Source: a virus. Taken from it: 64,000 nucleotides of DNA. The notes beneath the pieces are model-generated. The model was not told where the DNA came from. It saw only the letters and a program-made list of their open reading frames with translations, and searched no databases. Positions 1 to 64,000 of the stretch are shown here, piece by piece. The first letter of the stretch is position 1; every line of letters begins with the position of its first letter. The stretch is from the IMG/VR virus record IMGVR_UViG_3300023179_000058, positions 1-64,000 of that record; one strand, given 5' to 3'. The translations under genes and the position numbers were made by a program.

Positions 1-216
1 TACGACAATCCAGAGAATGAGCGTAAAGGTCCGGAAGGTAAAGTACCAATGACAAGTCTAATGCCAGGTCACAACGACAAGGCTGCCCGTCTTGCGGCTG
101 TTCAAGCCAAAGGCAAACTTGTTAAAGGTAAAGCACAAAGCGCACCTCAGAAGGAAGACTACGAACTAACTCAAGAGGACTTGGATTTCATCAATTCACT
201 TAACGAGAAGAAATAA
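1..216 (+). CDS. 3' end of hypothetical protein (partial, likely head-internal/structural)
   Basis: Frame 1 is open from base 1 to TAA at 214-216 and abuts the next ORF. Confidence 0.6.
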   Translation, partial: YDNPENERKGPEGKVPMTSLMPGHNDKAARLAAVQAKGKLVKGKAQSAPQKEDYELTQEDLDFINSLNEKK

Positions 217-217
217 A

Positions 218-1144
218 ATGAAAGACGGATTCACACCACAACAACTCGCAAAGATGCGAGATGAGTACGGAAAGATTAGCACAATCGATCCGTCAGGACC
301 AGCATATAAGCAATTAATTGCCATGCTTGATAAGATGCATGTTGATAATCTTAAAACACTTGCTGGCGCTAAAATTAAATTTGTTTCAGGTCTTGCACAG
401 AATCGTGTGAATCGCGCCGCTATGAAAAAAGAAGAAATAGAACAGACTGACGAAGCATGTTGGGATACTCACAAACAAGAGGGTATGAAAAAGAAAGGCG
501 ACAAGATGGTACCAAATTGTGTACCTAAAACTGAAGCCGCATCACCAGCACAGCAAGCCGCTATTGCAATCGCCATGAAGAAGGCTGGTAAGAAACCTAA
601 AGACATGAAGAATGAAGAACAACATCCAGAAGATGTAAAAACGCCAGCAAATAAACAAGAACCTGAAGGTACAAAGAAGTGGCTTGCAACTACTCTGAAG
701 AAATTGAAGAATAAAGATATTAAAGAAGCAGAAGGCGGCGGTACTTCAATTCGCACTACAGGCGATGCACAAGATGCAGTTAAGAGAGCGCAAGTATTAC
801 TCAAGTCTACTCAATTGCGTTTGAAGCACGAAAAAGAACGCGAAGCAATGGCAAAACAAAAAAATGCTTTGCAAAAAGAAGAAGAAGAAAAGAAAAAGTA
901 TCCAGAGTTTAAATCTGGAGGCGAACCGCTTGCAAAGAAGTTTGAAAAGGCTTTCGCGAAGATGGGTATCAAGACCAACATCAAAATGAAAACAGTTGGT
1001 AATGTATCAATCAACGAAAAAGAAGACAAAAAAGAAATTGGCAAAGAAGCATCCGCAAAGCAGAAAGCAGTTAAAAAAGGCGAGACACTAAGCGGTAAAC
1101 AAGAGCCAATTAAGATTGACCCTGAGATTAGCGATAACAAATAA
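218..1144 (+). CDS. Lys/Glu-rich hypothetical protein, probable capsid-internal/prohead-processed protein
   Basis: 308-aa ORF; charged low-complexity modules separated by EE/xE motifs; CWDTHKQEGMKKKGDKMVPNCVP module of a kind seen in T4-like virion proteins. Confidence 0.5.
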   Translation: MKDGFTPQQLAKMRDEYGKISTIDPSGPAYKQLIAMLDKMHVDNLKTLAGAKIKFVSGLAQNRVNRAAMKKEEIEQTDEACWDTHKQEGMKKKGDKMVPNCVPKTEAASPAQQAAIAIAMKKAGKKPKDMKNEEQHPEDVKTPANKQEPEGTKKWLATTLKKLKNKDIKEAEGGGTSIRTTGDAQDAVKRAQVLLKSTQLRLKHEKEREAMAKQKNALQKEEEEKKKYPEFKSGGEPLAKKFEKAFAKMGIKTNIKMKTVGNVSINEKEDKKEIGKEASAKQKAVKKGETLSGKQEPIKIDPEISDNK

Positions 1145-1145
1145 A

Positions 1146-1634
1146 ATGTTACCAGAAATTTACTGCGACATGGACCAAGTCCTTGTCAACTTCATGGGAG
1201 GTGCGAACGAAGCACTCAGACAGCAAGGGCTGCCTGACTTTGTTCATGCAGGAAAAGAAGAAAAGTGGGAAGCGATGAAACGAGTGCCTAAGTTTTGGGC
1301 AAACCTACAACCAATGCCTGATGGGCTTGCGTTATGGAGATTCATCAAATCCTACAATCCAGCGATTCTTTCTACACCTTCTAAAAGAATGCCTACATGC
1401 AAGCCAGAAAAGATTGAATGGATACGCAAGCATTTAGGTTCTTCTGTAAAGGAAATTCACCTAGTTCCTAGAGAACAAAAGCAGAATTATGCCCTTACAG
1501 TTGATGGTAAACCAAATCTATTAATCGATGATCATGTAAAAAACATCGATGAATGGGTCGCAAAGGGCGGCATTGGAATTCGACATATAAATACAATGAG
1601 AACGATTTCCGAACTTAGAAAATTAGGATATTAA
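1146..1634 (+). CDS. HAD-family 5'(3')-deoxyribonucleotidase (NT5C-like)
   Basis: IYCDMDQVL (DxD) and LLIDD motifs; ATG at 1146. Confidence 0.8.
   Translation: MLPEIYCDMDQVLVNFMGGANEALRQQGLPDFVHAGKEEKWEAMKRVPKFWANLQPMPDGLALWRFIKSYNPAILSTPSKRMPTCKPEKIEWIRKHLGSSVKEIHLVPREQKQNYALTVDGKPNLLIDDHVKNIDEWVAKGGIGIRHINTMRTISELRKLGY
1586..1593 (+). promoter_or_regulatory. T4-type late promoter TATAAATA
   Basis: Exact TATAAATA upstream of structural genes; further copies at 5506-5513 and 16756-16763; gp33 is encoded in the window. Confidence 0.7.
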
Positions 1635-1647
1635 AAGGAGAAAAACC

Positions 1648-2130
1648 ATGGCACTATGGGGAACAAGAGATTCATACGCAATTGCAAATACAATTAGCGT
1701 AAGCAATACTGTAGCAACAACTACAGTTACGGGCACTAATACTGCATTCACAACTCAGATAGATATTGGCGATGCGCTAGTTATCGCCGGTAAGCGCAGA
1801 AAAGTTACTGCAATTTCTGCGGCTAACTCTTTAACTATTGATCCTGCATGGGATGGTGCAAACCAAACTGGTGCAACGATTACTGGTCAAGATGTACCTA
1901 AGTATGTGACTGCCGCAGAAATTTCGTCAAATAACATCATTGGTGTTGACGATACTGAAGCGACACTTGCCGCAAACAAGGCTCGCGGTATCAATACACC
2001 AGGTTGGACTAAATTTGTCACTTATACAGACATGCACGGAAGAACACGCTACAAGACAGAACCACTAGTTGTAATGTCTTCAGCAGTTACATCCGATGCA
2101 CCAGATGATACTATCGCCGCAGATAGTTAA
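1648..2130 (+). CDS. virion structural protein (MALWG-start, Thr/Ala-rich)
   Basis: Strong RBS AAGGAG, late promoter upstream, beta-rich composition. Confidence 0.6.
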   Translation: MALWGTRDSYAIANTISVSNTVATTTVTGTNTAFTTQIDIGDALVIAGKRRKVTAISAANSLTIDPAWDGANQTGATITGQDVPKYVTAAEISSNNIIGVDDTEATLAANKARGINTPGWTKFVTYTDMHGRTRYKTEPLVVMSSAVTSDAPDDTIAADS

Positions 2131-2199
2131 TCTACACATTGGCCTGAGTCCCAGGAGTAGCATTCCCCTTCAATGGGGTTTATAAGATAGGAGAAAAAG

Positions 2200-2760
2200 A
2201 TGGCAGATAAAAAAGTCACGCAACTAACAGCATTAACAGCGCCAGCAAATACAGATTTGTTGTTGATTGTTGATGATCCATCGGGTACGCCAGTATCGAA
2301 GAAGATTGAACTTGGCGACTTGTTTGGTGAGTCAGCACAAACAGTATTCAGCAATATTGATATTAGTGCTAACACTTCCGCATCAAGCGGCACAACAAAG
2401 ATTGGTGGTAACACAGTTATCGTTACGGCACCATCAGGTTCAACATTTACAGCAGGCGTTGTAATTAACGAAGATGGTAGTGCAAGTAATACTCGCATTG
2501 AATCAGATTCACAAATCAATATGTTCTTTGTTGATGCAATGAACAATCGAATCGGCGTTAAGACTAATGCGCCTACCGTTGCATTTGATGTAAACGATAG
2601 CAAGATTCGTATTCGTGGTATTAGTTCTGTTGCTACATCAAATGCGGCCGCAGAGGGTTGGAACACAGGTGAGATTGGTTGGAATTCCAACTACATTTAT
2701 GTTGCGGTTGGTTCTACTGGCGCAAATTCGATCCTGAGGGCAACACTATCCGGCTTCTAA
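2200..2760 (+). CDS. virion structural/fibre-like protein
   Basis: MADKKVTQLTAL N-terminus typical of T4-like tail/fibre accessory proteins; NRIGVKTNAP repeat-like motif. Confidence 0.6.
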   Translation: MADKKVTQLTALTAPANTDLLLIVDDPSGTPVSKKIELGDLFGESAQTVFSNIDISANTSASSGTTKIGGNTVIVTAPSGSTFTAGVVINEDGSASNTRIESDSQINMFFVDAMNNRIGVKTNAPTVAFDVNDSKIRIRGISSVATSNAAAEGWNTGEIGWNSNYIYVAVGSTGANSILRATLSGF

Positions 2761-2761
2761 A

Positions 2762-3121
2762 ATGATTCACAATGAAGATGAATTTGATGAGTATGCAATT
2801 AACAATTACAGAAATCCTAATTGCATATCCGTACTAGAGTATCTTGAAGACTTGAATAAAATCAAGTACATTAAGAGACTCATTAACAAGTACGCAGAAA
2901 AAGATGAGTTGAGAGAAAGATTGATTTTAAATCATATTATATTTCTCTCAAATGTTTTTGGCGTAGAAGCAACTGTTAATATGCTGAGGTTTAAGATGGG
3001 CGATAAGAACAAACACATTTTAAATAGTTTTTTGATTTTCTTAGGTTATATTACAAACACAGAAGTTTTATATGACGATCAATTACTAAAAGAGATACAA
3101 AAAAGAGTATGGCAAACTTAG
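2762..3121 (+). CDS. conserved T4-like hypothetical protein
   Basis: 119-aa ORF with ERLILNHII motif, coupled to neighbours. Confidence 0.6.
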   Translation: MIHNEDEFDEYAINNYRNPNCISVLEYLEDLNKIKYIKRLINKYAEKDELRERLILNHIIFLSNVFGVEATVNMLRFKMGDKNKHILNSFLIFLGYITNTEVLYDDQLLKEIQKRVWQT

Positions 3122-3798
3122 TAGATTTATATGTTGTGTATCGAATCTTGCGTAGATTGACGCAACCATTCACCGATTGGGAAGCATACAAACTCGGTGT
3201 GATTGATGCTGAAGGAAACATTCTAAAAAAGAGTGCAGACAGACGTACAATGGAAGAGCAAGATTCTTTGACAACATTTGATGTACTTATGATTAAGTTG
3301 AAGAAATTGCTTGCATTAGTGCCAGGAGGCAAAACAAAATTTGCATCGTATGCGGCCGCACTTTTTTTAATTAAAGAAGGTAAAGATTTAACTGAAGAAA
3401 ATCTTGACGAAAAGTGGGAAGCGTTTATGAACAGCGGTGAATATCTTGTTGAAGATGTAGCCGCTAATTCAGTAAGCGCAGGTGGTGTTGCAGGTATTAC
3501 AGGCGACCCTCCACGCCCACAAAAGTATATGGTGCGTAGATTTGCAAATAGTGATGTTTTTGTAGTTGATACAGAGCGTTATCTAAAAGCAAGACTAGGC
3601 AAAAGAAAATATCTCAAGTATGAAAAGTATGTGGGTAATGATGATGTAGGCAATGCGATTCGTGAATACGGTCGCAAATATCCTAAGCGTCCTATCATTC
3701 TTCAAGACGATAAAACTGGTGCAATGATTTTTTTGCGTTATGGCCGTAACGGAATGTTTACTGAAACCCATTCACGAAATGAGGAATCAACATGCTAG
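3109..3798 (+). CDS. conserved T4-like hypothetical protein
   Basis: 229 aa; PFTDWEAYKLGVID motif of genes found upstream of primase in T4-like phages. Confidence 0.6.
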   Translation: MANLVDLYVVYRILRRLTQPFTDWEAYKLGVIDAEGNILKKSADRRTMEEQDSLTTFDVLMIKLKKLLALVPGGKTKFASYAAALFLIKEGKDLTEENLDEKWEAFMNSGEYLVEDVAANSVSAGGVAGITGDPPRPQKYMVRRFANSDVFVVDTERYLKARLGKRKYLKYEKYVGNDDVGNAIREYGRKYPKRPIILQDDKTGAMIFLRYGRNGMFTETHSRNEESTC

Positions 3799-3908
3799 AC
3801 ACATTACTTTGGATTGCAGTTGGCGCATTTATTGGATGGAATTTTCCTCAACCATTTTGGGCGAAAATCATTCAAGAAAAAATTCAAAACGCGCTTGCAA
3901 AAAAATAA
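3792..3908 (+). CDS. small membrane peptide (38 aa, MLDTLLWIAVGAFIGWNFPQPFWAK...)
   Basis: RBS GAGGA, ATG at 3792, TAA at 3906-3908; not in the ORF track. Confidence 0.6.
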   Translation: MLDTLLWIAVGAFIGWNFPQPFWAKIIQEKIQNALAKK

Positions 3909-3920
3909 TAGGTAAATAAA

Positions 3921-4346
3921 ATGTTTCTATTCGAATGGTTGCCGATTTGGGTATTTAATGTAGTTCTATTTGCAGGAATTATTGGATTTATAGTTACATA
4001 CCTTTTTGATTTTATACCAATCGTGTATAAAATGCCAATTCAACTTGTATCAGTTTTATTCATTGTATTTGGCACATACATGTTTGGTGCAATTTCAAAC
4101 GAAGAAAGTTGGCAGTTAAAAATAAAAGAATTAGAAATAAAGGTTGCCGAATCAGAAGCAAAGTCAGCAAAAGAAACAGTAAAAATTGTTGAAAAAGTAA
4201 TCACTAAAACTCAAATTGTTCGTCAAAGGGGTGATGAAATTGTTCGTTATGTAGACAAAGAAATTGTAAAATATGATTCTAAATGTGAAATTCCAAAAGA
4301 AATTGTTACAACACTAAATAATGCTGCCGAAGGAATAAACAAATGA
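3921..4346 (+). CDS. Rz-like inner-membrane spanin
   Basis: N-terminal TM segments plus coiled-coil periplasmic domain; overlaps a lipoprotein gene; next to endolysin. Confidence 0.65.
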   Translation: MFLFEWLPIWVFNVVLFAGIIGFIVTYLFDFIPIVYKMPIQLVSVLFIVFGTYMFGAISNEESWQLKIKELEIKVAESEAKSAKETVKIVEKVITKTQIVRQRGDEIVRYVDKEIVKYDSKCEIPKEIVTTLNNAAEGINK

Positions 4347-4609
4347 AATATCTTTTTATTGTATTTTTACTTGCATTGTTTGGTTGTAGCACTCCAGCAC
4401 CAATTACAAAAAAGTTTCCTGAAGCACCGAAAACATTAATTACATCATGCCCACAATTGAACAAACTTGAAAAGACTGATCCTTTATTGAGCGAAGTAAT
4501 TAAATCTGTGGTTGAAAACTATACACTCTATCATGAGTGTGCTTTGAAAAATGATGCATGGATCGAATGGTACAATACACAAAGAAAAATTTTCGAAGAT
4601 AAGAAGTAA
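4343..4609 (+). CDS. Rz1-like outer-membrane lipoprotein spanin
   Basis: Lipobox LFGC, Pro-rich segment, further Cys residues. Confidence 0.7.
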   Translation: MKYLFIVFLLALFGCSTPAPITKKFPEAPKTLITSCPQLNKLEKTDPLLSEVIKSVVENYTLYHECALKNDAWIEWYNTQRKIFEDKK

Positions 4610-4612
4610 GAT

Positions 4613-5236
4613 ATGATAATAACATTAAAACAATTAGAACAATTATTGCGCGGCAATGACCATATTTCAGAATGGCACAATTCATTGTCAATGTTTCTTC
4701 CTGAATATGAGATTGATACAACAAACAGAATGGCTGCATTTATCGCGCAATGTTCACATGAATCTGGTGAATTCACTACGCTGAAAGAAAATTTAAATTA
4801 TCGTTGGCAATCATTGCGAAAAGTTTTTCCTAAATATTTTTTTAACGATGCAATTGCACAAAAATATGCATCATTGCCCAACAAACAAGAAGCAATCGCA
4901 AATAGAATTTATGCAAATCGTATGGGCAATGGACCAGAAGAATCTGGTGATGGATTTAAATATCGTGGAAGAGGATTGATTCAATTGACTGGATATCAAA
5001 ACTATAAACGATTTGCAGATTCATTAGGAATTACGCCAGAGGAAGCATCCGAATATTTAGAAACTTTCGAAGGTGCAACTGAATCAGCATGTTGGTTTTG
5101 GAGTACAAACAATTTAAATCAATGGGCAGACGCAGGAGATATGATTACTTTAACAAAGCGTATCAATGGTGGCACAAATGGACTTGAAGATCGTATTCAA
5201 CATTATGAACATGCTCTACATGTATTGGAGAATTAA
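4613..5236 (+). CDS. glycoside hydrolase family 19 endolysin
   Basis: AQCSHES, ENLNY, YRGRGLIQLTG and INGGTNGL motifs. Confidence 0.9.
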   Translation: MIITLKQLEQLLRGNDHISEWHNSLSMFLPEYEIDTTNRMAAFIAQCSHESGEFTTLKENLNYRWQSLRKVFPKYFFNDAIAQKYASLPNKQEAIANRIYANRMGNGPEESGDGFKYRGRGLIQLTGYQNYKRFADSLGITPEEASEYLETFEGATESACWFWSTNNLNQWADAGDMITLTKRINGGTNGLEDRIQHYEHALHVLEN

Positions 5237-5566
5237 ATGCCTCCTCTGCATAGTATGCTACAAGATGGTGACAATGGCTCTTTAAGTAGTAAAAGAGTAG
5301 TTACATTTTTGGCATTTATTTTTTGTAGCATTGCTTTCTTTGCAAATTTGTTTTTTGGCATGGAAGTAAAGGATTATATGTTTGAAGGTATGATGGCCAT
5401 TGCAGTTGCAGGTTTGGGGGTGACTGTAACAGAGAAGTTTGCCAGAAGATCGACATATCAATCTGAAGGATATGAGAATTTTACAGAAACCAAAGAATAC
5501 CGAAATATAAATAAAACAGATACAGGTGGGACAAAATTACCTAAACAATATGATAGAGAATTGTGA
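5237..5566 (+). CDS. putative holin (2 TM)
   Basis: SSKRV motif, two hydrophobic helices, directly after endolysin. Confidence 0.55.
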   Translation: MPPLHSMLQDGDNGSLSSKRVVTFLAFIFCSIAFFANLFFGMEVKDYMFEGMMAIAVAGLGVTVTEKFARRSTYQSEGYENFTETKEYRNINKTDTGGTKLPKQYDREL

Positions 5567-5623
5567 TTTGCAATTCTTGTAGTATTGTATTATGCCTTTC
5601 AAGAAAAATAATAAAAAAAAACC

Positions 5624-6058
5624 ATGCTTAATGACGTTACAGAAATCAAGATAGATGTTGAAGTACTTAAAGAAAAAGTAGACAACATTACTCAATTGTG
5701 CAACAAAATGGATTCAGTTATTGATAAACTGATGAATAATAACGACCGTATGGTTAATCAAATCTACGAAGATATGGAAAAAAGAAAACAAGATACTGTA
5801 ACTGACATTAAAGAATTACATTCGCGAATTACTACAGTTGACAGAAACCTATGTGATAAGATAGAATTGACTGAGCGTAGGATCATGGATGAGATTAAGT
5901 CTCTGCGCCATACGATTGATGAACACAATAGGAAAGAAGATGACGATCTGAAAAAAATCTTCCAATGGAAGTGGATGATCGCAGGTGGTGTTGTAGTTTT
6001 AGCATGGATAATTTCAAATGTAAACTTAACGGTGTTGGCTAAACTATTCGGCGGATAA
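5624..6058 (+). CDS. coiled-coil protein with C-terminal TM
   Basis: 144-aa ORF downstream of the late promoter at 5506. Confidence 0.55.
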   Translation: MLNDVTEIKIDVEVLKEKVDNITQLCNKMDSVIDKLMNNNDRMVNQIYEDMEKRKQDTVTDIKELHSRITTVDRNLCDKIELTERRIMDEIKSLRHTIDEHNRKEDDDLKKIFQWKWMIAGGVVVLAWIISNVNLTVLAKLFGG

Positions 6059-6059
6059 T

Positions 6060-6365
6060 TTGAAAAAATTTATTATAATGTTGGTGATGGCGTTTCCTCT
6101 TTTCGTCATTGCACAAACTATCACTCTTCAAAAATCAGTAACCTGTGGTGATTTTAACGGGGCTACTGAATACCTTAAAACTCAATATGGTGAAGTTCCT
6201 ATCTGGAAAGGTAGAACAAATATTGATACCGAGGTAATCTTCTATCTCAACCCGCAAACTAATAGTTGGACGCTCATTGAAACCAATGGCGAATTAGCAT
6301 GTTCTATTGCGGTAGGAGAAACAATCGAGGCTTTAAACAAAATAAAACACACATTGACTTTCTAA
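6060..6365 (+). CDS. secreted hypothetical protein
   Basis: Signal peptide MKKFIIMLVMAFPLFVIA. Confidence 0.55.
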   Translation: MKKFIIMLVMAFPLFVIAQTITLQKSVTCGDFNGATEYLKTQYGEVPIWKGRTNIDTEVIFYLNPQTNSWTLIETNGELACSIAVGETIEALNKIKHTLTF

Positions 6366-6433
6366 TAGTCATGTGATACAATGTTCACTATTATTGACAA
6401 AACTATGTTGTTTTGTCTAGAATGAGATACACT

Positions 6434-7462
6434 ATGAGTTTGTGGATTGATCAACAATACATCGGTACAATTTCCGTAAGATTAGATAAGTTTAAGAGAA
6501 AAGGCGACTATCTCTATAACTTCCGTTGCCCTATTTGTGGTGACAGTCAAACCAATCGCAATAAGGCGAGGGGTTATCTTTTCGCGCAGAAAGGCGGCAT
6601 GTTTTATAAATGCCACAACTGTTCCGCAAGTATGTCTCTTGGCACTCTTATCAAAGAGTTAGACCAATCACTCTACAAACAATATTGCCTTGATCGGTAC
6701 AAAGAAGGCGAGACAGGGCGCAAAGCGCACAAAGAACATGGATTCGTTTTCAAGCCAGTAACTTTTCAAACTACGAAAGAAAATAACGCACTTAAAGGTC
6801 TACTTTTGCCAATAAAAAGATTGGCAGAAAAGCATGAGGTGCGTGAATATCTACGGATTCGAAATATTCCTGAACATAGATATGAAGACCTATATTTCGT
6901 AGATGACATTCAGAAATTCAAGCAATTCGCGGATGGCTATGACGATAAAATCGTTGGTAGCGAACCGCGTTTAGTTTTACCTTTCTTTGATTTGAATAAT
7001 GATCTAGTTGGCTTGTCTGGTCGTGCAATTCGTGGCGAGAAGTTACGATATGTAACGATTAGAATTAAAGATGATGCACCTATGATATTTGGGTTGAATA
7101 ATGTAGATAAGTCTAAAACAATCTATGTTACTGAAGGTCCTATCGATAGTTTATTTTTACCTAATGCAATCGCGTCAGGTAATGCGAATCTTAAATCAGT
7201 CGGAGATGTATTCGCAAAAAGTAATTTGGTATTAATCTACGACAATGAACCTAGAAACAAAGAAATTGTTAGAGAAATAAAGTCAGCAATTGATGACGGC
7301 TTTAGCGTCTGCATTTGGCCTAAGGCAATAATCGAAAAAGATATAAATGATATGATAGTAAAGCAGAAATTAAGCGTAGATGAAATTCAATCTATTATAG
7401 ATAAAAATACTTTCGCGGGACCTGAAGCGTTGTTACAATTTAATGTATGGAAGAAATTATGA
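6434..7462 (+). CDS. DNA primase (T4 gp61-like)
   Basis: Zn finger CPICGDS...CHNC; TOPRIM EGPIDSLF and YDNEPRN motifs. Confidence 0.93.
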   Translation: MSLWIDQQYIGTISVRLDKFKRKGDYLYNFRCPICGDSQTNRNKARGYLFAQKGGMFYKCHNCSASMSLGTLIKELDQSLYKQYCLDRYKEGETGRKAHKEHGFVFKPVTFQTTKENNALKGLLLPIKRLAEKHEVREYLRIRNIPEHRYEDLYFVDDIQKFKQFADGYDDKIVGSEPRLVLPFFDLNNDLVGLSGRAIRGEKLRYVTIRIKDDAPMIFGLNNVDKSKTIYVTEGPIDSLFLPNAIASGNANLKSVGDVFAKSNLVLIYDNEPRNKEIVREIKSAIDDGFSVCIWPKAIIEKDINDMIVKQKLSVDEIQSIIDKNTFAGPEALLQFNVWKKL

Positions 7463-8133
7463 AAGTAAAGTTAGTCTCTTATTCACAAATGTCAGAGGAA
7501 TTGAAAAATGATGTTGGGCATTCAATCGATGTACAAGAACTTGTTGCGTATTGTGCAAGGGTATCAAATCCAGCCAGTCAGTCCAGTAATGAAAACTCAG
7601 AACGACTTATTCAATACCTCGCAAGACACAAGCACTGGTCACCATTCGAAATGGTCTCAGTCTGCCTCGAAGTTGAAACCACAAGAGACATTGCAAGACA
7701 ATTCCTGCGACACAGAAGTTTTTCCTTTCAGGAATTTAGCCAACGATACGCCGATCCAACGAAAGATTTGGATTTCGTATGTCGAGAGGCACGCCTTCAG
7801 GACACCGCTAATCGACAAAATAGTATAGAAGTAAACGATGATGCTTTGCAATACAAATGGAAGTTAGCACAAGAAAGAGTGATTGCAGAATGTAAAGCCG
7901 CATATAAATGGGCTATCGATAACGGCATTGCAAAAGAACAAGCAAGATCAGTACTGCCAGAAGGTCTAACTGTATCTAGACTCTATGTAAATGGAACACT
8001 CAGATCGTGGTTACATTACATTGAACTGAGAAGCGGAAATGGAACTCAGAAGGAACACATTGAAATTGCAAAGGCTTGCGCTGAAGTAATTTTAAAAGTA
8101 TTCCCAATGGTTAAAGAATTTGTACAAGAATAA
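7459..8133 (+). CDS. thyX: flavin-dependent thymidylate synthase
   Basis: RHRSFSFQEFSQRY signature; HWSPFE. Confidence 0.95.
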   Translation: MKVKLVSYSQMSEELKNDVGHSIDVQELVAYCARVSNPASQSSNENSERLIQYLARHKHWSPFEMVSVCLEVETTRDIARQFLRHRSFSFQEFSQRYADPTKDLDFVCREARLQDTANRQNSIEVNDDALQYKWKLAQERVIAECKAAYKWAIDNGIAKEQARSVLPEGLTVSRLYVNGTLRSWLHYIELRSGNGTQKEHIEIAKACAEVILKVFPMVKEFVQE

Positions 8134-8146
8134 TAAAAGGAAGAAA

Positions 8147-9934
8147 ATGGAAATTGATTTTTCTAGGGATGCGCTATTTGACGAATTAGGCCTAAAGCGT
8201 TTAAAAGAAAGTTACATGCGCGAGGATGAAGAAAGCCCTCAGGAAAGATTTGCATATGTATCAAAAGCGTTTGGCAGTAATGACAAACATGCACAAAGGT
8301 TATATGAGTATTCGAGTAAGCACTGGCTTTCGTACAGCACACCCATTCTATCGTTTGGGCGTTCAAAGCGTGGTCTACCTATCAGTTGTTTTCTTCCTTA
8401 TTTGGATGATAGCGCAGAAGGCTTAGTTGATACTCTATCAGAAGTTAATTGGCTCTCAATGCTAGGGGGTGGAGTTGGAATCGGTGTTGGAATACGGTCT
8501 GCTGATGATAAGTCTGTTGGTGTTATGCCTCACTTACGCACTTATGATGCGTCAAGTCTCGCATATCGCCAGGGTCGTACTCGCCGTGGTTCTTACGCCG
8601 CTTACCTTGATATTAGCCATCCAGATATTCTTCTTTTTCTTGAAATGAGAAAGCCTACGGGCGATCCAAACATGAGAGCAATGAATCTACATCACGGAAT
8701 TAATATCACAGATGAATTCATGCAGATCATTGAAAAGTGTATGGTCGATTCTAAAGCAGATGACTCATGGCATCTCAGAGACCCGCACAATGGTGACATT
8801 AGAGAAACAGTATCCGCAAGAGAACTGTGGCAACGCATTTTAGAAAATCGCATGATGACTGGTGAACCATACTTGCATTTCATTGATACAAGTAACAGAG
8901 CAATGCCTGAGTTTCAAAAGAAACTTGGTCTGTCAATTCGTCAGAGCAACTTGTGTTCTGAAATTATTTTACCAACAAGCAAAGATCGAACCGCAGTTTG
9001 TTGTTTGTCTTCAGTTAATTTGGAGTACTTTGATGAGTGGAAAAATAATAAACAGTTCCTCCGTGATGTTGCTGAGATGCTCGATAATGTTTTACAATAT
9101 TTTATTGATAACGCACCAACTACCATATCCAGAGCCATTCATTCTGCTAGGTCTGAGCGTTCTATTGGTATTGGAGCCTTAGGCTTTCATGCATACTTGC
9201 AGAAAAATAATGTGCCGTTTGAATCAGCCCTTGCAGTAGGTAGAAACAAACAAATCTTTAAACACATTAGGAGTAAACTAGATGAAGCAAATCTTCAACT
9301 CGGTAGTGAACGTGGTGAAGCACCCGATGCTACGGGTACTGGTCAGCGGTTTAGTCATATGTTGGCTATTGCTCCAAATGCTTCTTCGTCTATCATCATG
9401 GGAAATACTAGCCCTAGTATTGAGCCTTACCGTGCTAACGCATACCGTCAGGACACTTTATCTGGATCATCTTTAAATAAAAATAAATGGTTGAATCGAG
9501 TTATTGAAAAACATTTGGCTGGTGATGGAGAAACAGTATCACAAGATGAGTACAACGAAATTTGGTCAAGCATTATTGCGAACGATGGCTCAGTTCAACA
9601 TCTAACATGGATGGACGATTGGACTAAAGATGTTTTCAAAACATCAATGGAAATTGATCAGCGTTGGATTGTACAACATGCCGCAGATAGACAAGAATAT
9701 ATTGATCAAGCACAATCACTCAATCTATTCTTTAGACCAGATTCAAACATCAAGTATCTACATGCAATTCATTTCATGGCATGGAAGATGGGCTTGAAGA
9801 CTCTTTACTACTGCCGTTCAGAAAAGATTGGTAAAGCAGATAAGATTGCGAAACGAATTGAACGTGATGTAATCAAAGAACTAGATATGAAAGCAATTGT
9901 TGAAGGCGATACATGCCTTGCATGTGAGGGTTAA
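8147..9934 (+). CDS. nrdA: ribonucleotide reductase class Ia alpha subunit
   Basis: SNLCSEI, APNASSS, KTLYY motifs and C-terminal CLACEG. Confidence 0.95.
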   Translation: MEIDFSRDALFDELGLKRLKESYMREDEESPQERFAYVSKAFGSNDKHAQRLYEYSSKHWLSYSTPILSFGRSKRGLPISCFLPYLDDSAEGLVDTLSEVNWLSMLGGGVGIGVGIRSADDKSVGVMPHLRTYDASSLAYRQGRTRRGSYAAYLDISHPDILLFLEMRKPTGDPNMRAMNLHHGINITDEFMQIIEKCMVDSKADDSWHLRDPHNGDIRETVSARELWQRILENRMMTGEPYLHFIDTSNRAMPEFQKKLGLSIRQSNLCSEIILPTSKDRTAVCCLSSVNLEYFDEWKNNKQFLRDVAEMLDNVLQYFIDNAPTTISRAIHSARSERSIGIGALGFHAYLQKNNVPFESALAVGRNKQIFKHIRSKLDEANLQLGSERGEAPDATGTGQRFSHMLAIAPNASSSIIMGNTSPSIEPYRANAYRQDTLSGSSLNKNKWLNRVIEKHLAGDGETVSQDEYNEIWSSIIANDGSVQHLTWMDDWTKDVFKTSMEIDQRWIVQHAADRQEYIDQAQSLNLFFRPDSNIKYLHAIHFMAWKMGLKTLYYCRSEKIGKADKIAKRIERDVIKELDMKAIVEGDTCLACEG

Positions 9935-9937
9935 ACT

Positions 9938-10570
9938 ATGGCACACTTAGTAGCAAACACACCAAGAGTTAGATGTTATATTAGAAAAGAATATCTCTAC
10001 AATTTCGAAAAAGGATTTGGTGAATATGTACCTTGCATTTGGGTATCAATCAAATCAATGAGCCGTAGAGCATTTTTCATTGAATCGTATCTACCTGAAT
10101 ATGGCGCATTGTACGATAAACTTCCATTGAGTGCATATGTGTCTCGCACAAACAATGTTACTCCGTCAGAATTTTTGCCATTAGATCATTTGCAAATTTG
10201 GGATTGTTTATCATATGATCTTACCGTGATACAAAAATCATTTCTAATGAATCTAAGCGGTAAGTTTTACGCTAAGAATAAACAATGGTATCAAGGTAAT
10301 TACATGTTTACTGTTGACAATTGTGCATCAGATGAATATCTAGATATGGGTGATGCAGAAAATCCAGAAGATCATAAGTCATATAACTTCATAGAACTTG
10401 ACAATGGTCAGTATGCGGCACAACCAAACAATCGTTGCATATGGCTTGATGCCGCAAGCAACCCAAAAGAATTAAAATTTCCAGACTTTAAAGTTTGCAC
10501 TAAGAAATATATTATAGAACAAAACCCAAAATGGGCAATAGGTGACACCGACACGGTGATGTACGAATGA
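9938..10570 (+). CDS. conserved phage hypothetical protein between nrdA and nrdB
   Basis: 210-aa ORF with EDHKS...NGQYAAQPNNR motif. Confidence 0.7.
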   Translation: MAHLVANTPRVRCYIRKEYLYNFEKGFGEYVPCIWVSIKSMSRRAFFIESYLPEYGALYDKLPLSAYVSRTNNVTPSEFLPLDHLQIWDCLSYDLTVIQKSFLMNLSGKFYAKNKQWYQGNYMFTVDNCASDEYLDMGDAENPEDHKSYNFIELDNGQYAAQPNNRCIWLDAASNPKELKFPDFKVCTKKYIIEQNPKWAIGDTDTVMYE

Positions 10571-10872
10571 ATATCATTGTGGAAATAATTTCAATTACAA
10601 TTGCTTTTTTGCTTTGGTTGCTTTTATTCAGAAACATCAAAGAATCTACTGAAAAATCTAATACATCAACAAACCCTATCGAAGTTTATGTTGAGAAAAT
10701 AGGCGAGTGCTATTATGCTTGGCACAATAAAACTTTTATCTTTCAGACAAAAGACACGAAAGAATTAGTTGCATACATAAAAAACAAATTTCCAAACAAC
10801 ATTATAAAAATTTTATCAGATAAGGAACTCACATGGTTACAGGAAGCAAAAAAGGAATTGAATCTAAAATAA
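10567..10872 (+). CDS. membrane-anchored hypothetical protein
   Basis: N-terminal TM; overlaps both neighbours. Confidence 0.55.
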   Translation: MNIIVEIISITIAFLLWLLLFRNIKESTEKSNTSTNPIEVYVEKIGECYYAWHNKTFIFQTKDTKELVAYIKNKFPNNIIKILSDKELTWLQEAKKELNLK

Positions 10873-11837
10873 CAGATGAACGAAATGCGTTCAAGCCATT
10901 CAATTATCCTTGGGCGTATGACGCATGGTTAAAACATGAACAGTCACATTGGTTGCACACAGAAGTGCCAATGCTTGAAGATGTTAAAGATTGGAGAAAC
11001 AAGTTAAGTGAGGATGAGAAAAATTTTTTAACTCACATTTTTAGATTCTTCACGCAAGGTGACATTGATGTTGCTGGTGGTTATGTTCGTAACTACTTGC
11101 CTTACTTTCCACAACCTGAAGTACGCATGATGCTTTGTGGGTTTGCCGCTAGAGAAGCATTGCACATTGCCGCATACTCACACTTGATTGAAACACTAGG
11201 TTTGCCAGAAGCAACTTACAATCAATTTTTAGAGTACCAAGAGATGCGCGATAAACACGACTATGTTCTAAATTTATCTGCCCAAAATACAACTAAAGAA
11301 AATACTGCAACTCATATCGCCGTGTTTAGTGCATTTACTGAAGGTATGCAACTATTCAGTTCTTTTATTATGTTGCTTAACTTTCCCCGTATGGGTAAGA
11401 TGAAAGGTATGGGACAAATCGTCACCTGGTCTATTGTTGATGAAACACAACATGCTGAGTCAATGATTAAGTTATTTCGCACATACATAGAAGAGAACAA
11501 AGAAATTTGGAATGATGATTTAAAATCAAGAATTTACACCATCGCTGAAAAAATGGTAGAACTTGAGGACAAATTTATCGACCTTGCTTTTGGCATCAAT
11601 TCAATGGAAGGATTAACTTCAGAAGAGGTTAAAAAGTATATTCGTTATATTGCTGATAGGCGATTAATTTCATTAGGGCTAAAAGGCATCTTTAAAGTTA
11701 AAAGAAATTCTCTGCCATGGGTAGAGGAAATGATCAACGCACCTACACATACCAATTTCTTCGAAAACAGAGCAACAGATTATGCAAAAGGCGCACTCTC
11801 TGGCAAATGGGATGATGTGTGGGGTAAAGCCGCCTAA
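10833..11837 (+). CDS. nrdB: ribonucleotide reductase class Ia beta subunit
   Basis: EALHIAAY, EGMQLFSSF, DETQH and NFFE motifs. Confidence 0.95.
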   Translation: MVTGSKKGIESKITDERNAFKPFNYPWAYDAWLKHEQSHWLHTEVPMLEDVKDWRNKLSEDEKNFLTHIFRFFTQGDIDVAGGYVRNYLPYFPQPEVRMMLCGFAAREALHIAAYSHLIETLGLPEATYNQFLEYQEMRDKHDYVLNLSAQNTTKENTATHIAVFSAFTEGMQLFSSFIMLLNFPRMGKMKGMGQIVTWSIVDETQHAESMIKLFRTYIEENKEIWNDDLKSRIYTIAEKMVELEDKFIDLAFGINSMEGLTSEEVKKYIRYIADRRLISLGLKGIFKVKRNSLPWVEEMINAPTHTNFFENRATDYAKGALSGKWDDVWGKAA

Positions 11838-11846
11838 GGAGAGAGG

Positions 11847-12047
11847 ATGACAGGATTTGAATTATTCTGCGAATCGTGTGGCATAGATTCGTATGTTGAA
11901 TCACAAAAGCCACCTAAGTTTTGTCCAGTATGCGGTTCAGAAATGGACGATACAAACATAGCAGAGGAAGAATGGCAAGAAGATGTAGAAAATGAATGGG
12001 ATAGACTTTCAGAGGAATCTCTTAGAGATTTAGATGATTGGAAATGA
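11847..12047 (+). CDS. small zinc-ribbon protein
   Basis: CESC...CPVC motifs, acidic tail, RBS AGGAG. Confidence 0.65.
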   Translation: MTGFELFCESCGIDSYVESQKPPKFCPVCGSEMDDTNIAEEEWQEDVENEWDRLSEESLRDLDDWK

Positions 12048-12604
12048 TCTATGCCGGCATTGACTACTCAATGACTTCCCCTGCGATTTGTCTATATAAT
12101 GATAGTGTCAGAGAGTTTAAGTTTGATAATTGTGTTTTGCATTACATGACGCAATTGAAGAAGTATGATGTTTCATTCAAAAATGTATACGGTCATTACT
12201 TTGAATATGCGAATGAGATGCAGAGATACGATATAATTTCCAGTTTCTTTATCGATAGGATTTTAGAAACTGGAGAAGAAACGAAAGTCTTCATTGAAGA
12301 CTATTCGATGGGATCGAAAGGTCGTGTGTTTAACATTGCAGAGAATACAGGCATATTGAAATATAGGTTTTGGAGTTTTCAAATTGAATTCAAGACAATA
12401 GCACCCACAGTAATTAAGAAGTTCGCCACAAATAAAGGCAACTCAAATAAAGAACAAATGCAATTGGTCTTCGAACAAGAAAATTCCATTCGACTGAAAG
12501 ACGAATTAAATATGACTGAAAAACAATGGAATCCTTCATCGGATTTAATTGATGCCTACTATATTTGCAAATATGGATATCAGAATGAACATAAAAATGG
12601 ATGA
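12044..12604 (+). CDS. RuvC-like Holliday junction resolvase
   Basis: GIDYSMTSP, FIEDY, KKFAT and DLIDAY motifs. Confidence 0.8.
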   Translation: MIYAGIDYSMTSPAICLYNDSVREFKFDNCVLHYMTQLKKYDVSFKNVYGHYFEYANEMQRYDIISSFFIDRILETGEETKVFIEDYSMGSKGRVFNIAENTGILKYRFWSFQIEFKTIAPTVIKKFATNKGNSNKEQMQLVFEQENSIRLKDELNMTEKQWNPSSDLIDAYYICKYGYQNEHKNG

Positions 12605-13208
12605 CGATAACAAAAACCCTTTTGCAAATTTATTTGACGATAAGATTATAAATTGCAAGCCGATTGGAAATCTTATCACAATTTATATCTCAGGTTCAAT
12701 TGAAGCACCAGAGAAATACATTGGATGCATTGATGCAATTCGTAATGCAAATGAGACTGATGTAATTCGAATTCATATCAATTCTCCAGGTGGAGATTTG
12801 TTTACTACAATTCAATTCATTCGTGCTATAGCAGAATCTAGTGCTATGGTAATTTGTTCTGCTGAAGGCGCATGTATGTCTGCCGCAACTATGTTATTCT
12901 TGTCGGGGCAAAGATTTGAAATTTCAGAGCATTGTCTTTTCATGTTTCACAACTATTCAGGTGGCACATTTGGTAAAGGCGGTGAGATGTATGATCAACT
13001 TGTCAACGAACGCAAATGGTCAGAAAACATTATTCGCAAGGTCTATCAGGGCTTCTTGACAGAAACGGAAATTCGTAGTATACTAGACAACAAAGATATA
13101 TGGATGGAAGGTCATGAGGTAATGAAACGCCTTGAATCTAAAATCGATAAAGAATTGAAGCCAACGAAAAAAGCCGCAACTAAGAAGAAAGTTCCCGCTA
13201 AAAAATAG
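12585..13208 (+). CDS. ClpP-like serine protease
   Basis: HINSPGG, CMSAAT (catalytic Ser) and FMFHN (His) motifs. Confidence 0.85.
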   Translation: MNIKMDDDNKNPFANLFDDKIINCKPIGNLITIYISGSIEAPEKYIGCIDAIRNANETDVIRIHINSPGGDLFTTIQFIRAIAESSAMVICSAEGACMSAATMLFLSGQRFEISEHCLFMFHNYSGGTFGKGGEMYDQLVNERKWSENIIRKVYQGFLTETEIRSILDNKDIWMEGHEVMKRLESKIDKELKPTKKAATKKKVPAKK

Positions 13209-13223
13209 ATAAGGTTTTATATT

Positions 13224-14051
13224 ATGTACCATTTGAAATTCAACTTCTATCACATAGGCGATCAAATCGCTACGACTGCTATACCAGAAAACATTTTCAA
13301 TGTGACTGGTGAGAAGTGCATCATTTCAGATGAACGCATTTGGGCATTCAAACACAATCCGTTTGTTGTCTTCATGAGTGAAGAAGAAGCCAACAAACAT
13401 CCCATGATCAGTCTTATACCAGACTGTCGCATTCCAGAACAAACAAAGCAATATGTTGATGTAATGAAAATGCCTGTAACAAACGGGCAGGCAGAATACA
13501 TGTGCATTCAAATGGGCTTTAACAATGTTCAACTAAGACACTCGCGTTTATACATTTACGAAGATGAACCCATTCAGCCCAATCGTATCGTTGTTCACAC
13601 AACAGGTTCAGACAGACGCAGAGATGGCGAGATAGCAATTCGTACCACATCAGGCGAAGATGATGTTCGCGTTATGTCAGACGAAGTTATTGATTCAATC
13701 AACAGAAACTATTCGAACTATGAAATTATTCAAGTTGGTGGTGATAACGATAAGCCTCTTGGTGGCAATAGCACAAACCTCTGTGGCAAATTGAATTATT
13801 GGGAAGTTGCAAAACTTATCGCAGGTTCAGCAAAATTTGTAGGCGTGAATTCTGGTCCAATGCATATTGCTAATTCATATCCTAGAGTGGAGAAGCGCAT
13901 TGTTCTACAAGAATTTCCAATTGATACATTGATGACATTTAGACCAGGCGACATTCGCAACTGGTTGTTCTCTTGGATTGATCCGACCTGTACATTCTTC
14001 AACAAATTTAATCATGATGTAGGTTATACTTACTCACACAAAAAGATATGA
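13224..14051 (+). CDS. GT9/heptosyltransferase-like glycosyltransferase
   Basis: HIGDQI and FVGVNSGPMHIA motifs. Confidence 0.7.
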   Translation: MYHLKFNFYHIGDQIATTAIPENIFNVTGEKCIISDERIWAFKHNPFVVFMSEEEANKHPMISLIPDCRIPEQTKQYVDVMKMPVTNGQAEYMCIQMGFNNVQLRHSRLYIYEDEPIQPNRIVVHTTGSDRRRDGEIAIRTTSGEDDVRVMSDEVIDSINRNYSNYEIIQVGGDNDKPLGGNSTNLCGKLNYWEVAKLIAGSAKFVGVNSGPMHIANSYPRVEKRIVLQEFPIDTLMTFRPGDIRNWLFSWIDPTCTFFNKFNHDVGYTYSHKKI

Positions 14052-14800
14052 AAAAAATTACTGTTATTATTGTGGGTAACACCCATCAAAAAAGTATGCG
14101 TTTTGCAATTGACAATACGCTAGAAAATACGCCTCATGTTGAAACTGTTTTGCAAGTTGGTAATGTGCCTCTTGGCTATGGTCATCACATTCCATTGCGT
14201 GAAAATTTTACTGTAGATGATTACAATTATTTTATGATTAAGAATCTATGGGCGCATGTTAAGACTGAGTTTGCACTTGTAATTCAATACGATGGCATGG
14301 CGGCTAATAAAGCACAATGGACAGATGATTACTTTAACTACGATTACATTGGTGCACCATGGCCTGATAGATTCACATGGATTGGCGCAGATGAAAAAGT
14401 AGGCAATGGTGGGTTCAGTCTACGCAGTATGAAACTGATTGAATCGTTGCGTGACCCATTTATCAAATTTGAAAATAGTCCTCGATTTAAAAATGAAGAT
14501 GCAGTTATCTCTCAAGGACACTCCGCCTTTCTCAAAAAGAAATATGGTATAAAACACGCGCCAATTGATGTGGCAAATAAATTCTCACATGAGTGGTGCA
14601 ATCCAACTGGTGAAACATTTGGTTTTCATGGTGTATGGAATTTTCCGTTGTTTTTCGATGAATCGGTATGCATGAAATATCTACTTGACATTCCAAAAGA
14701 ACATTGGTATAATGATAAACTACAGATGCTAAAGTCTACCTGTGACAACAAAGGTTACGGTAAACTATGGCAAGAAATTCAAAAGGTATTAAATGCATGA
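14048..14800 (+). CDS. DUF5672-type glycosyltransferase-like protein
   Basis: IQYDG, YDYIGAPW, VGNGGFSLRS, NED and FGFHG motifs. Confidence 0.75.
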   Translation: MKKITVIIVGNTHQKSMRFAIDNTLENTPHVETVLQVGNVPLGYGHHIPLRENFTVDDYNYFMIKNLWAHVKTEFALVIQYDGMAANKAQWTDDYFNYDYIGAPWPDRFTWIGADEKVGNGGFSLRSMKLIESLRDPFIKFENSPRFKNEDAVISQGHSAFLKKKYGIKHAPIDVANKFSHEWCNPTGETFGFHGVWNFPLFFDESVCMKYLLDIPKEHWYNDKLQMLKSTCDNKGYGKLWQEIQKVLNA

Positions 14801-15080
14801 TATATTTACAACTACTCTTCAATGGATAAAAGATGATTGGAAAAGCAACTCATTTCGTTTTTGCATTGAAGTACTGGCTTGGGCAGTTAGCATTGGTTGT
14901 TCGATCACCATGGCTCTTACTGTACCAAACCCGCCATTACTTATTCTTTATCCTTTTTGGATTAGTGGTTGCGCTATGTACGCTTGGGCTGCTTATACTC
15001 GGCAATCATTTGGGATGCTTGCTAACTACTTACTGTTAACCACAATTGATAGTTTTGGACTTATAAGGATGTTAATGTAA
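14793..15080 (+). CDS. small multi-pass membrane protein
   Basis: Three hydrophobic segments. Confidence 0.65.
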   Translation: MHDIFTTTLQWIKDDWKSNSFRFCIEVLAWAVSIGCSITMALTVPNPPLLILYPFWISGCAMYAWAAYTRQSFGMLANYLLLTTIDSFGLIRMLM

Positions 15081-15526
15081 TGGAAAATAAATCATGGGTT
15101 ATTGAACTTGAAACCGATCCCGAAACAGGTGACTTGATTCTCCCTTTGAATGATGCTATACTAGAGGGAACAGGTTGGAAACCTGGAGACACTATCGAAT
15201 GGATCGACAACAAAGATGGAAGTTGGACTATGAAGAAGAAAGAAATGCAATGGGTAATGGTTGAATGCGTTTCGATGTTTCGTCAACGATACATGGTGCA
15301 AGTGCCTGCCGGCAAGGCAGATTGGGCACTAGATACTGTTACATGCGAAGAAGCAAAAGAGTTTTCTCAAGAACACCTTGGTGAAACAATTGTCTCGCAT
15401 CGTGTAGTAACTGAAGATGAAGCGTTGCAAATGTGCAACCAAGACAATCGTTATTGTATCACATGGAGTGATGAGAAAAAGAAAGAGGCATTCTTTACTG
15501 AATGGAAAGAAGATGACGCTACCTGA
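15080..15526 (+). CDS. AbrB/MazE-like N-terminal domain protein
   Basis: DLILPL...GWKPGDTIEW pattern. Confidence 0.55.
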   Translation: MENKSWVIELETDPETGDLILPLNDAILEGTGWKPGDTIEWIDNKDGSWTMKKKEMQWVMVECVSMFRQRYMVQVPAGKADWALDTVTCEEAKEFSQEHLGETIVSHRVVTEDEALQMCNQDNRYCITWSDEKKKEAFFTEWKEDDAT

Positions 15527-15752
15527 TGAACGCTACCGCGCACTCAAGTGTGGTAAGCAATTCTTATATGATTTGATAGACCCTAAGAAAACTCCTAGGG
15601 TTCCTAAAGATGTGCGTAGACAAGCCCTTTGGGTGTTGCGACACTATCCAGATGATTATCATTTTGATGTGATTGCGGAAAAAGTGCCAGAGTGGTTTGA
15701 TAAAAAACCTTTTATGGTAAGATTTGCAGAAGAGAAAAAATCAAATGAGTAA
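15513..15752 (+). CDS. hypothetical protein (MTLPDER)
   Basis: Coupled ORF with LRHYP motif. Confidence 0.6.
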   Translation: MTLPDERYRALKCGKQFLYDLIDPKKTPRVPKDVRRQALWVLRHYPDDYHFDVIAEKVPEWFDKKPFMVRFAEEKKSNE

Positions 15753-15912
15753 TGATGTGGAATCTAAGATTCTATTCTTCTTGAAAGAATTACTTCACCC
15801 CGAAGGGTTTGGTTATGCGGTGACACAAGAAGTTCGTGATCATGCAAAACAACTTGTGACACTAATAGAAAGCGAAAAATCAAATTACAAACAAAAGGTT
15901 TATAAGGAATGA
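15745..15912 (+). CDS. hypothetical protein
   Basis: Coupled short ORF. Confidence 0.5.
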   Translation: MSNDVESKILFFLKELLHPEGFGYAVTQEVRDHAKQLVTLIESEKSNYKQKVYKE

Positions 15913-16670
15913 AAGTTTATATTGGTCCATATAAAAAATGGTTTGGTCCTTACCAACTGGCTGAGAAACTTTGCTTTTGGGCAAAAAAAGAGAAAGATGA
16001 ATATGGGTTTGATCGTGATCCAGATTGGGTGCATAACTTTGGTGAATGGCTTGCACATGGTAGTGTAGAAAAAGAAGACCCAAAAGCAACTAGAAGTTGG
16101 GACAGAGACCGTCCTAACACATGGCTATATAATCTATTGTTGTGGATTGAATCTAAAAGAAAACGCATTGTGTATGTGAAGATTGATAAGTACGATACTT
16201 GGAACATGGATTCAACTTTGAATCCTATCATTCTGCCTATGCTAAAACAATTGAAAGAAACCAAGCATGGTTCTCAACTTGTTGATGATGAAGATGTGCC
16301 TGAAAAATTTCGTACCACATACGATCCTCATAATTGGGATCAACAAGAACTCTTCCCAGAAAAGAAAGAAGCCGCTGATAGCGCAGTAGATGACCTTGTA
16401 CATCTACGCTGGGATTACATTATGAGTGAAATGATTTGGTCTTTTGAACAACTTGCAACAAATTGGGAAGATCAATTTCATACAGGCAAAACTGACTGGA
16501 TGAGTAAGCCTTGCAAATGGGATGAGAATGGCAAACCAACATTATATCAAATGGTTGATGGTCCTAATCATACAGCAAAGTTTGATGCAGAAGGTTATCA
16601 AGCACATAGCAAACGAATCGATAACGGTTTGCGTTTGTTTGGCAAATATTATAGGGGGCTTTGGGACTAA
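15909..16670 (+). CDS. hypothetical protein
   Basis: 253-aa ORF ending GLRLFGKYYRGLWD. Confidence 0.7.
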   Translation: MKVYIGPYKKWFGPYQLAEKLCFWAKKEKDEYGFDRDPDWVHNFGEWLAHGSVEKEDPKATRSWDRDRPNTWLYNLLLWIESKRKRIVYVKIDKYDTWNMDSTLNPIILPMLKQLKETKHGSQLVDDEDVPEKFRTTYDPHNWDQQELFPEKKEAADSAVDDLVHLRWDYIMSEMIWSFEQLATNWEDQFHTGKTDWMSKPCKWDENGKPTLYQMVDGPNHTAKFDAEGYQAHSKRIDNGLRLFGKYYRGLWD

Positions 16671-16794
16671 TGCATTGCCAAACTTGCCACAAAGAATACG
16701 CACCTTCTTGTGACTTTCAACAAGGCAGGTGCCCTCATCACAAACCTACACTTAATATAAATAGTTTGTTTGATCCCAACATAAGGAGACAGTT

Positions 16795-17088
16795 ATGGAA
16801 ATTATCATTGGAATTATTATTCTTGGTGGTATTGTGTATATTGCCTATAATCACTTGAACAAAGAAAAAGCAGATGGAACACATCCACTGGACTCTGTTA
16901 CAAAACCGGTAGAAGAAAAGCAACCGGCAGAAGTTTATGAGCCAGTAAAGGTTGTAGAGCCAACACCTGCGCCAGCACCAAAGGCAAACAAAGCGCCTGC
17001 TAAGAAAGAACAGCCTGCGGCAAAAGTCACGAAGACTGTAGCACAGCAAGCGAAAAAAAGACCGCCTGCGAAGAAGCCTACAGCGTAA
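16795..17088 (+). CDS. membrane-anchored Pro/Lys/Ala-rich protein
   Basis: Late promoter at 16756, RBS AAGGAG, N-terminal TM. Confidence 0.65.
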   Translation: MEIIIGIIILGGIVYIAYNHLNKEKADGTHPLDSVTKPVEEKQPAEVYEPVKVVEPTPAPAPKANKAPAKKEQPAAKVTKTVAQQAKKRPPAKKPTA

Positions 17089-17175
17089 GTAATCACTCAC
17101 TTCTTTCTATGTTTACCATACTTGACAACAGATAGGAAATGCGGTATGATATATACAAATGAAAGGAGAACTTCC

Positions 17176-17796
17176 ATGAAATTCACAGCCTTAGTTGCCG
17201 CTCTACTAGTTGCGACTACCGCTCATGCTGAGGTTAGGTTTTCGAAAGACCCTAAACGAAACGAATCGCGTTCGCTTGATGGGCAAAGTCAAACCTATAC
17301 ACCTAGCCCTCTTTACAATGTTCCAAATCAACTGGTTCGATACGCACCCATTGTCAATATCGAAACCATGTCGAAGTTGGAGACTGGTGTTACACAAAGA
17401 CAAGTTTGTGGTGTAACTACAGTACCTATTCAGAAAAATGTTCCCATTGTAGAAGGTCGATATGTGCATCCAGCAGATGCCGCACTTGGTGCGGTTGTTG
17501 GTGCAGTAATCGGTGCCGGAGTTTCAAATGGTAATGTAGGCGCAACCGTGATAGGTGGAGCAATTGGTGCGGGTGTTGCAACCAATTCTAATCAGAGAGT
17601 AGTTGGTTACTCTACACAAACGGTTGGCTATCAACAACAAAACACTTGCCAAATTATTGAAGAACCTTATAGCCGAAATGTCATCATAGGTTATCTAATA
17701 ACTTACGAAGACAATGGCGAAAAGAAAACTATATCGTCTACCGTTCATCCAGGTACGCATGTGAGGCTTGTAACAACTACAAGAACCGAGATGTAA
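17176..17796 (+). CDS. glycine-zipper 2TM secreted/outer-membrane protein (YcfJ-like)
   Basis: Signal peptide; GAVVGAVIGAG...GGAIGAG zipper; sigma70 promoter TTGACA at 17122. Confidence 0.75.
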   Translation: MKFTALVAALLVATTAHAEVRFSKDPKRNESRSLDGQSQTYTPSPLYNVPNQLVRYAPIVNIETMSKLETGVTQRQVCGVTTVPIQKNVPIVEGRYVHPADAALGAVVGAVIGAGVSNGNVGATVIGGAIGAGVATNSNQRVVGYSTQTVGYQQQNTCQIIEEPYSRNVIIGYLITYEDNGEKKTISSTVHPGTHVRLVTTTRTEM

Positions 17797-18131
17797 TGTT
17801 TTTCATATACGGCGCACTAAACAGTAAAGCATGTGAGAGAGCAGAATTTTTGTTATATACAATGGGTTATGAATATCGTATGTACCTGTATGGTATGGAC
17901 TATACGCTTAATCAACTTCAAAGATTACAACCAGGAACACAAACTGTTCCACACATTTATCATGGCGCAAAATACATTGGTGGCGTGAAAGAGTTATATG
18001 AATACCTGTACGAAAGTCAAGATAGTGACGGAAGGAGAACCTCCAGACCAACAGAAACTAAAGGCGCTATTAATTTCATTACTCAAAACGAACAAAATAC
18101 AAGTAACGATTCTACAGGGAAAAAACAGTAG
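17796..18131 (+). CDS. glutaredoxin-like protein
   Basis: TVPHI...YIGG motif; only one Cys in the active-site region. Confidence 0.65.
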   Translation: MFFIYGALNSKACERAEFLLYTMGYEYRMYLYGMDYTLNQLQRLQPGTQTVPHIYHGAKYIGGVKELYEYLYESQDSDGRRTSRPTETKGAINFITQNEQNTSNDSTGKKQ

Positions 18132-18185
18132 AACCGAGAGCATTTGGAATATTGAAACTAATTCTTGGACTTATGGACCTACATC

Positions 18186-19283
18186 ATGAGAAAGATTACA
18201 TCAGAAATTGGTGCTGAACCCATCTACACAAATGTAGAAGGCAGAGGCGAACAGAGTGTTTTGATCGAAGCATTCAATTGGTACAACTACAATTGCAGTA
18301 AGAAAGAAGCAAAAGAGTTTGTACTAGACTATCTGAAATTTGTCGGGCGAAACAAGAATGAGATTCTTGCTGTTCGTTCCGTATCAGAATCTAAAGTTAA
18401 TTTACAATTCGGCTGGCTTGCGCGTATGCTATGTCTTGGTTTTGTTCCTAGCGACAAGACTAAGCAATATGTCGCGAGTAGGTATAAAGAACTTTTGGCT
18501 GAAGCGAACAAAGATTTAAAAACTGTTAAGGTCGTTGTTGAAGATGCACCAAAGGTCAACATTCAAGATCGTATTCGCGAAAAGGCAAGCGAAGAAGCCG
18601 GCGAGATAGAAGGCTTGGTCGATGACTTTACAACTGGTGGTTGTAAGAACTTTATCGATATGAATTCTTACTTTAAGTCTCGCAATCTTTCTTCTGTTGT
18701 GATGAAGAAGATTTGCGATGTATTCATTCAAAGATCAAAAGAGATTGAAGAAGTAATCAACACAACCGATCCCGATTTGAAAGAAGGTTACTCTAATTTT
18801 ACAAAGCCTGAGTTGCGTAGGTTCAAAGAATTCTTGGACTCTATTGTTGTCGCCGCCAATGCTGGTGCAGAGAGTAACAAGCCTGTACGCAAAAAGCGCA
18901 AAGTGAAAGAAAAGCCTGCGGCTGTTCTAGTTTCAAAGATGAACTACTTGGATGCATTCCCTGAGATGGGACTCGTAAGTATCGCGCCAGAAAAGGTAGT
19001 TGGTGCATTGCAATTGTGGGTATACAACACAAAGACAAAAACACTTGGTGTGTACCATGCAGATAATGCAAAAGGTTTGACTGTCAAAGGAAGCACACTA
19101 CAGAATTTCAATGAACAAACTTCCATTGGTAAACGACTACGCAAGCCAGAGGCAACTATCAAAGAGTTGATGGAGGCTGGCAAAGTTAAAATCAAGAAGA
19201 TTCTGCCAGACTTGTCTACCAAGGAAAGCAACTTGACAGGCCGAATCAATTCTGATACAATTATCCTCAGAATAGTAAATTAG
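18186..19283 (+). CDS. conserved T4-like hypothetical protein
   Basis: 365-aa ORF ending GRINSDTIILR, directly upstream of rnh. Confidence 0.7.
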   Translation: MRKITSEIGAEPIYTNVEGRGEQSVLIEAFNWYNYNCSKKEAKEFVLDYLKFVGRNKNEILAVRSVSESKVNLQFGWLARMLCLGFVPSDKTKQYVASRYKELLAEANKDLKTVKVVVEDAPKVNIQDRIREKASEEAGEIEGLVDDFTTGGCKNFIDMNSYFKSRNLSSVVMKKICDVFIQRSKEIEEVINTTDPDLKEGYSNFTKPELRRFKEFLDSIVVAANAGAESNKPVRKKRKVKEKPAAVLVSKMNYLDAFPEMGLVSIAPEKVVGALQLWVYNTKTKTLGVYHADNAKGLTVKGSTLQNFNEQTSIGKRLRKPEATIKELMEAGKVKIKKILPDLSTKESNLTGRINSDTIILRIVN

Positions 19284-19291
19284 GATATAAA

Positions 19292-20158
19292 ATGATTTTG
19301 CTCGACTTAAACCAAGTCATGATTTCCAATCTCATGATGCAACCAGGAATTACTAGCGGCGGCATTAATGAGAATCTAATTCGCCATATGGTACTCAATA
19401 GCATTCGCATGTACAATGTGAAGTTTAAAGATGAGTATGGCGACCTTGTTATCTGTGCCGATGATAAGAAGTATTGGCGCAGAGATTTGTTTCCGTACTA
19501 CAAAGCGGCGCGTAAGAAAGCCAGAGAAGAATCTCCATACGATTGGAATTTAATTTTCGAAACACTCAACCGAGTGCGTGATGAGATTCGCGAAAACTTC
19601 CCATACAAAGTTATTCAGATTGATAAGACTGAAGCCGATGATGTAATCGGTACAATCTGTACAAACTATGGCGTAGAACTAAAGAATTCTCAAAGTGAAA
19701 AGATTCTGATTCTTTCTAGCGATAAGGACTTTATGCAACTGCAAAAGTTTGCCAATGTGGATCAATACAGTCCTATGGCAAAGAAGTTTCTTAAAACATC
19801 AGAACCGGTTAAGTTTCTCAAAGAGCATATCATTAAAGGTGATAGAGGTGATGGCATTCCTAACATCCTGTCTAGCGATGATACATTCATTACAGAGTCC
19901 CGTCAGAAGCCTGTAACTGAGAAAAAACTAAATATATGGGTATCACAGAAGCCAGAAGACTTTTGCGATGCAACAATGATGCGTAATTACCAGCGCAATG
20001 AAAGTCTAATCGACTTGTCAAAAGTGCCAAGTGAATATGCAGATAGAATTTTAACCGCGTATCGTAATCCTACCGCTATAAAAGGTAAAGGCAAGATACT
20101 AAACTATTTCATCAAGAACCGCATGAAACAATTGATGGAACACATACAGGAATTTTAA
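19292..20158 (+). CDS. rnh: T4-type RNase H (5'-3' exonuclease, FEN family)
   Basis: YKAARK, EADDVIG, SSDKDF and GDRGDGIPN motifs. Confidence 0.92.
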   Translation: MILLDLNQVMISNLMMQPGITSGGINENLIRHMVLNSIRMYNVKFKDEYGDLVICADDKKYWRRDLFPYYKAARKKAREESPYDWNLIFETLNRVRDEIRENFPYKVIQIDKTEADDVIGTICTNYGVELKNSQSEKILILSSDKDFMQLQKFANVDQYSPMAKKFLKTSEPVKFLKEHIIKGDRGDGIPNILSSDDTFITESRQKPVTEKKLNIWVSQKPEDFCDATMMRNYQRNESLIDLSKVPSEYADRILTAYRNPTAIKGKGKILNYFIKNRMKQLMEHIQEF

Positions 20159-20159
20159 T

Positions 20160-20615
20160 ATGCCGACTGACATTAGTAGAGCAACAATCCCAGAGTTGCT
20201 TAAAATTATAAACGATGTTCCTGCGAAAGATCGCGTGGCACATTTGCGTGAGATTGCCAATTTGAAACCTGAATTGAAAACTGTTCTCACATTTGTATAC
20301 AATAGAGACATTCAATTTGATTTGCCTGAGGGAACACCACCTTACAAGCAACTTGACATTCCAGACAATTGGGGCTATAATAGATTACTTAAAGACTTGA
20401 AAAAGTTTGGGTACTTTGTAAAAGGCGCAAATAATAACCTTACTAAGGTTCGTAAAGAAAAAATTTTTATTGAAATGCTAGAAAGCATTTCTGCTGACGA
20501 AGCCAAACTAGCCATCATGATCAAAGATAAAAAATTGACAGGCTACAAAGGCATCACCCGCAAGGTAGTAGAAGACGCACTACCTGAGTTGTTCGTAGGA
20601 GAATCGCAGGCTTAA
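20160..20615 (+). CDS. conserved T4-like hypothetical protein
   Basis: LPEGTPPY and EKIFIEMLE motifs; follows rnh. Confidence 0.65.
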   Translation: MPTDISRATIPELLKIINDVPAKDRVAHLREIANLKPELKTVLTFVYNRDIQFDLPEGTPPYKQLDIPDNWGYNRLLKDLKKFGYFVKGANNNLTKVRKEKIFIEMLESISADEAKLAIMIKDKKLTGYKGITRKVVEDALPELFVGESQA

Positions 20616-20616
20616 C

Positions 20617-20823
20617 ATGTCGAAAACGGATAAGAAGATCAAAGGGTTTCGTGAATTTCTAGAAGAAGATGATAGTAATAAACCAAACCCAAAGAAAAGA
20701 CCTTTGAGAGAAAACAAAGGTAAGACACATCAAAAGTTACAGCATAAGTTGCGTAACTTTGATCCGAAGAATCTTTCGGAAGATGACTTTGATGAATTTG
20801 AAGATGATTGGAGTATAAAATGA
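20617..20823 (+). CDS. small charged hypothetical protein
   Basis: Coupled ORF. Confidence 0.55.
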   Translation: MSKTDKKIKGFREFLEEDDSNKPNPKKRPLRENKGKTHQKLQHKLRNFDPKNLSEDDFDEFEDDWSIK

Positions 20824-21020
20824 CTAATGGTTTAGTTGCTTTCGTAGCATTGTTTGTTATATTTTTTGCGATTCTTTCGCCACTTGCATTTATTTGGTCA
20901 TTGAACACTTTGTTCGGACTGAGTATTGCATATGGTTTCTGGGAATGGTTAGCGGCACTAGTGCTAGTATCATTCGCGGCACCAAGAAATATTTCTTCAA
21001 TCAAGTCAAAACAAGACTAG
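20820..21020 (+). CDS. small membrane protein
   Basis: Hydrophobic; ATGA overlap with the previous gene. Confidence 0.6.
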   Translation: MTNGLVAFVALFVIFFAILSPLAFIWSLNTLFGLSIAYGFWEWLAALVLVSFAAPRNISSIKSKQD

Positions 21021-21069
21021 AATTTGTATATATAGATACATGACAAATAAAACTTTTAAAGGAAGACTA

Positions 21070-21183
21070 ATGCAGTCCATATCCCTCCATAGTAGAAAAC
21101 TAGATTGCACATATGCGATGCCATTCGTAGGCTCACGCACACCTGCGATTTGGGAAAATAGCCGAGGGGGCTCGGAGGGCTGA
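21070..21183 (+). CDS. candidate attenuator leader peptide MQSISLHSRKLDCTYAMPFVGSRTPAIWENSRGGSEG
   Basis: RBS AAAGGAAG, ATG at 21070, TGA-TAA double stop; all 20 amino acids within the first 30 codons; terminator follows. Confidence 0.7.
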   Translation: MQSISLHSRKLDCTYAMPFVGSRTPAIWENSRGGSEG

Positions 21184-21203
21184 TAAGTTGTAAAAAGTCA
21201 ATC

Positions 21204-21248
21204 CAAACAAAAACCCCCTAGACTAAAAAACTAGGGGGTTTTTGTTTG
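21204..21248 (+). terminator. intrinsic terminator/attenuator hairpin
   Basis: Perfect 18-bp inverted repeat CAAACAAAAACCCCCTAG / CTAGGGGGTTTTTGTTTG. Confidence 0.85.
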
Positions 21249-21299
21249 TGTTGTAAAAAAACAACATCACTTGACAAGAGTGGTGAAGTTTGATAGAAT
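21249..21299 (+). promoter_or_regulatory. TGTTG-N8-CAACA box plus sigma70 promoter
   Basis: Box at 21249-21266; TTGACA at 21271, 17-bp spacer, TAGAAT at 21294. Confidence 0.8.
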
Positions 21300-21307
21300 A
21301 GAATTTT

Positions 21308-21383
21308 CCGGCTGTGGTCTAATGGATAAGGCAACGCTCTTCTAAAGCGTCCGATGTGGGTTCGATTCCTGCCAGCCGGGCCA
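21308..21383 (+). tRNA. tRNA-Arg(UCU)
   Basis: Cloverleaf; loop CT-TCT-AA; encoded CCA. Confidence 0.92.
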
Positions 21384-21409
21384 GTTGTAAAAATACAGCA
21401 GAAAAGTGA

Positions 21410-21438
21410 TTGACAAGTCCTTGGACTTAGCGTAGAAT
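21410..21438 (+). promoter_or_regulatory. second sigma70 promoter of the tRNA array
   Basis: TTGACA-17-TAGAAT; degenerate box AGTTG-N8-CAGCA at 21383-21400. Confidence 0.75.
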
Positions 21439-21482
21439 TGATTTCTGTTGTGAGTGATTCAGATAAGTCTGGATCACAAAAA

Positions 21483-21497
21483 GTTCTTTAACAATTT
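21483..21497 (+). promoter_or_regulatory. rrn-type boxA antitermination element
   Basis: GTTCTTTAACAATTT preceded by hairpin GTGATTCAGA...TCTGGATCAC. Confidence 0.7.
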
Positions 21498-21508
21498 GTA
21501 TCAGGTAT

Positions 21509-21584
21509 GCACCTATCGTCTAACGGTTAGGACGGCGCCCTTTCAAGGCGCAAACGGCGGGTTCGATTCCCCCTAGGTGTACCA
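21509..21584 (+). tRNA. tRNA-Glu(UUC)
   Basis: Cloverleaf; CT-TTC-AA; CCA. Confidence 0.92.
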
Positions 21585-21798
21585 TATTAAAACGCATTGG
21601 GTTACCAAGCCAGTAGGTACCTTAGTAGAGAATTATTCCTAGTGACGGCTAGGCTCTGCTAAGACTACATGAAGCCTCCCGAGGGTGCTGGAACAACTTG
21701 GCAAGTAATGTGGTTGATAGACAAGTCCGTGGACGGCACGGTAGGGCAGGTTCAAAACTGTTTCTTCTATCAAACATCCTAATGCGTTTTAATATGGT
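21581..21798 (+). ncRNA. unknown structured RNA closed by an 18-bp perfect terminal stem
   Basis: ACCATATTAAAACGCATT / AATGCGTTTTAATATGGT; internal hairpins; no credible ORF. Confidence 0.55.
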
Positions 21799-21949
21799 AC
21801 CATTTGTTAAGTGTTATCAAGGTATCGTGTATGGACGCATACACTATTCGGGTCAAAGCGGCCGGCGACTGATCCTGATATAACTGCTATCGGCTGTGGC
21901 ACGGAAGCACCGGACGCCTAAATTTAGCGGATAACACTTAACAAATGGT
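21799..21949 (+). ncRNA. unknown structured RNA closed by a 20-bp perfect terminal stem
   Basis: ACCATTTGTTAAGTGTTATC / GATAACACTTAACAAATGGT; internal hairpin GTGTATG-GACG-CATACAC. Confidence 0.55.
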
Positions 21950-21952
21950 AAT

Positions 21953-22030
21953 GTGAGGGTGCCAGAGCGGTCGAATGGCGGAGCCTGCAAAACTCTTGTA
22001 TCGTGGGTTCGAATCCCACTCCTCACTCCA
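21953..22030 (+). tRNA. tRNA-Cys(GCA)
   Basis: Cloverleaf; CT-GCA-AA; U73 discriminator; CCA. Confidence 0.88.
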
Positions 22031-22040
22031 GAAGAATATT

Positions 22041-22129
22041 GGGTTCTGCCCCCTACGGCGGACTGTAAATCCGTTGGCATTGTTTTGTAGGGAAGTTGCC
22101 TCGTGGAGCGTTACCATCAGGACCCACCA
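22041..22129 (+). tRNA. atypical D-armless tRNA-Tyr(GUA)-like RNA
   Basis: Acceptor GGGTTCT/AGGACCC-A-CCA; anticodon arm GCGGA-CTGTAAA-TCCGT; no D-stem; aberrant T-loop. Confidence 0.65.
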
Positions 22130-22251
22130 TAGTCACACCATCAAGGTGTGTCAATCCAGCAAAAAGTGCTGGCGTGTATAGCGGTGCATCAACGATGTAC
22201 TTTCGGTATCCGCGTAAGAGATACGGCTAAAGTTCGTAATGCCAAATATTT

Positions 22252-22326
22252 GGGGGATTGGTATAATTGGGAACACAGTACCCTTGCAAGGTACAGTTAG
22301 CGGTTCGATTCCGCTATCCTCCACCA
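22252..22326 (+). tRNA. tRNA-Ala(UGC)
   Basis: G3-U70 pair; CT-TGC-AA; CCA. Confidence 0.92.
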
Positions 22327-22330
22327 AATT

Positions 22331-22406
22331 GCCGCCTTAGTTCAATGGATAAGAATCCGGTGCTACGAACGCTGAGATGGGAGTTCGATTCTCTCAGGCG
22401 GTGCCA
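22331..22406 (+). tRNA. tRNA-Arg(ACG)
   Basis: CT-ACG-AA; CCA. Confidence 0.9.
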
Positions 22407-22415
22407 GCAGATTTT

Positions 22416-22489
22416 GGGGGTATAACTTAGTGGTAAAGTAGTAGGCTTTTAACCTATTAACCAGAGTTCGATTCTCTGTACCCCTACCA
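22416..22489 (+). tRNA. tRNA-Lys(UUU)
   Basis: CT-TTT-AA; CCA. Confidence 0.92.
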
Positions 22490-22495
22490 AGTTTA

Positions 22496-22571
22496 GGTTC
22501 TAAAGTGTTCATGGACGCACGTTGGCTTGTCACGCCAAAAGAGTGGGGATCGTTACCCCCTAGAACCGCCA
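22496..22571 (+). tRNA. tRNA-Asp(GUC)
   Basis: TT-GTC-AC; G73; atypical T-loop ATCGTTA; CCA. Confidence 0.88.
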
Positions 22572-22576
22572 AGTTT

Positions 22577-22652
22577 CGCAGAGTATGGAAGTGGTCATCC
22601 GCTTGGTTTCATAAGCCAAGAACCGCAGGTTCGAATCCTGCCTCTGCAACCA
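22577..22652 (+). tRNA. initiator-type tRNA-fMet(CAU)
   Basis: C1:A72 mismatch; TT-CAT-AA; CCA. Confidence 0.85.
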
Positions 22653-22657
22653 ATTTT

Positions 22658-22713
22658 AGGATACTTTCAGCAATCAAATAACTTTACTGGTAATAAAGCA
22701 AAAGCGTATCCTG
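22658..22713 (+). ncRNA. TROVE-linked repeat RNA, copy A, with Thr(GGU) anticodon-like stem-loop
   Basis: AGGATAC-TTTCAGCAA...GTATCCT-G; CTTTA-CTGGTAA-TAAAG hairpin. Confidence 0.6.
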
Positions 22714-22722
22714 TTATTTTAT

Positions 22723-22797
22723 TCCACAGTAGCACAGCGGTAGTGCAGTTGACTGTTAATCAATTGGTCGTAGGTTCGATCCCTGCCTGTGGAGCCA
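22723..22797 (+). tRNA. tRNA-Asn(GUU)
   Basis: CT-GTT-AA; CCA. Confidence 0.92.
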
Positions 22798-22965
22798 TTC
22801 GTGAGAGTCCGAAAGCGAGGTGCTTGACTAGCGACCTGACTGCCGAGGGAATACCACTCTCTATCGCCATCGATTTTACGGATTAGTCACCGACAGATGG
22901 TTTCAGATAGTAGATACCGCTTATCTAGGTATTAAACGGATATGGCAGTACTCTCACTAATGGCT
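22793..22965 (+). ncRNA. unknown structured RNA closed by a 15/16-bp terminal stem that includes the tRNA-Asn GCCA
   Basis: AGCCATTCGTGAGAGT / ACTCTCACTAATGGCT; internal ACTGCC/GGCAGT helix. Confidence 0.5.
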
Positions 22966-22967
22966 AA

Positions 22968-23042
22968 GGTGATGTAGCACAATGGTAGTGCATTTCCTTC
23001 ATACGGAAGAGGTTGGGGGCTCGAATCCCTCCATCACCACCA
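22968..23042 (+). tRNA. tRNA-Met(CAU), elongator type
   Basis: TT-CAT-AC; paired 1:72; CCA. Ile2 cannot be excluded by eye. Confidence 0.8.
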
Positions 23043-23047
23043 GTTTC

Positions 23048-23121
23048 GCCCCATTAGTTAAATGGTAGAACATCGGTTTTGTAATCCGAGAATGGCAGTT
23101 CGATTCTGTCATGGGGCACCA
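23048..23121 (+). tRNA. tRNA-Thr(UGU)
   Basis: TT-TGT-AA; CCA. Confidence 0.9.
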
Positions 23122-23127
23122 AGTTTA

Positions 23128-23204
<77 letters not shown>

Positions 23205-23244
23205 AAATCGTTAAAAAATAAATAGTGAAGAAGGAGGTCCGCAA

Positions 23245-23664
23245 ATGGAACTAAATCTTTACGGTAGTCGAATAAAGGCATGTCAAAGAAGGGCATTAAA
23301 CTACTTTGCCAGCCAATTGTTTACTCCGCAAATGATTCCAAATTTGCATGTCCGAATTAGTTATAAAAGTAATATGGGTAATGAATACGGTTGGGTTTAT
23401 GCCGAAGACTATAACATGTCAGGTGAACCGCGACACTTCATTATGGCTATAGCAAAAGATGATGATGTAAACACACAAATTCGTACTATGGCACATGAAA
23501 TGGTTCATGTGCGACAGTTTGTTCGCAAAGAGTTAGATGAAGATTTAACTCGTTGGAAATCTCGAAGAGTAAACACGGACGTTATTCCGTACAGAGAATT
23601 GCCTTGGGAAATAGAAGCATTTCGTTTAGGCGATAAATTATATAAACAATACATGGAGTTGTAA
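23245..23664 (+). CDS. putative zinc metallopeptidase
   Basis: AHEMVHVRQ (HExxH) and PWEIEA motifs; RBS AGGAGG. Confidence 0.75.
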   Translation: MELNLYGSRIKACQRRALNYFASQLFTPQMIPNLHVRISYKSNMGNEYGWVYAEDYNMSGEPRHFIMAIAKDDDVNTQIRTMAHEMVHVRQFVRKELDEDLTRWKSRRVNTDVIPYRELPWEIEAFRLGDKLYKQYMEL

Positions 23665-23665
23665 C

Positions 23666-23851
23666 ATGACACAAGAGGCAGGCAAAGGAAGCAAGCCTCG
23701 TCCTTTTAGTGTATCTCATGATGAATGGTCAAATCGATGGGATGCTATTTTTGGTCGAGACTTACTAGAAACGAAAGAGCAACCATCAGAGGTTGATGAT
23801 AAGATAACAAGATACAATGAGGAAACTCAAGAAGTAAAATCGCGGGTATAG
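23666..23851 (+). CDS. hypothetical protein (GKGSKPRP)
   Basis: Short ORF whose end overlaps tRNA-Gly. Confidence 0.6.
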   Translation: MTQEAGKGSKPRPFSVSHDEWSNRWDAIFGRDLLETKEQPSEVDDKITRYNEETQEVKSRV

Positions 23852-23917
23852 TGTTAGCGGTAGCACGGCGGTCTTCCAAACCTCAAGCGAGGAGTTCGAA
23901 TCTCCCTACCCGCTCCA
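23842..23917 (+). tRNA. tRNA-Gly(UCC)
   Basis: CT-TCC-AA; U73; CCA. Confidence 0.88.
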
Positions 23918-23932
23918 ACAAGGAAACAAATC

Positions 23933-24403
23933 ATGAGAAAAATTAATTTGGAAGAAGTGAAAGCATTCATAGCAGATCAAACTCCTGAAACAAAAGTTTA
24001 TCTTGGATGTGATTCAGAAAGATTCAGAATAGGTGAAGTGTGGTACGCAGACTATATTACCGCAGTTGTAGTTCACATCAATGGCAACAACGGTTGCAAA
24101 TTGTTTGGACAAATAGAACGTGAAAGAGATTATGATCAGAAAGTTGATCGTCCTCGTTTTCGTTTGATGAATGAAGTTTATCGTGCAAGTGACATGTATT
24201 TGAAACTTGCAGATGTATTAGAAGGTCGCCATGTTGAAGTACACTTGGATATTAATCCAGACCAAATGTATGGATCATCTTGCGTAATTCAAGAAGCGAT
24301 AGGTTACATTCGTGGAACATGTAATGTTATACCTCTTGTTAAACCTCATGCATGGGCGGCTACACATGCGGCAGATCGTTTTAAGTATGCAGTTGCGGCA
24401 TAG
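23933..24403 (+). CDS. RNase H-like YkuK (DUF458) family protein
   Basis: YLGCDSE, EVHLDIN and KPHAWAATHAAD motifs. Confidence 0.8.
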   Translation: MRKINLEEVKAFIADQTPETKVYLGCDSERFRIGEVWYADYITAVVVHINGNNGCKLFGQIERERDYDQKVDRPRFRLMNEVYRASDMYLKLADVLEGRHVEVHLDINPDQMYGSSCVIQEAIGYIRGTCNVIPLVKPHAWAATHAADRFKYAVAA

Positions 24404-24409
24404 CCTTAT

Positions 24410-24483
24410 TGGGTTGTGGTCTAATGGTAGGACACCTGACTTTGACTCAGGTAGTTGTGGTTCGAATCCATACAGCCCAGCCA
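24410..24483 (+). tRNA. tRNA-Gln(UUG)
   Basis: U1-A72; CT-TTG-AC; CCA. Confidence 0.92.
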
Positions 24484-24490
24484 TTTTAAA

Positions 24491-24564
24491 GTCTCGCTGG
24501 TGTAATGGCAACATGCCGGTCTCCAAAACCGTTGATGGGGGTTCGAATCCCTCGCGGGGCGCCA
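24491..24564 (+). tRNA. tRNA-Trp(CCA)
   Basis: CT-CCA-AA; CCA end. Confidence 0.9.
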
Positions 24565-24565
24565 T

Positions 24566-25204
24566 ATGAAAAAACCAAGAATTGCAATATTTGTTAATCA
24601 CCCACAATGCTCTGTTCAAAGCGCACATGGCGTGATTCGTTCATTGTATTTCGATTACGATATAGATTGTATATCAGACAAACATCTTAAAGATAAAACA
24701 CTTGCGAAATATGATATGCTTGTATTTCCTGGTGGGCTTGGTGATAGTGATACTTGGCACGATATAGTAGAGCCATACAAAGATGCAGTAGTGAATCGCA
24801 TTGCAAAAGGCGGTAGATACTTAGGTATTTGTATGGGTGCATATTGGGCAGGGCATCATTATTTCAACATCACAAACATTAAGGCAGAGCAATACATTAC
24901 TCGTCCTAATGCAGATGTAAAAAGAAGTTTCGGTACAGTTGCAAAAGTTCGTTGGTTAGAGTATGATGAGAACATGTATTTTTATGATGGTTGTTCATTG
25001 ATAGGTGATGAAAAAGATTATGATGTAATTGCGCGATACTCAAATGGAGATGCCGCCGCAGTCATACAAAATAATATAGGGCTGATAGGTCCACATCCAG
25101 AGAGTGACATATATTGGTTTGAAAAACCATACATGCAAAAACACTGGCATCACTATCGTCACAATCAATTACTAGTACAGTTCGCTAGAAGATTATTTAA
25201 TTAA
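24566..25204 (+). CDS. class I glutamine amidotransferase-like protein (BPL_N type)
   Basis: VFPGG, YLGICMGAY and GPHPE motifs. Confidence 0.8.
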   Translation: MKKPRIAIFVNHPQCSVQSAHGVIRSLYFDYDIDCISDKHLKDKTLAKYDMLVFPGGLGDSDTWHDIVEPYKDAVVNRIAKGGRYLGICMGAYWAGHHYFNITNIKAEQYITRPNADVKRSFGTVAKVRWLEYDENMYFYDGCSLIGDEKDYDVIARYSNGDAAAVIQNNIGLIGPHPESDIYWFEKPYMQKHWHHYRHNQLLVQFARRLFN

Positions 25205-25279
25205 GCCTTGTTAACTCAGAGGTAGAGTAGCGCCCTTACAAGGCGAATGTCGGCAGTTCGATCCTGTCACAAGGCACCA
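25205..25279 (+). tRNA. tRNA-Val(UAC)
   Basis: CT-TAC-AA; CCA. Confidence 0.92.
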
Positions 25280-25284
25280 TCTAT

Positions 25285-25360
25285 GCAGGGAATAGTGTAA
25301 AGGTTAGCACAAATGTCTGTGAAACATTTAGTCAGGGTTCGATTCCCGTTCACCTGCCCA
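25285..25360 (+). tRNA. tRNA-His(GUG)
   Basis: G-1:C73; CT-GTG-AA; CCA. Confidence 0.85.
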
Positions 25361-25364
25361 ATTC

Positions 25365-25438
25365 GCTCTCATAGTTAAGTGGTATAACGCATCCTTGGTA
25401 AGGATGAATTACAAGTTCAATTCTTGTTGGGAGCACCA
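25365..25438 (+). tRNA. tRNA-Thr(GGU)
   Basis: TT-GGT-AA; CCA. Confidence 0.9.
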
Positions 25439-25439
25439 T

Positions 25440-25530
25440 GCCTCTATAGTTTAATGGTAAAACAGCGGGCTTATACTCCGTAGCAACAGATAATTGGCTG
25501 ATGTAGGTTCGAATCCTACTAGAGGTACCA
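25440..25530 (+). tRNA. tRNA-Ile(UAU) with long variable arm
   Basis: GCGGG-CTTATAC-TCCGT; about 20-nt variable region; CCA. Confidence 0.82.
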
Positions 25531-25532
25531 AC

Positions 25533-25608
25533 GCCGCTTGAGCAAGTGTGGTCATTGCATCGGTTTGAAGCACCGAGGAAGTTGGTTCGATCCCAACAGG
25601 CGGTACCA
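25533..25608 (+). tRNA. tRNA-Phe(GAA)
   Basis: TT-GAA-GC; CCA. Confidence 0.88.
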
Positions 25609-25616
25609 GAATTTAC

Positions 25617-25691
25617 ACCGGATTAACTCAGCGGTAGAGTAATCGCTTGATAAGCGATAAGTCATTGGTTCGATCCCAATATCCGGTACCA
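25617..25691 (+). tRNA. tRNA-Ile(GAU)
   Basis: TT-GAT-AA; CCA. Confidence 0.92.
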
Positions 25692-25692
25692 T

Positions 25693-26001
25693 GCCCTCAT
25701 GGACAAATATATTTAATATTTGTCTATAAAATCAAGCCATGGTCTACAATGTGCTATTGACATAGTAAACCACATTAAAGCCATTTCATATGATTGGGTA
25801 CCGCACATGGGTAGATTGAAGTAAAACAGATTAACAAACCCCAAAATCATAAACAATGGAGTTGGAAAAAGAATGATAAATTTTTTTATATTAGACATTA
25901 TTCGTATCCTCAGCGCACGGCTGGCGCGCTCATGCCATATTTATGCTACTTTACTCTTAAAAGGAGAAGTTCTCTCAGTTCGAATCTGAGTGAGGGTACC
26001 A
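25693..26001 (+). pseudogene. tRNA-Leu split by an approximately 245-bp insertion
   Basis: 5' part GCCCTCATGGACAAAT (25693-25708) pairs with TGAGGGT-A-CCA; 3' part 25954-26001 has the anticodon loop CTTAAAA and an intact T-arm. Confidence 0.7.
25713..25898 (-). CDS. small two-TM membrane protein inserted in the tRNA-Leu gene
   Basis: 61 aa, hydrophobic; minus-strand RBS GAGGA and CATAAATA late-type promoter near 25938-25945. Confidence 0.6.
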   Translation of the reverse strand: MSNIKKFIILFPTPLFMILGFVNLFYFNLPMCGTQSYEMALMWFTMSIAHCRPWLDFIDKY

Positions 26002-26014
26002 GAAATAAATAATT

Positions 26015-26091
26015 GCCCAGGTGATGGAATTGGTATACATGTTAGTCTTAGAAACTAAATCTTGCGGGTTCGAGTCCCGCCTTGGGCACCA
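26015..26091 (+). tRNA. tRNA-Leu(UAG), short variable loop
   Basis: CT-TAG-AA; 5-nt variable region; CCA. Confidence 0.88.
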
Positions 26092-26096
26092 AATAA

Positions 26097-26187
26097 GGAA
26101 GTGTGGCAGAGTCCGGTTTATTGCAACAGTCTTGAAAACTGTCGGCCTCACAAGGGTCCGTGAGTTCAAATCTCACCGCTTCCGCCA
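26097..26187 (+). tRNA. tRNA-Ser(UGA)
   Basis: CT-TGA-AA; long variable arm; G73; CCA. Confidence 0.92.
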
Positions 26188-26196
26188 ACATTTACC

Positions 26197-26236
26197 ATGA
26201 AAGTGTCTTGACATTTTCATAGATACCTGATACAAT
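26197..26236 (+). promoter_or_regulatory. sigma70 promoter with a palindromic operator over the -35
   Basis: TTGACA (26208)-17-TACAAT (26231); inverted repeat ATGAAAGTGTC-TT-GACATTTTCAT. Confidence 0.7.
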
Positions 26237-26256
26237 TGTGATATTGAGTTAGTAAA

Positions 26257-26478
26257 GGGTTGGATTCAGCAATCTTTAACATAAAACGCTAAAGAACTGT
26301 CTTCTACAGGAGGACCACCGCAAGGTGTAATTACGGAGACTAGAGAGTAAACTCGAATTAAATCTGACGCTGGAAAGACAGAAAAATGATGGTAGTCCAT
26401 TTGATTACGGTGGGGTTTTTTCATCCGCAAGGAAGCACCGTGGTTTAAGAACCGATAATATCTTACCCGACCAACCCG
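26257..26478 (+). ncRNA. TROVE-linked repeat RNA, copy B
   Basis: GGGTTGG-ATTCAGCAA...CCAACCC-G enclosing several hairpins (GCAA tetraloops). Confidence 0.55.
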
Positions 26479-26498
26479 ATTTTATTATATTATTTATT

Positions 26499-26617
26499 AG
26501 GATAGGTTCAGCAACCCAAAAAAATAGGTTAACGCCTATTTAATACTGACGGCCGAGTTCGCTTGGCGACATGAGTTTCGAGTTCTCATGTAAATCAAAA
26601 AGTAGAAAACTATCCTG
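26499..26617 (+). ncRNA. TROVE-linked repeat RNA, copy C
   Basis: AGGATAG-GTTCAGCAA...CTATCCT-G with three internal hairpins. Confidence 0.6.
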
Positions 26618-26630
26618 TTGTTTTAATTTT

Positions 26631-26689
26631 AGGTTAATTCCCGCAATCAAAGCATACGACTTGTAACCGTAAAAAGCAAACTTAACCTG
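26631..26689 (+). ncRNA. TROVE-linked repeat RNA, copy D, with Thr(UGU) anticodon-like stem-loop
   Basis: AGGTTAA-TTCCCGCAA...TTAACCT-G; TACGA-CTTGTAA-CCGTA hairpin. Confidence 0.6.
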
Positions 26690-26704
26690 TTGAAAGGAAA
26701 TATC

Positions 26705-28126
26705 ATGACTACTTTTGTAGATGCAGTTGTAAACCAAGAAGCCCGTACCGAGAATGGTATGAAGGCTCGCAAGTCTATCGCCAACGCGGTTGTAGATTTG
26801 TTCTATAACGCTGGCGCAAGCCGCGGTAAGAACATTGTGCCAGCATTCTCTGCCGCAATGGCTGAGAATCGTGACCTTGCATTGCGTGTTGCCGCATGGC
26901 TCCGTGATGCGCGAGGTGGTGCTGGTGAGCGTCAATTGTTCCGCGATATTCTAGTGTACCTAGAAAAGAACGATACTGAAGCCGCAAAGGCTTTACTACG
27001 CAAGGTCCCAGAATTGGGGCGTTGGGATGACCTGTTTGTCTTTAATTCTAAAGACATGAAGAATGAGGCATACACTTTGCTTGGCGATGCATTGCGTTCG
27101 CGTAATGGACTTGCCGCTAAGTGGACACCTCGTCAAGGTCCTATCGCAGTTGAAATCCGTAACTTCTTTGGCATGTCTCCAAAGTTCTATCGTAAGTCCC
27201 TAGTCGAATTGACTAAGGTTGTAGAATCTCAGATGTGTGCTAAAGATTGGGACAACATCAACTTTAGCCATGTGCCTTCTGTTGCATCGGCTCGTTATAA
27301 GAAAGCATTCAATCGCAATACTGAAAAGTATGCGGAGTATGTGCAGTCTCTTGTAAAGGGTGACAATCCAGAAGTGAAGGTAAATGCATCCGTTGCATAT
27401 CCATACGATGTGCTTAAAGGTCGCATCGGACACTATGGCGTTACTTTTGACAAGACCGAATTGGACTTGATTCAAAAGCAATGGGAAGCATTGCCTAACT
27501 ATGTTGGCGATGCAAACATCCTCCCACTGGTTGATGTATCTGGCTCTATGTCTTGTCCAGCAGGAAAGAACACAAAACTTTCTTGCCTTGAAGTAGCAGT
27601 CTCTCTGGGATTGTATCTTGCAGACAAGAACACCGGAAAGTTCAAGGACACCTTCTTGACTTTCTCTAACAAGCCAGAGTTGTTGAATCTGAAAGGTAAC
27701 ATCAACCAAAAGATTGATCAAATGATCAAATCTAAGTGGGAGATGAACACCAACCTACATGCCGCATTCAAGAAAATTCTTGATGTTGCAGTAAAGGGTG
27801 GTGTGCCTCAAGAAGAAATGCCAGCAATGGTATTGATTTTGTCTGATATGCAGTTTGATCAATGCATGACCCATGATGATTCTGCAATTCAGATGATTCA
27901 ACGCAAGTACAAAGATGCAGGTTATGAAATGCCACAAGTGGTATTTTGGAACCTAAACGCATCGTACGGCAACGCGCCAGTCAAATTTGACAAAGGCGGC
28001 ACCGCTCTGGTGTCTGGCTTCTCGCCAGCGATTGTGAAGCCACTCTTGTCGGGAGACATTGATAACTTCACACCAGTATCGATCATGCTGAAAACCATCA
28101 TGGATGATCGCTACAAAGTTCTTTAA
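26705..28126 (+). CDS. DUF2828-type TROVE/Ro60-like protein with C-terminal vWA domain
   Basis: RDARGGAGER, GRWDDL and AAKWTPR motifs; MIDAS DVSGSM; LSDMQFD; FWNL. Confidence 0.8.
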   Translation: MTTFVDAVVNQEARTENGMKARKSIANAVVDLFYNAGASRGKNIVPAFSAAMAENRDLALRVAAWLRDARGGAGERQLFRDILVYLEKNDTEAAKALLRKVPELGRWDDLFVFNSKDMKNEAYTLLGDALRSRNGLAAKWTPRQGPIAVEIRNFFGMSPKFYRKSLVELTKVVESQMCAKDWDNINFSHVPSVASARYKKAFNRNTEKYAEYVQSLVKGDNPEVKVNASVAYPYDVLKGRIGHYGVTFDKTELDLIQKQWEALPNYVGDANILPLVDVSGSMSCPAGKNTKLSCLEVAVSLGLYLADKNTGKFKDTFLTFSNKPELLNLKGNINQKIDQMIKSKWEMNTNLHAAFKKILDVAVKGGVPQEEMPAMVLILSDMQFDQCMTHDDSAIQMIQRKYKDAGYEMPQVVFWNLNASYGNAPVKFDKGGTALVSGFSPAIVKPLLSGDIDNFTPVSIMLKTIMDDRYKVL

Positions 28127-28135
28127 GTAGAACGG

Positions 28136-28161
28136 TGAGGATTCGAAAGAGTCCTCATTTT
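28136..28161 (+). terminator. intrinsic terminator
   Basis: TGAGGATTC-GAAA-GAGTCCTCA-TTTT. Confidence 0.7.
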
Positions 28162-28226
28162 CAAGCATACTGTGAGTCGGCTTGCTGATAAACTTTAAGT
28201 AGAGATGGTGTGCTTGAAAATGATAT

Positions 28227-28300
28227 GCGGGTATGATGTAATGGTAACCTGAAACCTTGCCAAGGTTTATTCGCGAGTTCGATTCTCGCTACCCGCTCCA
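28227..28300 (+). tRNA. tRNA-Gly(GCC)
   Basis: TT-GCC-AA; U73; CCA. Confidence 0.9.
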
Positions 28301-28305
28301 ATCAC

Positions 28306-28394
28306 GGAGAGTTGGCAGAGTGGTAATGCACCGGATTGCTAATCCGCCGTTTACGAAAGTAGGCGCATAGGTTCGAATCCTATACTCTCCGCCA
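28306..28394 (+). tRNA. tRNA-Ser(GCU)
   Basis: TT-GCT-AA; long variable arm; CCA. Confidence 0.92.
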
Positions 28395-28407
28395 TAAGGA
28401 TAATGAT

Positions 28408-28557
28408 ATGAAAAAAATAAAAGATTGGGCAATCATATTTGCCATGATGATTTTCACGGCATTGCTTATATACACAGGAGACTTTCTAGGTTGTTATCAT
28501 ATGATAACCTTGTCAACATCATGTGACTGGTTCATTGACATTCAAAACAAATTTTAG
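28408..28557 (+). CDS. small membrane peptide (49 aa)
   Basis: RBS TAAGGA right after the tRNA-Ser CCA; MKKIKDWAIIFAMMIFTALL... Confidence 0.5.
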   Translation: MKKIKDWAIIFAMMIFTALLIYTGDFLGCYHMITLSTSCDWFIDIQNKF

Positions 28558-28571
28558 TATAATAGTATTTT

Positions 28572-28648
28572 GCGGATGTGATGGAATCGGTATACATATC
28601 AGACTTAAAATCTGAGTTTTGTGGGTTCGAGTCCCACCATCCGTACCA
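28572..28648 (+). tRNA. tRNA-Leu(UAA), short variable loop
   Basis: CT-TAA-AA; own promoter TTGACA...TATAAT upstream; CCA. Confidence 0.88.
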
Positions 28649-28667
28649 TTTTTTTAAAGGATTAAAA

Positions 28668-29570
28668 ATGAGAATTGCAGTTTGTTCCGATATTCATCTT
28701 GAATTTGGTCCTATAGAATTAAAGAATACTGATAACGCTGATGTACTTGTACTATCTGGCGACATTTGCGTTGCTAAAGATTTGATGGAACGCGATAGTT
28801 ATAATATTCGTGGCGAAAATGATCGTTCAAACAAATACCATGCCTTCTTTGAAAATTGTGGTGCAGAGTTTTCTAATGTCATTTACATCATGGGTAATCA
28901 TGAACACTACAATGGTGACTATGCCATTACGCATCGTGTTCTCAAAGAGCGTCTTGGTTACATCAAGAATCTTCACATTCTAGATAAAGAAACAGTTCGT
29001 ATTGACGAAGTGACTTTCATTGGCGGCACTCTTTGGACTGATATGAACAAAGAAGACCCTATGACTTTGCATGGCATTCGCAGAATGATGAATGACTTCC
29101 GTTGTGTAGACAATAGCAACAATATGGTTTCATACAAAGTGTATGATTATGCGAAACGCGAAGATGGTACCGATGACTATTCGAAAACTACTGGTGTGAC
29201 ATTTAAAGAAAGACCTGCAATGTTCACGCCTGAAGATGCGGTTGTAGATCATAAGGCGATGGTTGAGTTCATTCGTCAAACAATCGCAGAGAATCCTACG
29301 CATAAGTATGTTGTGTGTGGGCATCATGCACCAAGTCGTTCGTCAACTCACCCTCGCTATAAGAAAGATGTTTTGATGAATGGTGGCTATAGTTCTAGTC
29401 TTGATGAGTTTATCATCGACAATCCACGAATCAAACTATGGACTCACGGTCATACTCATGAAGACTTTGACTACATGATTGGTAGCACTCGTATTGTTTG
29501 CAACCCTCGTGGCTATATTAACTACGAAGGACGCGCAGATCATTTTGAATTAAAAACTTTTGAAATTTAA
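28668..29570 (+). CDS. calcineurin-like metallophosphoesterase
   Basis: SDIHLE, GDI, GNHE, HH and HGHTH motifs; true start lies after tRNA-Leu. Confidence 0.88.
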   Translation: MRIAVCSDIHLEFGPIELKNTDNADVLVLSGDICVAKDLMERDSYNIRGENDRSNKYHAFFENCGAEFSNVIYIMGNHEHYNGDYAITHRVLKERLGYIKNLHILDKETVRIDEVTFIGGTLWTDMNKEDPMTLHGIRRMMNDFRCVDNSNNMVSYKVYDYAKREDGTDDYSKTTGVTFKERPAMFTPEDAVVDHKAMVEFIRQTIAENPTHKYVVCGHHAPSRSSTHPRYKKDVLMNGGYSSSLDEFIIDNPRIKLWTHGHTHEDFDYMIGSTRIVCNPRGYINYEGRADHFELKTFEI

Positions 29571-29597
29571 GAAGACTGTGTTTTGATGGAGTGATTT

Positions 29598-30008
29598 ATG
29601 GATTGCATGGTAATTGGAGATAGTATTGCAGTAGGCGTTGCAATGTATCGCCCGGAGTGTGTAAGTTATAGCAGAGGTGGTTGGAATTCTTGGCAATGGA
29701 ATAAAGACTATCTTGCACATGCAACAACTAAACCTTACGAAACAATTATCATTAGTCTAGGCGCGAATGATCATGCCGGAGTGAAGACTGAAGCCGAATT
29801 GCGTAAAATGCGTTCGGCTATCAAAGGTAAGCGAGTATTTTGGATTGATCCAGGTCAAGATCGTAAGCCAGTTCCGCACGATGCAATTGTACGCATTGCC
29901 GCAGAGTATGGCGATACAATCTTGCCAAGACCTAAAGATCACATGAGTGCCGATAAGATTCATCCTACTGGCACAGGTTACAAAATTTTAGGTAATCAAA
30001 CCAAATAA
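29598..30008 (+). CDS. SGNH/GDSL hydrolase
   Basis: GDSI, SLGAND and DKIHP motifs. Confidence 0.8.
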   Translation: MDCMVIGDSIAVGVAMYRPECVSYSRGGWNSWQWNKDYLAHATTKPYETIIISLGANDHAGVKTEAELRKMRSAIKGKRVFWIDPGQDRKPVPHDAIVRIAAEYGDTILPRPKDHMSADKIHPTGTGYKILGNQTK

Positions 30009-30014
30009 TCTGGT

Positions 30015-30728
30015 TTAATTCCAGTATCTATTATGGTATAAACTTTCCCAATATTTTTTGTTATTGCGATTAACAAAATTTTTAACAAGATATTTGCCCA
30101 TACCTAAGTAGCCCATCTTTTTAAATCTACGGCTATCTTGTCCAAAGTGGTGTCGAATAATCTTAAACTTTCTAGGATTATATTTTTTAGACAAAAAGTA
30201 GTCTTCAGATGTTAATAGATTTTCAGGAAACCCACCATACTCTTCAAACTTATCTTTGCGGGTCAGCATAAATGCACCTACAGCAAATGGGCTAAAGAAT
30301 TTTAGTGTGTGATTGACTATATTAAATGCTGTAAATCCAATCTTGGCTCGTATATCTTTATCGTAACATTTGATGTTTAGTCCAATAAGATGAAGGTTCT
30401 TTGATTCCATTTTGTTAACAGCATCTCTAATAACTGTATCTTTAAAGAATCGAACATCAGCATCAATAAACAGAATATACGGAGTAGTGACTAGTCTTGC
30501 TCCGTTGTTCTTAGCAATAGACACCGGACCACCATCAATAATTTCAACATTCAGTCCAATACTGTTATCCTTAATAACTTGTCTAGTGGAATCGGTTGAA
30601 CAATCAGCAATGATTACTCTAGTGTTGCCTATATTTTGTGAGCGTAGTGAATCTAGTAGATGATGAATATAATTTTCTTCATTCTTACAAGGCACAACAA
30701 TAGTAATTTTATCACACAATTTTATCAT
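30015..30728 (-). CDS. family 2 glycosyltransferase
   Basis: VVPCKNEE, FIDAD and SED motifs. Confidence 0.88.
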   Translation of the reverse strand: MIKLCDKITIVVPCKNEENYIHHLLDSLRSQNIGNTRVIIADCSTDSTRQVIKDNSIGLNVEIIDGGPVSIAKNNGARLVTTPYILFIDADVRFFKDTVIRDAVNKMESKNLHLIGLNIKCYDKDIRAKIGFTAFNIVNHTLKFFSPFAVGAFMLTRKDKFEEYGGFPENLLTSEDYFLSKKYNPRKFKIIRHHFGQDSRRFKKMGYLGMGKYLVKNFVNRNNKKYWESLYHNRYWN

Positions 30729-31476
30729 TGTCTTTTTCCTTGGTCCAAGTTATAATTTCCCATCGGCCGCTATGATGTTCTACAAGTGCTGTACAACTTT
30801 CAACCCAATCGCCATCATTCATATACATAACACCATTAATTTCTTTAATCTCTGCGTGGTGTATGTGTCCGCATATAACTCCATCAAAACCTCGCTTCTT
30901 ACAGTAATTGGCTAAGTTTTCTTCAAACTTGAACATAAAGTCTACTGCCTTTTTAACTCTGTGCTTGAGATATTTACTGAGACTCCAATATCCAAACCCC
31001 ATCTTGTGCCGCAGCCAGTTATACCTACTATTGGCAGAAAGAATAAAGTCATATGCTTTATCTCCTAAGAAGGCTAACCACGGGGCAAGTTTAGTAATGC
31101 CATCAAATAAGTCACCATGTGTAACTAGATAATGCTTACCATCTGCACCTATATGTTCTATTTGATTGTGAATTTCAACAAGACCAAAACTAAAACCATA
31201 TGGTATCATTGGTCTAAGAAACTCATCGTGATTACCGGCTATATAAACAACTCTAGTGCCATGTTTTGCGTGACCTAATATTCTACGCACTACCTTGGTA
31301 TGACTTTGTTTCCATCGCCACTTGTTTTGTTGTATGCGCCATGCATCAATAATATCACCCACTAGATATAGTGTGTCACAACTGTTATGCTTTAAAAAAT
31401 TATTTAACTTATCCGCTTGACTATCTTTCGTGCCTAAATGCACATCACTCAAAAAAATAGAACGATATTTTTTCAT
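30712..31476 (-). CDS. UDP-2,3-diacylglucosamine hydrolase (LpxH-like metallophosphoesterase)
   Basis: SDVHLG, GDIID, GNHD, HGD, CGHIH and NDGDW motifs. Confidence 0.85.
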   Translation of the reverse strand: MKKYRSIFLSDVHLGTKDSQADKLNNFLKHNSCDTLYLVGDIIDAWRIQQNKWRWKQSHTKVVRRILGHAKHGTRVVYIAGNHDEFLRPMIPYGFSFGLVEIHNQIEHIGADGKHYLVTHGDLFDGITKLAPWLAFLGDKAYDFILSANSRYNWLRHKMGFGYWSLSKYLKHRVKKAVDFMFKFEENLANYCKKRGFDGVICGHIHHAEIKEINGVMYMNDGDWVESCTALVEHHSGRWEIITWTKEKDNDKIV

Positions 31477-32884
31477 ATAATCCCATTTGTGTTACTCCCC
31501 CTTTTGTTTTGAGGTTTTCCATACATGACAAAAAGGATCAATTTTATACTTATTTAGTCAATATACCATTTCCGTGTTGTTGTTTTTTAGAGACAAAACT
31601 GTTGTTTTTATGCAACACTAAAAAAAGTTCTTGACTTTTTCCATGAAAGGTGTAGAATAGGTACTGTAGTGAGAAAGAAAGAGAGAAAAAAATGACTTTT
31701 CTGATGATTCTTCTGGTTCTGTTTACGGTGATGATACTGATTGGTTTTGTTGCCGCTTATAGTGGTTCTGTTAAAACTTTGGGATAATTGATATGCGTAC
31801 AAAGCAACTAATTTCTGGCTTGAATAACAACCAAAAAATCCGTGTGATTTGCGAAGGTGTGATGTTTAACACCACCGTCAAGGATGCCCTTGAAGGCATG
31901 GGAATCTATCACCAACGGGTCGCGGTGTTTTCGGCTCTGAATTCGCTAGGTTGTGACCAGCGCCTGCCTTTGGGTCAACGCCCGACTGGTTTCGGTAGCC
32001 GTATTCGGTCGTACAAGGCTGACGGAACTATTGCCGAGGTTGATGTTCAGGTTGACTTGTTGTAAAAAAACAACACACTTGACACTTGCCAAGAATCGTG
32101 TATAATTGATCCTGTAGTGATTGAAACGGAGAGAAAAATGATCGTAGCAGTTACCAAATCCCAACCCTTCGGCAATGAAGTCCTTGCAACCTTTACTTCC
32201 CTTGCCGCCGCTGAAGCGTTTGCCGAGACTATGCTCGGCGATCCTGGAATCAGCCTTGTCGAATGCAAGTTGGTTGTCGGTCCTTTTGGTATGAAAATGT
32301 TGCCTGTTGCGTAAAAACAACAGGGTTGACAATTGCCAAGAGTCCTGTATAATAGAATCTGTTGAGTGAGAAAGGAAAACGAAATGGCTAAAGTTGATTA
32401 TGTGAATGTTGAAGATGGTTGCATTGAATTCTACGCCGGACTTGGCAACCTTGTTGTGAAGTCCAATGACCGGTTGGTCCTAGCCCAAGCGGTGATTGAT
32501 GCTGGCGGATTTGCCGATGCGGTCTACGGCTCGTCCTCATGCGATTTTGCTACCGAGTACGGATTCCCTACTCAGTTTGCCTACGATAAACTTTTTAAAG
32601 ATGTTTGTGAATTGGTGTAATTATGATGAAAATTGAAACCGCTATCGGTATCCTCGAAAAAGAACGACAATTCTTGGGCTTGGGCTTTTTGGAATTGTTG
32701 CAGGACATTCAAGCCAACGGCAAAATGATTTACTCGGAACGGGTTATGGAAGCCTTTGACCGGTTCATGATTGACGGTCGCCGGATGTTCGCACCTGTTG
32801 CGTAAAAACAACACTTTTGCTGGTGCTTGACAGGACGGCAAAATCCTGTATAATAGGTACTGTACTGATTGATGAGGACTTGAT

Positions 32885-33622
32885 ATGAAATTGCTTTCGA
32901 CCGGAAACCCCAAAATTCTCAAGGGCATGGCTCAAGGTTACAATACCTACATTCTGCACCTTGCACCGGCTGATGTAAGCGGTTACGAAACCTGTCCTAA
33001 GCGTACCGCCGGTTGTACTGCCGCTTGCCTGAATACGGCTGGTCGTGGTGGTATGTTCAAGCGTGGCGAAACCACTAATGTGATCCAAGAGGCACGGAAG
33101 CGTAAGACCCGTTTGTTTTTTGAGAACCGCGGCGCCTTTATGCTTCAACTTTACCTTGATATTAAAAAGGCAATCAAGCAATCCGAAAAACTTGGCTTGA
33201 TTCCTGTGTTCCGTTTGAACGGCACTTCGGATATTGCATGGGAAAAGTATGAGGTTCAGGACGGCAAGAACATTTTTCAAATGTTTCCGAATGTGACTTT
33301 TTATGACTACACCAAAATGTTGAATCGTAAAGGTCGCGCCCTGCCGAATTATCACCTGACATTCTCTGCCGCGGACGGCAATGATGCCGATGTTGCAAAG
33401 GCTATTGAACAAGGGTATAATGTTGCTACGGTGTTCGGTATCAAGAAAACCCTGCCAATGCCTGAGACTTACATGGGCTTGCCTGTGTTCAATGGTGATG
33501 ATTCCGACCTGCGTTTCCTTGATCCGAACGGTGTTGTGGTTGGCTTGTACGCAAAAGGCAAGGCTAAGAAGGACACCAGCGGTTTTGTGAAGTTTCCTAC
33601 TATTATGATGAAAGCGGCTTAA
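32885..33622 (+). CDS. phage Gp88-like protein (Cys cluster, radical-SAM-like)
   Basis: CPKRTAGCTAACL, RLNGTSD, FYDYTK and DGDDSDLRF-type motifs. Confidence 0.7.
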   Translation: MKLLSTGNPKILKGMAQGYNTYILHLAPADVSGYETCPKRTAGCTAACLNTAGRGGMFKRGETTNVIQEARKRKTRLFFENRGAFMLQLYLDIKKAIKQSEKLGLIPVFRLNGTSDIAWEKYEVQDGKNIFQMFPNVTFYDYTKMLNRKGRALPNYHLTFSAADGNDADVAKAIEQGYNVATVFGIKKTLPMPETYMGLPVFNGDDSDLRFLDPNGVVVGLYAKGKAKKDTSGFVKFPTIMMKAA

Positions 33623-33623
33623 T

Positions 33624-34130
33624 ATGACAACCAAAAATTTAAAATCTATTCCTGGATTCTCTGGTTATAGCGTAGATAAACTTGGAAACATTTATTCATC
33701 CAAGAGAAATAAACAAACAAAACTGAATCCTTATGTTACCATTAATGGGTACAATAAAGTATCATTGGCAAGTGATGCTGGGATAATAAAACACTTTCAG
33801 TTGCACCGATTAATAGCACAATGTTTCATTGAAAATCCTAAAAATTTACCTATCGTTAATCATAAGAATGGTAAGAAAACGGATAACCGAGTTGTAAATT
33901 TAGAGTGGACCGATGCGAAAGGAAATGCAAGGCACTATCAAAAATATTTGAAGCCTAAGACTAAGAAAATTCAAAAAAATATAAAAAAAGAAAATGAAGA
34001 TTATTTTAACAAGCATTATGAAAATATGGCTGATGTTATGGACAAATTAGTGCGTGTCTATGGCGAAGACAATCCACGATTAGTGTGTAAAATATACAAA
34101 GTCATGGCTGGAATAGATGGTAATGAATAG
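33624..34130 (+). CDS. HNH homing endonuclease (NUMOD4-HNH type)
   Basis: HRLIA...VNHKNGKKTDNRVVNLEW; AT-richer than its flanks. Confidence 0.85.
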   Translation: MTTKNLKSIPGFSGYSVDKLGNIYSSKRNKQTKLNPYVTINGYNKVSLASDAGIIKHFQLHRLIAQCFIENPKNLPIVNHKNGKKTDNRVVNLEWTDAKGNARHYQKYLKPKTKKIQKNIKKENEDYFNKHYENMADVMDKLVRVYGEDNPRLVCKIYKVMAGIDGNE

Positions 34131-34603
34131 TCAAGAAATTCAAACCGCAGTCTACGAGTGGGCATGTGGTAAAAACTTTACCGCGCCCTACGGCGTTCTG
34201 ACTGGTGAATACAAGAGCAAGAAAGGTGCCAAGTATCGTGCCGTGACTTTTGGTCGCGCAAGAACTTTGGATGCTACTGTTGAGATTTACAATCGAAACT
34301 TTATAATTCTCAGAACCAGCCGCGATGGTTCCGAAGTGTTCAATGATTATGTTACTTTGATGGCTAGATTGGAGGCATTGTGATCCGCAGTAAACGGAAA
34401 AACGAAATGATTGTTATTGACCTGACTGGTCCGCAAGGCAATGCATTTTATTTGATGGGTGTGGTGCTGAAAACTTTTCGGCAATCTGGTGCGCCAGAAC
34501 TAGGCGAAGCCATTGTTGCTGAAATGAAAAAAGGTGACTATGAACACCTAGTAAAAACTTTTGATTTGTATCTTGGTGAACATTTTATTTTGGAGCGTTA
34601 AAA

Positions 34604-34975
34604 ATGGGAACACGGTCTTTGACTTTTGTGTATGATGGCAATCAACCTGTATTGAATTTGTATCGCCAATTCGATGGCTATCCGTCAGGACACGGAGCCG
34701 AACTTGCTGAATTTTTGAGTGGGTTCGAAGTAGTGAATGGTTATGGCGAAGTGAAGCCTAAACTTGCAAACGGCATGGGTTGCCTTGCCGCGCAGTTGGT
34801 TGCACACTTCAAACAATCTGTTGGTGGATTCTACATTTATCCTGTAACCTCGACCGATTGTTGGCAGGACTATGAGTACCATGTGTACGAAGATAAAGTG
34901 GTTGTGAAAAATCCGACCGAAGTTATCTTTAGCGGAACATGGGAAGACCTTGATGGGTTTTGCAAAGATGAGTAA
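34604..34975 (+). CDS. hypothetical protein (MGTRS...YRQFDGYP)
   Basis: Common early phage ORF type. Confidence 0.65.
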   Translation: MGTRSLTFVYDGNQPVLNLYRQFDGYPSGHGAELAEFLSGFEVVNGYGEVKPKLANGMGCLAAQLVAHFKQSVGGFYIYPVTSTDCWQDYEYHVYEDKVVVKNPTEVIFSGTWEDLDGFCKDE

Positions 34976-36171
34976 AGAAAGAGTTTTTGTAGATATGGAG
35001 ATTTAAAAGTGAATCAAAAAATTAAAGAACTATCCAAAGAGGCTTACGAAGCCGTGATTGAAAATACTCCGAGTATGCTAGTCACTAGAGAAATGTTTGA
35101 GCAAAAGTTTGCCGACTTAATTCTATCGGAAGTTTTAGCCATTTGCGAAGACTTTGGCGACCAAGGTAAAGACGGACATTATTGTGCTGACGAAATTGCC
35201 AGAACATTTTTGAGGTGAACTGTGGGAACGAATTACTATGTCGCAAAAAATCTTTGCGAATGTTGCAATCGATATGATGAAGAGTACCACATTGGTAAAT
35301 CGTCATATGGTTGGGCGTTTTCTTTTCAAGGCTATCGTATTGAGAGGCTAGTATCTTGGCGCGCATGGAAAGAATTTCTCAAAGACAAAGTGATTATGGA
35401 TGAGTATGGAGAACGAAAAGATTACGATTGGTTTGTCCATATGATTGAAACATACAAAGCGCCTGGTTATGTGCGAGAGGATGGTCATAAAAATCTCCAA
35501 CATAATGAGCAGGGAAAAATTGATAAGCGCCCATGGTTCAATCCTGAATACGATTGGGATGACGAAGATGGTTATGCTTTTTGTTCTAGAGAATTTTCAT
35601 AAAGGAGAAGTGTATGTCTGGTTTTCAAAGTAAGCGAATGATGGCGGCAAGCCGCGAATCCGAATTTTCGGAATTGCCGATTGAGGAATATGCGAGGGCA
35701 TTGTTTGATGCAACCTTAGCCCTTGATGATAGCAATACCCTTACCCCTACGCCGCAACAAAATCTCATTTGGTTGCAAGCCTTGTCGGAAATGTGGGTGC
35801 GCCAGTCTAGGGAAGAAGTAAGTACTCGCTAACTTGTTGATTTTGCTAGTGTTGTTTTTATGCAACAACCAAAAATAGTGCTTGACAAGTGGTTCGGACT
35901 TTGGTAAGATATGCTTATGTTGATTGAGAGAGGTTCGAATGTCTAGATTTTTGAGAGAAATGGATGCCCGCCGTGCGCGGTCTACAATGATCCGCGAAGC
36001 CATGCGGGCGTATGAAGATTCCTGCCGCGCCGAGTATGGTTCGCCCTACGCCGCGATGGCTGGTGTGCTAGAGTCCTTACTGACTGGCCTTGCGGCTGAC
36101 CGGTTAGATTCTACTGAAGATGTTGTCCGTACTTTGAAATCCTTGACCAAGACTAAACTGGAGAATGCATA

Positions 36172-36588
36172 ATGGCTTACATGTCCCAAGAAAAGAAAGC
36201 AAAAATTTCGGCTCTGTTAAAACCGATCCTTGCAAAATACAAAGTGAAGGGTTCGCTAAGTGTGCGTAACCATTCCTCGATTTGCTTAACCCTAAAGTCT
36301 GGTGAAATTGACTTTATCGGCAATAGCAATAAAGTTTGTGGTAGCAACTTCTATCAAGTCCAGCGTGGGTTCAAACCTAACACCAGCGGCTATGATCAAG
36401 TGAATCCGTATTGGTTTCAAGACCACTACGATGGCAAGGCTAAGGCATTTTTGACCGAAGCCTTTAAGGCTCTGAAAGGTGCGGGCTGGTATGATAATTC
36501 GGATGCAATGACCGATTATTTTGATACCGCGTACTATGTTGATGTGAGTATCGGAAAATGGAACAAACCCTACGAATTGACAAAATAA
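36172..36588 (+). CDS. hypothetical protein
   Basis: DNSDAMTDYF motif; RBS GGAG. Confidence 0.65.
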   Translation: MAYMSQEKKAKISALLKPILAKYKVKGSLSVRNHSSICLTLKSGEIDFIGNSNKVCGSNFYQVQRGFKPNTSGYDQVNPYWFQDHYDGKAKAFLTEAFKALKGAGWYDNSDAMTDYFDTAYYVDVSIGKWNKPYELTK

Positions 36589-36993
36589 AGCGCCGCGATT
36601 TTGTAGCCAAGGACCTGCGTACACCGAAGTACCGTATGCGGGTAGTTGGCGACAAGCGTAAGCGTGATCCAAAACACAAATGGAAATTATATGAATCCTG
36701 AACCAATGAGCATCCGTAGATCGGTGGCTGAGGAAATTCTGGACACGATTTACTTTGGGAATCTCGATTCTATCAAAGGCGCCAAAGGGCGCAAGTTTAG
36801 CAAAGTGAACACCGGACAAAAGGACGCATATATGCTCCCGTTCGGTTTCTCGAAGGACTGCTATGGTGCGGTCCTTGTGCATACCCCTAACCGAATTGAG
36901 GTTGTGACAAGGATTCGAGGCACGGAACGGAAAAACAGTTTCCGATCCGCGTATGATACAAAGGTCTTTTTGTGCCGTTCTTTTGTCAATCGG

Positions 36994-37162
36994 TGACCGG
37001 TTTTCCGGGCTTTTGGGCGGCTTTTGGGACTGGATGCTACTGAGACCCTACCCCCTAGCGGAAAACCGCCCAAAACCGCCCTATAAGTTGTTGTTTTTAC
37101 ACAACATGTTGCAAAAATACAACAAAAAAGTACTTGACAAGGGTATCCGGCTTTGGTATACT
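36994..37162 (+). repeat. GC-rich stem-loop/promoter cassette, copy 1
   Basis: 32-nt identity with 43118-43149; GGGCGG/CCGCCC stem, two tandem boxes, TTGACA promoter. Confidence 0.8.
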
Positions 37163-37168
37163 GTAAGT

Positions 37169-37486
37169 ATGGTAATGAGAAAGAAACGGTCCGACAGAAA
37201 CCATGTGCTTTACATGGTGACTTGCGAGGATACAGGCGACACCTATATCGGCTTGACGGTCGCGGTAGGTCAAGCGTACCTCAAGTCCGTCAAGGTTCGG
37301 TGGCAAAAACACCTGAGCCGCGCACGGTGCGAAAACAAGGACTGGAACTTTTGTAATGCTTTGCGAGTCCTTGATGATTGTACTTGGACCTACCAAGTGC
37401 TTGAAGTGGTCCGCGGTCGAAAGAATGCACACCAGCGTGAGCGTGAATTGATCCGCGATTATGAACCTAGCCTCAATACATTTTGA
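37169..37486 (+). CDS. GIY-YIG nuclease-like protein
   Basis: VLY...YIG, RWQKH and ERELI motifs. Confidence 0.75.
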   Translation: MVMRKKRSDRNHVLYMVTCEDTGDTYIGLTVAVGQAYLKSVKVRWQKHLSRARCENKDWNFCNALRVLDDCTWTYQVLEVVRGRKNAHQRERELIRDYEPSLNTF

Positions 37487-38132
37487 CTATGGAAACTAAA
37501 CTTTCGATTGAAGAAATTAATTTGCTTTTTCGTGAAATTGCTGATACAATTTCCGAAGAAAGAATGAATGAGTATGCCGATGAACTTGATATGGAAATGC
37601 TACTTGCAAATCCGCGGTTCTACGGTCCTGATTGTGATGATTGTGATGGTCCTTGGTATTGGGAGGTAAAGTGATGAAAGGTTCAATTCGTTTTTTTCTT
37701 GGCTTGCTGATTGTGTTCGGTGCCGTTGGTACCCTTGAAGTGAATCCTGATGCAAGTTTAATCGCGCAGTTAATTCTGGCTGGCGCAGGTTTGATGTTGA
37801 TGAAGTCCGGTTCGGACGCACTAGGAGGTGTATGATGTTTATTGCAAAGCCAAATGATATGAATTTTTCAAATTCGCAAGAGTTTGCTGATATGTTTGCG
37901 GCGCAAGCGTATTTGGAAGAAACTACTGGAGTCAACATGCCGATGGACGAATGGATCATCCTCGGTAAGATTCTAGAAGTTGGTGTTGACGGTACTCCGG
38001 CAATGCCAGAGTTTTACCCGAAAATGCGTAAGGGTAATATTGTCATGGAAAGGGTTGACATTGAATCCTTCCTGTGATAGAATGATAATGTTGGTTGGTA
38101 ATTTGTTTTTTTCTTAATTTAGGAGATTGATT

Positions 38133-38618
38133 ATGTCGAAGAATCTGCAATATGTGAAGGTGTTTGAGTTACTTCAAAACGCCAAGGGTCCTGTCAAGGT
38201 TTCTGATGTAAAGGCTTTGGATGGCATTGTGCCGACACGCCTTTCCACTTACCTGTGGGAAATCAAGAAAAACACGGGCTTTGCTGTTAAGTCCAATCGT
38301 GACGGTCGCACCGTTGTGAGTTATGAACTTGTTGGTTCGGGAACTGCTCCCGCCCCAAAGGTAGTACAGGTGACTAAGGTAGCCACCACCAAGACTACGA
38401 CTAAGGCTACCACTAAGGCTACTGCAAAAGCCGCGCCTGCTAAAGTGACGAAGGTCGCTAAGGCAAAGGCTATCGCGAGTGAAATGGAAGACGATGTTCT
38501 TCCGACTGCTAAGATGGTCAAGAATGCCAATGTGTTTGACGCATTGGATGAGATTGATACCACGACCGCTGACTTTGAGGATCGTGAGTATGCATCGCAG
38601 TATGTGAAGGGAATGTAA
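38133..38618 (+). CDS. putative DNA-binding protein with Lys/Ala/Thr-rich linker
   Basis: HTH-like N-terminus; TKATTKATAKAA repeats; acidic tail. Confidence 0.5.
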   Translation: MSKNLQYVKVFELLQNAKGPVKVSDVKALDGIVPTRLSTYLWEIKKNTGFAVKSNRDGRTVVSYELVGSGTAPAPKVVQVTKVATTKTTTKATTKATAKAAPAKVTKVAKAKAIASEMEDDVLPTAKMVKNANVFDALDEIDTTTADFEDREYASQYVKGM

Positions 38619-38800
38619 AATCATGAACCTGGGACAGGCGAACACCGGTTCGCCTGACCTAATCCCTCTAGTGCTTGAAGCATGGAATCAGGGTTACTCA
38701 GGCGAACAGGTTGTGCTATACATATGCCACAAGACTGGTTGCACTATTGGCGAAGCGAAGGACGCAATTGAGCAAGTTTATTTGACAATGAAGGATTAAA

Positions 38801-39289
38801 GTGATTAATAAAATCTACCTTGATATGGATGGCGTTCTATGCGACTTTGATAAGCGTTGGCTTAAATTGTTTAATGAAACGCCTAGACAAACCCGCGAAA
38901 GAAAAGAATTTGTTCCTAACTGGGACACTTTCGTTTTGAATGAAAACTTTGTAACATTGGATGATTTTCCTGGCTCAGACGATTTGCTAAAATTCGTTAT
39001 ATCAAAATCTGATACTGTTGATATTGAAATTCTGTCCTCAAGTGGCGGGCAGAAGTACCATAACGAAGTGAGGGATCAAAAGTTGCGATACCTCAAGGCG
39101 CGTGGTTTGCATTTTCCCACTAACATTGTTCCAGGTCGCAAGTTGAAACAAAACTATGCAACACCTGATTCTATTCTTATTGATGACACCGAAGATGTAA
39201 TTGAAGCCTTTAATCGTGCAGGTGGCATCGGTATCTTGCATAAAGACGCGAGTGAAACTCTAACTGTTTTAAAGGAAATTTTTAAGTGA
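38801..39289 (+). CDS. second HAD 5'-deoxyribonucleotidase (NT5C-like)
   Basis: YLDMDGVL and LIDD motifs. Confidence 0.8.
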   Translation: MINKIYLDMDGVLCDFDKRWLKLFNETPRQTRERKEFVPNWDTFVLNENFVTLDDFPGSDDLLKFVISKSDTVDIEILSSSGGQKYHNEVRDQKLRYLKARGLHFPTNIVPGRKLKQNYATPDSILIDDTEDVIEAFNRAGGIGILHKDASETLTVLKEIFK

Positions 39290-40473
39290 AAACTTTCAGT
39301 ACATTCGAATCGGTTGATGGTATGAATGGTTGCATGAAACGCCCTATTGTGGTTCATGCGAAACAGATTACCGAAGATTTTCGCGTTGATACACTCGAAG
39401 GTAATTACAAGCAAGGAAAAGCAGGTGATTACTTAATGCGCGGTATCGAAGGCGAACTTTATATTTGTGATAAAGCAATTTTTGAAAAAACTTATGATTG
39501 GGTGCCACATGAGTAATGGACTAATGATTGATTGGGATACGGCTGATCGTATCACCTTATTGACACTCCAGAATTATCGTGATAACCTACAAGATCATTT
39601 GAACGGCGGCGCTGATGGAAGCCGATGGTTGCATCCAGATGATGAAACGCATAATCGTGCAATGATCCAAGCAATCAATTTTGTAATCAAAGACTTTGGC
39701 GGAGCCTAGCATGGCTGAGCCAATGACAGAGGAAGACCTAATCTATCGGGCATGGCGTGATAGTGAATCGTATCAAGTGCCAATGACAAGAGAAGGCGAA
39801 GAAAAAGCGCAGGCGCGATTCTATGCATTTCGCAAAGGATGGAACTATGCTAAGTTTCACACTAAGCATAATGATATTTACATGAAGGACTACTACGAAC
39901 ATGGACCAAGACTTTGAACGATTGAATGATATGCTCAAGGATCATTTCACTCATGTGGAACGAGCCTACTTGGGCACTGGTATTGGATGGTACAATCTCA
40001 TCTATACTTTGACCAATTGCATTGATCGCCGGCTTGAACACCTAAACAAGGATGGTGGCAATCGTAAAGTAGTCATCGCACAAATCAAAGAAAAGTTTGG
40101 TGGTCTTCGGTATTATGCTGACGGTGATGTAGACGAACAAATGGATGGCATGATTGACTTTGCCGAGTCTTTGAGTTATACTATCTGTGAAGAGTGTGGT
40201 CAACCTGGCAAACTTAGAAGCGGCGGTTGGATTCGCACTCTCTGTGATGTGCATGAAGCCAAACGGCAAGAATATTATAAAGGTTTAAATGATGAACGAC
40301 TTTGAAGTACATGAGATTGGATCGTTTACAGAGATTAAATTGTCTCGCGCATTGGCTCGAACGATTGAACAGAATCTTATTCAATTCGGTAATGTGATGC
40401 CGCAAGATGTAATCAATGCATATCACGAATTAAGAAAACATTATCAATGGCAAATTGAACAAGGAGCAATGTC

Positions 40474-40761
40474 ATGAGTGTAGCAGAATGGGAAACTAAA
40501 GATAAGAACAAACTCCGTAAGTGGCTTGGTGAACACCTAGCATACGGACCTGTAACTGTTGTCTTTGAAAAGAAAGATGGCACCTTGCGTGAAATGCGTT
40601 GCACATTGAAAGATGTGCCTGAGTACGAACGCAAAACTGAGAGCGAAACGCCTCGCAAGAAAAATGATGAAGTAATGTCCGTGTTTGATATGGACAAAAG
40701 CGAATGGCGTTCTTTTCGTATTGATTCAATTAAAGAAATTAAATTTGATTTAACATCATGA
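40474..40761 (+). CDS. WYL_2/SH3-like protein
   Basis: FEKKDGTLREMRCT and WRSFR motifs. Confidence 0.7.
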   Translation: MSVAEWETKDKNKLRKWLGEHLAYGPVTVVFEKKDGTLREMRCTLKDVPEYERKTESETPRKKNDEVMSVFDMDKSEWRSFRIDSIKEIKFDLTS

Positions 40762-41474
40762 AAAAACTATCTGCACTAGCACTCGCAATCGCATGTGGCG
40801 TAGCAAACGCAAACATTCGTGGCGAAGGAGAACACCGTTTTGGTCCTGAGACTGCCGAGAATGTTGCATGTGCTATTGCAGAAGAAAAAGCGAAAGAGAA
40901 TGCAATTGCAAACTTTGTTGGTGAATTGATTGAGCATCAAACCAACGAAGTGTGCCGAGATACACAATGCACCACACACCGCGCTTACTTTTCAGAAGTA
41001 AGTGGCGAGATTCGTAGAATCATTCGCAAACAGTCTTTTGTCGCACCAGACAACAAGGCATCTGTTTGCATTGTTGAAATTGATGCCGATGTGGTGAAGA
41101 TTGAAAACTCTATTGATCTAAGAGTTAAAGGTAAGAATCAACTACTGAATGGCGAACGATTTGGTCTGCAAATGGTTTCTAATCGAACCGGCAACCTCGC
41201 TATATTTAATATGACTGACGATAAGTATAGATTGATCCATATGATTCGAATCGATAAGCCAAACTCGGAATTCACATTCCCAAATGGCGGCAAGTTTCAA
41301 GCAATTCTACCAAACGGCAAATACCAATCCAATGAATTGCTTGTCTTTTTATTTACTGAGAACGATTTGACATTTGACGATGTTTACAGTAAAATGGAGT
41401 TTGAAAGGTTAGTGAAAGACTTGCCATTCAAAAATAGGAAGTTGATTAGTCATCAAATTAACATTACGAGGTAA
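40758..41474 (+). CDS. secreted hypothetical protein
   Basis: Signal peptide; next to lipoprotein genes. Confidence 0.6.
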   Translation: MKKLSALALAIACGVANANIRGEGEHRFGPETAENVACAIAEEKAKENAIANFVGELIEHQTNEVCRDTQCTTHRAYFSEVSGEIRRIIRKQSFVAPDNKASVCIVEIDADVVKIENSIDLRVKGKNQLLNGERFGLQMVSNRTGNLAIFNMTDDKYRLIHMIRIDKPNSEFTFPNGGKFQAILPNGKYQSNELLVFLFTENDLTFDDVYSKMEFERLVKDLPFKNRKLISHQINITR

Positions 41475-41476
41475 TT

Positions 41477-41617
41477 ATGAAGTATTTGTTTGTTATGATT
41501 TGTGCCGCCATGCTATCTGCATGTGGTACAATTGGTGGTGCAATGCAAGGCGCAGGACAGGATTTGAATGCCGCTGGCACCTATGTTAAAAATGTCGGAA
41601 GGAGTGAGAATCGATGA
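41477..41617 (+). CDS. entericidin EcnA/B-like lipoprotein (46 aa)
   Basis: MKYLFVMICAAMLSACGTIGGAMQGAGQDL; lipobox LSAC; not in the ORF track. Confidence 0.7.
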   Translation: MKYLFVMICAAMLSACGTIGGAMQGAGQDLNAAGTYVKNVGRSENR

Positions 41618-42231
41618 ACCAGACGCTATGTTATGTTTTGCTTCCCATTGTAGTTTCGTTGGCGGCATGTAGTTCCGTACCAACAAGCAATGGCGTTACA
41701 GTAAAGAATGAACGGATGTTTACGAATGAAGTAAACTATCCTAGTTGGTATACCGAAGCACCAAAGAAAGACGATAAAGGAATCTATGCCGTTGGCTCTG
41801 AGTATTCGAAAGACTTTCAATTCTCAGTAGACAAGGCTATGCTTTCCGCAAAGCGTGAACTTGCGTCACAGTTTTCGTCATACACTAGTGCAATGATGAA
41901 AGACTTTGCATATGAGTCTGGCATGACTGGCTCTGATGTAGCAAGGGCTGATCTAGAGCGTACAACTAAAATGGTTGTTGCGCGAGTGAACCTTGTTGGC
42001 GTACAGCGCGTAAACATGAAGACTGTGCATGAAGAAAATGGTTATCGTACATTCGTGCGACTGCTATATAACGAAGATGCATCCAATCAAATTCTGCTGA
42101 GTGAGATTCGTAGAAACCAAGCATTGTATGCTAGATTCCGTGCGTCAAAGTCATTCCAAGAACTTGAACGCGAAACTGATAAAATCGATCAACAAAAAGT
42201 AGAAGAGATAAAGGCTCTTACTCAGCAATAA
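41614..42231 (+). CDS. LPP20-like lipoprotein
   Basis: Lipobox LAAC; PSWY and AKRELA motifs. Confidence 0.7.
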   Translation: MNQTLCYVLLPIVVSLAACSSVPTSNGVTVKNERMFTNEVNYPSWYTEAPKKDDKGIYAVGSEYSKDFQFSVDKAMLSAKRELASQFSSYTSAMMKDFAYESGMTGSDVARADLERTTKMVVARVNLVGVQRVNMKTVHEENGYRTFVRLLYNEDASNQILLSEIRRNQALYARFRASKSFQELERETDKIDQQKVEEIKALTQQ

Positions 42232-42241
42232 GGAGACTGAC

Positions 42242-42721
42242 ATGCCTAACTGGTGTAATAATTCATTTAATGTCGAAGGCGACAAAGAAGCCATTGATAA
42301 ATTTGAAGCCTTTCTCGAAGGTAATAACGGCAAAGACTGGTTCGATTTTTTTGCGCCAACACCTGCTGAATTGAAAGATGAAGGTTGGTACAATTGGAAT
42401 ATATCCAATTGGGGTTGCAAATGGAATTGCGATGCCCAAGATTGGGTACGAGAAGGAAATAGAATTTCCTTCTGGTTTGATTCTCCATGGGGTCCGCCTG
42501 TTGAACTGTACTACAAAATTGAACATGCTGGTCTGACTGTGCAAGCAGAATACATGGAAGAAGGTATGCGATTTGTTGGTGAGTTTATTGATGGTAGCCA
42601 TGAGACTTACGAATATCAAGATGTAGAAGACTTGGACGATATTCCAGAACATTTGGTCGAGAATTGGAACTTGTACGACCAATTTGAATCTTGGGAAGAT
42701 GAAGACGAGGACGAAGAATGA
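42242..42721 (+). CDS. DUF1281/YubB-like protein
   Basis: MPNWCNN, WNISNWGCKW and FDSPWGPP motifs. Confidence 0.75.
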   Translation: MPNWCNNSFNVEGDKEAIDKFEAFLEGNNGKDWFDFFAPTPAELKDEGWYNWNISNWGCKWNCDAQDWVREGNRISFWFDSPWGPPVELYYKIEHAGLTVQAEYMEEGMRFVGEFIDGSHETYEYQDVEDLDDIPEHLVENWNLYDQFESWEDEDEDEE

Positions 42722-43117
42722 GATTCCTTTCTGGCGTTATCATAGGCGTTTTTATTTGTACTGTTGGTTTTGTTGAGGTTGTGAATATTGTATCCAAAGG
42801 TATTCGCATCATTGAACATACTGTACAAGATCAATGGATGCAAGATCGTGGTCGGATTCGTCATCCGCAACCAGTTGAGGTAAACAATGACAAAACAATA
42901 TGATGGATTGTCCGAACGCGATATTGAAAATTTGAATTTTCTTGCCAATGCATCCGATGAGGTACTGCGCGATTGGATGTGCAATTTTGCCGACCAAGAC
43001 GATTTGGAATATGCAGGTGAACTGCTGGAAATGCTAAGATACCGCCTCCTTGACTTTGCGGCAGAACGATCCGACCTATCCGAAAGCCGTAAAATTCTCT
43101 CAAAATACGCCGCCGAC

Positions 43118-43298
43118 TGACCGGTTTTCCGGGCTTTTGGGCGGCTTTTTCGGCTTGCTGATAGTCTGACCCTCACCCCCTAGAAAAAACCGCCCTAAAT
43201 CGTTGTTTTTTAGACAACATTTGTTGCTTTTTAGACAACAGTTGGGAAAAAACAACACTTTAAATAGTGCTTGACATGGGTGCCCATTGTGCTATACT
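43118..43298 (+). repeat. GC-rich stem-loop/promoter cassette, copy 2
   Basis: Repeat of the 36994 cassette; three GTTG-N8/9-CAACA boxes; TTGACA...TATACT. Confidence 0.8.
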
Positions 43299-43329
43299 AG
43301 AGTCTGAGATTGAGAAAACGGAGATAGAT

Positions 43330-43668
43330 ATGACGATGGAAACTGCTCTCGAAACCCTAAAGAATGACATTGTGGCTGACTACGAAGGTTGGCAGACACT
43401 AAGCGGCAAACCCCGTACCGAAATCCAAGCCCGTATGCTTGACGAATTTATCAATGGCATCCGAATTGACGAAGGTAGCAAGTACATCAAAGTGGTGACT
43501 GGCTCTTCCGTTTGGGGTTTCATTGTGAAGACTGATACCGATAAGAAATTTCGCAAAGGCGATATTCTGAAAGCGGCTGGTTGGGCGGCTCCTGCGCGTA
43601 ACGCGGCTCGCGGTAACATTCTTGACGGTGGCTATACGATTCGTTGGACTGGTCCTCTTTATCTCTAA
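43330..43668 (+). CDS. hypothetical protein
   Basis: GDILKAAGWAAPARN motif. Confidence 0.65.
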   Translation: MTMETALETLKNDIVADYEGWQTLSGKPRTEIQARMLDEFINGIRIDEGSKYIKVVTGSSVWGFIVKTDTDKKFRKGDILKAAGWAAPARNAARGNILDGGYTIRWTGPLYL

Positions 43669-44265
43669 AGGAATTTTCTCATGGTTATGCTTGTCATTCA
43701 AACCCAAGTTTATGAAAACTATGGCGCCCATGATTGGGATGGCACCGGTGTGTGTCCCGATTACTGGAAGGCTAAAGGCGGGCATGAGTACAAAATTAAA
43801 AATGTTCCTCTAAATACAGATTATGAGGAAATTGTATCCATTGCTGGCGTGGAAAAAAGCAATGAATACATCCGTGAGCATATTCTAGGCTGGACCATTG
43901 AGAATGACGATTACCTATCGTGGTTTGAAAAGTCTCAGTTGGAGTATGATGGCAGTATTGTATATCCAGAACCGTCCGTAGAGTATGCGGACCTTATTGA
44001 GGAAGGAACTGTAGCATGATTATAGGCGAATTTATTTCAATTTATCCGTTGATGAATCAAATCAATTTATATCTTGAAATCCTTAAAGAACATTTCGTAG
44101 GTGCAAAATGAGTAAGATGGGTGACCTACTAATTGAGATTGAAGAGTTACATGCCATGGGGTTTAATCCAGATGAAATATCTAAAACAACCGGCATGTCG
44201 TTGCGTTTTATTCTTGAGGTACTTGAAAATTTAGAACCTGATTTTTTAAACGAAGAACCATATTA

Positions 44266-44751
44266 ATGTACGAATTTATTTTCAATGACAGATATGATAA
44301 ATCTCTTATACGAATCCTAGACATTATCTGGAAAGACTTGGATGAAGAGGCGGCACAAATGCCGAGCAGAACCAAGCAAGAGATTTTCAACAAAATTTGC
44401 TCCGACTTGAAAGCAAAGACAACCTTTGCTATTCACAAGTCGGATGTTGTTTTTTATGTAGAGCCTGACAGTCCTTGGGTTGCAAGGATTCATATTTTTA
44501 CAGTAGACGAAGGCGTGTTTGGTCGTGAAAGATTGAAAGCCGCGGCTGAATTAACTTCATTTATTTTCCGTAATACTAAATTTGAAAAACTTTATGGGGT
44601 AACTGCCAATAAAAAATTTATTCTTATGGCAAAGTATTCCAAATGGAAGCCAGGACAAGAAGGTATTCTTACAAAGTCTTATAAAACAAAAGATGGACAA
44701 TTGATTGATCAATATTTAATAAGCGTAAATAAATCGGAATTCATGAAATGA
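44266..44751 (+). CDS. putative GNAT-fold (RimJ/DUF2824-like) protein
   Basis: C-terminal EGILTKSY..DG.LIDQYL pattern. Confidence 0.45.
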   Translation: MYEFIFNDRYDKSLIRILDIIWKDLDEEAAQMPSRTKQEIFNKICSDLKAKTTFAIHKSDVVFYVEPDSPWVARIHIFTVDEGVFGRERLKAAAELTSFIFRNTKFEKLYGVTANKKFILMAKYSKWKPGQEGILTKSYKTKDGQLIDQYLISVNKSEFMK

Positions 44752-45378
44752 AACTATCACTACATGACCGCATGACAAGATACAATTGGTACCACAAAGC
44801 AATCACTCAATTTACCTTGATGGAGTGGTTTGTTTTATTTTCTCTTTTTGGTTATTTAATTTATGTAACATATGAAATCCTATCGGCAATATTATTTTGA
44901 ACATGCAATGAAACAAATTCGCGTTGCATTGACAATGCTTTGGCATGGTGTTATAATGAATAAAGGTCATCATAGCACATGGAGGAAAAAATAATGTGGA
45001 CTGTACTCAATTTAGTTTTCTCATGGTGGGCATGGCAGTCTGCATCCAGCGCGTTTGAAAACAAACATGATGGGCTAGGTTGGACAATGATATTTGTAAG
45101 TGCAATAAATTTTGCATCCGCATTGGTAAGCATAGGTCTATAATGGAAGACATTGTTTACCGACTACGCAAAAGAGCAGAAATTCGTAGGCAGATTCCTA
45201 CTCGCAAAAGTGTGCAAGAAGGCGCACCTGATCGTATTGCAGATTTGCTAGAAGAAGCCGCAAGTGAAATTGAACGGCTTCGTTTGCTTTATGCCGCAGA
45301 TATGATGAGCGATAAAAATTATAAAGAAGGTACTTTCGAAGAGCAAGAAAAGTTTAACCGTGAAAGAAACTATCCATT

Positions 45379-45972
45379 ATGAATATCTTTTATCTAGACC
45401 GTGATCCAAAAACTTGTGCAGAAATGCATTGCGATAAACATGTTGTCAAGATGATTATCGAATATGCACAACTATTGTCAACCGCACACCGTATACTAGA
45501 CGGATATCAAATTATCGAAAAAAGATATGTTGCAGGCTCTTTACCTGCGCGTTGGCGCAATGTAAAAGTTTGGCAACACCCAAATGTATACATGCACAAA
45601 GGCTTAATGAAGGCATCACATATTAATCACCCATCAAACATATGGGTTCGCGAAAGCAAAGAGAATTACATGTGGCTATGTCAGATGTGGCTATGGCTCA
45701 TGAAAGAATATACACATCGTTATGGCAAACATCATGCGTGTGAGAATCGCGTAGAGTATCTAATGGATGCACCTAAAAACATTCCATCAAAAGCATTTAC
45801 TGATCCAACTCCTGCCATGCCTGAGTACTGTAAAGTGCCTATGAATTCGCTTTCCTCATATCACAATTACTATATACAAGAGAAGGTTCGCTTTGCTAAG
45901 TGGACAGCGCGAGAGATGCCTACTTGGTATAAGCAAGGAGTTACAGATGCCAACATACAACTTCCAGCATAA
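45379..45972 (+). CDS. pyrimidine-dimer DNA glycosylase/DenV-like protein
   Basis: MNIFYLD...HCDKHVVKM and HINHPS motifs. Confidence 0.75.
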   Translation: MNIFYLDRDPKTCAEMHCDKHVVKMIIEYAQLLSTAHRILDGYQIIEKRYVAGSLPARWRNVKVWQHPNVYMHKGLMKASHINHPSNIWVRESKENYMWLCQMWLWLMKEYTHRYGKHHACENRVEYLMDAPKNIPSKAFTDPTPAMPEYCKVPMNSLSSYHNYYIQEKVRFAKWTAREMPTWYKQGVTDANIQLPA

Positions 45973-46183
45973 AGAGACTGGTGAGATTATAGAAAAGATG
46001 ATGAAAATTAGTGAGAGGGAAGAGTTCTTAAAAGAACATCCTGAATATGAGAGCGTGATTTTAGCCGCACCAAGTTTAGGTGATCCAGTTCGTTTAGGGG
46101 TCCGTAAACCTGATGCAGGATTTAGAGAGGTTCTGCAAAAGGCAAAAGCGGCTCACCCTAGAGGTAACATCAATACATTTTGA
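45947..46183 (+). CDS. FmdB-like small protein
   Basis: MPTYNF start; precedes phoH. Confidence 0.6.
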   Translation: MPTYNFQHKETGEIIEKMMKISEREEFLKEHPEYESVILAAPSLGDPVRLGVRKPDAGFREVLQKAKAAHPRGNINTF

Positions 46184-46218
46184 GAAGGTGCGCCGATTAA
46201 CTACTATAAAGGTAACAC

Positions 46219-46974
46219 ATGGCGCGAAAACCTGTTGCAAACACAGAACCAGAAATTAACTCAAGGCAACTTAAAACTATTAACAACTCACTCAAAGTAA
46301 GATTAGATGATCTAAAAACCTTTCAGCCATTAACAGACAACCAAAAAGCATTTTTCAATGCGTATAAGCGAGGAGACTACTTTATAGCATTACATGGTGT
46401 CGCAGGTACCGGTAAAACTTTCTGCGCTTTGTATAAAGCATTAGAAGAGGTACTTGATAAATCAAACCCATTCAAAAAAATTATTATCGTTCGTTCGGCA
46501 GTACCTTCAAGAGAAATAGGACACTTGCCAGGCGACTTAGATGAGAAGACAGAAATTTATCGTCAGCCATATCGACAAATTTGCGAAACTCTTTTCGCAA
46601 GAAAAGATGCATACGATAGATTAGAAGAGCAAGGCTTTGTGGAATTTATTTCCACATCGTTCATTCGCGGTATGAGTTTTGATGATGCAATTATCTTAGT
46701 TGATGAAATGCAAAATTTAACATATGAGGAAATAGATACAGTTATGACGCGAGTTGGTTATCGTTCCAAAATTATTTGGTGTGGTGATTATCGCCAAACA
46801 GACTTGAATAAGAAGCGTAATGATATGAGCGGTATTCTGAAATTCTTTGACATTGCACATCACATGGCATCATTCACAAGAATTGAATTTACGGTTAATG
46901 ATATTGTTCGTTCCTCACTAGTAAAAGACTACATATTAGCAAAGATTAAATATGAAGACAATATCGAAAAGTGA
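46219..46974 (+). CDS. phoH: PhoH-like ATPase
   Basis: GVAGTGKT, RGMSF, DEMQN and GDYRQ motifs. Confidence 0.93.
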   Translation: MARKPVANTEPEINSRQLKTINNSLKVRLDDLKTFQPLTDNQKAFFNAYKRGDYFIALHGVAGTGKTFCALYKALEEVLDKSNPFKKIIIVRSAVPSREIGHLPGDLDEKTEIYRQPYRQICETLFARKDAYDRLEEQGFVEFISTSFIRGMSFDDAIILVDEMQNLTYEEIDTVMTRVGYRSKIIWCGDYRQTDLNKKRNDMSGILKFFDIAHHMASFTRIEFTVNDIVRSSLVKDYILAKIKYEDNIEK

Positions 46975-46979
46975 AATAA

Positions 46980-47642
46980 ATGTTTACCCACAAATTTGTT
47001 GAGTTAGCGCCACTACAGACTACAACTATAGACGGCAAACGACATTATCAAACACCTGATGGATTGGTCTATCCATCAGTTACCACAATCACATCCCTAC
47101 ACGGCAAGGAAGGAATCCTTGAGTGGCGCAAGCGTGTAGGCGAAGAAGAAGCAAATAAAATATCCACTAGAGCCGCATCACGCGGCACTAGGGTACACAA
47201 ACTTTGCGAAGATTATCTTAACAACGAACTATCTTTTACCGGTGCGATGCCTAACAGTATTGCATTGTTCAAACAAATACAACCATTCATTGACAATTAT
47301 GTTGGTGAAGTGTATGGCATTGAATGTCCTCTGTATTCTCATCACCTGCGCGTAGCAGGCAAGAGTGATTGTATTGCACAATTTGATGGTAAAAACGCAG
47401 TTATAGATTTTAAGACAGCAAACAAACCAAAACAAGAACATTGGATTCAAAACTACTTTATGCAATGTGCGGCATACGCCGTAGCGTTTGAAGAGCGAAC
47501 CGGTATATCAATTCCTCGCATTGCGATTGTAGTTGCAGTTGAAGGTGACAGTCCGCAACTTTTTGTAAAGAAGCGTGACGATTATATTGATATGTTTATT
47601 TCTTATAGGAAGCAATACGATGAACAATTACTACTTGGATGA
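46980..47642 (+). CDS. PD-(D/E)XK exonuclease
   Basis: YPSVTT, GTRVH, DFKT and QCAAY motifs. Confidence 0.85.
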   Translation: MFTHKFVELAPLQTTTIDGKRHYQTPDGLVYPSVTTITSLHGKEGILEWRKRVGEEEANKISTRAASRGTRVHKLCEDYLNNELSFTGAMPNSIALFKQIQPFIDNYVGEVYGIECPLYSHHLRVAGKSDCIAQFDGKNAVIDFKTANKPKQEHWIQNYFMQCAAYAVAFEERTGISIPRIAIVVAVEGDSPQLFVKKRDDYIDMFISYRKQYDEQLLLG

Positions 47643-47910
47643 AAAACAAAAAGAGATTATGAGCATTGCACAGGAAGAATGTGCAGAAGTTGTTCAAGCA
47701 ATTAGTAAAATTTTTAGATTCGGATTAGATGAATCATTCGAAGGTAAGACTAATCGCGAAAGATTGACAAGTGAACTAGGTGATCTTCAATGCATGATTA
47801 CACTACTTAAACAGTATGAAGTAGTTGATGATTTTAAAGTACATCAAGCCGAACTTGCAAAAAGAACTCGCCTTAGCAAATGGTCTAACATCTTTACTGA
47901 GGTACAGTAA
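47620..47910 (+). CDS. MazG-like NTP pyrophosphohydrolase
   Basis: EECAE...ELGD motifs. Confidence 0.8.
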   Translation: MNNYYLDEKQKEIMSIAQEECAEVVQAISKIFRFGLDESFEGKTNRERLTSELGDLQCMITLLKQYEVVDDFKVHQAELAKRTRLSKWSNIFTEVQ

Positions 47911-48716
47911 TGATCGTTCTCTACGGGCATGGCTATGTTGCAGATTACATAGCCAAAGAAATGCATAAGCAATCATTTAAGTTTGTTCGCTTAACGCATC
48001 ATGCATTAGTACCTAAAGATGCAAAGTTTATTGTCAATGCCGCAGGCTTTACGGGCAACCCTAATGTAGATGCTTGTGAGGTTTTGCGTGATGAGTGCGT
48101 AGACGGAAACATTCGATGGCCACTTAAACTTGAAAGAATCGCAAGCCAAATTTCTGATATTCCAATTCTACACATTACTAGTGGTTGTGTGTATACTGGC
48201 TATGATAAAGAATGGACAGAAAATGATCCGCCAAACTTTACATTCAACAATGCTTCTTTCTATAGCGCATGTAAAGCATTGGCACAAGAACTACTATCGC
48301 CATATATGAACAAGTCATATTTGTTCCGAATTCGTATGCCATTTGGTCCGCACATTCACCACAAGAATCTATTGACAAAATATGAAAGATATGCTAAACT
48401 TGTAGACTATGAGAACAGCGTAACACAGGTTGAAGATTTAGCAAAATGTGTTTGTCATTTCATCATGATAAAACCAACATATGGAATTTATAATGTTTGT
48501 AATCCTGGCAGTACTAGCACGAAAGAAATTGTTGCAGAAATGGGGCTCCATAAAGAATGGATGACTCATGATGATTTTGCTAAGGCAGTAGTTGCGCCGA
48601 GAAGTAATTGTGTGCTAAATACTAAGAAGTTGGAAAGTGTGTATGCTATGCGGTATGCTGACCAAGCGGTAAGCGAAACAGTACGCACATACTTATCACA
48701 CAATCTTTACTTATGA
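47910..48716 (+). CDS. RmlD-like nucleotide-sugar 3,5-epimerase/4-reductase
   Basis: GFTGNPNVDACE, SGCVY, YSACK and RIRMP motifs. Confidence 0.8.
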   Translation: MIVLYGHGYVADYIAKEMHKQSFKFVRLTHHALVPKDAKFIVNAAGFTGNPNVDACEVLRDECVDGNIRWPLKLERIASQISDIPILHITSGCVYTGYDKEWTENDPPNFTFNNASFYSACKALAQELLSPYMNKSYLFRIRMPFGPHIHHKNLLTKYERYAKLVDYENSVTQVEDLAKCVCHFIMIKPTYGIYNVCNPGSTSTKEIVAEMGLHKEWMTHDDFAKAVVAPRSNCVLNTKKLESVYAMRYADQAVSETVRTYLSHNLYL

Positions 48717-48776
48717 CTGTATGAAGCAAAGAGAAAAGTGTTCTGGACGCGGGTTCGACTCCCGCCTGGTCCACCA
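48715..48776 (+). ncRNA. ssrA: permuted tmRNA, acceptor piece
   Basis: GGACGCGGGTTCGACTCCCGCCTGGTCCACCA = T-arm, 3' acceptor strand and CCA. The 5' boundary is approximate. Confidence 0.9.
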
Positions 48777-48793
48777 TAAGGAGATTTGTAAAC

Positions 48794-49180
48794 ATGGCAT
48801 ATTCCGATAAAGTAGTTGACCACTATGAAAACCCAAGAAATGTTGGATCGTTTGACAAGAACGATACTGATGTTGGTACTGGCATGGTTGGTGCTCCTGC
48901 TTGCGGAGATGTTATGAAACTACAGATAAAGGTTAATCATAAGACAGGTATTATTGAGGACGCCCGTTTTAAGACATACGGATGCGGGTCGGCAATCGCA
49001 TCAAGTTCTCTTGTCACAGAATGGGTCAAGGGCAAGACTCTTGACGAGGCGGCAGGTATTAAAAATTCTGAGATTGCAGAAGAACTCGCCCTCCCTCCAG
49101 TCAAAATACACTGTTCAATACTTGCTGAAGATGCGATTAAGTCAGCAGTAGAAGATTACCGAAAGAAAATCTCTTTATGA
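48794..49180 (+). CDS. iscU: Fe-S cluster scaffold IscU, inside the tmRNA intervening segment
   Basis: HYENPRN, APACGD, GCGSAIAS and LPPVKIHC motifs. Confidence 0.96.
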   Translation: MAYSDKVVDHYENPRNVGSFDKNDTDVGTGMVGAPACGDVMKLQIKVNHKTGIIEDARFKTYGCGSAIASSSLVTEWVKGKTLDEAAGIKNSEIAEELALPPVKIHCSILAEDAIKSAVEDYRKKISL

Positions 49181-49181
49181 T

Positions 49182-49350
49182 GGGCCAGTCATGGTTTCGA
49201 CAGGGCAAAGAGTAACAGAGTAGACAGTCCGGTAGATGACGACCGTAAATCGCATAAATAAAGTAAACGCAAACGATGAAAAGTTCGCATTGGCAGCCTA
49301 AACGCTGACTAGGGTTTCGGTGAGTTTCCTCGTAACAGAATAACTCACCA
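49182..49350 (+). ncRNA. ssrA: permuted tmRNA, coding piece (tag ANDEKFALAA)
   Basis: 5' GGGCCAG pairs with CTGGTCC including G3-U70; D-loop ...TTTCGAC; tag ORF 49269-49301. The 3' end is approximate. Confidence 0.9.
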
Positions 49351-49466
49351 CTAATTTTGGATAGTTGTAGTCGGCGGCAAAACCCGTTAGGCAGACCTAA
49401 CTTTGGATTGCTTTATGATAACGAACCGAAATGATTTTTAATTTTTTAACCTCTAAGGGGAATTTT

Positions 49467-49664
49467 ATGAAATATGTTATTGCAACTATCGTATCACTTT
49501 TCGCAACTATTGCTATGGCACAGCCAGCAAAGCAACCTGAACCAACTCCTCCTGCTAAAGTAGCAGAAGCGAAGAAGGAAGCACCTAAGGCAGAGGCTCC
49601 AAAGGCTGAAGCAAAGAAGGCTGATGCTAAGAAAGACGAAAAGAAAGAAACACCTAAGAAGTAA
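49467..49664 (+). CDS. small secreted Lys/Ala/Glu-rich protein
   Basis: Signal peptide followed by KAEAPKAEAKK repeats. Confidence 0.65.
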   Translation: MKYVIATIVSLFATIAMAQPAKQPEPTPPAKVAEAKKEAPKAEAPKAEAKKADAKKDEKKETPKK

Positions 49665-49763
49665 TTAAATAAGGGTCTTCCCAATTCCCCCCAAGAATTG
49701 GAATCCAATTTTATCACGCAGTAAGATTGGATTTTTTTTTTGCGTAATCTAAAGGAGACTAGT

Positions 49764-50804
49764 ATGGAGTTCTTAACTCTTGCCTTGTTCAAAGGCATTT
49801 CATACCTCTGGATGTTATTCTTCATTATGATAATTGCGGGACTAGCGAAACAATATGAATTGTTCGCCCCTGCCTATTCCTATGTTAAGAATACATTCAG
49901 GTCCAATAGATTTGTAGTTGCCCTACTGAGTGCAATCGGTGGCGTTCTTCCTATCGAAGGTCGCGTTACTGTGAGCGCAGGTCTTCTTGATACTGTGGCT
50001 CCAAAAGAGTCAGAGAGTAGAAAGAAGTTGGGCATCGTGGACTATCTAGCGACACACCACTATTACATGTGGTCGCCGTTAGAGAAAACCGTGATACTTC
50101 CTATCGCCGCATTTGGCTTAGCCTATAGTGCGTTTATAGGGATGATTGCACCTCTATTGGTGGTGAGTTTGGCGTTCATTACTTTCTATATCTGGACACA
50201 GATTAGGGAAGAAGAAATTCCAATCACACCTGGTCGATTTAAACTGAGTTCGGTCATAAGAAATGTAATGCCAATGGTAGTAGCAATTACTGCTTACGCT
50301 ACAGGTGTCGCTGATCACACTTGGTGTTTTGGCTTACTTGCTTTATATTATGTGTTTATCACACAACAATGGGATCCAAAGAAACTACTTGGTTATATCA
50401 AGTGGGATGTGATTGCAATTGTTGGCTTTGTGATTGTGCTAGGTAACTTCCTCAAATCATACGATAGTGCATTTGTAGCATTCATCAAAGGTAGTATGCT
50501 TGACCCTACTACATTTGTTGGTATGTTGATTATTTCTGTCGTTGGTTTTGTTGCAAGTTTTCTGATGGGTAGTTCTGGTAAGTTTATTGCTCTTGCTGTC
50601 GTTATGGCGCAAGTGTTTGGACCTCAATATTTCTTGTGGTTCTTTGCAATTGACTACGCAGGCTATTTACTCAGCCCAACACACAAATGCGTGATGGTAG
50701 GAAACACCTATTTCGGAACGCCACTCAGCGTGTATTATAAAGCACTTGGTACTTGGGCGCTATTGCTCATTGCTACCGCGGGGCTATTTACATTCATCAT
50801 CTAA
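49764..50804 (+). CDS. multi-pass membrane transporter (ion-transporter superfamily/DUF401-like)
   Basis: About 10 TM segments; LLSPTHKC motif. Confidence 0.65.
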   Translation: MEFLTLALFKGISYLWMLFFIMIIAGLAKQYELFAPAYSYVKNTFRSNRFVVALLSAIGGVLPIEGRVTVSAGLLDTVAPKESESRKKLGIVDYLATHHYYMWSPLEKTVILPIAAFGLAYSAFIGMIAPLLVVSLAFITFYIWTQIREEEIPITPGRFKLSSVIRNVMPMVVAITAYATGVADHTWCFGLLALYYVFITQQWDPKKLLGYIKWDVIAIVGFVIVLGNFLKSYDSAFVAFIKGSMLDPTTFVGMLIISVVGFVASFLMGSSGKFIALAVVMAQVFGPQYFLWFFAIDYAGYLLSPTHKCVMVGNTYFGTPLSVYYKALGTWALLLIATAGLFTFII

Positions 50805-50846
50805 CATAACCTAGGGGCAGAGACCCCTAGATTGGGAGGAAAACTT

Positions 50847-51716
50847 ATGATAAAACAAATGCTATCATTAGCAGTTGCTTTTGCATTTTTTTCTGGCAAT
50901 GCAATCGCACAAAATAAATTAAGTACGCCGGAATCTGAAGTAAGAAAAGAGGAAGAAGCAAAAACATTACCCGCGGTAATTGTAAGTGCTAAAATTCCAA
51001 ATCAGTTTGATACTGTCGGTGAGTATAATCAGCCAGTCTGGACTACTACTCGAATGTTTCCCACTACAAGAGCATATGTGATGACACCGCCAGGTGCCGT
51101 TAAATATGAAAAGTGGTTTGACTTTAGAGATAGAAAAAATGGTCCAACTCAAATTCGTATGCGTGATGAGTTGGCATTCGGTTTGGGAAACAGATTGGAA
51201 TTAGATTTGTATAACCATACCGTGTATGATGGTCCATCTGAAGACAAGACATTTGCTTGGAGAGGATTCAGTTGGGAGATTCGATATGCGTTAGCAGATT
51301 GGGGAAAGATTCCTGGAAACCCTACATTATATTTTGAACATAAATTGATTAATGGGGTTCAAGGTATCGAGCCAAAACTTTTGTTATCTGACAGAATTGG
51401 AAACACCGACTGGATTTGGGCAACTAATTTCATCTATGAAGCAAACTTAGCGAAAACTAAAGCCGCACAAGAACGCGAATATGCAGTTACCGCAAGTCTA
51501 GGTAAAATTATAAGCAACAATTTGACGGTGGGTGCATCTGCACATTACAGATACCATAACTATGAAGACAATATTAAAGAACTTTATATTGGTCCGAATA
51601 TCAATTATCGTGTCGGTAAGAATGCAAGATTCAGTCTAGAATATATGCCTCTAGTTTCAAAAGAAGGCAAATATGATAGTAGAAGTTTCTTTATCTTTGC
51701 ATGGGACCTTCAGTAG
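50847..51716 (+). CDS. putative outer-membrane beta-barrel protein
   Basis: Signal peptide; alternating beta strands; aromatic C-terminal strand FFIFAWDL. Confidence 0.65.
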   Translation: MIKQMLSLAVAFAFFSGNAIAQNKLSTPESEVRKEEEAKTLPAVIVSAKIPNQFDTVGEYNQPVWTTTRMFPTTRAYVMTPPGAVKYEKWFDFRDRKNGPTQIRMRDELAFGLGNRLELDLYNHTVYDGPSEDKTFAWRGFSWEIRYALADWGKIPGNPTLYFEHKLINGVQGIEPKLLLSDRIGNTDWIWATNFIYEANLAKTKAAQEREYAVTASLGKIISNNLTVGASAHYRYHNYEDNIKELYIGPNINYRVGKNARFSLEYMPLVSKEGKYDSRSFFIFAWDLQ

Positions 51717-51787
51717 ATATATAATAGAGAGTTTCCGGAACTCTTCAAAACCGGATTTTATTAACACACACAAAAAGGAGACACACT

Positions 51788-52000
51788 ATGTCTAAAACAC
51801 CTTATGAAATTCGTCTTGAACTTTTGAAAATGGCGCAGGATCAATTGAACCAACGCTACTATCAGAAAGCGGACCATGTTCGACACAACTCATCCATTAA
51901 AAATGAGCAGGTACCTCTAGCAGAGATTCCTGAATTTCCAACGACAAAAGAAATTTTGCTCGAAGCGGATGTGCTAAAGACCTTTATTGATAAGCAGTAA
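51788..52000 (+). CDS. hypothetical protein (TPYEIRLELL)
   Basis: Strong RBS AAGGAG. Confidence 0.65.
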   Translation: MSKTPYEIRLELLKMAQDQLNQRYYQKADHVRHNSSIKNEQVPLAEIPEFPTTKEILLEADVLKTFIDKQ

Positions 52001-52058
52001 AGATTAGAGTTTTGCCAGTTGGACTCTAATCAACTGGCACTTAATTAAAGGATACATC

Positions 52059-52643
52059 ATGAGTAAAGAAACAGGAAAATCAACCTTACGAAGATTCCAC
52101 GACATTCGTTTTTCTACACGCTACTTTGTTGGTGATGGCATTGACATTGGTGCAGGTGACGATCCCCTATCAGACTATTCTGAATTCTTTCCATCAATTA
52201 AATCATTGCGTCCTTGGGACATGCCAGATGGTGATGCACAATATATGCATGGCGTAAAAGATGACACCTATGACTTTGTTCATTCGAGTCATTGCTTAGA
52301 ACATGTGCGCGATCCACAAGTCACGCTTGGTAATTGGATTCGCATTTGCAAACCAGGTGGCTATCTTGTTATTGTTGTACCCGATGAAGACTTGTATGAA
52401 CAAGGAGTTTTTCCATCAACATTTAATGGCGCACACTTGTGGACATATACCATTAAAAAGAATGCATCATGGTGTGACAGATCGGTAAATGTGTTCGACT
52501 TATTATCTAATTTTGTTGACAAAGTGCATGTACATAAAGTAGAATTACTAGATGCTACATTTCGCTACAACAAACCTAGATTTGATCAGACAGATAAATC
52601 TTTTGGCGATTGTGCTATAGAAATTATTCTGAAAAAGGTGTAA
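52059..52643 (+). CDS. class I SAM-dependent methyltransferase
   Basis: DIGAG, SSHCLEH and KPGG motifs. Confidence 0.85.
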   Translation: MSKETGKSTLRRFHDIRFSTRYFVGDGIDIGAGDDPLSDYSEFFPSIKSLRPWDMPDGDAQYMHGVKDDTYDFVHSSHCLEHVRDPQVTLGNWIRICKPGGYLVIVVPDEDLYEQGVFPSTFNGAHLWTYTIKKNASWCDRSVNVFDLLSNFVDKVHVHKVELLDATFRYNKPRFDQTDKSFGDCAIEIILKKV

Positions 52644-52644
52644 T

Positions 52645-53295
52645 ATGAAATTTGCTCTTCAATGTTCATATGATGCAGGCTATGCAGTTCTTGGCGATTT
52701 GACATGGTATAAAAATAAAGTCAAGTATTGTGAGAAACATGGATACACGCCTGCACTACACATTTATACTAAACCTTTGCTTCCTCATAGTTACATGAAG
52801 ATGTTTCATGTGAGAGAACTTTTCAAAGAAAATAAACACGATTGGATATGGGTTACTGGTTGTGATTCTATGATCACAAACATGACTGTAAAATTAGAAG
52901 ATATTGCCGATGAAAACTATCATCTAATTATTGCTACAGATGTTAATGGGCTGAACGCTGATAGTTTTTTGATTCGCAATTCTGAAGAAGGTAGATACTA
53001 CATTGATTATATTATTAGTGGAGTTGATACTTACAGAAACCATCATTGGGCTGAACAGCAAGCCATGATGGACTGCCAAGATAAATTTAAAGACATTACT
53101 AAATTTGTTCCTCAGAGAACATTTAACTCTTATAACTATGATTTTTATCCTCATTGTGCCAAGCCAAATTTAGATAAGTTAGGAACAGATGGTAATTGGC
53201 AACATGGAGATTTTCTAATTCACTGGCCTGGACAAACTTTGGAGCGAAGACTCCAGCATTTTGAACGATATTCACAAAGCGTAATTTATGATTGA
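52645..53295 (+). CDS. GT34 (GMA12/MNN10)-like glycosyltransferase
   Basis: KYCEKHGY, WIWVTGCD, EQ, FNSY and GDFLIHWPG motifs. Confidence 0.75.
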   Translation: MKFALQCSYDAGYAVLGDLTWYKNKVKYCEKHGYTPALHIYTKPLLPHSYMKMFHVRELFKENKHDWIWVTGCDSMITNMTVKLEDIADENYHLIIATDVNGLNADSFLIRNSEEGRYYIDYIISGVDTYRNHHWAEQQAMMDCQDKFKDITKFVPQRTFNSYNYDFYPHCAKPNLDKLGTDGNWQHGDFLIHWPGQTLERRLQHFERYSQSVIYD

Positions 53296-54616
53296 TAAAG
53301 AAAAAATTCTGACAGATATTGCACACTATATCTGGCAACAGAAAGAACAGAAGACTTGGACTCCAGGAAAAGACTTTGTAAACTATGCAGGTCCATTCTT
53401 TGATGAGCATGAAATTATCGTAGCAGTTCGCACACTACTAGATGGTTGGCTTGTTATGGGTGATGATTGTGCAAGATTCGAAAGAAAGTTTCCGCGCGAG
53501 TTTGGTAAAGAGTGCGGCATTCTAACAAACTCTGGTTCTAGTTCTAATCTTTTAATGATGGCTTCGCTTACATCAAAGCGCGGACACAATCTACCTAAAG
53601 GCACAAAGGTACTAGTTCCTATCGCAGGATTTCCTACGACACTCAATCCAACACTACAAGTAGGGTTCGAACCAGTCTTTGTTGACATTGAAATTGATAC
53701 ATTGAATCTAGACTTAGATCAGGTTGTTGATATTCTAGATTCTGATCCAGACATTCGCGTAATTACATTCGCGCATGTACTAGGCAATCCTCCAAACATG
53801 GATTGTCTCATGGACATTGTGAAGCACTACAATCTTATTCTATTAGAAGATTGCTGTGACGCACTCGGATCAACATACGATGGTAAGCCTCTTGGTTCAT
53901 TTGGTGAAATGGCATCATGTTCATTCTATCCCGCACATCACATGACAATGGGTGAGGGTGGCTTTGTCGCATGTAACACTAACGAACAAGAAGTTATTCT
54001 CCGTTCATTCAGAGAATGGGGACGCGGTTGCTATTGCGTAGGACCGAAAGCAAACAAACTCAAGTGCGGTACTTGTAAAGAACGATTCAAAGAATGGATA
54101 CCTGAACTACCAGGAGAAATTTTTGATCACAAGTATGTCTATGATGAAATTGGATACAATCTAAAGCCTATTGAACTGCAAGGTTCAATAGGAATGATTC
54201 AATTAGATAAACTAGAACAGATTCATGAATTGCGTAGACGCAACTATAAAATGCTTTTTGACATTTACGCCAAGTACGAAGAATTTTTTAGTCTACCAAG
54301 AGCAACACATAAGTCAGACCCATCATGGTTTGCTTTTCCTCTAACGATTCGTAAAAATGCGCCATTTACGCGAAGTGAAATTGTTGACTATCTTGAAGAC
54401 AATTTGATTCAAACACGCCCATACTTCGCTGGCAACATCATGCTTCAGCCTGCGTATAGTCATCTTATGAATCCCGCAGACGCTAGAGATTATTTCCCGG
54501 TCGCAACATATGCAATGACGCATACATACTTTCACGGAACTAGTCCAGTGATTACGCCACAGCAGATTCAATATATCGGTGATGTGGTAGATAACTTTAT
54601 AAAAAGCAAGGTATGA
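53288..54616 (+). CDS. rfbH: CDP-4-keto-6-deoxyglucose 3-dehydrase (RfbH/DdhC family)
   Basis: NSGSSSNL; SFYPAHHMTMGEGG (His in place of Lys); GRGCYC...CGTC Fe-S motif; YDEIGYN. Confidence 0.85.
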   Translation: MIDKEKILTDIAHYIWQQKEQKTWTPGKDFVNYAGPFFDEHEIIVAVRTLLDGWLVMGDDCARFERKFPREFGKECGILTNSGSSSNLLMMASLTSKRGHNLPKGTKVLVPIAGFPTTLNPTLQVGFEPVFVDIEIDTLNLDLDQVVDILDSDPDIRVITFAHVLGNPPNMDCLMDIVKHYNLILLEDCCDALGSTYDGKPLGSFGEMASCSFYPAHHMTMGEGGFVACNTNEQEVILRSFREWGRGCYCVGPKANKLKCGTCKERFKEWIPELPGEIFDHKYVYDEIGYNLKPIELQGSIGMIQLDKLEQIHELRRRNYKMLFDIYAKYEEFFSLPRATHKSDPSWFAFPLTIRKNAPFTRSEIVDYLEDNLIQTRPYFAGNIMLQPAYSHLMNPADARDYFPVATYAMTHTYFHGTSPVITPQQIQYIGDVVDNFIKSKV

Positions 54617-55200
54617 AAAAAGTTGTTCTATTCGGTGCAAGTGGAGATATAGGCAAAGAAATTCAAAAGGCATTCGAAGGTAATGTTGTTATAACACCAT
54701 CGCGCAAAGAAGTTGACTTTTTGGATAAAGATTGCTATAATAAAGTATCGAATCTTTTAACGAAAGAACAACCAGATATAGTGATTAATTCTGTAGGCTG
54801 GTTTGGTGACAACTACGATACCCATTACAATATAATGGATGTAAATTTTGGAAGTAATTGGGCAATCGTAAGACACTATATGTTGAACCCGTCAGAGAAA
54901 CCTGTAAAGATTTGTATGATAGGTTCAATATGCTATAGCGAAGGTAAAGATAAGTACATTGTCTATGCCGCAAGCAAAATGGCAATGTATAGTCTTTGGC
55001 AGGGTGCATCAAAGTATTTTAAAGATACGAATGTGAACATTGATTTAATCAATCCTCAGAGAACGAAAACAAGAATGACGATGAAGAGAATTGATGAGAA
55101 TCTACAATATCACGAAACCGAAGAAGTAGCAGAAGTAGTTTATGATTTTGTCATGAACAAAAAAGGAAATAATTCAATAGATACAGAGTTTAAAATATGA
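54613..55200 (+). CDS. short-chain dehydrogenase/reductase
   Basis: GASGDIG and YAASK motifs. Confidence 0.8.
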   Translation: MKKVVLFGASGDIGKEIQKAFEGNVVITPSRKEVDFLDKDCYNKVSNLLTKEQPDIVINSVGWFGDNYDTHYNIMDVNFGSNWAIVRHYMLNPSEKPVKICMIGSICYSEGKDKYIVYAASKMAMYSLWQGASKYFKDTNVNIDLINPQRTKTRMTMKRIDENLQYHETEEVAEVVYDFVMNKKGNNSIDTEFKI

Positions 55201-56150
55201 AAACAACAAAAGTCGTGTATGTAACAGGTTGCTTAGGATTCATTGGATACTATGTCGCAAAGCGTTGCCTTCAAGAAGGTTACTATGTCATTGGTGTTGA
55301 TAAGATTACCTATGCGGCAAATGAAAAATTGGTAGATGAACTTTTCAAAATCGTACCAAACAAATTTAGATTTGTTCATTCAGACATTAACGATTTGGAA
55401 AGACTAACGGACTGTGACTATGTAATCAACTGCGCCGCAGAATCTCATGTTGATAATAGCATCATGTCATCGGAAGTTTTCTTGCGTTCTAATATCAATG
55501 GCGTTCACAAACTGTTACAACTGATTCAACAAAAGAGTTTGTATAACATGCCAACGCTATTGCACTTCAGTACCGATGAAGTATATGGTGACATTGAAGA
55601 AGGCGCACACATTGAGACCGATTTACTTAAACCTAGCAATCCATATTCTGCATCTAAGGCTGCCGCAGATATGTTGATCCTCGCGTGGGCGCGAACATTC
55701 AAAGTACCTTATGTCATTGTGCGCCCAACAAACAACTATGGCATTGGTCAATACGCAGAAAAACTCATACCGAAGAGTTGCAAGCATTTGATGCTAGGTA
55801 AAAAAATCGATGTGCATGATCGTGGTATGCCATATCGAACATGGCTACATGCATCAGACACAGCCGAAGCAGTTTTGACAATCATTAGGGCTGGAGTTAA
55901 AGACGAAATTTATAATATCAACGGAAATTATGAGTGTCAGAACATTGATGTGATTAAAAAAATTATTCGTTGGATGAATTCAGACTTTGATTATGAAAAG
56001 TATCTCACATACTTTATGCGACCTGGACATGATGTGCGTTATGCACTGGACGATACGAAACTCAAAGCACTTGGTTGGCAACCAAAAGCAGTCTTTGATG
56101 ATGAATTGAAAAAAATTATTGAACATTCGAAAAAACATTTCATATGGTAA
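55197..56150 (+). CDS. rmlB: dTDP-glucose 4,6-dehydratase
   Basis: GCLGFIG, AAESHVD, STDEVYG, YSASK and RPGHD motifs. Confidence 0.9.
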   Translation: MKTTKVVYVTGCLGFIGYYVAKRCLQEGYYVIGVDKITYAANEKLVDELFKIVPNKFRFVHSDINDLERLTDCDYVINCAAESHVDNSIMSSEVFLRSNINGVHKLLQLIQQKSLYNMPTLLHFSTDEVYGDIEEGAHIETDLLKPSNPYSASKAAADMLILAWARTFKVPYVIVRPTNNYGIGQYAEKLIPKSCKHLMLGKKIDVHDRGMPYRTWLHASDTAEAVLTIIRAGVKDEIYNINGNYECQNIDVIKKIIRWMNSDFDYEKYLTYFMRPGHDVRYALDDTKLKALGWQPKAVFDDELKKIIEHSKKHFIW

Positions 56151-56872
56151 ACACCTTTCTTCATTCTGGTAAGTTAGGCGACATTATTTGGTCATTACCT
56201 GCCGTCAAACATCTAGGTGGCGGCATTCTATATCTTAGAACTGATCAAATTGATCCTGGTCCTAATGAAGTACTCTTGACAAAAGAAGGCGCAGAGAGTA
56301 TAATAACATTATTGAAGACTCAGGAGTACATTCATGATGTAAAAATCTACAATGGAGAAGAAATTACGCACAATTTAGACTTGTTTCGCAGATATATTTT
56401 TGCCGTACCTGAGATTACCATCGCAGAAAGCGTATTTTTAGCGTTAGGTATTAGGGGTAATCATGAGGAAGAACTAGATCAAACTTGGATTACGGTAGAA
56501 AAAGATGCGCGAGTGCTAAATAAAATAGTTATCTCACGGACCGAAAGGTACCAAGCAGGTAATAATCAGGTAAATCCTTTTTATCTGAAACTAAAAGAAC
56601 GCAATATTTCGAAGCACGGAATATTCGTAGGTTCTTTAAACGAGTATGAGAAATTTGAAGAAGTATATCGTACTGGGATAGAATATTATCCCACACCTAC
56701 GATTCTTGATTTGGCTAAAGTCATATCAGCATCAAAATTTTATGTTGGAAATGAAAACTTAGCCAATGCTTTAAATGAGAGCATGAAGAAAACTTCATTT
56801 CTAGAAAGTAATAAAAATCCTATAGGGCAATTCTTTTGCTATTTTAAACGACCGGATTTGTTTCTCATATAG
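56144..56872 (+). CDS. GT9-like glycosyltransferase
   Basis: HSGKLGDII...YVGNE motifs. Confidence 0.6.
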   Translation: MVNTFLHSGKLGDIIWSLPAVKHLGGGILYLRTDQIDPGPNEVLLTKEGAESIITLLKTQEYIHDVKIYNGEEITHNLDLFRRYIFAVPEITIAESVFLALGIRGNHEEELDQTWITVEKDARVLNKIVISRTERYQAGNNQVNPFYLKLKERNISKHGIFVGSLNEYEKFEEVYRTGIEYYPTPTILDLAKVISASKFYVGNENLANALNESMKKTSFLESNKNPIGQFFCYFKRPDLFLI

Positions 56873-56902
56873 TTGTGTTAAATTAAAACAGAAGGAGGAG
56901 AT

Positions 56903-57469
56903 ATGAAAGCCTTAGCCTATAAGGTCCAAGTATTGTTTCTCATATGTTTGACAATAATGACAACTCATCATTACTATAAAATAAGTCAAACAACAACGCC
57001 TAGTTTGGACCTGAAAATTTCTCAGTTCACCAAAGAGGCGAAAAGAGAGATTTATTGTCTAGCGGAAAATATCTATTTTGAAGCAGGGCATGAACCAACA
57101 GAGGGCAAATATGCGGTTGCGTTTGTTACTCAAAACAGAGTTGAGAAAGGTTTTGCCGATACCATTTGCGGTGTGGTGAAACAAAAGATCAACGGGGTAT
57201 GCCAATTTTCATGGTGGTGTGAAGATAAGCCTCATTTCATTTCAACCAATAATCTATTGACAAAAGACTATAATCCAGTGTATAATGAAGCATTAAGATT
57301 AGCAATTGATTTTTATACCAACCATGACATTCTAAAGGACCCGACAAACGGTGCGTTATTCTATCATGCAGACTATGTTAACCCGAATTGGACTTTTGCT
57401 AAAAAAGAAGTTACCATCGGTAGACACATCTTCTACAACTACAAAAGGAAGCCGAATGAAAGAATCTAA
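56903..57469 (+). CDS. SleB-like cell wall hydrolase (Hydrolase_2)
   Basis: CLAENIYFEA, CQFSW, FYHADYV and IGRHIFY motifs. Confidence 0.88.
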   Translation: MKALAYKVQVLFLICLTIMTTHHYYKISQTTTPSLDLKISQFTKEAKREIYCLAENIYFEAGHEPTEGKYAVAFVTQNRVEKGFADTICGVVKQKINGVCQFSWWCEDKPHFISTNNLLTKDYNPVYNEALRLAIDFYTNHDILKDPTNGALFYHADYVNPNWTFAKKEVTIGRHIFYNYKRKPNERI

Positions 57470-57728
57470 TACTTCAAACAATGGGCTATACATTGCGCTA
57501 TGCGTTATGGTAGCCACAGCATGTGCGACATTATTCTTTATGTTTTTCGCAGAGAAAGAATTTATGTCAAAAAACATTGAACGCGCAATTGAAAAAGGAA
57601 TTGATCCTATTGCTGTACGCTGTTCATATGCCGATGCAAGTGACAGAGTTTGTCTTGCGTATTCAATTACGCACGGAACAGTTGACGCACCTGGTGCCCC
57701 TAAAATTCCTGTCCAAATTAAAAAATGA
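57456..57728 (+). CDS. membrane-anchored hypothetical protein
   Basis: TM segment plus GIDPIAVRC motif. Confidence 0.6.
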   Translation: MKESNTSNNGLYIALCVMVATACATLFFMFFAEKEFMSKNIERAIEKGIDPIAVRCSYADASDRVCLAYSITHGTVDAPGAPKIPVQIKK

Positions 57729-57961
57729 ATGGTAAATTAAACATCTTGACTCCAAAAGAATTTGAGAATAAAATCAAAGAACTTATGAAGTCCAAATCGC
57801 CTATCACTATGATTGATGCTGTTCTATTATATTGTGAACAGAACAATTTGGAAGTAGAAACCGCGGCTTCACTCATCTCAAGTAAGATGAAGAATGTGAT
57901 GGAGAGTGAAGCCATCAAAGGTAAAATGATTACACCCAAAACTGCAAAACTACCGATATGA
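57725..57961 (+). CDS. late transcription coactivator (T4 gp33-like)
   Basis: IDAVLLYCEQNNLEVE motif; gp33-gp59-gp32 synteny. Confidence 0.85.
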   Translation: MNGKLNILTPKEFENKIKELMKSKSPITMIDAVLLYCEQNNLEVETAASLISSKMKNVMESEAIKGKMITPKTAKLPI

Positions 57962-58557
57962 GAATGGAAGCATTTGACGCATACAAGATTTATACCGCGT
58001 TGAAGAATCATTTCGTGCTTGACAATTACGATTATTTCAAGTACAATAAGAAGATCAAGGTAAGCCATGACGCTTTCCTTAATAGGCGTGACAAAATATT
58101 TTTTGCAAAACTAGGTAATCGAAAGGATGCATACCTAGAAGACTTTTTGGTATCTAACTTTTTGTTTGACACAAAGACATGGGTAGGTGAACTACTCTCA
58201 GATCAAGCAGAAGAGCGATACAAAGATTGGAAGAGAAAACAAGAATCGTTATCTTATAGTTTTAAAAATGAGATTGCTTTTCTTGAAGACCTTACACCCG
58301 ATGAATTTAATCAGTTATTTGAAAGCATAGACGGAGACCATCCAAAAATTATTCGTATGTATCTAAGAAAAGAAATTAGTATTGAAACACTTTCTATTCT
58401 TGATTCTATATTGAAGTTTATGCACAAGACTGATCAAAGAATTGATGACCCAATCTACAAAGAGGTAAGTAAATTATGCAAAAAGTACCAGCCCTTCTTA
58501 AAGTACGACCTTTCGAACATGAAAAGGATATTAAAGCAGGCGGTAACGCAGGGGTAA
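57958..58557 (+). CDS. helicase loader (T4 gp59-like)
   Basis: YTALKNHF..YDYFKY and ISIETL motifs. Confidence 0.88.
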   Translation: MRMEAFDAYKIYTALKNHFVLDNYDYFKYNKKIKVSHDAFLNRRDKIFFAKLGNRKDAYLEDFLVSNFLFDTKTWVGELLSDQAEERYKDWKRKQESLSYSFKNEIAFLEDLTPDEFNQLFESIDGDHPKIIRMYLRKEISIETLSILDSILKFMHKTDQRIDDPIYKEVSKLCKKYQPFLKYDLSNMKRILKQAVTQG

Positions 58558-58658
58558 AGGTGAGGCAGAAGTCCCAAATTTGTGTTCTTCTCCAGCCAAA
58601 AAAGAATCTTGAACAACTATATACTACTGTAGTTGAGCATGATATAAGTGGACAAGCA

Positions 58659-58697
58659 AATAATACAATCAATACATTTTAATACAAAGGAAATACG
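58659..58697 (+). promoter_or_regulatory. putative gp32 translational operator
   Basis: Unstructured A-rich leader with four AATAC units. Confidence 0.55.
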
Positions 58698-59603
58698 ATG
58701 GCAAATACATTCGCAGAACTCCGTAAATCTCGCGCAAAAGATTTGGAGAAGTTGACAGAGCAAGTCAGCAAACTAAACGACAAGTCCGGTGAAAAGAAGT
58801 CCTACGAGGACACCCGTTTCTGGAAACCAGTTGTCGATAAAGCAGGTAATGGAATGGCAATCATTCGCTTTCTACCTGCGGCCGAAGGTGAAGACATGCC
58901 TTGGGTTCAATTGTTCTCCCACTCATTTCAAGGACCTACTGGTCAATGGTACATTGAGAACTCCCTAACTACCCTTAACAAGAAAGACCCTGTGTCTGAA
59001 TACAATACCATGTTGTGGAACTCTGGTATTGAAGCAGACAAAGAAACTGCGCGTAAGCAAAAGCGCAAACTTCAATACATTGCTAATGTGTATGTTGTCA
59101 AGGACCCATCTAATTCTGACAATGAAGGTAAGGTTTTCTTGTTCAAGTTCGGCAAGAAGATTTTCGATAAGTTGAACGATTTGATGAATCCTGAATTTGA
59201 AGATGAAACACCTGTGAATCCATTTGATCTATGGGAAGGTGCTAACTTCAAGTTGAAGATTCGCAAAGTAGAAGGCTATCAAAATTATGATAAGTCTGAG
59301 TTTGAATCACCTGCGGCTCTCTCTGAAGATGATGAAGAACTTGAAAGAATTTGGAAAGCACAACACAAACTTTCTGAATTCATTACTGAGGGCAACTTCA
59401 AATCTTATGACGAATTGAAGACAAAACTTAACAAAGTTTTGAATCTAGAAGATGATGTAGTTACTGAAAAACCTTCTGCGCCTGTAACCAAGAAGGCTGA
59501 GAAGCCTGCTGAAGTTAAGAAGGCAAAAACTGTAGAAGATAGCCCACCTTGGGATGACGAAGATGGTGATCTGAGTTATTTCGAAAAGTTGGCTGAAGAC
59601 TGA
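58698..59603 (+). CDS. single-stranded DNA-binding protein (T4 gp32-like)
   Basis: IRFLP, WYIENS, FGKKIFDK and NYDKSEF motifs; acidic tail. Confidence 0.95.
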   Translation: MANTFAELRKSRAKDLEKLTEQVSKLNDKSGEKKSYEDTRFWKPVVDKAGNGMAIIRFLPAAEGEDMPWVQLFSHSFQGPTGQWYIENSLTTLNKKDPVSEYNTMLWNSGIEADKETARKQKRKLQYIANVYVVKDPSNSDNEGKVFLFKFGKKIFDKLNDLMNPEFEDETPVNPFDLWEGANFKLKIRKVEGYQNYDKSEFESPAALSEDDEELERIWKAQHKLSEFITEGNFKSYDELKTKLNKVLNLEDDVVTEKPSAPVTKKAEKPAEVKKAKTVEDSPPWDDEDGDLSYFEKLAED

Positions 59604-59632
59604 TTCATTATTTTTCTCCACGGTGCAGTTTT

Positions 59633-59658
59633 AGCCCCTCGAAAGAGGGGCTTTTTTT
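59633..59658. terminator. terminator between convergent genes
   Basis: AGCCCCTC-GAAA-GAGGGGCT followed by a T run. Confidence 0.85.
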
Positions 59659-62600
59659 ATCTCATTGCAAGTGTGTATGCTCTTAATGAAGTGCGTTCAG
59701 TATTGCGTAGAATTGGATGGAAGTCTCTTACTTTATCATCTTGCATGACGAATGTTGTAATTGGTGATGAAACTTGTCGTACTGAATTATCTACAACGGT
59801 GTTTACATTTGTTCCTGCACCAGTTCCCATTGAACCATTAATTAGTTGACCTTGTTCATTCAAGAATTGTTGAGAGCCAGCACCTAATGTGGCTGTAGGA
59901 ATTACACCTCCAACAGGTACGGAAGAAAGTGTACCGGAGATGTACTCAAGACTTCCTGCGGCTGTGTTTAGTGTATTACTAAAATCACCAGCAAATGCAC
60001 CAGCACCAATAGATCCGGCCGCGGCCGCCAACGAACCTGTGAGTGCGGCGCCTTCTGCCATCAACTCTTCTCTAGTTTTCTTTTTATTCTGAACCTTACT
60101 TAATTCAACGAATTGTTGTGCGCCCTCATAGAACATTGGACCCGCTTGAATCAATTTGGCATAAATTGCTCTTGATTCGTCTGTTGCCAATCCAGTAGAC
60201 TTAACAAAGTTATCCACAAAGTCGCGATATGCAATTCTACTTTCTTCAACAGTACCTTTGAATTCTGGAATGTCAAAGTTTTCAAGACCAGGAATATTAA
60301 GTTTAGTCTTAATTTCGGTTTCAATGGCCTCAAATTGTTTTTTCTTTTGATTCAAACTGTATGTCAGTTGTTCTTGTTGCGTATAGAAGAGTTTGTAATA
60401 ATCGCCAACAAACTTATTGAAATTGTCTTGCTGTTCTTGAAGGTCTTTACCTCCGAATATTGTCATAATGTCATATTTCAAGTCGGCAAGTGCAAGACCA
60501 GTTTTACCTTCAACTGTTTTAGCAAGATCGTCTGCGGTGTATTTCAACATCTCAAACGCATTATTCATGAAGACTGTAGATTCTACAAGTCTACTGAAAG
60601 TGGTAGTTATACTTTCTAACGCATCGCCAACTTTGATTTGATAATTTACAATGTCTGCATATGCAGTTTTAATCATCTCATCGCTGAAGCCAAGAATGCT
60701 TTCTTGCAGTCTCTTTGCTTGATCTGCTTGTGAAAGCCCCATCAAGTTTATTTCAATTGCTTTTGTAAAACCAGTAATCGCTTCAGGATCAATACCTAGA
60801 ATGTTTGCGCCTTCACGAACACCAGTAAATACTTGATTGACAGCACCTTGCATGTACTTAACAAGTTCTGGATCGGCTGCCTTTTCATTTCGACCGCTAC
60901 GATCACCTCTAAACTTACCGCCTTCTTGTCTCCAGTTTTCGTATTCACGAATGTCTGTTCCGCTACCTTCAGCAAGTGTTCCTGTGATACCAGCAGACTG
61001 AGTTTTCTTAGGACCCATACCAAAAAGTGAGTCAACAACACCACCAAGTATACCACCAACAAAACCGCCGATACCAGGAAGAATAAAGTTACCTATCATT
61101 GCGCCAATAGTTGAAGAACCTACGCCTTGAATAAGTTGTTTGTCTCCAGCAATTGCACTACCAATAAATGAACCAGCCATACCTCCTGCAAGGCCTTCTA
61201 GTGCAGTTCCGGCTATTGCACCAGAACTCATTCCGGTAGGAACAGCCATACCAGCCTCACCATATGCGGCGGCTAATTGTGCGGAGGTCATGCCTGAAGA
61301 CATTCCTGAACCAAAGTTTGCAATAGTTTGTGATCCGAGTGTGCTACCCAAACTCTGAATCATTCCACCTGCACTTGCAAGCAAACTTCCTGTTGCGAGT
61401 GCATTATAGATTTGATATCCAGCAAGTAAGGTGTTTAGCAAACCGCCAGGTGTTCTGATATTTGCATTTTTCAATGCATATAGGTTGAATAAAGTTCCCC
61501 CAAAGCCAATGCCTCCAGAACCACCTTTAAGGATGTCCATGCCACCTTCGAGGCCTTTGCCTGCTATAATGTTTTTACCAAACGCATTTAAAGCGACTGT
61601 TGCTGGTCCAAAGCCTAGTCCAAGTTTTTGTGCGGCATACATTGTACCAAAATCAACAAGAGCATTGCCCATTGAAAATCCGCCGCCCGCAGGTGTGCCT
61701 TGACCAGTTACACCTGGTATAGTTCCTCCTGCACCAACAGCACTAGGCGCAGAAGGCTTAAAGATTCCTGAGATTGCATCACCAATTGATTTAGTGCCTG
61801 AGAATACATCCATAACTGCGGAACCAACGCTCTTCACGCCTTCCCAAATACTTCCTAGAGTTCCAAGGAAGCCTCCGCCACCTCCGCCTGCCATACTGCC
61901 CATCATATTCATCTGTGCAGAACGAGCCTGCATCTGTGCGATTTGTGCTTGAGATTGTACTGAGTATTGAGTAATGTTAGCCATGCCTTGTAGATGATTG
62001 CCTAAGACTTGACTCATGCCTTGATTGTGATAATCGCCAGCCATTACCATACCATCGCGTATCTGTAATGCGCCTTGTTCCATGTAGCGGCCTTGAGCAT
62101 CTACACCTAGTTTCATCTGGCGTTCTACATTACGCTGATATTCTTCGTAACCACCAGCGCCACCGAATAGTGGGCTGAATGGCTGACCAATCATGAGAGC
62201 CATTTGCTGACTGAAGTTTTGAATGCCTTGTTCATATCCAAAGAGGCTTCGCATACCTGTTGGAATGCCTGTCATAGCATAGATTAAGTCTTCAGTCACC
62301 ATTTTCTTATTCTGGCTAACTGCGGCTTTTGCTTGCGCTACTTGTGCGCCTTTCTGACCAAGAAGTTGTTCTAACTGATCAACTTGTTTAATTAGATTGA
62401 TCTTATCTTGAGTTGGTCTTCCTGTAATAGGATTCATCGCATTCAAGCGATCCACAAGAGTTACTTGTGAAGACAGTTTATCAAACTCTACTTTTGTCTT
62501 ATCGTAATCCGCTTTGAGTACATCGTACTGTTTTCTAACTGATGCACCTTGTGCGTAGTTATTAATAGCACGATTGAAACCTTGTGCGGCATTTGGACCA

Positions 62601-64000
62601 AACATAGGTCCAAGAACTTGATTGACAAACTGATCGGTGTAACTTGCGGCTAACTTCGAGAAGATATTGCCGTAAACAGGACCCATGTCTTTGCCAAGAA
62701 TCTTTGTGGCAAAGTTTTGGAATGAGTTTTGATACAATTGATCGATTGCACCAAACGCACTATTTTGTTGTCCCATGACACCAAAACCTTGCGGTCCACC
62801 CATTGCTTTATAAAGGCTACGACTAACATCACTTTGAATTTGCCCCAAGAATTGCATCTCAAGGCTCTTACGCTGTTGATCATATTGATTGTTTAATTTT
62901 TGAATACCTGTTGCAATCTGTTGTTGATAAACAAGATTCTGAGACTCCATCTCATTTGATGCGGCATTCAGATTAATTAATCTACTATCGGCATCTTGTC
63001 CAGTATACGCGGTTGTTGTTGCTCTTCTAGATTCAATGCCGTCAATTACACCTTGTTCGAGCAATGTGCGATTGCGAATATAAGTTTGTTCTGGTCCACT
63101 AATTGTTCCGTTAAATCCGCCACCAAAATTACCTTGACCGAATGTGCCGCCAGCGGCTTGCATGATAGGACCAGTATCATAGAAACCACCGCGTGTGCCA
63201 CCGCCATACTGACCTGGCATACCTACAGTCATTAATGAAGGTGGTCCAAATCCGAATGATGATCCACCGGCTCCAGGTTGTACTCCAGAGTAATAATTAG
63301 ATGCGGCTGGTCCGCCCTCTTGGCGAATCATCGCCGCTTGCAATTGAGGAATTAAATGTGGCGGGATTCTGTCATTAGGTCCAATACCCAATGAACGAGA
63401 CATGTTTGCAACATACGCGCCAGTATCGTTATTATCACCAGGCGGCGCATATTTACTAATGAATTGATCAAGCGTCATTCCTCTGGATTGTGTATCCAGT
63501 TGAAGTTGCTTTTGCATCGCCAACATGCCCATCTCTGGTGTTGGGAATTGTGCGAACGATCCTTCCGGACCAGGAATTGCACCCTCTAATACGCCGCCAG
63601 GACCTGCGTAGCGTGAATAGTATCTTAGGTTACCTGGATTGTTATTGCGTACAGATATAGGCTCATTATTTGAAACATTATTTGGTGTGTAAGTAGGAGA
63701 CTGGCTAGGCAATGTTGCTGGTGCCGCTGGCGCAGGCGCTACAGGCGCAGGTGCGGGACTAGTTAATCCTCTAGTCTCTCTTTTTCTTTCAGCCGCACTA
63801 TCTCTATCTCTTCTTTGTTTATCTGAAACAATTGCATCGCGGTCTCTTACATAATTTTCATCTGTTGGAGTGAAAATTGATTTTGTAAAACCTTCTTTAG
63901 CCATTCTAGCGGCTTCTTTTGTCATTCCGCTTTGATATGGTTCATACTTTGTTTCTTGAATCTGAATGCTCTTACCAAACTCTGCTACTTTCTTTGCTAC
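59657..64000 (-). CDS. large tape-measure/baseplate-hub-like virion protein with a lysozyme-like domain (5' end outside the window)
   Basis: Frame stays open from 63925 to the window edge; RNNNPGNLR...KYAP motif; long Gly-rich and helical segments. Confidence 0.65.
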   Translation of the reverse strand, partial: VAKKVAEFGKSIQIQETKYEPYQSGMTKEAARMAKEGFTKSIFTPTDENYVRDRDAIVSDKQRRDRDSAAERKRETRGLTSPAPAPVAPAPAAPATLPSQSPTYTPNNVSNNEPISVRNNNPGNLRYYSRYAGPGGVLEGAIPGPEGSFAQFPTPEMGMLAMQKQLQLDTQSRGMTLDQFISKYAPPGDNNDTGAYVANMSRSLGIGPNDRIPPHLIPQLQAAMIRQEGGPAASNYYSGVQPGAGGSSFGFGPPSLMTVGMPGQYGGGTRGGFYDTGPIMQAAGGTFGQGNFGGGFNGTISGPEQTYIRNRTLLEQGVIDGIESRRATTTAYTGQDADSRLINLNAASNEMESQNLVYQQQIATGIQKLNNQYDQQRKSLEMQFLGQIQSDVSRSLYKAMGGPQGFGVMGQQNSAFGAIDQLYQNSFQNFATKILGKDMGPVYGNIFSKLAASYTDQFVNQVLGPMFGPNAAQGFNRAINNYAQGASVRKQYDVLKADYDKTKVEFDKLSSQVTLVDRLNAMNPITGRPTQDKINLIKQVDQLEQLLGQKGAQVAQAKAAVSQNKKMVTEDLIYAMTGIPTGMRSLFGYEQGIQNFSQQMALMIGQPFSPLFGGAGGYEEYQRNVERQMKLGVDAQGRYMEQGALQIRDGMVMAGDYHNQGMSQVLGNHLQGMANITQYSVQSQAQIAQMQARSAQMNMMGSMAGGGGGGFLGTLGSIWEGVKSVGSAVMDVFSGTKSIGDAISGIFKPSAPSAVGAGGTIPGVTGQGTPAGGGFSMGNALVDFGTMYAAQKLGLGFGPATVALNAFGKNIIAGKGLEGGMDILKGGSGGIGFGGTLFNLYALKNANIRTPGGLLNTLLAGYQIYNALATGSLLASAGGMIQSLGSTLGSQTIANFGSGMSSGMTSAQLAAAYGEAGMAVPTGMSSGAIAGTALEGLAGGMAGSFIGSAIAGDKQLIQGVGSSTIGAMIGNFILPGIGGFVGGILGGVVDSLFGMGPKKTQSAGITGTLAEGSGTDIREYENWRQEGGKFRGDRSGRNEKAADPELVKYMQGAVNQVFTGVREGANILGIDPEAITGFTKAIEINLMGLSQADQAKRLQESILGFSDEMIKTAYADIVNYQIKVGDALESITTTFSRLVESTVFMNNAFEMLKYTADDLAKTVEGKTGLALADLKYDIMTIFGGKDLQEQQDNFNKFVGDYYKLFYTQQEQLTYSLNQKKKQFEAIETEIKTKLNIPGLENFDIPEFKGTVEESRIAYRDFVDNFVKSTGLATDESRAIYAKLIQAGPMFYEGAQQFVELSKVQNKKKTREELMAEGAALTGSLAAAAGSIGAGAFAGDFSNTLNTAAGSLEYISGTLSSVPVGGVIPTATLGAGSQQFLNEQGQLINGSMGTGAGTNVNTVVDNSVRQVSSPITTFVMQDDKVRDFHPILRNTERTSLRAYTLAMR

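Follow-up and report, generated by a model that had tools for sequence, protein, structure and literature searches.

In the enterobacterial attenuators trpL, hisL, pheL, thrL and ilvL, a ribosome that reaches the stop codon of the leader peptide causes termination, and a stalled ribosome leads to readthrough. T-box riboswitches bind one uncharged tRNA directly, need no open reading frame (ORF), and control mostly synthetase genes.

The mycobacterial whiB7 (wblC) upstream ORF (uORF) attenuator is activated when genes connected with 18 of the 20 amino acids are knocked down (PMC10274678). The uORF of M. smegmatis encodes 19 of 20 amino acids; the amino acids present set those that are sensed, a single codon suffices, and removal of the lone Trp codon reduces sensing of Trp. 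The corresponding uORF of M. tuberculosis lacks several amino acids, and completeness is not kept (PMC10274678). Anabaena PCC 7120 carries a large accessory tRNA array, the trn operon, the expression of which rises when translation is impaired (PMC8421152, PMC10272220). Its control is at the promoter, via direct repeats and the repressor TrcR, and the terms "leader", "attenuat" and "terminator" are absent from the main texts of both sources.

As tRNA genes are untranslated, it is unclear so far how a cell or a virus matches its tRNA output to decoding demand. The DNA analysed here (the window) comprises 64,000 nucleotides, positions 1 to 64,000 of the virus record IMGVR_UViG_3300023179_000058. 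A short ORF encoding all 20 amino acids precedes its tRNA array. We consider it likely that this element is a ribosome-mediated (leader-peptide) transcription attenuator that heads the phage tRNA array and senses the whole aminoacyl-tRNA pool; the phage would probably make more tRNA when ribosomes fail to decode some codon. No published account of an all-amino-acid leader gating a phage tRNA array was found.

Anatomy of the leader region

The following features of the window, all on the + strand, are referred to below.

21027-21038, +: A/T promoter-like element of two overlapping octamers (21027-21034 and 21031-21038); start of the conserved module
21040-21042, +: upstream in-frame ATG; possible leaderless start, giving a 47-codon version of the leader
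21058-21065, +: Shine-Dalgarno-like purine run, 4 nt ahead of the ATG at 21070; kept with one-base variants in 14 of 14 aligned sequences
21070-21183, +: leader ORF, 37 codons plus TGA, ahead of the tRNA array
21083-21088, +: C/U-rich hexamer in codons 5-7; predicted partner of 21174-21179 in the window copy (pairing in the MFE fold)
21100-21153, +: long hairpin predicted for codons 11-28 of the ORF, in the stretch where leader conservation is highest
21165-21170, +: G-run in codons 32-34, the putative antiterminator strand; complementary to the C-run in the terminator 5' arm
21174-21179, +: G/A hexamer made by a 3-nt insertion; predicted partner of 21083-21088
21204-21248, +: intrinsic terminator; perfect 18-bp stem (21204-21221 with 21231-21248), 9-nt loop and T-run; C-run at 21214-21219
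21249-21299, +: small palindrome and sigma-70-type promoter (21271-21299, 11/12 matches), directly before tRNA-Arg
21308-28648, +: tRNA array, the presumed regulated genes
21410-21438, +: second sigma-70-type promoter-like site (11/12 matches), within the tRNA array

All 20 amino acids are present in the leader ORF, the last new residue appearing at codon 30. Codons 7-21 each specify a different residue, and 31 distinct codons are used, five Ser codons among them. These properties had been described in an initial annotation of the same DNA and are confirmed here, as are the perfect 18-bp terminator, the complementarity of its CCCCCT arm to the G-run at 21165-21170, and the two sigma-70 promoters past the terminator. 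Two further statements of that annotation held in part. A late-type octamer with one mismatch is indeed present at 21027, and each of the two overlapping octamers is one mismatch away from the T4-type late octamer; only 3 of the 14 distinct relatives have the form that starts with T, the invariant part being a 7-base A/T core. The tRNA array said to cover all 20 amino acids is present, but the 26 genes predicted by ARAGORN serve 19 amino acids, tRNA-Tyr being absent; in the arrays of relatives, tRNA-Tyr lies between Glu and Cys.

In T4-type late promoters, an exact octamer precedes the start of the transcript by about 6 nt. The genome holds 7 exact late-type octamers, all on the + strand. Conservation among relatives begins exactly at 21027, and the sequence upstream of this position differs between them. 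The frame from the ATG at 21040 is open in 12 of 12 sequences examined, and a 45-aa gene-caller product of this longer form is present in the protein library. A similar arrangement, with an ATG 3-9 nt past a promoter -10 or late-type element, is seen in three other lineages. A minus-strand promoter in the spacer was considered and rejected, as no -10 element could be found when the sequence was read by eye.

The predicted fold of 21036-21252 has a z-score of -5.34. A tRNA-like fold of the inner hairpin was rejected, there being no ARAGORN or Rfam tRNA match. Rfam gave no family above threshold for the leader region, and only sub-threshold, hairpin-like matches at the terminator. The palindrome ahead of tRNA-Arg recurs at 32058-32084, and a word at 21483-21498 is presumably boxA-like. 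Codon usage of the leader is poor (4th percentile). Exact-cognate codons for the phage anticodons are not enriched (19/37 vs 48.7% genome-wide, P = 0.44), and both isoacceptors are covered for four of the six two-isoacceptor amino acids, which is about the expectation by our own arithmetic. For the 10-nt word that follows the stop codon, 15 matches compare with 12.8 expected. Contigs from RNA libraries (four runs) cover 21260 onward and a stretch near 20759-20813; none lies over 21040-21250, and they are uninformative on transcription of the leader.

Conservation and recurrence of the module

Within the window's own lineage (D), none of the 21 distinct sequences of relatives has lost the reading frame or any of the 20 amino acids. 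Insertions and deletions inside the ORF are 3 nt long and in frame; those just outside it, in non-coding DNA, are 1 nt long. The alignment behind the octamer and indel comparisons comprises 14 of the 15 distinct references (L037 being left out). Pairwise identity averages 0.957 over codons 13-29 and 0.955 over the terminator. In the most divergent relative, four changes in the outer stem of the ORF hairpin all keep pairing, each of them one-sided, and one inner pair is broken by one change in two relatives. The perfect 18-bp stem of the terminator is peculiar to the window; relatives have a perfect 8-pair core with imperfect extensions. The 3-nt insertion that creates the hexamer 21174-21179 is found in one of 21 distinct sequences, the window copy. 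That the most divergent D relative still has all 20 residues is not significant on its own (P = 0.08-0.13).

The probability of a complete peptide was estimated as the initial annotation had suggested. If residues are drawn iid at the amino-acid frequencies of the genome, a peptide of 37 residues is complete with a probability of 0.27%, and one of 30 residues with a probability of 0.019%. In the 89.8-kb record, one of the 293 ATG-to-stop ORFs of 30-40 codons holds all 20 amino acids, namely the leader ORF itself, and 20 of 22949 windows of 37 residues taken from long ORFs do so. In light of these counts, one such ORF per genome is unremarkable. The remarkable points are the place of the leader ORF and its recurrence across lineages, not its mere existence.

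Recurrence was assessed by two scans, both blind to ORF composition, one with the window's tRNA-Arg and one with the terminator motif. The tRNA-Arg scan gave 30 new loci, among which 16 array starts were examined, the others having no array start or no upstream DNA; a promoter, a short ORF and a terminator precede the first tRNA in 6 of these 16. The terminator motif was found at 38 viral loci and, in a scan of bacterial genomes, at 7 loci, none of which has a leader. Each of the 23 motif loci that have a tRNA within 150 nt also has one ATG ORF, 35-46 codons long and with 18-20 different residues, the end of which lies 29-32 nt ahead of the motif; such an ORF is found at 0 of the 22 motif loci without a tRNA at that distance.

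The module found ahead of other tRNA arrays has the same order: promoter, ORF of 33-42 codons, terminator 25-31 nt past the stop codon, and first tRNA. The distance of 25-31 nt, measured from the stop codon to the core arm of the terminator, applies to 22 of 22 modules. Lineages B, C, E and F have the same terminator type at their array heads. Complete sets of 20 residues are encoded in lineages A (33 codons), C (42), C2 (40), D (35-37), E (39) and F (37); the leaders of lineage B hold 17-19 residues, without His and sometimes without Val or Gln. A test proposed in the initial annotation, that diversity of residues should persist in relatives despite sequence divergence, was thus borne out by five further lineages, in which peptides 15-29% identical to that of the window carry 20 of 20 residues in 33-42 codons. 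The iid probability of a complete leader is 7e-4 to 9e-3 in each case, and 0.024-0.14 each with eight residues counted as inherited. The lineages are not fully independent, as they share the terminator and short nucleotide words. Amino-acid completeness is under selection, and it has been kept while the sequence was lost.

In lineages A, B, C and E, the ORF is immediately preceded by a consensus sigma-70-type or an exact late-type element, the exact late-type octamer being found in A and B. The window and lineages B, E and F have consensus-like promoters between terminator and tRNAs, so that readthrough there can do no more than supplement other transcription. In lineage C, a sigma-70-type promoter (11/12 matches) is followed by the ORF, the terminator and the tRNA, and the + strand has no other promoter-like site. 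With no promoter between terminator and first tRNA, the main caveat of the initial annotation, that of downstream promoters, is removed in this lineage.

Not every array has the module; it is absent from L054, L062 and L063 (one lineage), L073 and L014-16. In the cultured-phage collection no carrier was found: blastn of 20600-21500 matched one tRNA-Arg only, the modules of lineages A and B had no match, and that of lineage C matched only in promoter- or terminator-like pieces of 35-38 nt. Peptide-alignment scans of viral and metagenome contigs returned close relatives only.

Predicted pairing between the leader end and the terminator

In each lineage, the last codons of the ORF are complementary to the 5' arm of the module's own terminator, over 6 bp in the window and 7-11 bp in other lineages (10 modules). 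Within lineage D, the duplex of G-run and C-run comprises 6 bp (-12.9 kcal/mol) in the window, 7 bp (-16.7) in most relatives and 9 bp (-20.6) in the most divergent relative. The core of about 6 bp given for the window in the initial annotation is therefore correct, and it is the weakest of the set. The co-variation of G- and C-runs for which that annotation proposed to look is present: cognate pairs have a mean of -16.3 kcal/mol vs -11.25 for mismatched partners (derangements), and 0.08% of 5040 permutations match the cognate pairing strength. The permutation comprised seven modules, one per lineage with C and C2 taken apart, leaving out the window, L017 and L055. The two strands co-vary between lineages.

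A possible switch was modelled by computing partition functions for the nascent RNA, with 30 nt masked to represent the ribosome, that is, at equilibrium and with an assumed footprint size, for 15 of the 22 modules. The terminator arm is predicted to be sequestered (0.6-1.0) without a ribosome or with a ribosome on codons 1 to about n-7, and to be free (<=0.2) once the ribosome occupies the stop codon or any of the last 6-8 codons. This behaviour is predicted for lineages B, C (one of two copies), C2, relatives in D, E and F. An equally strong switch appeared in 0/200, 0/200, 4/200, 1/200 and 3/200 shuffled sequences, and for the D relatives in 2/300 and 0/300. In lineages E and F, all 20 residues precede the predicted switch-off codon, within 32 and 29 codons, respectively; in D, Glu and Asn are confined to the last 6-8 codons. 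The lineage C copy L055 is predicted to be half free at the stop codon (0.56). Plain pairing of the C-run with upstream RNA is common in shuffles, 12-22% of which reach 0.9.

The window copy, with the shortest and weakest antiterminator, also has competing local pairings in the model. Antitermination is predicted there only for ribosomes on codons 1-8; otherwise the terminator arm is predicted to be free. By its predicted pairing, the hexamer 21083-21088 may be likened to region 1 of a trp-type leader. Lineage A was modelled much like the window copy, and its switch is no rarer than in shuffles (51/200).

Readings of the module and comparison with known systems

In the mechanism that we propose, a dedicated promoter would give a short RNA that opens with the ORF of 37 codons (47 if started at the 5' end), every amino acid included. 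The G-run in its last codons could pair with the C-run in the terminator 5' arm, about 30 nt downstream. A ribosome translating the ORF in step with RNA polymerase would, on arriving at its end, cover the G-run, so that the terminator forms and transcription stops. If the ribosome stalled earlier, some aminoacyl-tRNA being short, G-run and C-run would pair, no terminator would form, and the polymerase would enter the tRNA genes. As the output would relieve the input, this would constitute a negative feedback on the tRNA pool. Where promoters follow the terminator, the attenuator would presumably account for a share of array transcription.

Several features expected of an attenuator are found: the ORF lies between a promoter-like element and the tRNAs, with an intrinsic terminator in between, and an alternative pairing of the terminator arm is, according to the folding model, masked when the ribosome is at the ORF end. 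The leader codons correspond to the regulated genes in that a leader with all 20 amino acids stands beside an array for 19-20 of them; exact anticodons are not matched. A terminator with no promoter behind it is seen in lineage C and not in the window. Judged from sequence, this supports the interpretation as an all-amino-acid attenuator put forward in the initial annotation.

A translation-coupled switch might have an output other than the tRNA array. The terminated leader RNA could act in trans, for which attenuator-derived small RNAs with such action are a known precedent, or the switch could shield late transcription from the early tRNA unit. The predicted hairpin inside the ORF, being the most conserved part of the leader, would fit such a switch, and tRNA expression needs no readthrough where downstream promoters exist. 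However, the hairpin sequence is not conserved between lineages, the first tRNAs of lineage C have no other promoter, and the module always directly heads the array, whichever tRNA comes first (Arg, Gln, Glu, Ser or Ile). Such another output appears unlikely to us.

Slightly less probable still is that the ORF is simply a small protein gene under its own promoter, with a peptide that serves a function of its own and a terminator that only insulates the early tRNA promoters from upstream transcription; the arm pairing would then be incidental. There would be no reason for such a gene, at 15-29% identity and with a length of 33-42 codons, to stay complete in its 20 amino acids across six lineages, to occur only where a tRNA array follows (23/23 vs 0/22), or to co-vary at its end with the terminator arm. 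The peptide has no PHROGs family match. A profile of the leader alignment gave four matches among 1.84 billion protein representatives, one being the 45-aa form of its own clade and three being repeat proteins (2221, 276 and 590 aa) judged spurious, hence none beyond the clade. In favour of a protein gene, the whole ORF is conserved like the neighbouring protein gene (mean pairwise DNA identity 0.888 vs 0.878), promoters follow the terminator in the window, and the same terminator type ends ordinary genes elsewhere, at 14 viral loci.

An untranslated structured RNA or a pre-tRNA processing signal with the open frame as a by-product, which might account for the nearly invariant core nucleotides, the poor codon usage and the variable sites that by our own count spread about evenly across the three codon positions of the whole ORF, is very improbable, given that none of 21 sequences interrupts the frame and all indels preserve it, and given four variable core sites that are synonymous third positions vs two changed codons, frames of similar size and completeness but unlike sequence in five other lineages, and no Rfam family at threshold.

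Beyond the attenuator as such, we tentatively suggest, with a confidence that falls a little short of even, that the phage carries the module to gauge the aminoacyl-tRNA pool as a whole. One codon per amino acid would be kept where stalls report, and loss of any tRNA would open the terminator, raising the phage tRNA set until decoding recovers, as a homeostat and a counter-defence sensor. The triggering loss could then be due to shut-off of the host, to starvation or to defence nucleases that cut tRNAs. Being partly leaderless, such a gauge would work even with normal initiation disturbed. If this holds, a leader in which every amino acid has to be decoded before transcription stops would solve the matching of tRNA supply in a simple, general way, and would be a compact, portable sensor of translation capacity; it would help to explain the complete tRNA sets of large phages and their deployment against loss of host tRNAs. 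Completeness kept while sequence is lost, together with the co-variation of ORF end and terminator, is unusual evidence of selection on bare composition.

T-box riboswitches and the phage module would be alike in answering the state of the tRNA pool by antitermination, as we propose for the phage; no T-box match was found in 19000-30000 at E up to 1. With the whiB7 attenuator, the module shares the switch between uORF and terminator, whiB7 reporting general translation trouble (PMC10274678). The whiB7 attenuator controls a transcription factor, is Ala-enriched, actinobacterial and unrelated in sequence, whereas the phage leader of the window has 2 Ala in 37 residues and tRNAs downstream. Features of the whiB7/wblC type, i.e. 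an Ala-enriched uORF before a gene for a WhiB-family regulator, are absent from the window.

There is no sequence likeness to enterobacterial leaders, the Rfam His_leader match being on the wrong strand and below threshold. In contrast to these attenuators, the phage leaders have no runs of a single amino acid and name each of the 20 about once, the genes under control encode tRNAs instead of enzymes, and several lineages look leaderless or nearly so. The default without a ribosome is, in the folding model, readthrough in most phage lineages, and four of them (the window's, B, E and F) have extra promoters past the terminator. What the phage module has in common with enterobacterial leader-peptide attenuators is a promoter, a short ORF, an antiterminator overlapping the ORF end and the terminator 5' arm, and a terminator before the regulated genes; a competitor like region 1 is additionally predicted by folding for the window copy and lineage A. 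If our reading is true, the module would be a counterpart to the textbook amino-acid-specific attenuators.

Anatomy and conservation of the leader region

The leader ORF and terminator that precede the tRNA array of the window, together with their surroundings, comprise the following features:

21058-21065, + strand: purine-rich ribosome-binding site
21070-21183, + strand: leader ORF of 37 codons (ATG at 21070, TGA at 21181-21183)
21165-21170, + strand: G-run, complement of the C-run at 21214-21219
21204-21221 with 21231-21248, + strand: terminator, a perfect 18-bp inverted repeat with a loop of 9 nt, then a T-run
directly 3' of the terminator, + strand: small palindrome, preceding the next promoter
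21271-21299, + strand: sigma-70-type promoter, 11/12 matches
from 21308, + strand: tRNA-Arg, first of an array of 26 tRNA genes that ends at 28648
21410-21438, + strand: second sigma-70-type promoter, also of 11/12 type, beyond the start of tRNA-Arg

Rereading of the sequence bears out the anatomy claimed in the initial annotation. The leader peptide contains 20/20 amino acids, with the last new residue at codon 30, and uses 31 different codons, including five Ser codons; the perfect terminator, the complementarity of G-run and C-run, and the two sigma-70-type promoters past the terminator (named there as a caveat) are all present. A 47-codon version of the leader is possible from an in-frame ATG at 21040, where the transcript could start if T4 late promoter spacing applies. 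The array had been said to cover all 20 amino acids; its 26 tRNA genes are there, assigned by ARAGORN to 19 amino acids, with tRNA-Tyr uncalled in the window and called at the corresponding place in relatives. Long stretches between tRNA-Glu, tRNA-Cys and tRNA-Ala (21581-22251) carry no ARAGORN or Rfam call, and the tRNA-Tyr of the relatives falls there. Within 19000-30000, tRNAs are the only Rfam hits above threshold. A 478-aa protein encoded within the array (26690-28126) matches a PHROG annotated as RNA-binding protein (E = 1.7e-141). ARAGORN also calls a permuted tmRNA-like gene at 48682-49392 of the window, with a tag peptide ending in ALAA, and similar tmRNA-like calls lie inside the tRNA arrays of three other loci (L058, L060, L075).

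The window takes up the first 64 kb of a virus record in IMG/VR that is 89.8 kb long (estimated completeness 55). Proteins beside the element match phage families, e.g. exonuclease. The neighbouring 151-aa protein has matches in 454 cultured-phage records, most of them from Synechococcus phages, none of which reaches 60% identity, and no cultured phage in the collection searched shares the DNA of the element region. Queries with this protein and with the leader alignment located the element at 33 loci, representing 21 distinct DNA sequences (the window copy and its close relatives, termed lineage D). The open frame and all 20 residues are kept in 21/21 of these; the two indels inside the ORF are of 3 nt each, those just outside it of 1 nt. 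Conservation starts exactly at the A/T element at 21027, irrespective of the upstream sequence, and pairwise identity averages 0.888 over the ORF, 0.957 over codons 13-29 and 0.955 over the terminator, versus 0.74-0.81 for the two small upstream genes. The most divergent relative keeps all 20 residues with its Lys, Asp and Asn positions shuffled, but with a P of 0.08-0.13 this is not significant by itself. In three relatives with an 81-83% identical neighbour protein, neither the ORF nor the large array is present.

Recurrence and amino-acid completeness of the leaders

Two scans blind to ORF composition were performed. The first compared a 29-nt piece of the window tRNA-Arg with viral contigs and returned 34 loci with varied tRNA arrays, 16 array starts of which were examined. 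A module of promoter, short ORF and terminator directly before the first tRNA is present at 6/16 starts, in groups termed lineages A (L052, L047), B (L048, L074), C (L055) and C2 (L065). It is absent at 4/16, namely L073 and one lineage (L054, L062, L063) in which tRNA-Arg is preceded by a promoter and a hairpin with U-run, in that order. At four of the remaining starts coding sequence reaches the first tRNA seen, and two have too little upstream DNA. The second scan used the terminator motif, which is uninformative on the ORF, and yielded 38 viral and 7 bacterial loci. At 23/23 loci with a tRNA start no more than 150 nt away, one ATG ORF is present that spans 35-46 codons, uses 18-20 distinct residues and stops 29-32 nt short of the motif. 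Six of these loci make up lineage E and two lineage F, both new to the comparison. Such an ORF occurs at 0/22 of the other motif loci, the ORFs there being longer, short with 12-17 distinct residues, or absent.

At about 9100-9227 of L054, and at the same place in L062 and L063, a promoter-like site leads straight into a GC-rich hairpin and eight U, and these directly into the tRNA. These arrays begin with the same tRNA-Arg and tRNA-Glu as the leader-bearing ones, without a leader ORF, and the same hairpin occurs in an RNA contig of the library run X7. This start may represent another kind of leader control.

With the amino-acid frequencies of this genome, the probability of all 20 residues among 37 is 0.27%, and of the 293 ORFs in the record that run for 30-40 codons from ATG to stop, one is complete, namely the leader. 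One such ORF per genome is therefore close to expectation, and its place at the head of the array, taken alone, would be a coincidence at roughly the 0.2% level. The other lineages, with a peptide identity to the window leader of 15-29%, extend the comparison.

Distinct residues and length of the leaders by lineage
A: 20 and 19 residues; 33 codons
B: 19, 19, 18 and 17 residues; 35-36 codons
C: 20 and 20 residues; 42 codons
C2: 20 residues; 40 codons
D: 20 residues; 35-37 codons
E: 20 residues in six/six copies; 39 codons
F: 20 residues in both copies; 37 codons

Diverged leaders ahead of tRNA arrays retain 20/20 residues in six lineages, the pattern for which the initial annotation had proposed to test. 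For independent residues about 16 distinct ones are expected at those lengths, the probability of completeness is 7.1e-4 (33 codons), 2.8e-3 (37), 4.5e-3 (39), 5.9e-3 (40) and 9.0e-3 (42), and the product over the six complete lineages is of order 1e-15. The lineages have the terminator type and short nucleotide words in common; they are therefore probably of common descent, and M, W, C, H, S, R, P and G were also taken as inherited. Given these, the probabilities are 0.024-0.14 each, with a product of about 1e-7. As judged from this comparison, completeness is under selection, lineage B (17-19 residues) being the exception. Leader codons show no enrichment for exact cognates of the phage anticodons, and leader codon usage is poor.

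A nucleotide word coding Ser-Arg-(Thr)-Pro recurs mid-leader in the otherwise unlike leaders of B, D and E; it may reflect common ancestry or serve as a motif in the RNA or the peptide. Every leader contains a Trp codon.

The predicted switch and its promoters

In all 22 modules, 25-31 nt separate the stop codon from the core of the 5' arm of the terminator, and the last codons of each ORF form 6-11 consecutive pairs with their own arm, the paired sequences differing among lineages. Duplex energy averages -16.3 kcal/mol for cognate pairs versus -11.25 for derangements, and when seven lineages are permuted, 0.08% of the 5040 arrangements do as well as the cognate one. On this sequence comparison the ORF end co-varies with its own arm, which agrees with the suggestion that the G/C runs would covary in relatives.

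Nascent RNA ending at the 3' arm was folded with the ribosome-covered part masked; the mask, whose size is assumed, reaches 15 nt upstream and 14 nt downstream of the first base of the A-site codon. The 5' arm is predicted to be sequestered (0.6-1.0) with the ribosome absent or on codons 1 to about n-7, and free (0.2 or less) once the ribosome occupies the stop or any of the last 6-8 codons. The modelled switch holds in B, C (L084), C2, the D relatives, E and F; in L055 (C) it is incomplete (0.56 with the ribosome at the stop). Shuffled upstream RNA was as switch-like as observed in 0/200, 0/200, 4/200, 1/200 and 3/200 cases; for D relatives the counts were 2/300 and 0/300. That the C-run pairs with some upstream stretch is in itself not unusual, since 12-22% of shuffles reach 0.9. 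Ahead of the switch-off codon stand all 20 residues in E and F, 19 in C, 18 in D and 17-18 in B.

Two changes occur in the window copy and in none of its relatives: a 3-nt insertion (21174-21179) and, in the terminator arm, a G replaced by A. They produce the perfect 18-bp stem, shorten the antiterminator to 6 bp (-12.9 kcal/mol vs -16.7 in relatives) and create local competitors. In the model it terminates if untranslated, reads through with a ribosome on codons 1-8, and otherwise terminates; it would thus lean to termination and respond to a smaller set of residues than the relatives do. The model gives a similar picture for lineage A.

A 12/12 sigma-70-type promoter ends 3 nt before the double ATG in lineage E, and an 11/12 promoter 9 nt before the ATG in lineage C, where no other + strand promoter-like site was found before the first tRNA. 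Lineages A and B have an exact late-type octamer, 21 and 7 nt from the ATG, respectively. The ORF begins 3-9 nt past the -10 or late-type element at L080:5076-5110, L055:3914-3954 and L048 about 3920-3942; given such short distances, several of these RNAs appear to be leaderless or almost leaderless. In B, D, E and F another promoter lies past the terminator and ahead of the tRNAs. RNA-library contigs from four runs cover tRNA genes, and the leader lies outside them.

At 21249-21267 and 32058-32084 of the window, a 5-bp palindrome with an A-run at its centre is found immediately 5' of the -35 box of early-type promoters; the palindrome also precedes the inner promoters of B and F. The word at 21483-21498 resembles the boxA of ribosomal RNA operon leaders. 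It also occurs just ahead of the first tRNA in L055, L080 and L094, and in several lineages follows the last promoter or terminator and precedes the first tRNAs, which would fit processive antitermination across an untranslated array.

Proposed mechanism and comparison with known systems

The analysis establishes the anatomy, conservation, selected completeness and co-variation; these are most likely the marks of an attenuator that would sense decoding and govern transcription of the tRNA genes, and the comparison of lineages supports the attenuator first proposed for the window. A dedicated promoter would give a short RNA on which a ribosome loads at or near the 5' end and reads one codon per amino acid. 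If the ribosome has come to the last codons by the time polymerase is at the terminator, it would cover the G-run and the terminator would form; otherwise the G-run would hold the C-run, and polymerase would run on into the tRNA genes, the extra tRNA restoring decoding and closing the loop. What we infer here is that the ORF is translated, that the ribosome and polymerase are kinetically coupled, that readthrough responds to tRNA shortage, and how much the switch contributes next to the other promoters.

In the full-text literature searched, no published account of leader-peptide control of tRNA genes was found. Translation stress induces the trn array of Anabaena via promoter repeats and a repressor (PMC8421152), and a second account of that array (PMC10272220) makes no mention of a leader, attenuation, a uORF, a terminator or stalling in its main text; that array is controlled at the promoter, whereas control by the leader is proposed for the phage arrays. 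In mechanism the module resembles leader-peptide attenuators. However, the trp, his and thr leaders have codon runs and regulate other genes, whereas the phage module has no codon runs and would regulate tRNA genes. The nearest published counterpart in logic is the whiB7 uORF attenuator (PMC10274678), which answers shortage of many amino acids, set by those in the uORF; the uORF of one species holds 19/20 of them. The whiB7 uORF differs from the phage leader in being Ala-rich, in controlling a regulator and in that its completeness is not kept.

Follow-up and report, generated by a model that had tools for sequence, protein, structure and literature searches.

A two-piece tmRNA gene with iscU between its pieces

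The window, a 64,000-nucleotide stretch of DNA from an uncultured freshwater phage, carries a genuine beta-type two-piece tmRNA gene that is probably functional. Its 3' (acceptor) piece comes first, its 5' (coding) piece follows, and a complete iscU gene fills the spacer between them. The locus comprises the following features.

48715..48776, + strand: tmRNA acceptor piece (RF04321 alignment; ARAGORN; 97% identity to the acceptor pieces of relatives L201 and L191)
48777..49181, + strand: intervening segment of 405 nt, predicted to be absent from the mature tmRNA (single insert in RF04321; 83% identity to the 402-nt segment of relative L279)
48777..48787, + strand: 5' strand of the closing stem, TAAGGAGATTT, which holds the Shine-Dalgarno motif AAGGAG (direct reading; pairing and covariation; minimum-free-energy fold)
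48794..49180, + strand: iscU coding sequence, 128 codons plus TGA, ending ...DYRKKISL (PF01592; phrog_8429; solved IscU chains; dN/dS)
49167..49177, + strand: closing stem, 3' strand, AAATCTCTTTA, inside the final four codons of iscU, K-I-S-L (direct reading; covariation; fold)
49178..49181, + strand: unpaired 4-nt leader TGAT, the iscU stop plus U(-1), before G1, the expected RNase P site (spacer comparison)
49182..49373, + strand: tmRNA coding piece (RF04321; the RF01850 beta_tmRNA alignment spans the piece, 67.1 bits)
49269..49301, + strand: tag reading frame ANDEKFALAA plus TAA, resume codon GCA (ARAGORN; same or similar tags in relatives)
49319..49349, + strand: post-tag hairpin GGTGAGTT...AACTCACC (RF01850 alignment; fold; loop conserved in beta-type tmRNA)

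The order of the two ends was read directly: CTGGTCC-A-CCA ends at 48776, upstream of the GGGCCAG that starts at 49182, and the two form a 7-bp acceptor stem with G3.U70 and a discriminator A. Besides CTGGTCC, the discriminator and CCA, the acceptor piece holds the 5' strands of both linking helices and a T-arm (GCGGG-TTCGACT-CCCGC). The coding piece contains the 5' acceptor strand GGGCCAG along with a D-loop-like ATGGTTTCGAC, the linking helices' 3' strands and a CCGG..CCG(G) hairpin, as well as the tag frame and the hairpin after it. The tag frame has the alanine resume codon and the hydrophobic ALAA-type end of a tmRNA.

The first-pass annotation had described a permuted two-piece tmRNA here and had suggested covariance models and ARAGORN as checks; both call a permuted tmRNA, and all of its coordinates hold. 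RF04321 (tmRNA_permuted) scored 127.5 bits at 48715-49301 (cut-off 47, E 1.4e-24, model positions 1-213 of 213), treating the 405 nt as a single insert, and the linking helices GACUG/CAGUC and GUG-UUC/GGG-CA are present in its structure line. ARAGORN reports a permuted tmRNA (tmRNA*) at 48682-49392 with the tag ANDEKFALAA. The outer boundaries are uncertain, the 5' one lying at 48715 by RF04321 or 48682 by ARAGORN, and the 3' one at 49373 or 49392 (ARAGORN). In the minimum-free-energy fold of 48715-49392 the linking helices, the T-arm, the acceptor stem and the closing stem all form. Across 90 distinct related tmRNA genes, acceptor pair 6:67 is Watson-Crick in 88 (U-A 55, A-U 31, G-C 1, C-G 1), and this covariation argues that the two tmRNA halves belong together beyond chance.

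The spacer is filled by a complete iscU gene

The first-pass annotation had also claimed that an entire iscU gene occupies the gap between the two pieces almost exactly, and this was borne out. The open reading frame (ORF) matched PF01592 (NifU_N) with an E value of 3.3e-55 (186.1 bits, cut-off 22; residues 2-126 aligned to positions 1-124 of the 127-position profile) and aligned from one end to the other with solved IscU chains of the E. coli type (2l4x, E 1.5e-67). In the printed alignment, the stretches GAPACGD, YGCGS and LPPVKIHC are identical to those of solved IscU (2l4x/3lvl); we take these to be the cluster-ligand Cys, Asp and His together with the LPPVK chaperone-binding motif. The spacer iscU is the only NifU_N match in the 89.8-kb record. 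Elsewhere in the window, the aminotransferase-like ORF at 53288-54616 is of the DegT/DnrJ type, not class V.

The ORF takes up 387 of the 405 nt of the spacer. Its Shine-Dalgarno motif, AAGGAG at 48778-48783 (spacer positions 2-7), starts one base past CCA and lies 10 nt from the ATG, which is near the long end of the usual spacing range. The gap between CCA and the ATG is 17 nt, and the stop codon (TGA, 49178-49180) is 1 nt from G1.

The layout recurs in other studies and in diverged phages

We checked the assembly against Logan contigs from other studies. One contig (X5 record 18) matches 48753-49201 without differences, reaching 24 and 20 letters past the two junctions and so falling short of our 31-letter rule; another (X6 record 29) matches 48955-49220 without differences and satisfies that rule at the junction between iscU and G1. 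Contigs from RNA libraries at the locus were short, mismatched (conserved iscU of other organisms, 49013-49055) or derived from relatives. Among the latter, X16 record 11 connects 48747-48786 and 49170-49215 through 87 other letters, and X15 record 7 covers 49260-49422.

The same tmRNA-iscU layout was found in a diverged metagenome contig, L279 (RF04321, 120.9 bits), with the same leader, the same ...RKKISL-TGA-T tail and the tag ANDELFALAA in place of ANDEKFALAA. A further contig, L280, shows the layout of the window as far as its contig end. Between the window and L279 the IscU proteins have 116 of 127 residues in common, and the nucleotide differences fall 13/5/56 on the three codon positions (dN 0.068, dS 1.5, dN/dS 0.045). 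The iscU gene is thus under strong purifying selection in two diverged phages.

Misassembly of a standard tmRNA was a possibility that the first-pass annotation had itself raised. An assembly chimera, or an integration scar left in ssrA by a prophage or island with a displaced 3' tmRNA fragment upstream, might be suspected at such a locus: integration classically occurs at the tmRNA 3' end according to the available excerpt of PMC11915505, and conserved tRNA-like parts are high-depth branch points in contig graphs. Nevertheless, both readings are extremely improbable in view of the exact matches from two other studies and the recurrence of the layout in L279, in L280 and, with other cargo, in 13 of 13 relatives with long spacers. 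A scar is further opposed by the content of the 89.8-kb record, which has one acceptor piece and one coding piece only, with complementary ends, no duplicated fragment and iscU alone between them. The layout is not a misassembly.

It could also be argued that the insertion of iscU disabled the tmRNA, leaving decaying flanks around a gene that alone matters. ARAGORN wrongly positions the 5' tRNA domain inside iscU and misses the L279 tmRNA entirely. RF01850 (beta_tmRNA) scored 67.1 bits on the window, under its curated cut-off of 84, aligning well only the coding piece because the acceptor piece is 405 nt away; it is passed by 5 of the 13 ORF-bearing relatives, with shorter spacers (91-119 bits). 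Against decay stand the RF04321 scores of both the window and L279, and the tmRNA scores of the 13 long-spacer relatives, all of which pass RF04321. Moreover, the T-stem (GGGGG/CCCCC) and an acceptor pair (U-A) of L279 differ from those of the window in a compensatory way, and both tag frames have been kept despite an iscU dS of about 1.5. We therefore regard a pseudogene as highly improbable.

The tmRNA pieces and the spacer differ in their relationships. The window and L279 share 83% identity in the iscU segment but only 72-76% in the tmRNA pieces, whereas the acceptor piece of the window is 97% identical to those of L201 and L191, whose segments are unrelated. These identities indicate a mosaic structure.

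A conserved stem closes the spacer

The two ends of the spacer form a closing stem that extends the acceptor helix and is conserved and covarying. Across 79 non-redundant segments from related viral tmRNA genes, positions 1-11 are paired in 70-78 segments, with covariation, and one-base register shifts give far worse pairing. The unpaired leader is TGAT in 54 of these segments and TAAT in 21. In the window all 11 pairs form, with a duplex energy of -10.7 kcal/mol. The stem contains the ribosome-binding site and the final codons in ORF-bearing spacers, where it is weaker than in the others (median -7.4 vs -12.0 kcal/mol, p 7.5e-8).

The protein itself bears the mark of this stem. Free-standing phage iscU genes end in ...RKKH or ...RNRHSQ, whereas that of the window ends in ...RKKISL, and its last four codons (KISL) span the 3' strand. 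The comparison indicates that the RNA stem has rewritten the C-terminus to ...KKISL.

The stem also bears on whether the locus is simply three independent transcription units, with iscU merely placed between two RNA genes and nothing excised. The gaps of 17 nt and 1 nt leave no room for a promoter or terminator. The 11-bp stem adjoins both tRNA-like ends and covaries across the 79 segments, as would be expected only with both of its strands in one RNA. Independent units are accordingly very unlikely.

Related phages carry varied genes in the same slot

The spacers of related phages, a survey of which the first-pass annotation had proposed, proved to hold ORFs in 32 of the 79 non-redundant cases, with varied cargo. 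The terminal stop ends the ORF in 28 of the 32, and 25 of these 32 spacers have a Shine-Dalgarno-like motif within their first 12 nt, compared with 6 of the 47 other spacers (Fisher p 4.5e-9). All 13 non-redundant segments of at least 160 nt contain an ORF covering at least 90% of their length (shuffle p <= 0.0015 each). We defined the class by a Shine-Dalgarno-like motif at most 12 nt past CCA, an ORF occupying 80% or more of the spacer, a TGA or TAA stop at -4..-2 from G1, and an 11-bp stem followed by 4 unpaired 3' nucleotides; the window spacer has all of these.

The content of the slot changes on similar backbones. L201, whose tmRNA backbone is near-identical to that of the window, has a 55-codon ORF in the slot, and L191 and L146, with equally close backbones, have none. 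The cargo of other relatives includes thioredoxin and membrane peptides. When ten cargo ORFs were searched against Pfam and PHROGs, the thioredoxin of L164 was the sole clear match (PF00085, E 4e-21); the ORF of L167 gave a weak match to DUF6552, and the 122-codon ORF of L166 had no Pfam or PHROGs match. The iscU of the window is the longest cargo of the set and, with thioredoxin, the only one of clear known function. Taken together, the spacer comparison indicates that related phages use the stem-closed spacer as a slot for varied small genes. The first-pass annotation had gone further and proposed that the locus couples ribosome rescue to Fe-S supply. This specific coupling is unsupported because the slot takes unrelated cargo, as the 55-codon ORF of L201 and the ORF-less slots of L191 and L146 illustrate.

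The general statement that permuted tmRNAs have short non-coding spacers, also made in the first-pass annotation, stood for the Acidobacteriaceae and for four cultured phages but failed for the viral contigs, with their 32 ORF-filled spacers. In a 43-locus pattern scan of genome contigs the cellular permuted genes were those of Acidobacteriaceae, with spacers of 28-38 nt; this comparison covers that family only. In 151 sampled genomes of a single class, no RF01850 match rose above its cut-off, and RF04321 found nothing in G001. A contig binned as Bifidobacterium (L220), likely of phage origin, carries a permuted tmRNA with an 87-nt spacer. In the four cultured Xanthomonas/Stenotrophomonas phages the permuted tmRNA genes are unannotated and have spacers of about 80-130 nt closed by a stem; no Shine-Dalgarno motif or filling ORF was seen in these spacers when read by eye. 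No ORF-bearing tmRNA spacer was found among the cultured phages examined.

A proposed single precursor serving as messenger and tmRNA

The explanation that we favour, and consider likely as a whole, is that a functional two-piece tmRNA has had its spacer taken over as an expression slot for an iscU gene that is itself predicted to be functional. A single precursor spanning the acceptor piece, iscU and coding piece would be transcribed. A scan for promoters and terminators found no signal above chance to define such a transcript (6 promoter-like sites vs 5.4 in shuffles). Ribosomes would load at the Shine-Dalgarno motif chiefly on nascent or unprocessed RNA, before the stem closes or in competition with its closure, and would stop at the UGA-U immediately 5' of G1. 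Because the stem hides the motif, however, translation could be poor. The closing stem and the tRNA-like domain would fold after translation, RNase P would cleave U(-1)|G1, and trimming of the 3' end to CCA would free the two tmRNA pieces. These would remain paired and act with the SmpB and AlaRS of the host; SmpB was not found in the phage record (89.8 kb, about 55% complete). IscU would serve as an auxiliary Fe-S scaffold partnering the cysteine desulfurase of the host. What ties the tmRNA to iscU would be common transcription and a common stem rather than a dedicated functional coupling.

Alternatively, the 405-nt segment could, once excised, serve as a complete iscU messenger in free form and be the chief template for IscU, with an output stoichiometric with the tmRNA. 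The ORF, its Shine-Dalgarno motif and the full UGA-U stop signal all lie within 48777-49181, and the paired ends could shield the free RNA. In such an RNA, however, the Shine-Dalgarno motif would be locked in a terminal stem of -10.7 kcal/mol. Endonucleolytic 3' processing of the acceptor piece may in addition cut within the leader, which also counts against a free messenger. Since the motif is paired to the last iscU codons, translation is no less likely to take place on the precursor, nascent or unprocessed, and we hold the excised messenger to be unlikely as the main template. The RNA species that is translated is the sole difference between this alternative and our favoured explanation.

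Beyond expression from the precursor, the spacer might be a dedicated, recombination-exchangeable slot in which one stem mechanically couples translation and RNA maturation, a proposal that we make tentatively and consider somewhat doubtful. If it held, the 5' strand of the stem would be the ribosome-binding site and the 3' strand the last codons, UGA-U would double as stop signal and RNase P leader, and the precursor would be messenger first and tmRNA second. The same coupling could instead involve a stem-closed mRNA ending exactly at its stop signal, in which case cargo output and tmRNA supply would sense ribosome availability. As part of the same tentative proposal, the genes carried in the slot may be biased towards Fe-S and thiol-redox roles, as with IscU and thioredoxin.

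Spacers of stable RNAs are treated as discarded and annotation pipelines pass over them; in the examined set, 32 of 79 would expose a hidden pool of phage genes. With a single transcript as messenger and tmRNA precursor, and the ribosome-binding site and last codons as its processing stem, the locus would offer a natural, compact arrangement for expressing a protein alongside a structured RNA. It would equally provide a testable system for competition between translation and RNase P-type processing on one RNA.

Comparison with known systems and with other phage iscU genes

The gene shares with the betaproteobacterial type of permuted tmRNA (RF01850, RF04321), as described in the available excerpt of PMC11915505, the order of acceptor piece, spacer and coding piece. 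The two also have in common a tRNA-like domain made of two RNAs, G3.U70, an ALAA tag end and the beta-type post-tag hairpin. They differ in the spacer, which in the window is 405 nt long and holds a complete protein gene under selection. The unusual spacer contents described in the excerpt are a tRNA-Ala gene and a repetitive element only, and open reading frames go unmentioned there. For the OM43 phage Melnitz, which bears a permuted tmRNA, a glutamine riboswitch was reported, not an ORF (PMC9004378). We found no paper on a protein gene in a tmRNA intervening sequence; long spacers may be listed in the supplementary tables of PMC11915505.

Two further systems place protein genes within stable-RNA genes. 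According to the excerpt of PMC4990558, the 23S rRNA of Coxiella burnetii has a 428-nt intervening sequence (IVS) in helix 45 that encodes S23p. It is likewise a stem-closed, ORF-bearing spacer cut from a stable-RNA precursor. Results given there point to the protein not being produced, and the element is called selfish. In contrast to that rRNA-hosted element, the cargo of the window is a well-known scaffold gene with a dN/dS of 0.045 and its own Shine-Dalgarno motif. In intron-form tmRNA, a group I intron, sometimes with a homing endonuclease, lies in the T-loop (PMC11915505, in the part available), so that a protein gene within the tmRNA gene is likewise removed at the RNA level. The insert of the window lies between CCA and G1 rather than in the T-loop, which is uninterrupted, and every intron family stayed below its gathering score in the window. 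Unlike intron splicing, removal of the spacer would be ordinary end-processing.

Phage iscU is an established auxiliary metabolic gene (PMC5332604, as excerpted), and the tmRNA spacer would be a new genomic home for such Fe-S genes in phage ecology. The IscU of the window belongs to the same family as free-standing phage IscU (phrog_8429), with at most 93% identity to that of other viral contigs. A search for relatives through IscU kept the best 80 of 599 confirmed stretches. Of the 82 iscU loci examined, 79 have no tmRNA nearby, whereas the iscU of the window lies inside a stable-RNA gene. A pattern scan of viral contigs found no iscU directly past CCA, the record of the window itself possibly lying outside the scan. 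In the three loci with a tmRNA nearby (L022, found by ARAGORN, and L058 and L042, added by blastn), iscU-iscA lies outside a normal permuted tmRNA, upstream of it. We considered this neighbourhood as a source of capture and dropped it, as the IscU proteins of these loci fall in a clade (starred in the tree) that excludes the window. In that tree, which is built on 128 columns and mostly unresolved, the shortest path from the window leads to L279 (0.23), without a supported clade uniting the two. In 21 of the 82 loci, iscU lies upstream of a PD-(D/E)XK nuclease gene.

A permuted two-piece tmRNA gene with iscU as its spacer

The Rfam model for permuted tmRNA (RF04321, tmRNA_permuted) matched the window at 48715-49301 with 127.5 bits (cut-off 47), in agreement with the permuted two-piece tmRNA called in the first-pass annotation, and its alignment holds one 405-nt insert located between the CCA end and G1. 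On direct reading the CCA end falls on 48776, G1 is base 49182, and the stop codon of iscU, TGA (49178-49180), is followed by a single T; all coordinates of that annotation hold. The parts are as follows.

48715-48776, acceptor piece of the tmRNA, with T-arm and CCA end
48794-49180, ORF for full-length IscU (PF01592, E = 3.3e-55; phrog_8429)
49182 to about 49373, coding piece of the tmRNA, from G1 onward

The spacer (48777-49181) had been described as filled by iscU, and the ORF found there is indeed a full IscU. Compared with solved E. coli-type IscU chains (E = 1.5e-67), the motifs GAPACGD, YGCGS and LPPVKIHC are unchanged, and the record contains no second NifU_N match. The beta_tmRNA model (RF01850) scored 67.1 bits, under its cut-off of 84, with the coding piece aligned including the post-tag hairpin. 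ARAGORN reported a permuted tmRNA at 48682-49392 with the expected tag ANDEKFALAA, but its verbose output wrongly put the 5' tRNA domain within iscU. It found no tmRNA in L279, a second contig with iscU in the spacer, and listed none for L164, a contig with a thioredoxin gene there; these two and the window score 121-136 bits with RF04321. The standard tmRNA finder is blind to long coding spacers.

A second iscU-bearing tmRNA and the state of both genes

Misassembly of a standard tmRNA, raised earlier as one way in which the reading could fail, is contradicted by DNA contigs of two other studies (X5, 48753-49201; X6, 48955-49220) with zero differences from the window, and by the same layout in L279. 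The observation is confirmed. L279 was one of two metagenome contigs retrieved with a degenerate pattern (CCA, 8-30 nt, IscU N-terminus); it has a 402-nt spacer, the tag ANDELFALAA and an RF04321 score of 120.9 bits. The other, L280, is a relative 82% identical to window 47625-48822, and its end falls just inside iscU.

The window and L279 IscU proteins share 116/127 residues, and 13/5/56 nucleotides differ at first/second/third codon positions (dN 0.068, dS ~1.5, dN/dS 0.045). The two loci also share the leader and the ...RKKISL-TGA-T tail. Compensatory changes were seen in the T-stem (GCGGG/CCCGC in the window, GGGGG/CCCCC in L279) and at acceptor pair 6:67 (A-U and U-A, respectively). Together with the low dN/dS, they show that iscU as well as its tmRNA has been maintained since these phages diverged. 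About 3 kb upstream of its tmRNA, L279 also encodes a 137-aa protein (3802-4215) with a GGQ motif (…GTGAGGQKRNK…), which we take to resemble ribosome-rescue factors of the ArfB/peptidyl-tRNA-hydrolase type.

Elsewhere in the phage group iscU is free-standing, lying upstream of the same PD-(D/E)XK nuclease gene in 21 of 82 loci among the matches listed, so that its capture into the spacer is the derived state. Free-standing copies end in ...RKKH or ...RNRHSQ and the window copy in ...RKKISL, its C-terminus having been rewritten to fit the RNA. In three of the contigs listed (L022, 3001-4098; L058; L042), iscU-iscA immediately precedes a normal permuted tmRNA, which in L022 has a 108-nt spacer without an ORF (RF01850, 120 bits). 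This is a second arrangement in which iscU and tmRNA adjoin, and the IscU proteins of these contigs form a supported clade different from that of the window. The viral contig with the closest IscU among the matches listed (L004, 93%) carries a predicted tRNA with a CTA anticodon at 5207-5281 (Pyl according to ARAGORN; amber-suppressor-like).

Spacer ORFs are a class with exchangeable cargo

Scanning viral contigs for a T-arm plus acceptor end gave at least 120 loci. Among the matches listed, both tmRNA halves were located in 109 of 121 sequences (window counted), with 80 non-redundant spacers, or 79 without one 4-nt case. The survey of related phages proposed in the first-pass annotation found ORF-filled spacers in 32 of these 79, the terminal stop codon being the ORF end in 28. 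Within the same listed set, each of the 13 spacers that reach 160 nt holds an ORF spanning 90% or more of its length (shuffle p <= 0.0015 each), and of the 26 that reach 100 nt, 17 hold one spanning 85% or more; a Shine-Dalgarno-like motif occurs in the first 12 nt of 25/32 ORF-filled versus 6/47 other spacers (Fisher p = 4.5e-9). All 13 listed long-spacer loci pass RF04321 (69-136 bits), and five pass RF01850 too. One cargo is thioredoxin (PF00085, E = 4e-21); the rest are either short hydrophobic peptides or proteins that belong to no family.

Contigs L201 and L191 share 97% identity with the window in the acceptor piece and 83-84% in the coding piece, yet the L201 spacer holds a 55-codon ORF and that of L191 consists of 68 nt without an ORF. 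Conversely, the iscU spacers of the window and L279 are 83% identical, while the L279 tmRNA pieces have 76% and 72% identity to the window and are nearer to another subtype. Syntenic relatives (PhoH, PD-(D/E)XK nuclease, tmRNA) have spacers of 61-109 nt. The conserved tRNA-like flanks may plausibly have acted as recombination arms. Because the slot accepts unrelated cargo, there is no support for the idea, put forward in the first-pass annotation, that ribosome rescue is specifically coupled to Fe-S supply.

In five contigs with 101-nt spacers (L202, L087, L103, L109, L113), a conserved ORF, MKYTALCPSCF..RFSWVPGKGLTKHKCFSD..., starts after the spacer Shine-Dalgarno site, does not share the frame of the terminal TGA and continues past G1 into the mature coding piece; it would be a non-stop message if G1 were cut. 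Cultured Xanthomonas phages Rb1, JGB6 and BUDD and Stenotrophomonas phage vB_Sm_QDWS359 (L281-L284) have permuted tmRNA genes unannotated in their records; a CDS labelled 'hypothetical protein' covers the acceptor-piece match in all but Rb1, which has no annotation at the site. Their spacers, ~80-130 nt long, have a closing stem and a TGAT leader, and no filling ORF was seen when these four sequences were read by eye.

A closing stem and a proposed order of events

Among the 79 spacers from the matches listed, the last four bases are unpaired (TGAT in 54, TAAT in 21), and each of the first 11 spacer positions has its pairing partner among the 11 bases preceding this leader in 70-78 of 79. Many pair types occur, and a one-base register shift in either direction abolishes the pattern. 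The minimum-free-energy fold of the window precursor contains this closing stem with the acceptor stem, T-arm and linking helices. Its 5' strand, TAAGGAGATTT, includes the ribosome-binding site and its 3' strand, AAATCTCTTTA, lies inside codons K-I-S-L; cargo C-termini in relatives read ...VSL, ...MSL and ...FL. Stems of the listed ORF-bearing spacers are weaker (median -7.4 vs -12.0 kcal/mol, p = 7.5e-8), a difference that would be expected if they have to be opened by ribosomes, but one that base composition could produce by itself.

From this anatomy, selection and covariation we infer the rest of the mechanism. Acceptor piece, iscU and coding piece would form a single precursor, with iscU translated mostly ahead of stem formation or in competition with it. 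Ribosomes would terminate at UGA-U directly before G1 and, because of their footprint, cover the 5' acceptor strand. After translation, folding of the closing stem and the tRNA-like domain would be followed by RNase P cleavage at U(-1)|G1 and by 3' trimming to CCA, which would release both pieces. The first-pass annotation instead took the excised 405-nt RNA to be the iscU messenger, which is possible, but its ribosome-binding site would then be hidden in the terminal stem. Its interpretation is partly supported overall.

Comparison with known systems

Two-piece tmRNA genes are described from Alphaproteobacteria, some Betaproteobacteria and Cyanobacteria, and aquatic phages (accessible text of PMC11915505 and PMC9004378). 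In the accessible part of the 2025 database paper (PMC11915505), the unusual spacer contents mentioned are a tRNA-Ala gene and a repetitive element, and 'open reading' has zero occurrences. Literature searches of main articles found no tmRNA spacer described as carrying a protein gene; relative to print, the coding spacer is what is new in this otherwise known kind of gene. The case stands out because its cargo has a known function and has been kept under strong purifying selection in two tmRNA backbones. In the text accessible, iscU in phages is an established auxiliary gene (PMC5332604), and the nearest analogue, the Coxiella 23S rRNA intervening sequence, likewise bears an ORF, its protein reported as probably not made (PMC4990558).

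Genomic neighbourhood

The window is the initial 64 kb of a virus record in IMG/VR that totals 89.8 kb (~55% complete), and SmpB was not found in this partial record. Other window genes encode a primase, ribonucleotide reductase, PhoH, a MazG-like protein and a tape-measure-like protein. Upstream, a 268-aa ORF without a family match (47910-48716) overlaps the first bases of the acceptor piece (48715-48716), so the tmRNA precursor may be part of a longer PhoH-nuclease-MazG-ORF268 transcript. A scan for promoters and terminators gave nothing that stood out. Immediately 3' of the tmRNA, three ORFs look like an envelope-related cargo block.

Within 49431-51716, 77-aa signal-peptide protein with a Lys/Ala/Glu-rich tail
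Within 49431-51716, DUF401 membrane protein (phrog_14035, E = 2.5e-86)
Within 49431-51716, 294-aa ORF with a predicted signal peptide (DUF2490 sub-threshold only, 22.2 bits vs cut-off 29.8)

ARAGORN found 26 tRNA genes in the window. One member of this cluster, called Ile(tat), is 91 nt (25440-25530), very long for an isoleucine tRNA, and matches the Rfam tRNA model with 66 bits and an insertion.

Follow-up and report, generated by a model that had tools for sequence, protein, structure and literature searches.

How can a complete housekeeping gene lie between the two halves of a tmRNA, an RNA whose CCA end must be free and whose 5′ end RNase P has to generate, and does the RNA helix that encloses this gene exist on its account? 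The question is raised by the 64,000-nt stretch of viral DNA analysed here (hereafter the window), in which iscU occupies the intervening segment (IVS) of a permuted tmRNA gene. An earlier note, made from the sequence alone, proposed that the ribosome-binding site of iscU pairs with the last codons of the same gene, and that the resulting stem extends the tmRNA acceptor helix. Our answer, which we consider probable, is that the helix is the conserved terminal stem of the IVS of phage two-piece tmRNAs of the betaproteobacterial type, and that the loop which it closes has been reused as a gene slot, in this case by iscU. The source record is that of a phage (89,765 nt, rated 55% complete), and ARAGORN also finds 26 tRNA genes in the window.

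Every sequence test applied places the gene in the permuted tmRNA family. ARAGORN predicts a permuted tmRNA with the tag peptide ANDEKFALAA at 48682–49392, and positions 48715–49301 match the Rfam model tmRNA_permuted (RF04321) over its entire length (model positions 1–213 of 213) with 127.5 bits, where the gathering score is 47. The layout is the permuted one, with the T arm, the 3′ strand of the acceptor stem and the NCCA end all upstream of the 5′ acceptor strand, and with the G3.U70 pair present; the tag frame closes with the hydrophobic ALAA followed by a stop (Table 1). The model of betaproteobacterial tmRNA (RF01850) yields 67.1 bits, below its gathering score of 84, and the gene resembles the betaproteobacterial type, yet is not filed under RF01850. 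In the RF04321 alignment, iscU is the insertion of ~390 nt in the loop separating the two acceptor strands. Because the coding piece begins at 49182, the IVS comprises positions 48777–49181, which corrects the earlier note. Its excision is required to expose the CCA end and G1.

Table 1. Features of the permuted tmRNA gene and of the iscU gene that it encloses (window coordinates).
Feature	Position	Strand	Basis
tmRNA acceptor piece	48715..48776	+	ARAGORN (start 48682), RF04321 (start 48715), sequence reading
T arm	48749-48765	+	sequence reading
Acceptor 3′ strand, CTGGTCC	48766-48772	+	sequence reading
Discriminator A73	48773	+	sequence reading
Helix extension, 5′ arm (ACCA and IVS nt 1-11)	48773..48787	+	sequence, folding, repeat search, family covariation
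Encoded CCA	48774-48776	+	sequence reading
Intervening segment (IVS), 405 nt	48777..49181	+	loop insertion in RF04321 alignment
Shine-Dalgarno AAGGAG, within 5′ arm	48778-48783	+	sequence reading
iscU ORF, 128 codons and TGA	48794..49180	+	sole IVS ORF; Pfam, NCBIfam, PDB alignment
Helix extension, 3′ arm: (A)AA ATC TCT TTA, TGA, U-1	49167..49181	+	sequence, folding; invariant in window, L205 and L206
tmRNA coding piece	49182..49392	+	ARAGORN, Rfam alignment, sequence reading
Acceptor 5′ strand GGGCCAG, with G3.U70	49182-49188	+	sequence reading
Tag reading frame ANDEKFALAA and stop	49269-49301	+	ARAGORN

The ACCA end and the first nucleotides of the IVS (ACCATAAGGAGATTT, 48773–48787) are complementary to the last nucleotides of the IVS (AAATCTCTTTATGAT, 49167–49181). 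Antiparallel pairing of the two arms comprises 13 Watson–Crick pairs, one G.U pair (48780/49174) and one C.A mismatch (48774/49180), so that direct reading of the sequence confirms the 14 of 15 pairs, with one G-U and stacked on pair 1:72, that had been claimed. Since A73 (48773) pairs with U-1 (49181), the helix continues the pair G1(49182):C72(48772) without a gap, and the joint 22-nt arms (48766–48787 and 49167–49188) are the longest inverted repeat that a repeat search finds in the region. For the 15-nt arms alone, a duplex energy of −14.8 kcal/mol is calculated, and inclusion of the acceptor stem brings it to −29.0 kcal/mol. Both expected cut sites of the tmRNA lie inside this helix, whose 5′ arm holds the Shine-Dalgarno (SD) sequence and whose 3′ arm holds the stop codon of iscU.

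Folding of 48700–49400 recovers the helix in the MFE as well as in the centroid structure, and the proposal that the stem unites the tmRNA halves is borne out in these predicted structures. The predicted unpaired probability across 48777–48787 is 0–0.07 in the precursor, where the SD is at least 93% paired, and 0.01–0.18 in the excised IVS, where every position of the 11-nt 5′ arm is at least 82% paired. The stem predicted to remain after excision has only 11 bp (−10.2 kcal/mol) and closes a loop of 379 nt, a point that weighs against occlusion of the SD.

The single ORF of the IVS starts with an ATG at 48794 and stops with a TGA (49178–49180) one nucleotide before G1. Its product matches Pfam NifU_N (PF01592; 3.3e-55, 186.1 bits against a cut-off of 22) and NCBIfam TIGR01999 iscU (224.8 bits against a cut-off of 192.4), and its residues 1–125 align with a solved IscU structure (PDB 2l4x; 1.5e-67). 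The stretches APACGDV, YGCGSAIASSS and LPPVKIHCS are identical in this alignment; we take them to be the cluster-ligand motifs (the cysteines and LPPVK/His-Cys). An RfbH-type dehydrase gene (RfbH equivalog, 437.8 bits against a cut-off of 423) lies 4 kb downstream at 53288–54616, and IscU may supply phage Fe-S enzymes such as this one.

Homology to known IscU proteins stops at K125. The window protein ends DYRKK-ISL, with the final I-S-L encoded by the 3′ arm, whereas the free-standing IscU proteins from viral contigs (n = 78) continue from DYR(K/N)(K/R)H into a variable tail, and only 1 of the 78 ends in SL. IscU has thus lost its own tail after DYRKK and ends I-S-L because its reading frame crosses the T-rich 3′ arm to reach the TGA of TGAT. 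That the last codons are constrained by RNA structure, as the earlier note had suggested, is further supported by the endings -SL, -LL and -FF shared by unrelated IVS products and by the invariance of the last 17 nt among three iscU-bearing IVS, both described below. The 3′ arm dictates the C-terminus of the protein.

A pattern describing the start of the coding piece and the GAT leader gave at least 120 viral loci and 121 matches including the window, all phage loci being metagenomic. An acceptor piece was recognizable by a pairing-based rule in 114 of the 121 matches listed, which hold 102 distinct IVS; the other seven have cut ends, lack an encoded CCA or take other forms. As the GAT leader and a portion of the coding piece are prescribed by the pattern itself, fractions among the matches listed are not population estimates. 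The 102 distinct IVS in the matches listed are 29–405 nt long, that of the window being the longest. When pairing is counted ungapped from both ends of the IVS, 91% of the cells are paired between positions 0–10 past the CCA and their partners before TGAT, and positions 0 and 3–10 each show three to six pair types among these same 102 IVS of the matches listed. Sliding the partner by 1–3 columns lowers the paired fraction to 41–57%, and across 500 column shuffles of the same listed matches it averages 66% and never exceeds 69%. Even the IVS of 29–30 nt among the matches listed retain a helix of comparable total length.

Applied to bacterial genomes, the same pattern gave 78 hits, among them 23 genes of the Azonexus/Dechloromonas type, in which the 25–34 nt before G1 fold as a hairpin of 9–12 bp that differs from copy to copy in a compensatory manner. 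One-piece tmRNA genes with a promoter in front account for many of the 78 hits, and three apparent IVS of more than 700 nt (L215, L284 and L251) are false pairings of a distant CCA; these were set aside. The stem is present in IVS without an ORF, in cellular genes and around unrelated ORFs, and therefore predates iscU. The helix extension is an ancestral feature of this tmRNA type, and the notion of the stem as a device of iscU is not borne out.

A metagenome scan returned six loci, and in three of them iscU lies inside the IVS: L205 (402 nt), L206 (399 nt) and L207, whose IVS is cut by the contig end. The remaining three (L203, L204 and L208) proved to be chance matches in bacterial isc operons and were discarded. 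RF04321 recognizes the tmRNA at L205 (120.9 bits) and L206 (103.6 bits), and ARAGORN overlooks both. The acceptor stems and T arms of these relatives differ from those of the window and from one another. Between the window and L205 or L206, iscU shows 50–57 synonymous and 11–12 non-synonymous codon differences, which indicates purifying selection.

The IVS of the window, L205 and L206 are 77–81% identical, with 127 of 405 columns varying. Among them, only 4 of 391 intervals of 15 nt are invariant, and two of these four make up the last 17 nt. In the 5′ arm of the iscU loci, the sole change is a G-to-A substitution in L205, which converts the G.U pair into A-U and weakens the SD. The covariation by which the earlier note wished its proposal to be judged is therefore divided: the four iscU loci show no two-sided compensation, only this one-sided change, and the wider family shows it strongly.

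Other searches for the arrangement gave no further case. A search of viral_contigs with the junction pattern returned no match, and no relative of the arrangement was found in the 'phages' collection, whose iscU hits are an isc operon of bacterial appearance that is filed as phage (L001) and a free-standing gene of a cyanophage (L002). Among 80 viral loci chosen by IscU similarity, a tmRNA lies nearby in L022 only, where iscU-iscA is located upstream of the tmRNA and not within it.

The IVS of this tmRNA type also accommodates other small genes. The 102 distinct IVS of the matches listed, together with L205 and L206, make 104, which we searched for ORFs that begin with ATG at least 5 nt from the CCA and have at least 20 codons. 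ATG alone was admitted because GTG and TTG starts gave many spurious frames entering the coding piece; the rule excludes L122, and L085, L111, L117, L120, L137 and L086, in which frames with an SD and an ATG cross G1, were counted as ORF-less. On this basis, 33 of the 104 IVS carry an ORF, starting 7–18 nt past the CCA; 27 of the 33 end exactly at the TGA of the TGAT leader and the other six end 10–14 nt sooner. An SD-like 4-mer occurs within the first 12 nt in 26 of the 33 ORF-bearing IVS and in 10 of the 71 ORF-less ones (Fisher p = 1.8e-10), the arms of the latter being already rich in purines (AAAG...). We accordingly define in the present analysis a class of IVS gene slots, with an SD in the 5′ arm, an ATG no more than ~18 nt from the CCA and an ORF that occupies the whole loop up to a stop at the TGA of TGAT. 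The window conforms to this pattern, with the SD at IVS positions 2–7, the ATG at position 18 and the stop one nucleotide before G1, and 27 of the 104 distinct IVS conform to it likewise.

The products of the slot are mutually unrelated. Next to IscU (window, L205 and L206), they include an 84-residue thioredoxin at L178 (Pfam, 4.1e-21), a PGDYG-family protein at L125 (27.8 bits against a cut-off of 27), several proteins of 39–75 residues that match no family, and a set of hydrophobic peptides of 22–27 residues; Rfam finds complete permuted tmRNA genes around L178, L101 and L125. Among the known tenants of these slots, which a conserved stem closes off within phage tmRNA spacers, iscU is the largest with its 128 codons. 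Of the 27 ORFs ending in the leader, nine have the tail SL, seven LL, five FF and six another pair (LY, FL, YF and LF); such tails are shared because the T-rich 3′ arm encodes these residues. The stems of ORF-bearing IVS are somewhat weaker than those of ORF-less ones (−13.0 versus −15.3 kcal/mol) and contain more G.U pairs (2.0 versus 1.2), which fits a compromise among SD sequence, coding and pairing; it could also reflect selection against tight closure.

In a tree of mature tmRNAs, near-identical backbones bear different IVS, and the three iscU backbones (window, L205 and L206) fall into three separately supported clades, with three changes forced by supported branches. Together, these observations point to an exchange of spacers between backbones. 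The IscU protein tree (125 columns), in which bootstrap left the branching unsettled, does not separate one capture of iscU from several.

We therefore return to the reading offered at the outset, that of a conserved terminal stem whose loop serves as a gene slot. The sequences show the anatomy of the locus, a covarying stem, a slot that unrelated genes have reused, an iscU kept under purifying selection and a C-terminus that the RNA imposes. The stem prolongs the acceptor helix by ~11–15 pairs and would close the spacer and keep the tmRNA halves in register; judging from general knowledge of tRNA and tmRNA processing, it most likely marks the cuts in the precursor, where RNase P would cleave ahead of G1 and 3′ processing would act behind the CCA. 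The purine-rich 5′ arm would have been tuned into an SD sequence, and IscU would be made from the tmRNA transcript, from an intermediate of acceptor piece and spacer, or from the cut-out spacer. On thermodynamic grounds, a standing helix is predicted to close the ribosome-binding site and so to hinder iscU initiation, and a ribosome arriving at the last codons would melt the stem along with the acceptor helix. Because the ribosome would have to open both, translation and maturation of a single molecule would be mutually exclusive in time. The occlusion of the ribosome-binding site and the competition between translation and processing that the earlier note envisaged are predictions only.

Several other explanations of the locus deserve consideration. 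Short arms in an AT-rich region may pair by coincidence, but at one fixed register and with the composition of the window the probability of at least 14 pairs in 15 is 1.3e-5, only 3 of 63,591 window positions reach this level in a scan at the same offset, and the covariation over the 102 distinct IVS of the matches listed beats every shuffle; chance complementarity is already refuted and scarcely merits credence. It is also highly improbable that iscU is an untranslated passenger, brought in by a recent insertion or an assembly artefact, with the SD-like arm being coincidental. The purine-rich arms of ORF-less IVS, some of which hold an SD-like 4-mer (the 10 of 71 noted above), speak for such a coincidence; the enrichment of SD-like motifs in ORF-bearing IVS speaks against it, as do the recurrence of iscU at four independent loci with diverged backbones, the excess of synonymous over non-synonymous codon differences and the cluster-ligand motifs identical to those of the solved IscU. 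More weight attaches to the idea that the pairing evolved as an iscU-specific switch, by which iscU translation and tmRNA maturation compete for one transcript. It would explain why the SD lies in the helix, where it is predicted to be paired, and why the 3′ arm is invariant among the iscU loci despite an overall divergence of 19–23%; moreover, with the stop one nucleotide from G1, a terminating ribosome would have to open the acceptor helix. However, the same stem occurs in 71 ORF-less distinct IVS of the matches listed and in cellular genes, and it also encloses unrelated ORFs, so it must be older than iscU. We regard a switch that arose for iscU as possible but doubtful.

Two further explanations concern what the helix does. 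It may chiefly be a site for RNase III, which would cut both strands, release a separate iscU mRNA and leave short tails to RNase P and exonucleases, any control of translation being a by-product. RNase III requires about two helical turns, and the continuous 22-bp helix (−29.0 kcal/mol, one mismatch) would offer this, as would the similar total helix length retained by IVS of 29–30 nt; similar stems of 18–20 bp also start from the ACCA after tRNA-Glu in the window. Cellular hairpins, though, extend only 9–12 bp past the acceptor stem, and an enzyme that cut within the arms would delete or shorten the SD or the final codons, which makes a primary role for RNase III rather unlikely in our judgement. 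Alternatively, the helix might act as a two-way switch that makes each transcript either a messenger or a tmRNA precursor, with the message closed into a loop. Stop and SD would then stand face to face, and a terminating ribosome would melt the 3′ arm and the acceptor helix, thereby making the SD accessible for a further round (translation that sustains itself, possibly by re-initiation in cis) and denying RNase P its substrate. Once RNase P had cut, the stop would lie one base from the 3′ end, and termination on the spacer mRNA would face competition from trans-translation, carried out by the same tmRNA that had just been set free. Such a switch, if real, would give the phage an inherent timer, or a coupling of the dosage of IscU (or another cassette product) to ribosome rescue; we think it improbable.

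On the preferred reading of a conserved processing stem around a gene slot, the locus bears on how stable-RNA genes are viewed and annotated. Spacers of stable RNAs are usually deemed disposable; here, the tmRNA spacer is an expression site that is both conserved and exchangeable. Its processing stem serves at the same time as ribosome-binding site and stop, and its slot fits a full housekeeping gene. The -SL tail common to unrelated proteins is a clean natural example of RNA structure setting protein sequence, and the arrangement offers a testable connection between translation and stable-RNA maturation. It also suggests a way in which phages may raise the supply of Fe-S clusters to enzymes of their own. 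In annotation, a gene caller and a tmRNA finder will each catch no more than half of the locus, and at L205 and L206 the tmRNA was found by Rfam and missed by ARAGORN.

The closest known system is the betaproteobacterial two-piece tmRNA (RF04321, RF01850; Azonexus/Dechloromonas), with which the window gene shares the order acceptor piece–IVS–coding piece, the acceptor stem with G3.U70, the GAU leader before G1, a tag of the ANDE.FALAA type and the pairing of the IVS ends that lengthens the acceptor helix. The two differ in that the cellular IVS is an ORF-less hairpin of 25–34 nt, whereas that of the window has a 379-nt loop holding iscU, and in that the CCA is encoded in the window but not fully encoded in the 23 cellular copies. 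Moreover, in the Rfam models the IVS is shown unpaired, as a loop, whereas here its ends form a stem. In the icaR mRNA of Staphylococcus aureus, the 3′ end pairs with the ribosome-binding site and hides the Shine-Dalgarno sequence; unlike in icaR, the pairing described here is part of the precursor helix of a stable RNA and includes coding sequence and the stop, its effect on translation being predicted. In mitochondrial transcripts, tRNA punctuation sets mRNA ends by means of tRNA-processing enzymes. There, two tRNAs flank the message, whereas in the window the mRNA is enclosed on either side by the fold of a single tRNA-like domain.

Among the papers covered by a full-text literature search, none was found that describes a protein gene in a tmRNA IVS. 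Aquatic phages with permuted ssrA are on record, among them the OM43 phage Melnitz and pelagimyophages; the Melnitz paper describes a riboswitch in the 3′ domain, with no ORF, and leaves the intervening segment unmentioned (PMC9004378). In passages of the tmRNA database paper of 2025, only 79 phage sequences are listed, and the inserts reported are, in the T loop, group I introns that carry ORFs for homing endonucleases and, in the IVS, a tRNA-Ala gene or a repetitive element, with no mention of a protein gene in the IVS (PMC11915505). Those inserts and iscU have in common that foreign sequence is tolerated where the mature RNA lacks it. The inserts it describes are self-splicing introns or RNA genes, whereas the insert in the window is an ordinary metabolic gene, in which the stem itself supplies SD and stop and splicing plays no part.

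The spacer (IVS) of permuted tmRNA genes holds other tenants than iscU in other phages: a complete thioredoxin, whose C-terminus reads -VSL, occupies it in one and a PGDYG-family protein in another (see the table). Mature tmRNA parts that are nearly identical can enclose very different spacers, as in L117 versus L135 and in L106, L115 and L100 (path lengths of about 0.01 in the tree of mature parts), so that the spacer appears, from these sequences, to have been swapped as a cassette between tmRNA backbones. A possible route for the capture of iscU is suggested by another phage contig, L022, where iscU and iscA directly precede a permuted tmRNA gene; the IVS of that gene is 108 nt long and forms the stem, but contains no ORF.

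Features in the window and at compared loci
Feature	Locus	Coordinates	Remarks
Thioredoxin, complete	L178	209-476	84 residues, WCGPC; in tmRNA IVS of another phage
PGDYG-family protein	L125	315-562	in tmRNA IVS of another phage
iscU, iscA and permuted tmRNA gene	L022	1501-2598	
SD and ATG in IVS	L085	3006-3130	
Two cassettes, back to back	window	21581-21949	directly following tRNA-Glu
ORF	window	47910-48716	268 codons; upstream of tmRNA gene, ending at its first bases
RfbH/DdhC-type 3-dehydrase	window	53288-54616	NCBIfam equivalog, 437.8 bits (cut-off 423)

Four related IVS of 101 nt among the matches listed (L085, L111, L117 and L120) carry a Shine-Dalgarno sequence and an ATG that opens a frame of 38 codons. 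This frame has no stop at the TGAT leader and continues over G1, the first base of the coding piece, into the mature RNA. Cleavage by RNase P would turn this frame into a stop-less message.

In the window, the tmRNA and iscU may be co-transcribed with the 268-codon ORF; no promoter-like site lies between this ORF and the tmRNA gene, and its product matched no family in Pfam or NCBIfam. The 3-dehydrase gene, 4 kb downstream of iscU, lies within a cluster of sugar-modification genes. Enzymes of this class carry a [2Fe-2S] cluster, and this one is a possible client of the phage IscU.

Routine annotation can miss a tmRNA gene when the spacer is long and ORF-bearing: ARAGORN reported no tmRNA in L205 or L206, which score 120.9 and 103.6 bits, respectively, with the Rfam model RF04321. 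Phage-type spacers with an ORF also occur on two short contigs, L236 and L257, in MAGs labelled Bifidobacterium and Alteromonadales; the two contigs are probably from phages and mis-binned into these assemblies. CCA-encoding, phage-like tmRNA copies are present in Cupriavidus, Pelistega and Robbsia genomes, with spacers of 29-114 nt.

Each of the two cassettes that follow tRNA-Glu in the window has ACCA at its start, and a stem of 18-20 bp, with TGGT at the end of its 3′ arm, closes the cassette. They share the design of the tmRNA spacer, with the CCA swallowed by the stem, but enclose structured RNA, whereas the tmRNA spacer of the window encloses an ORF.
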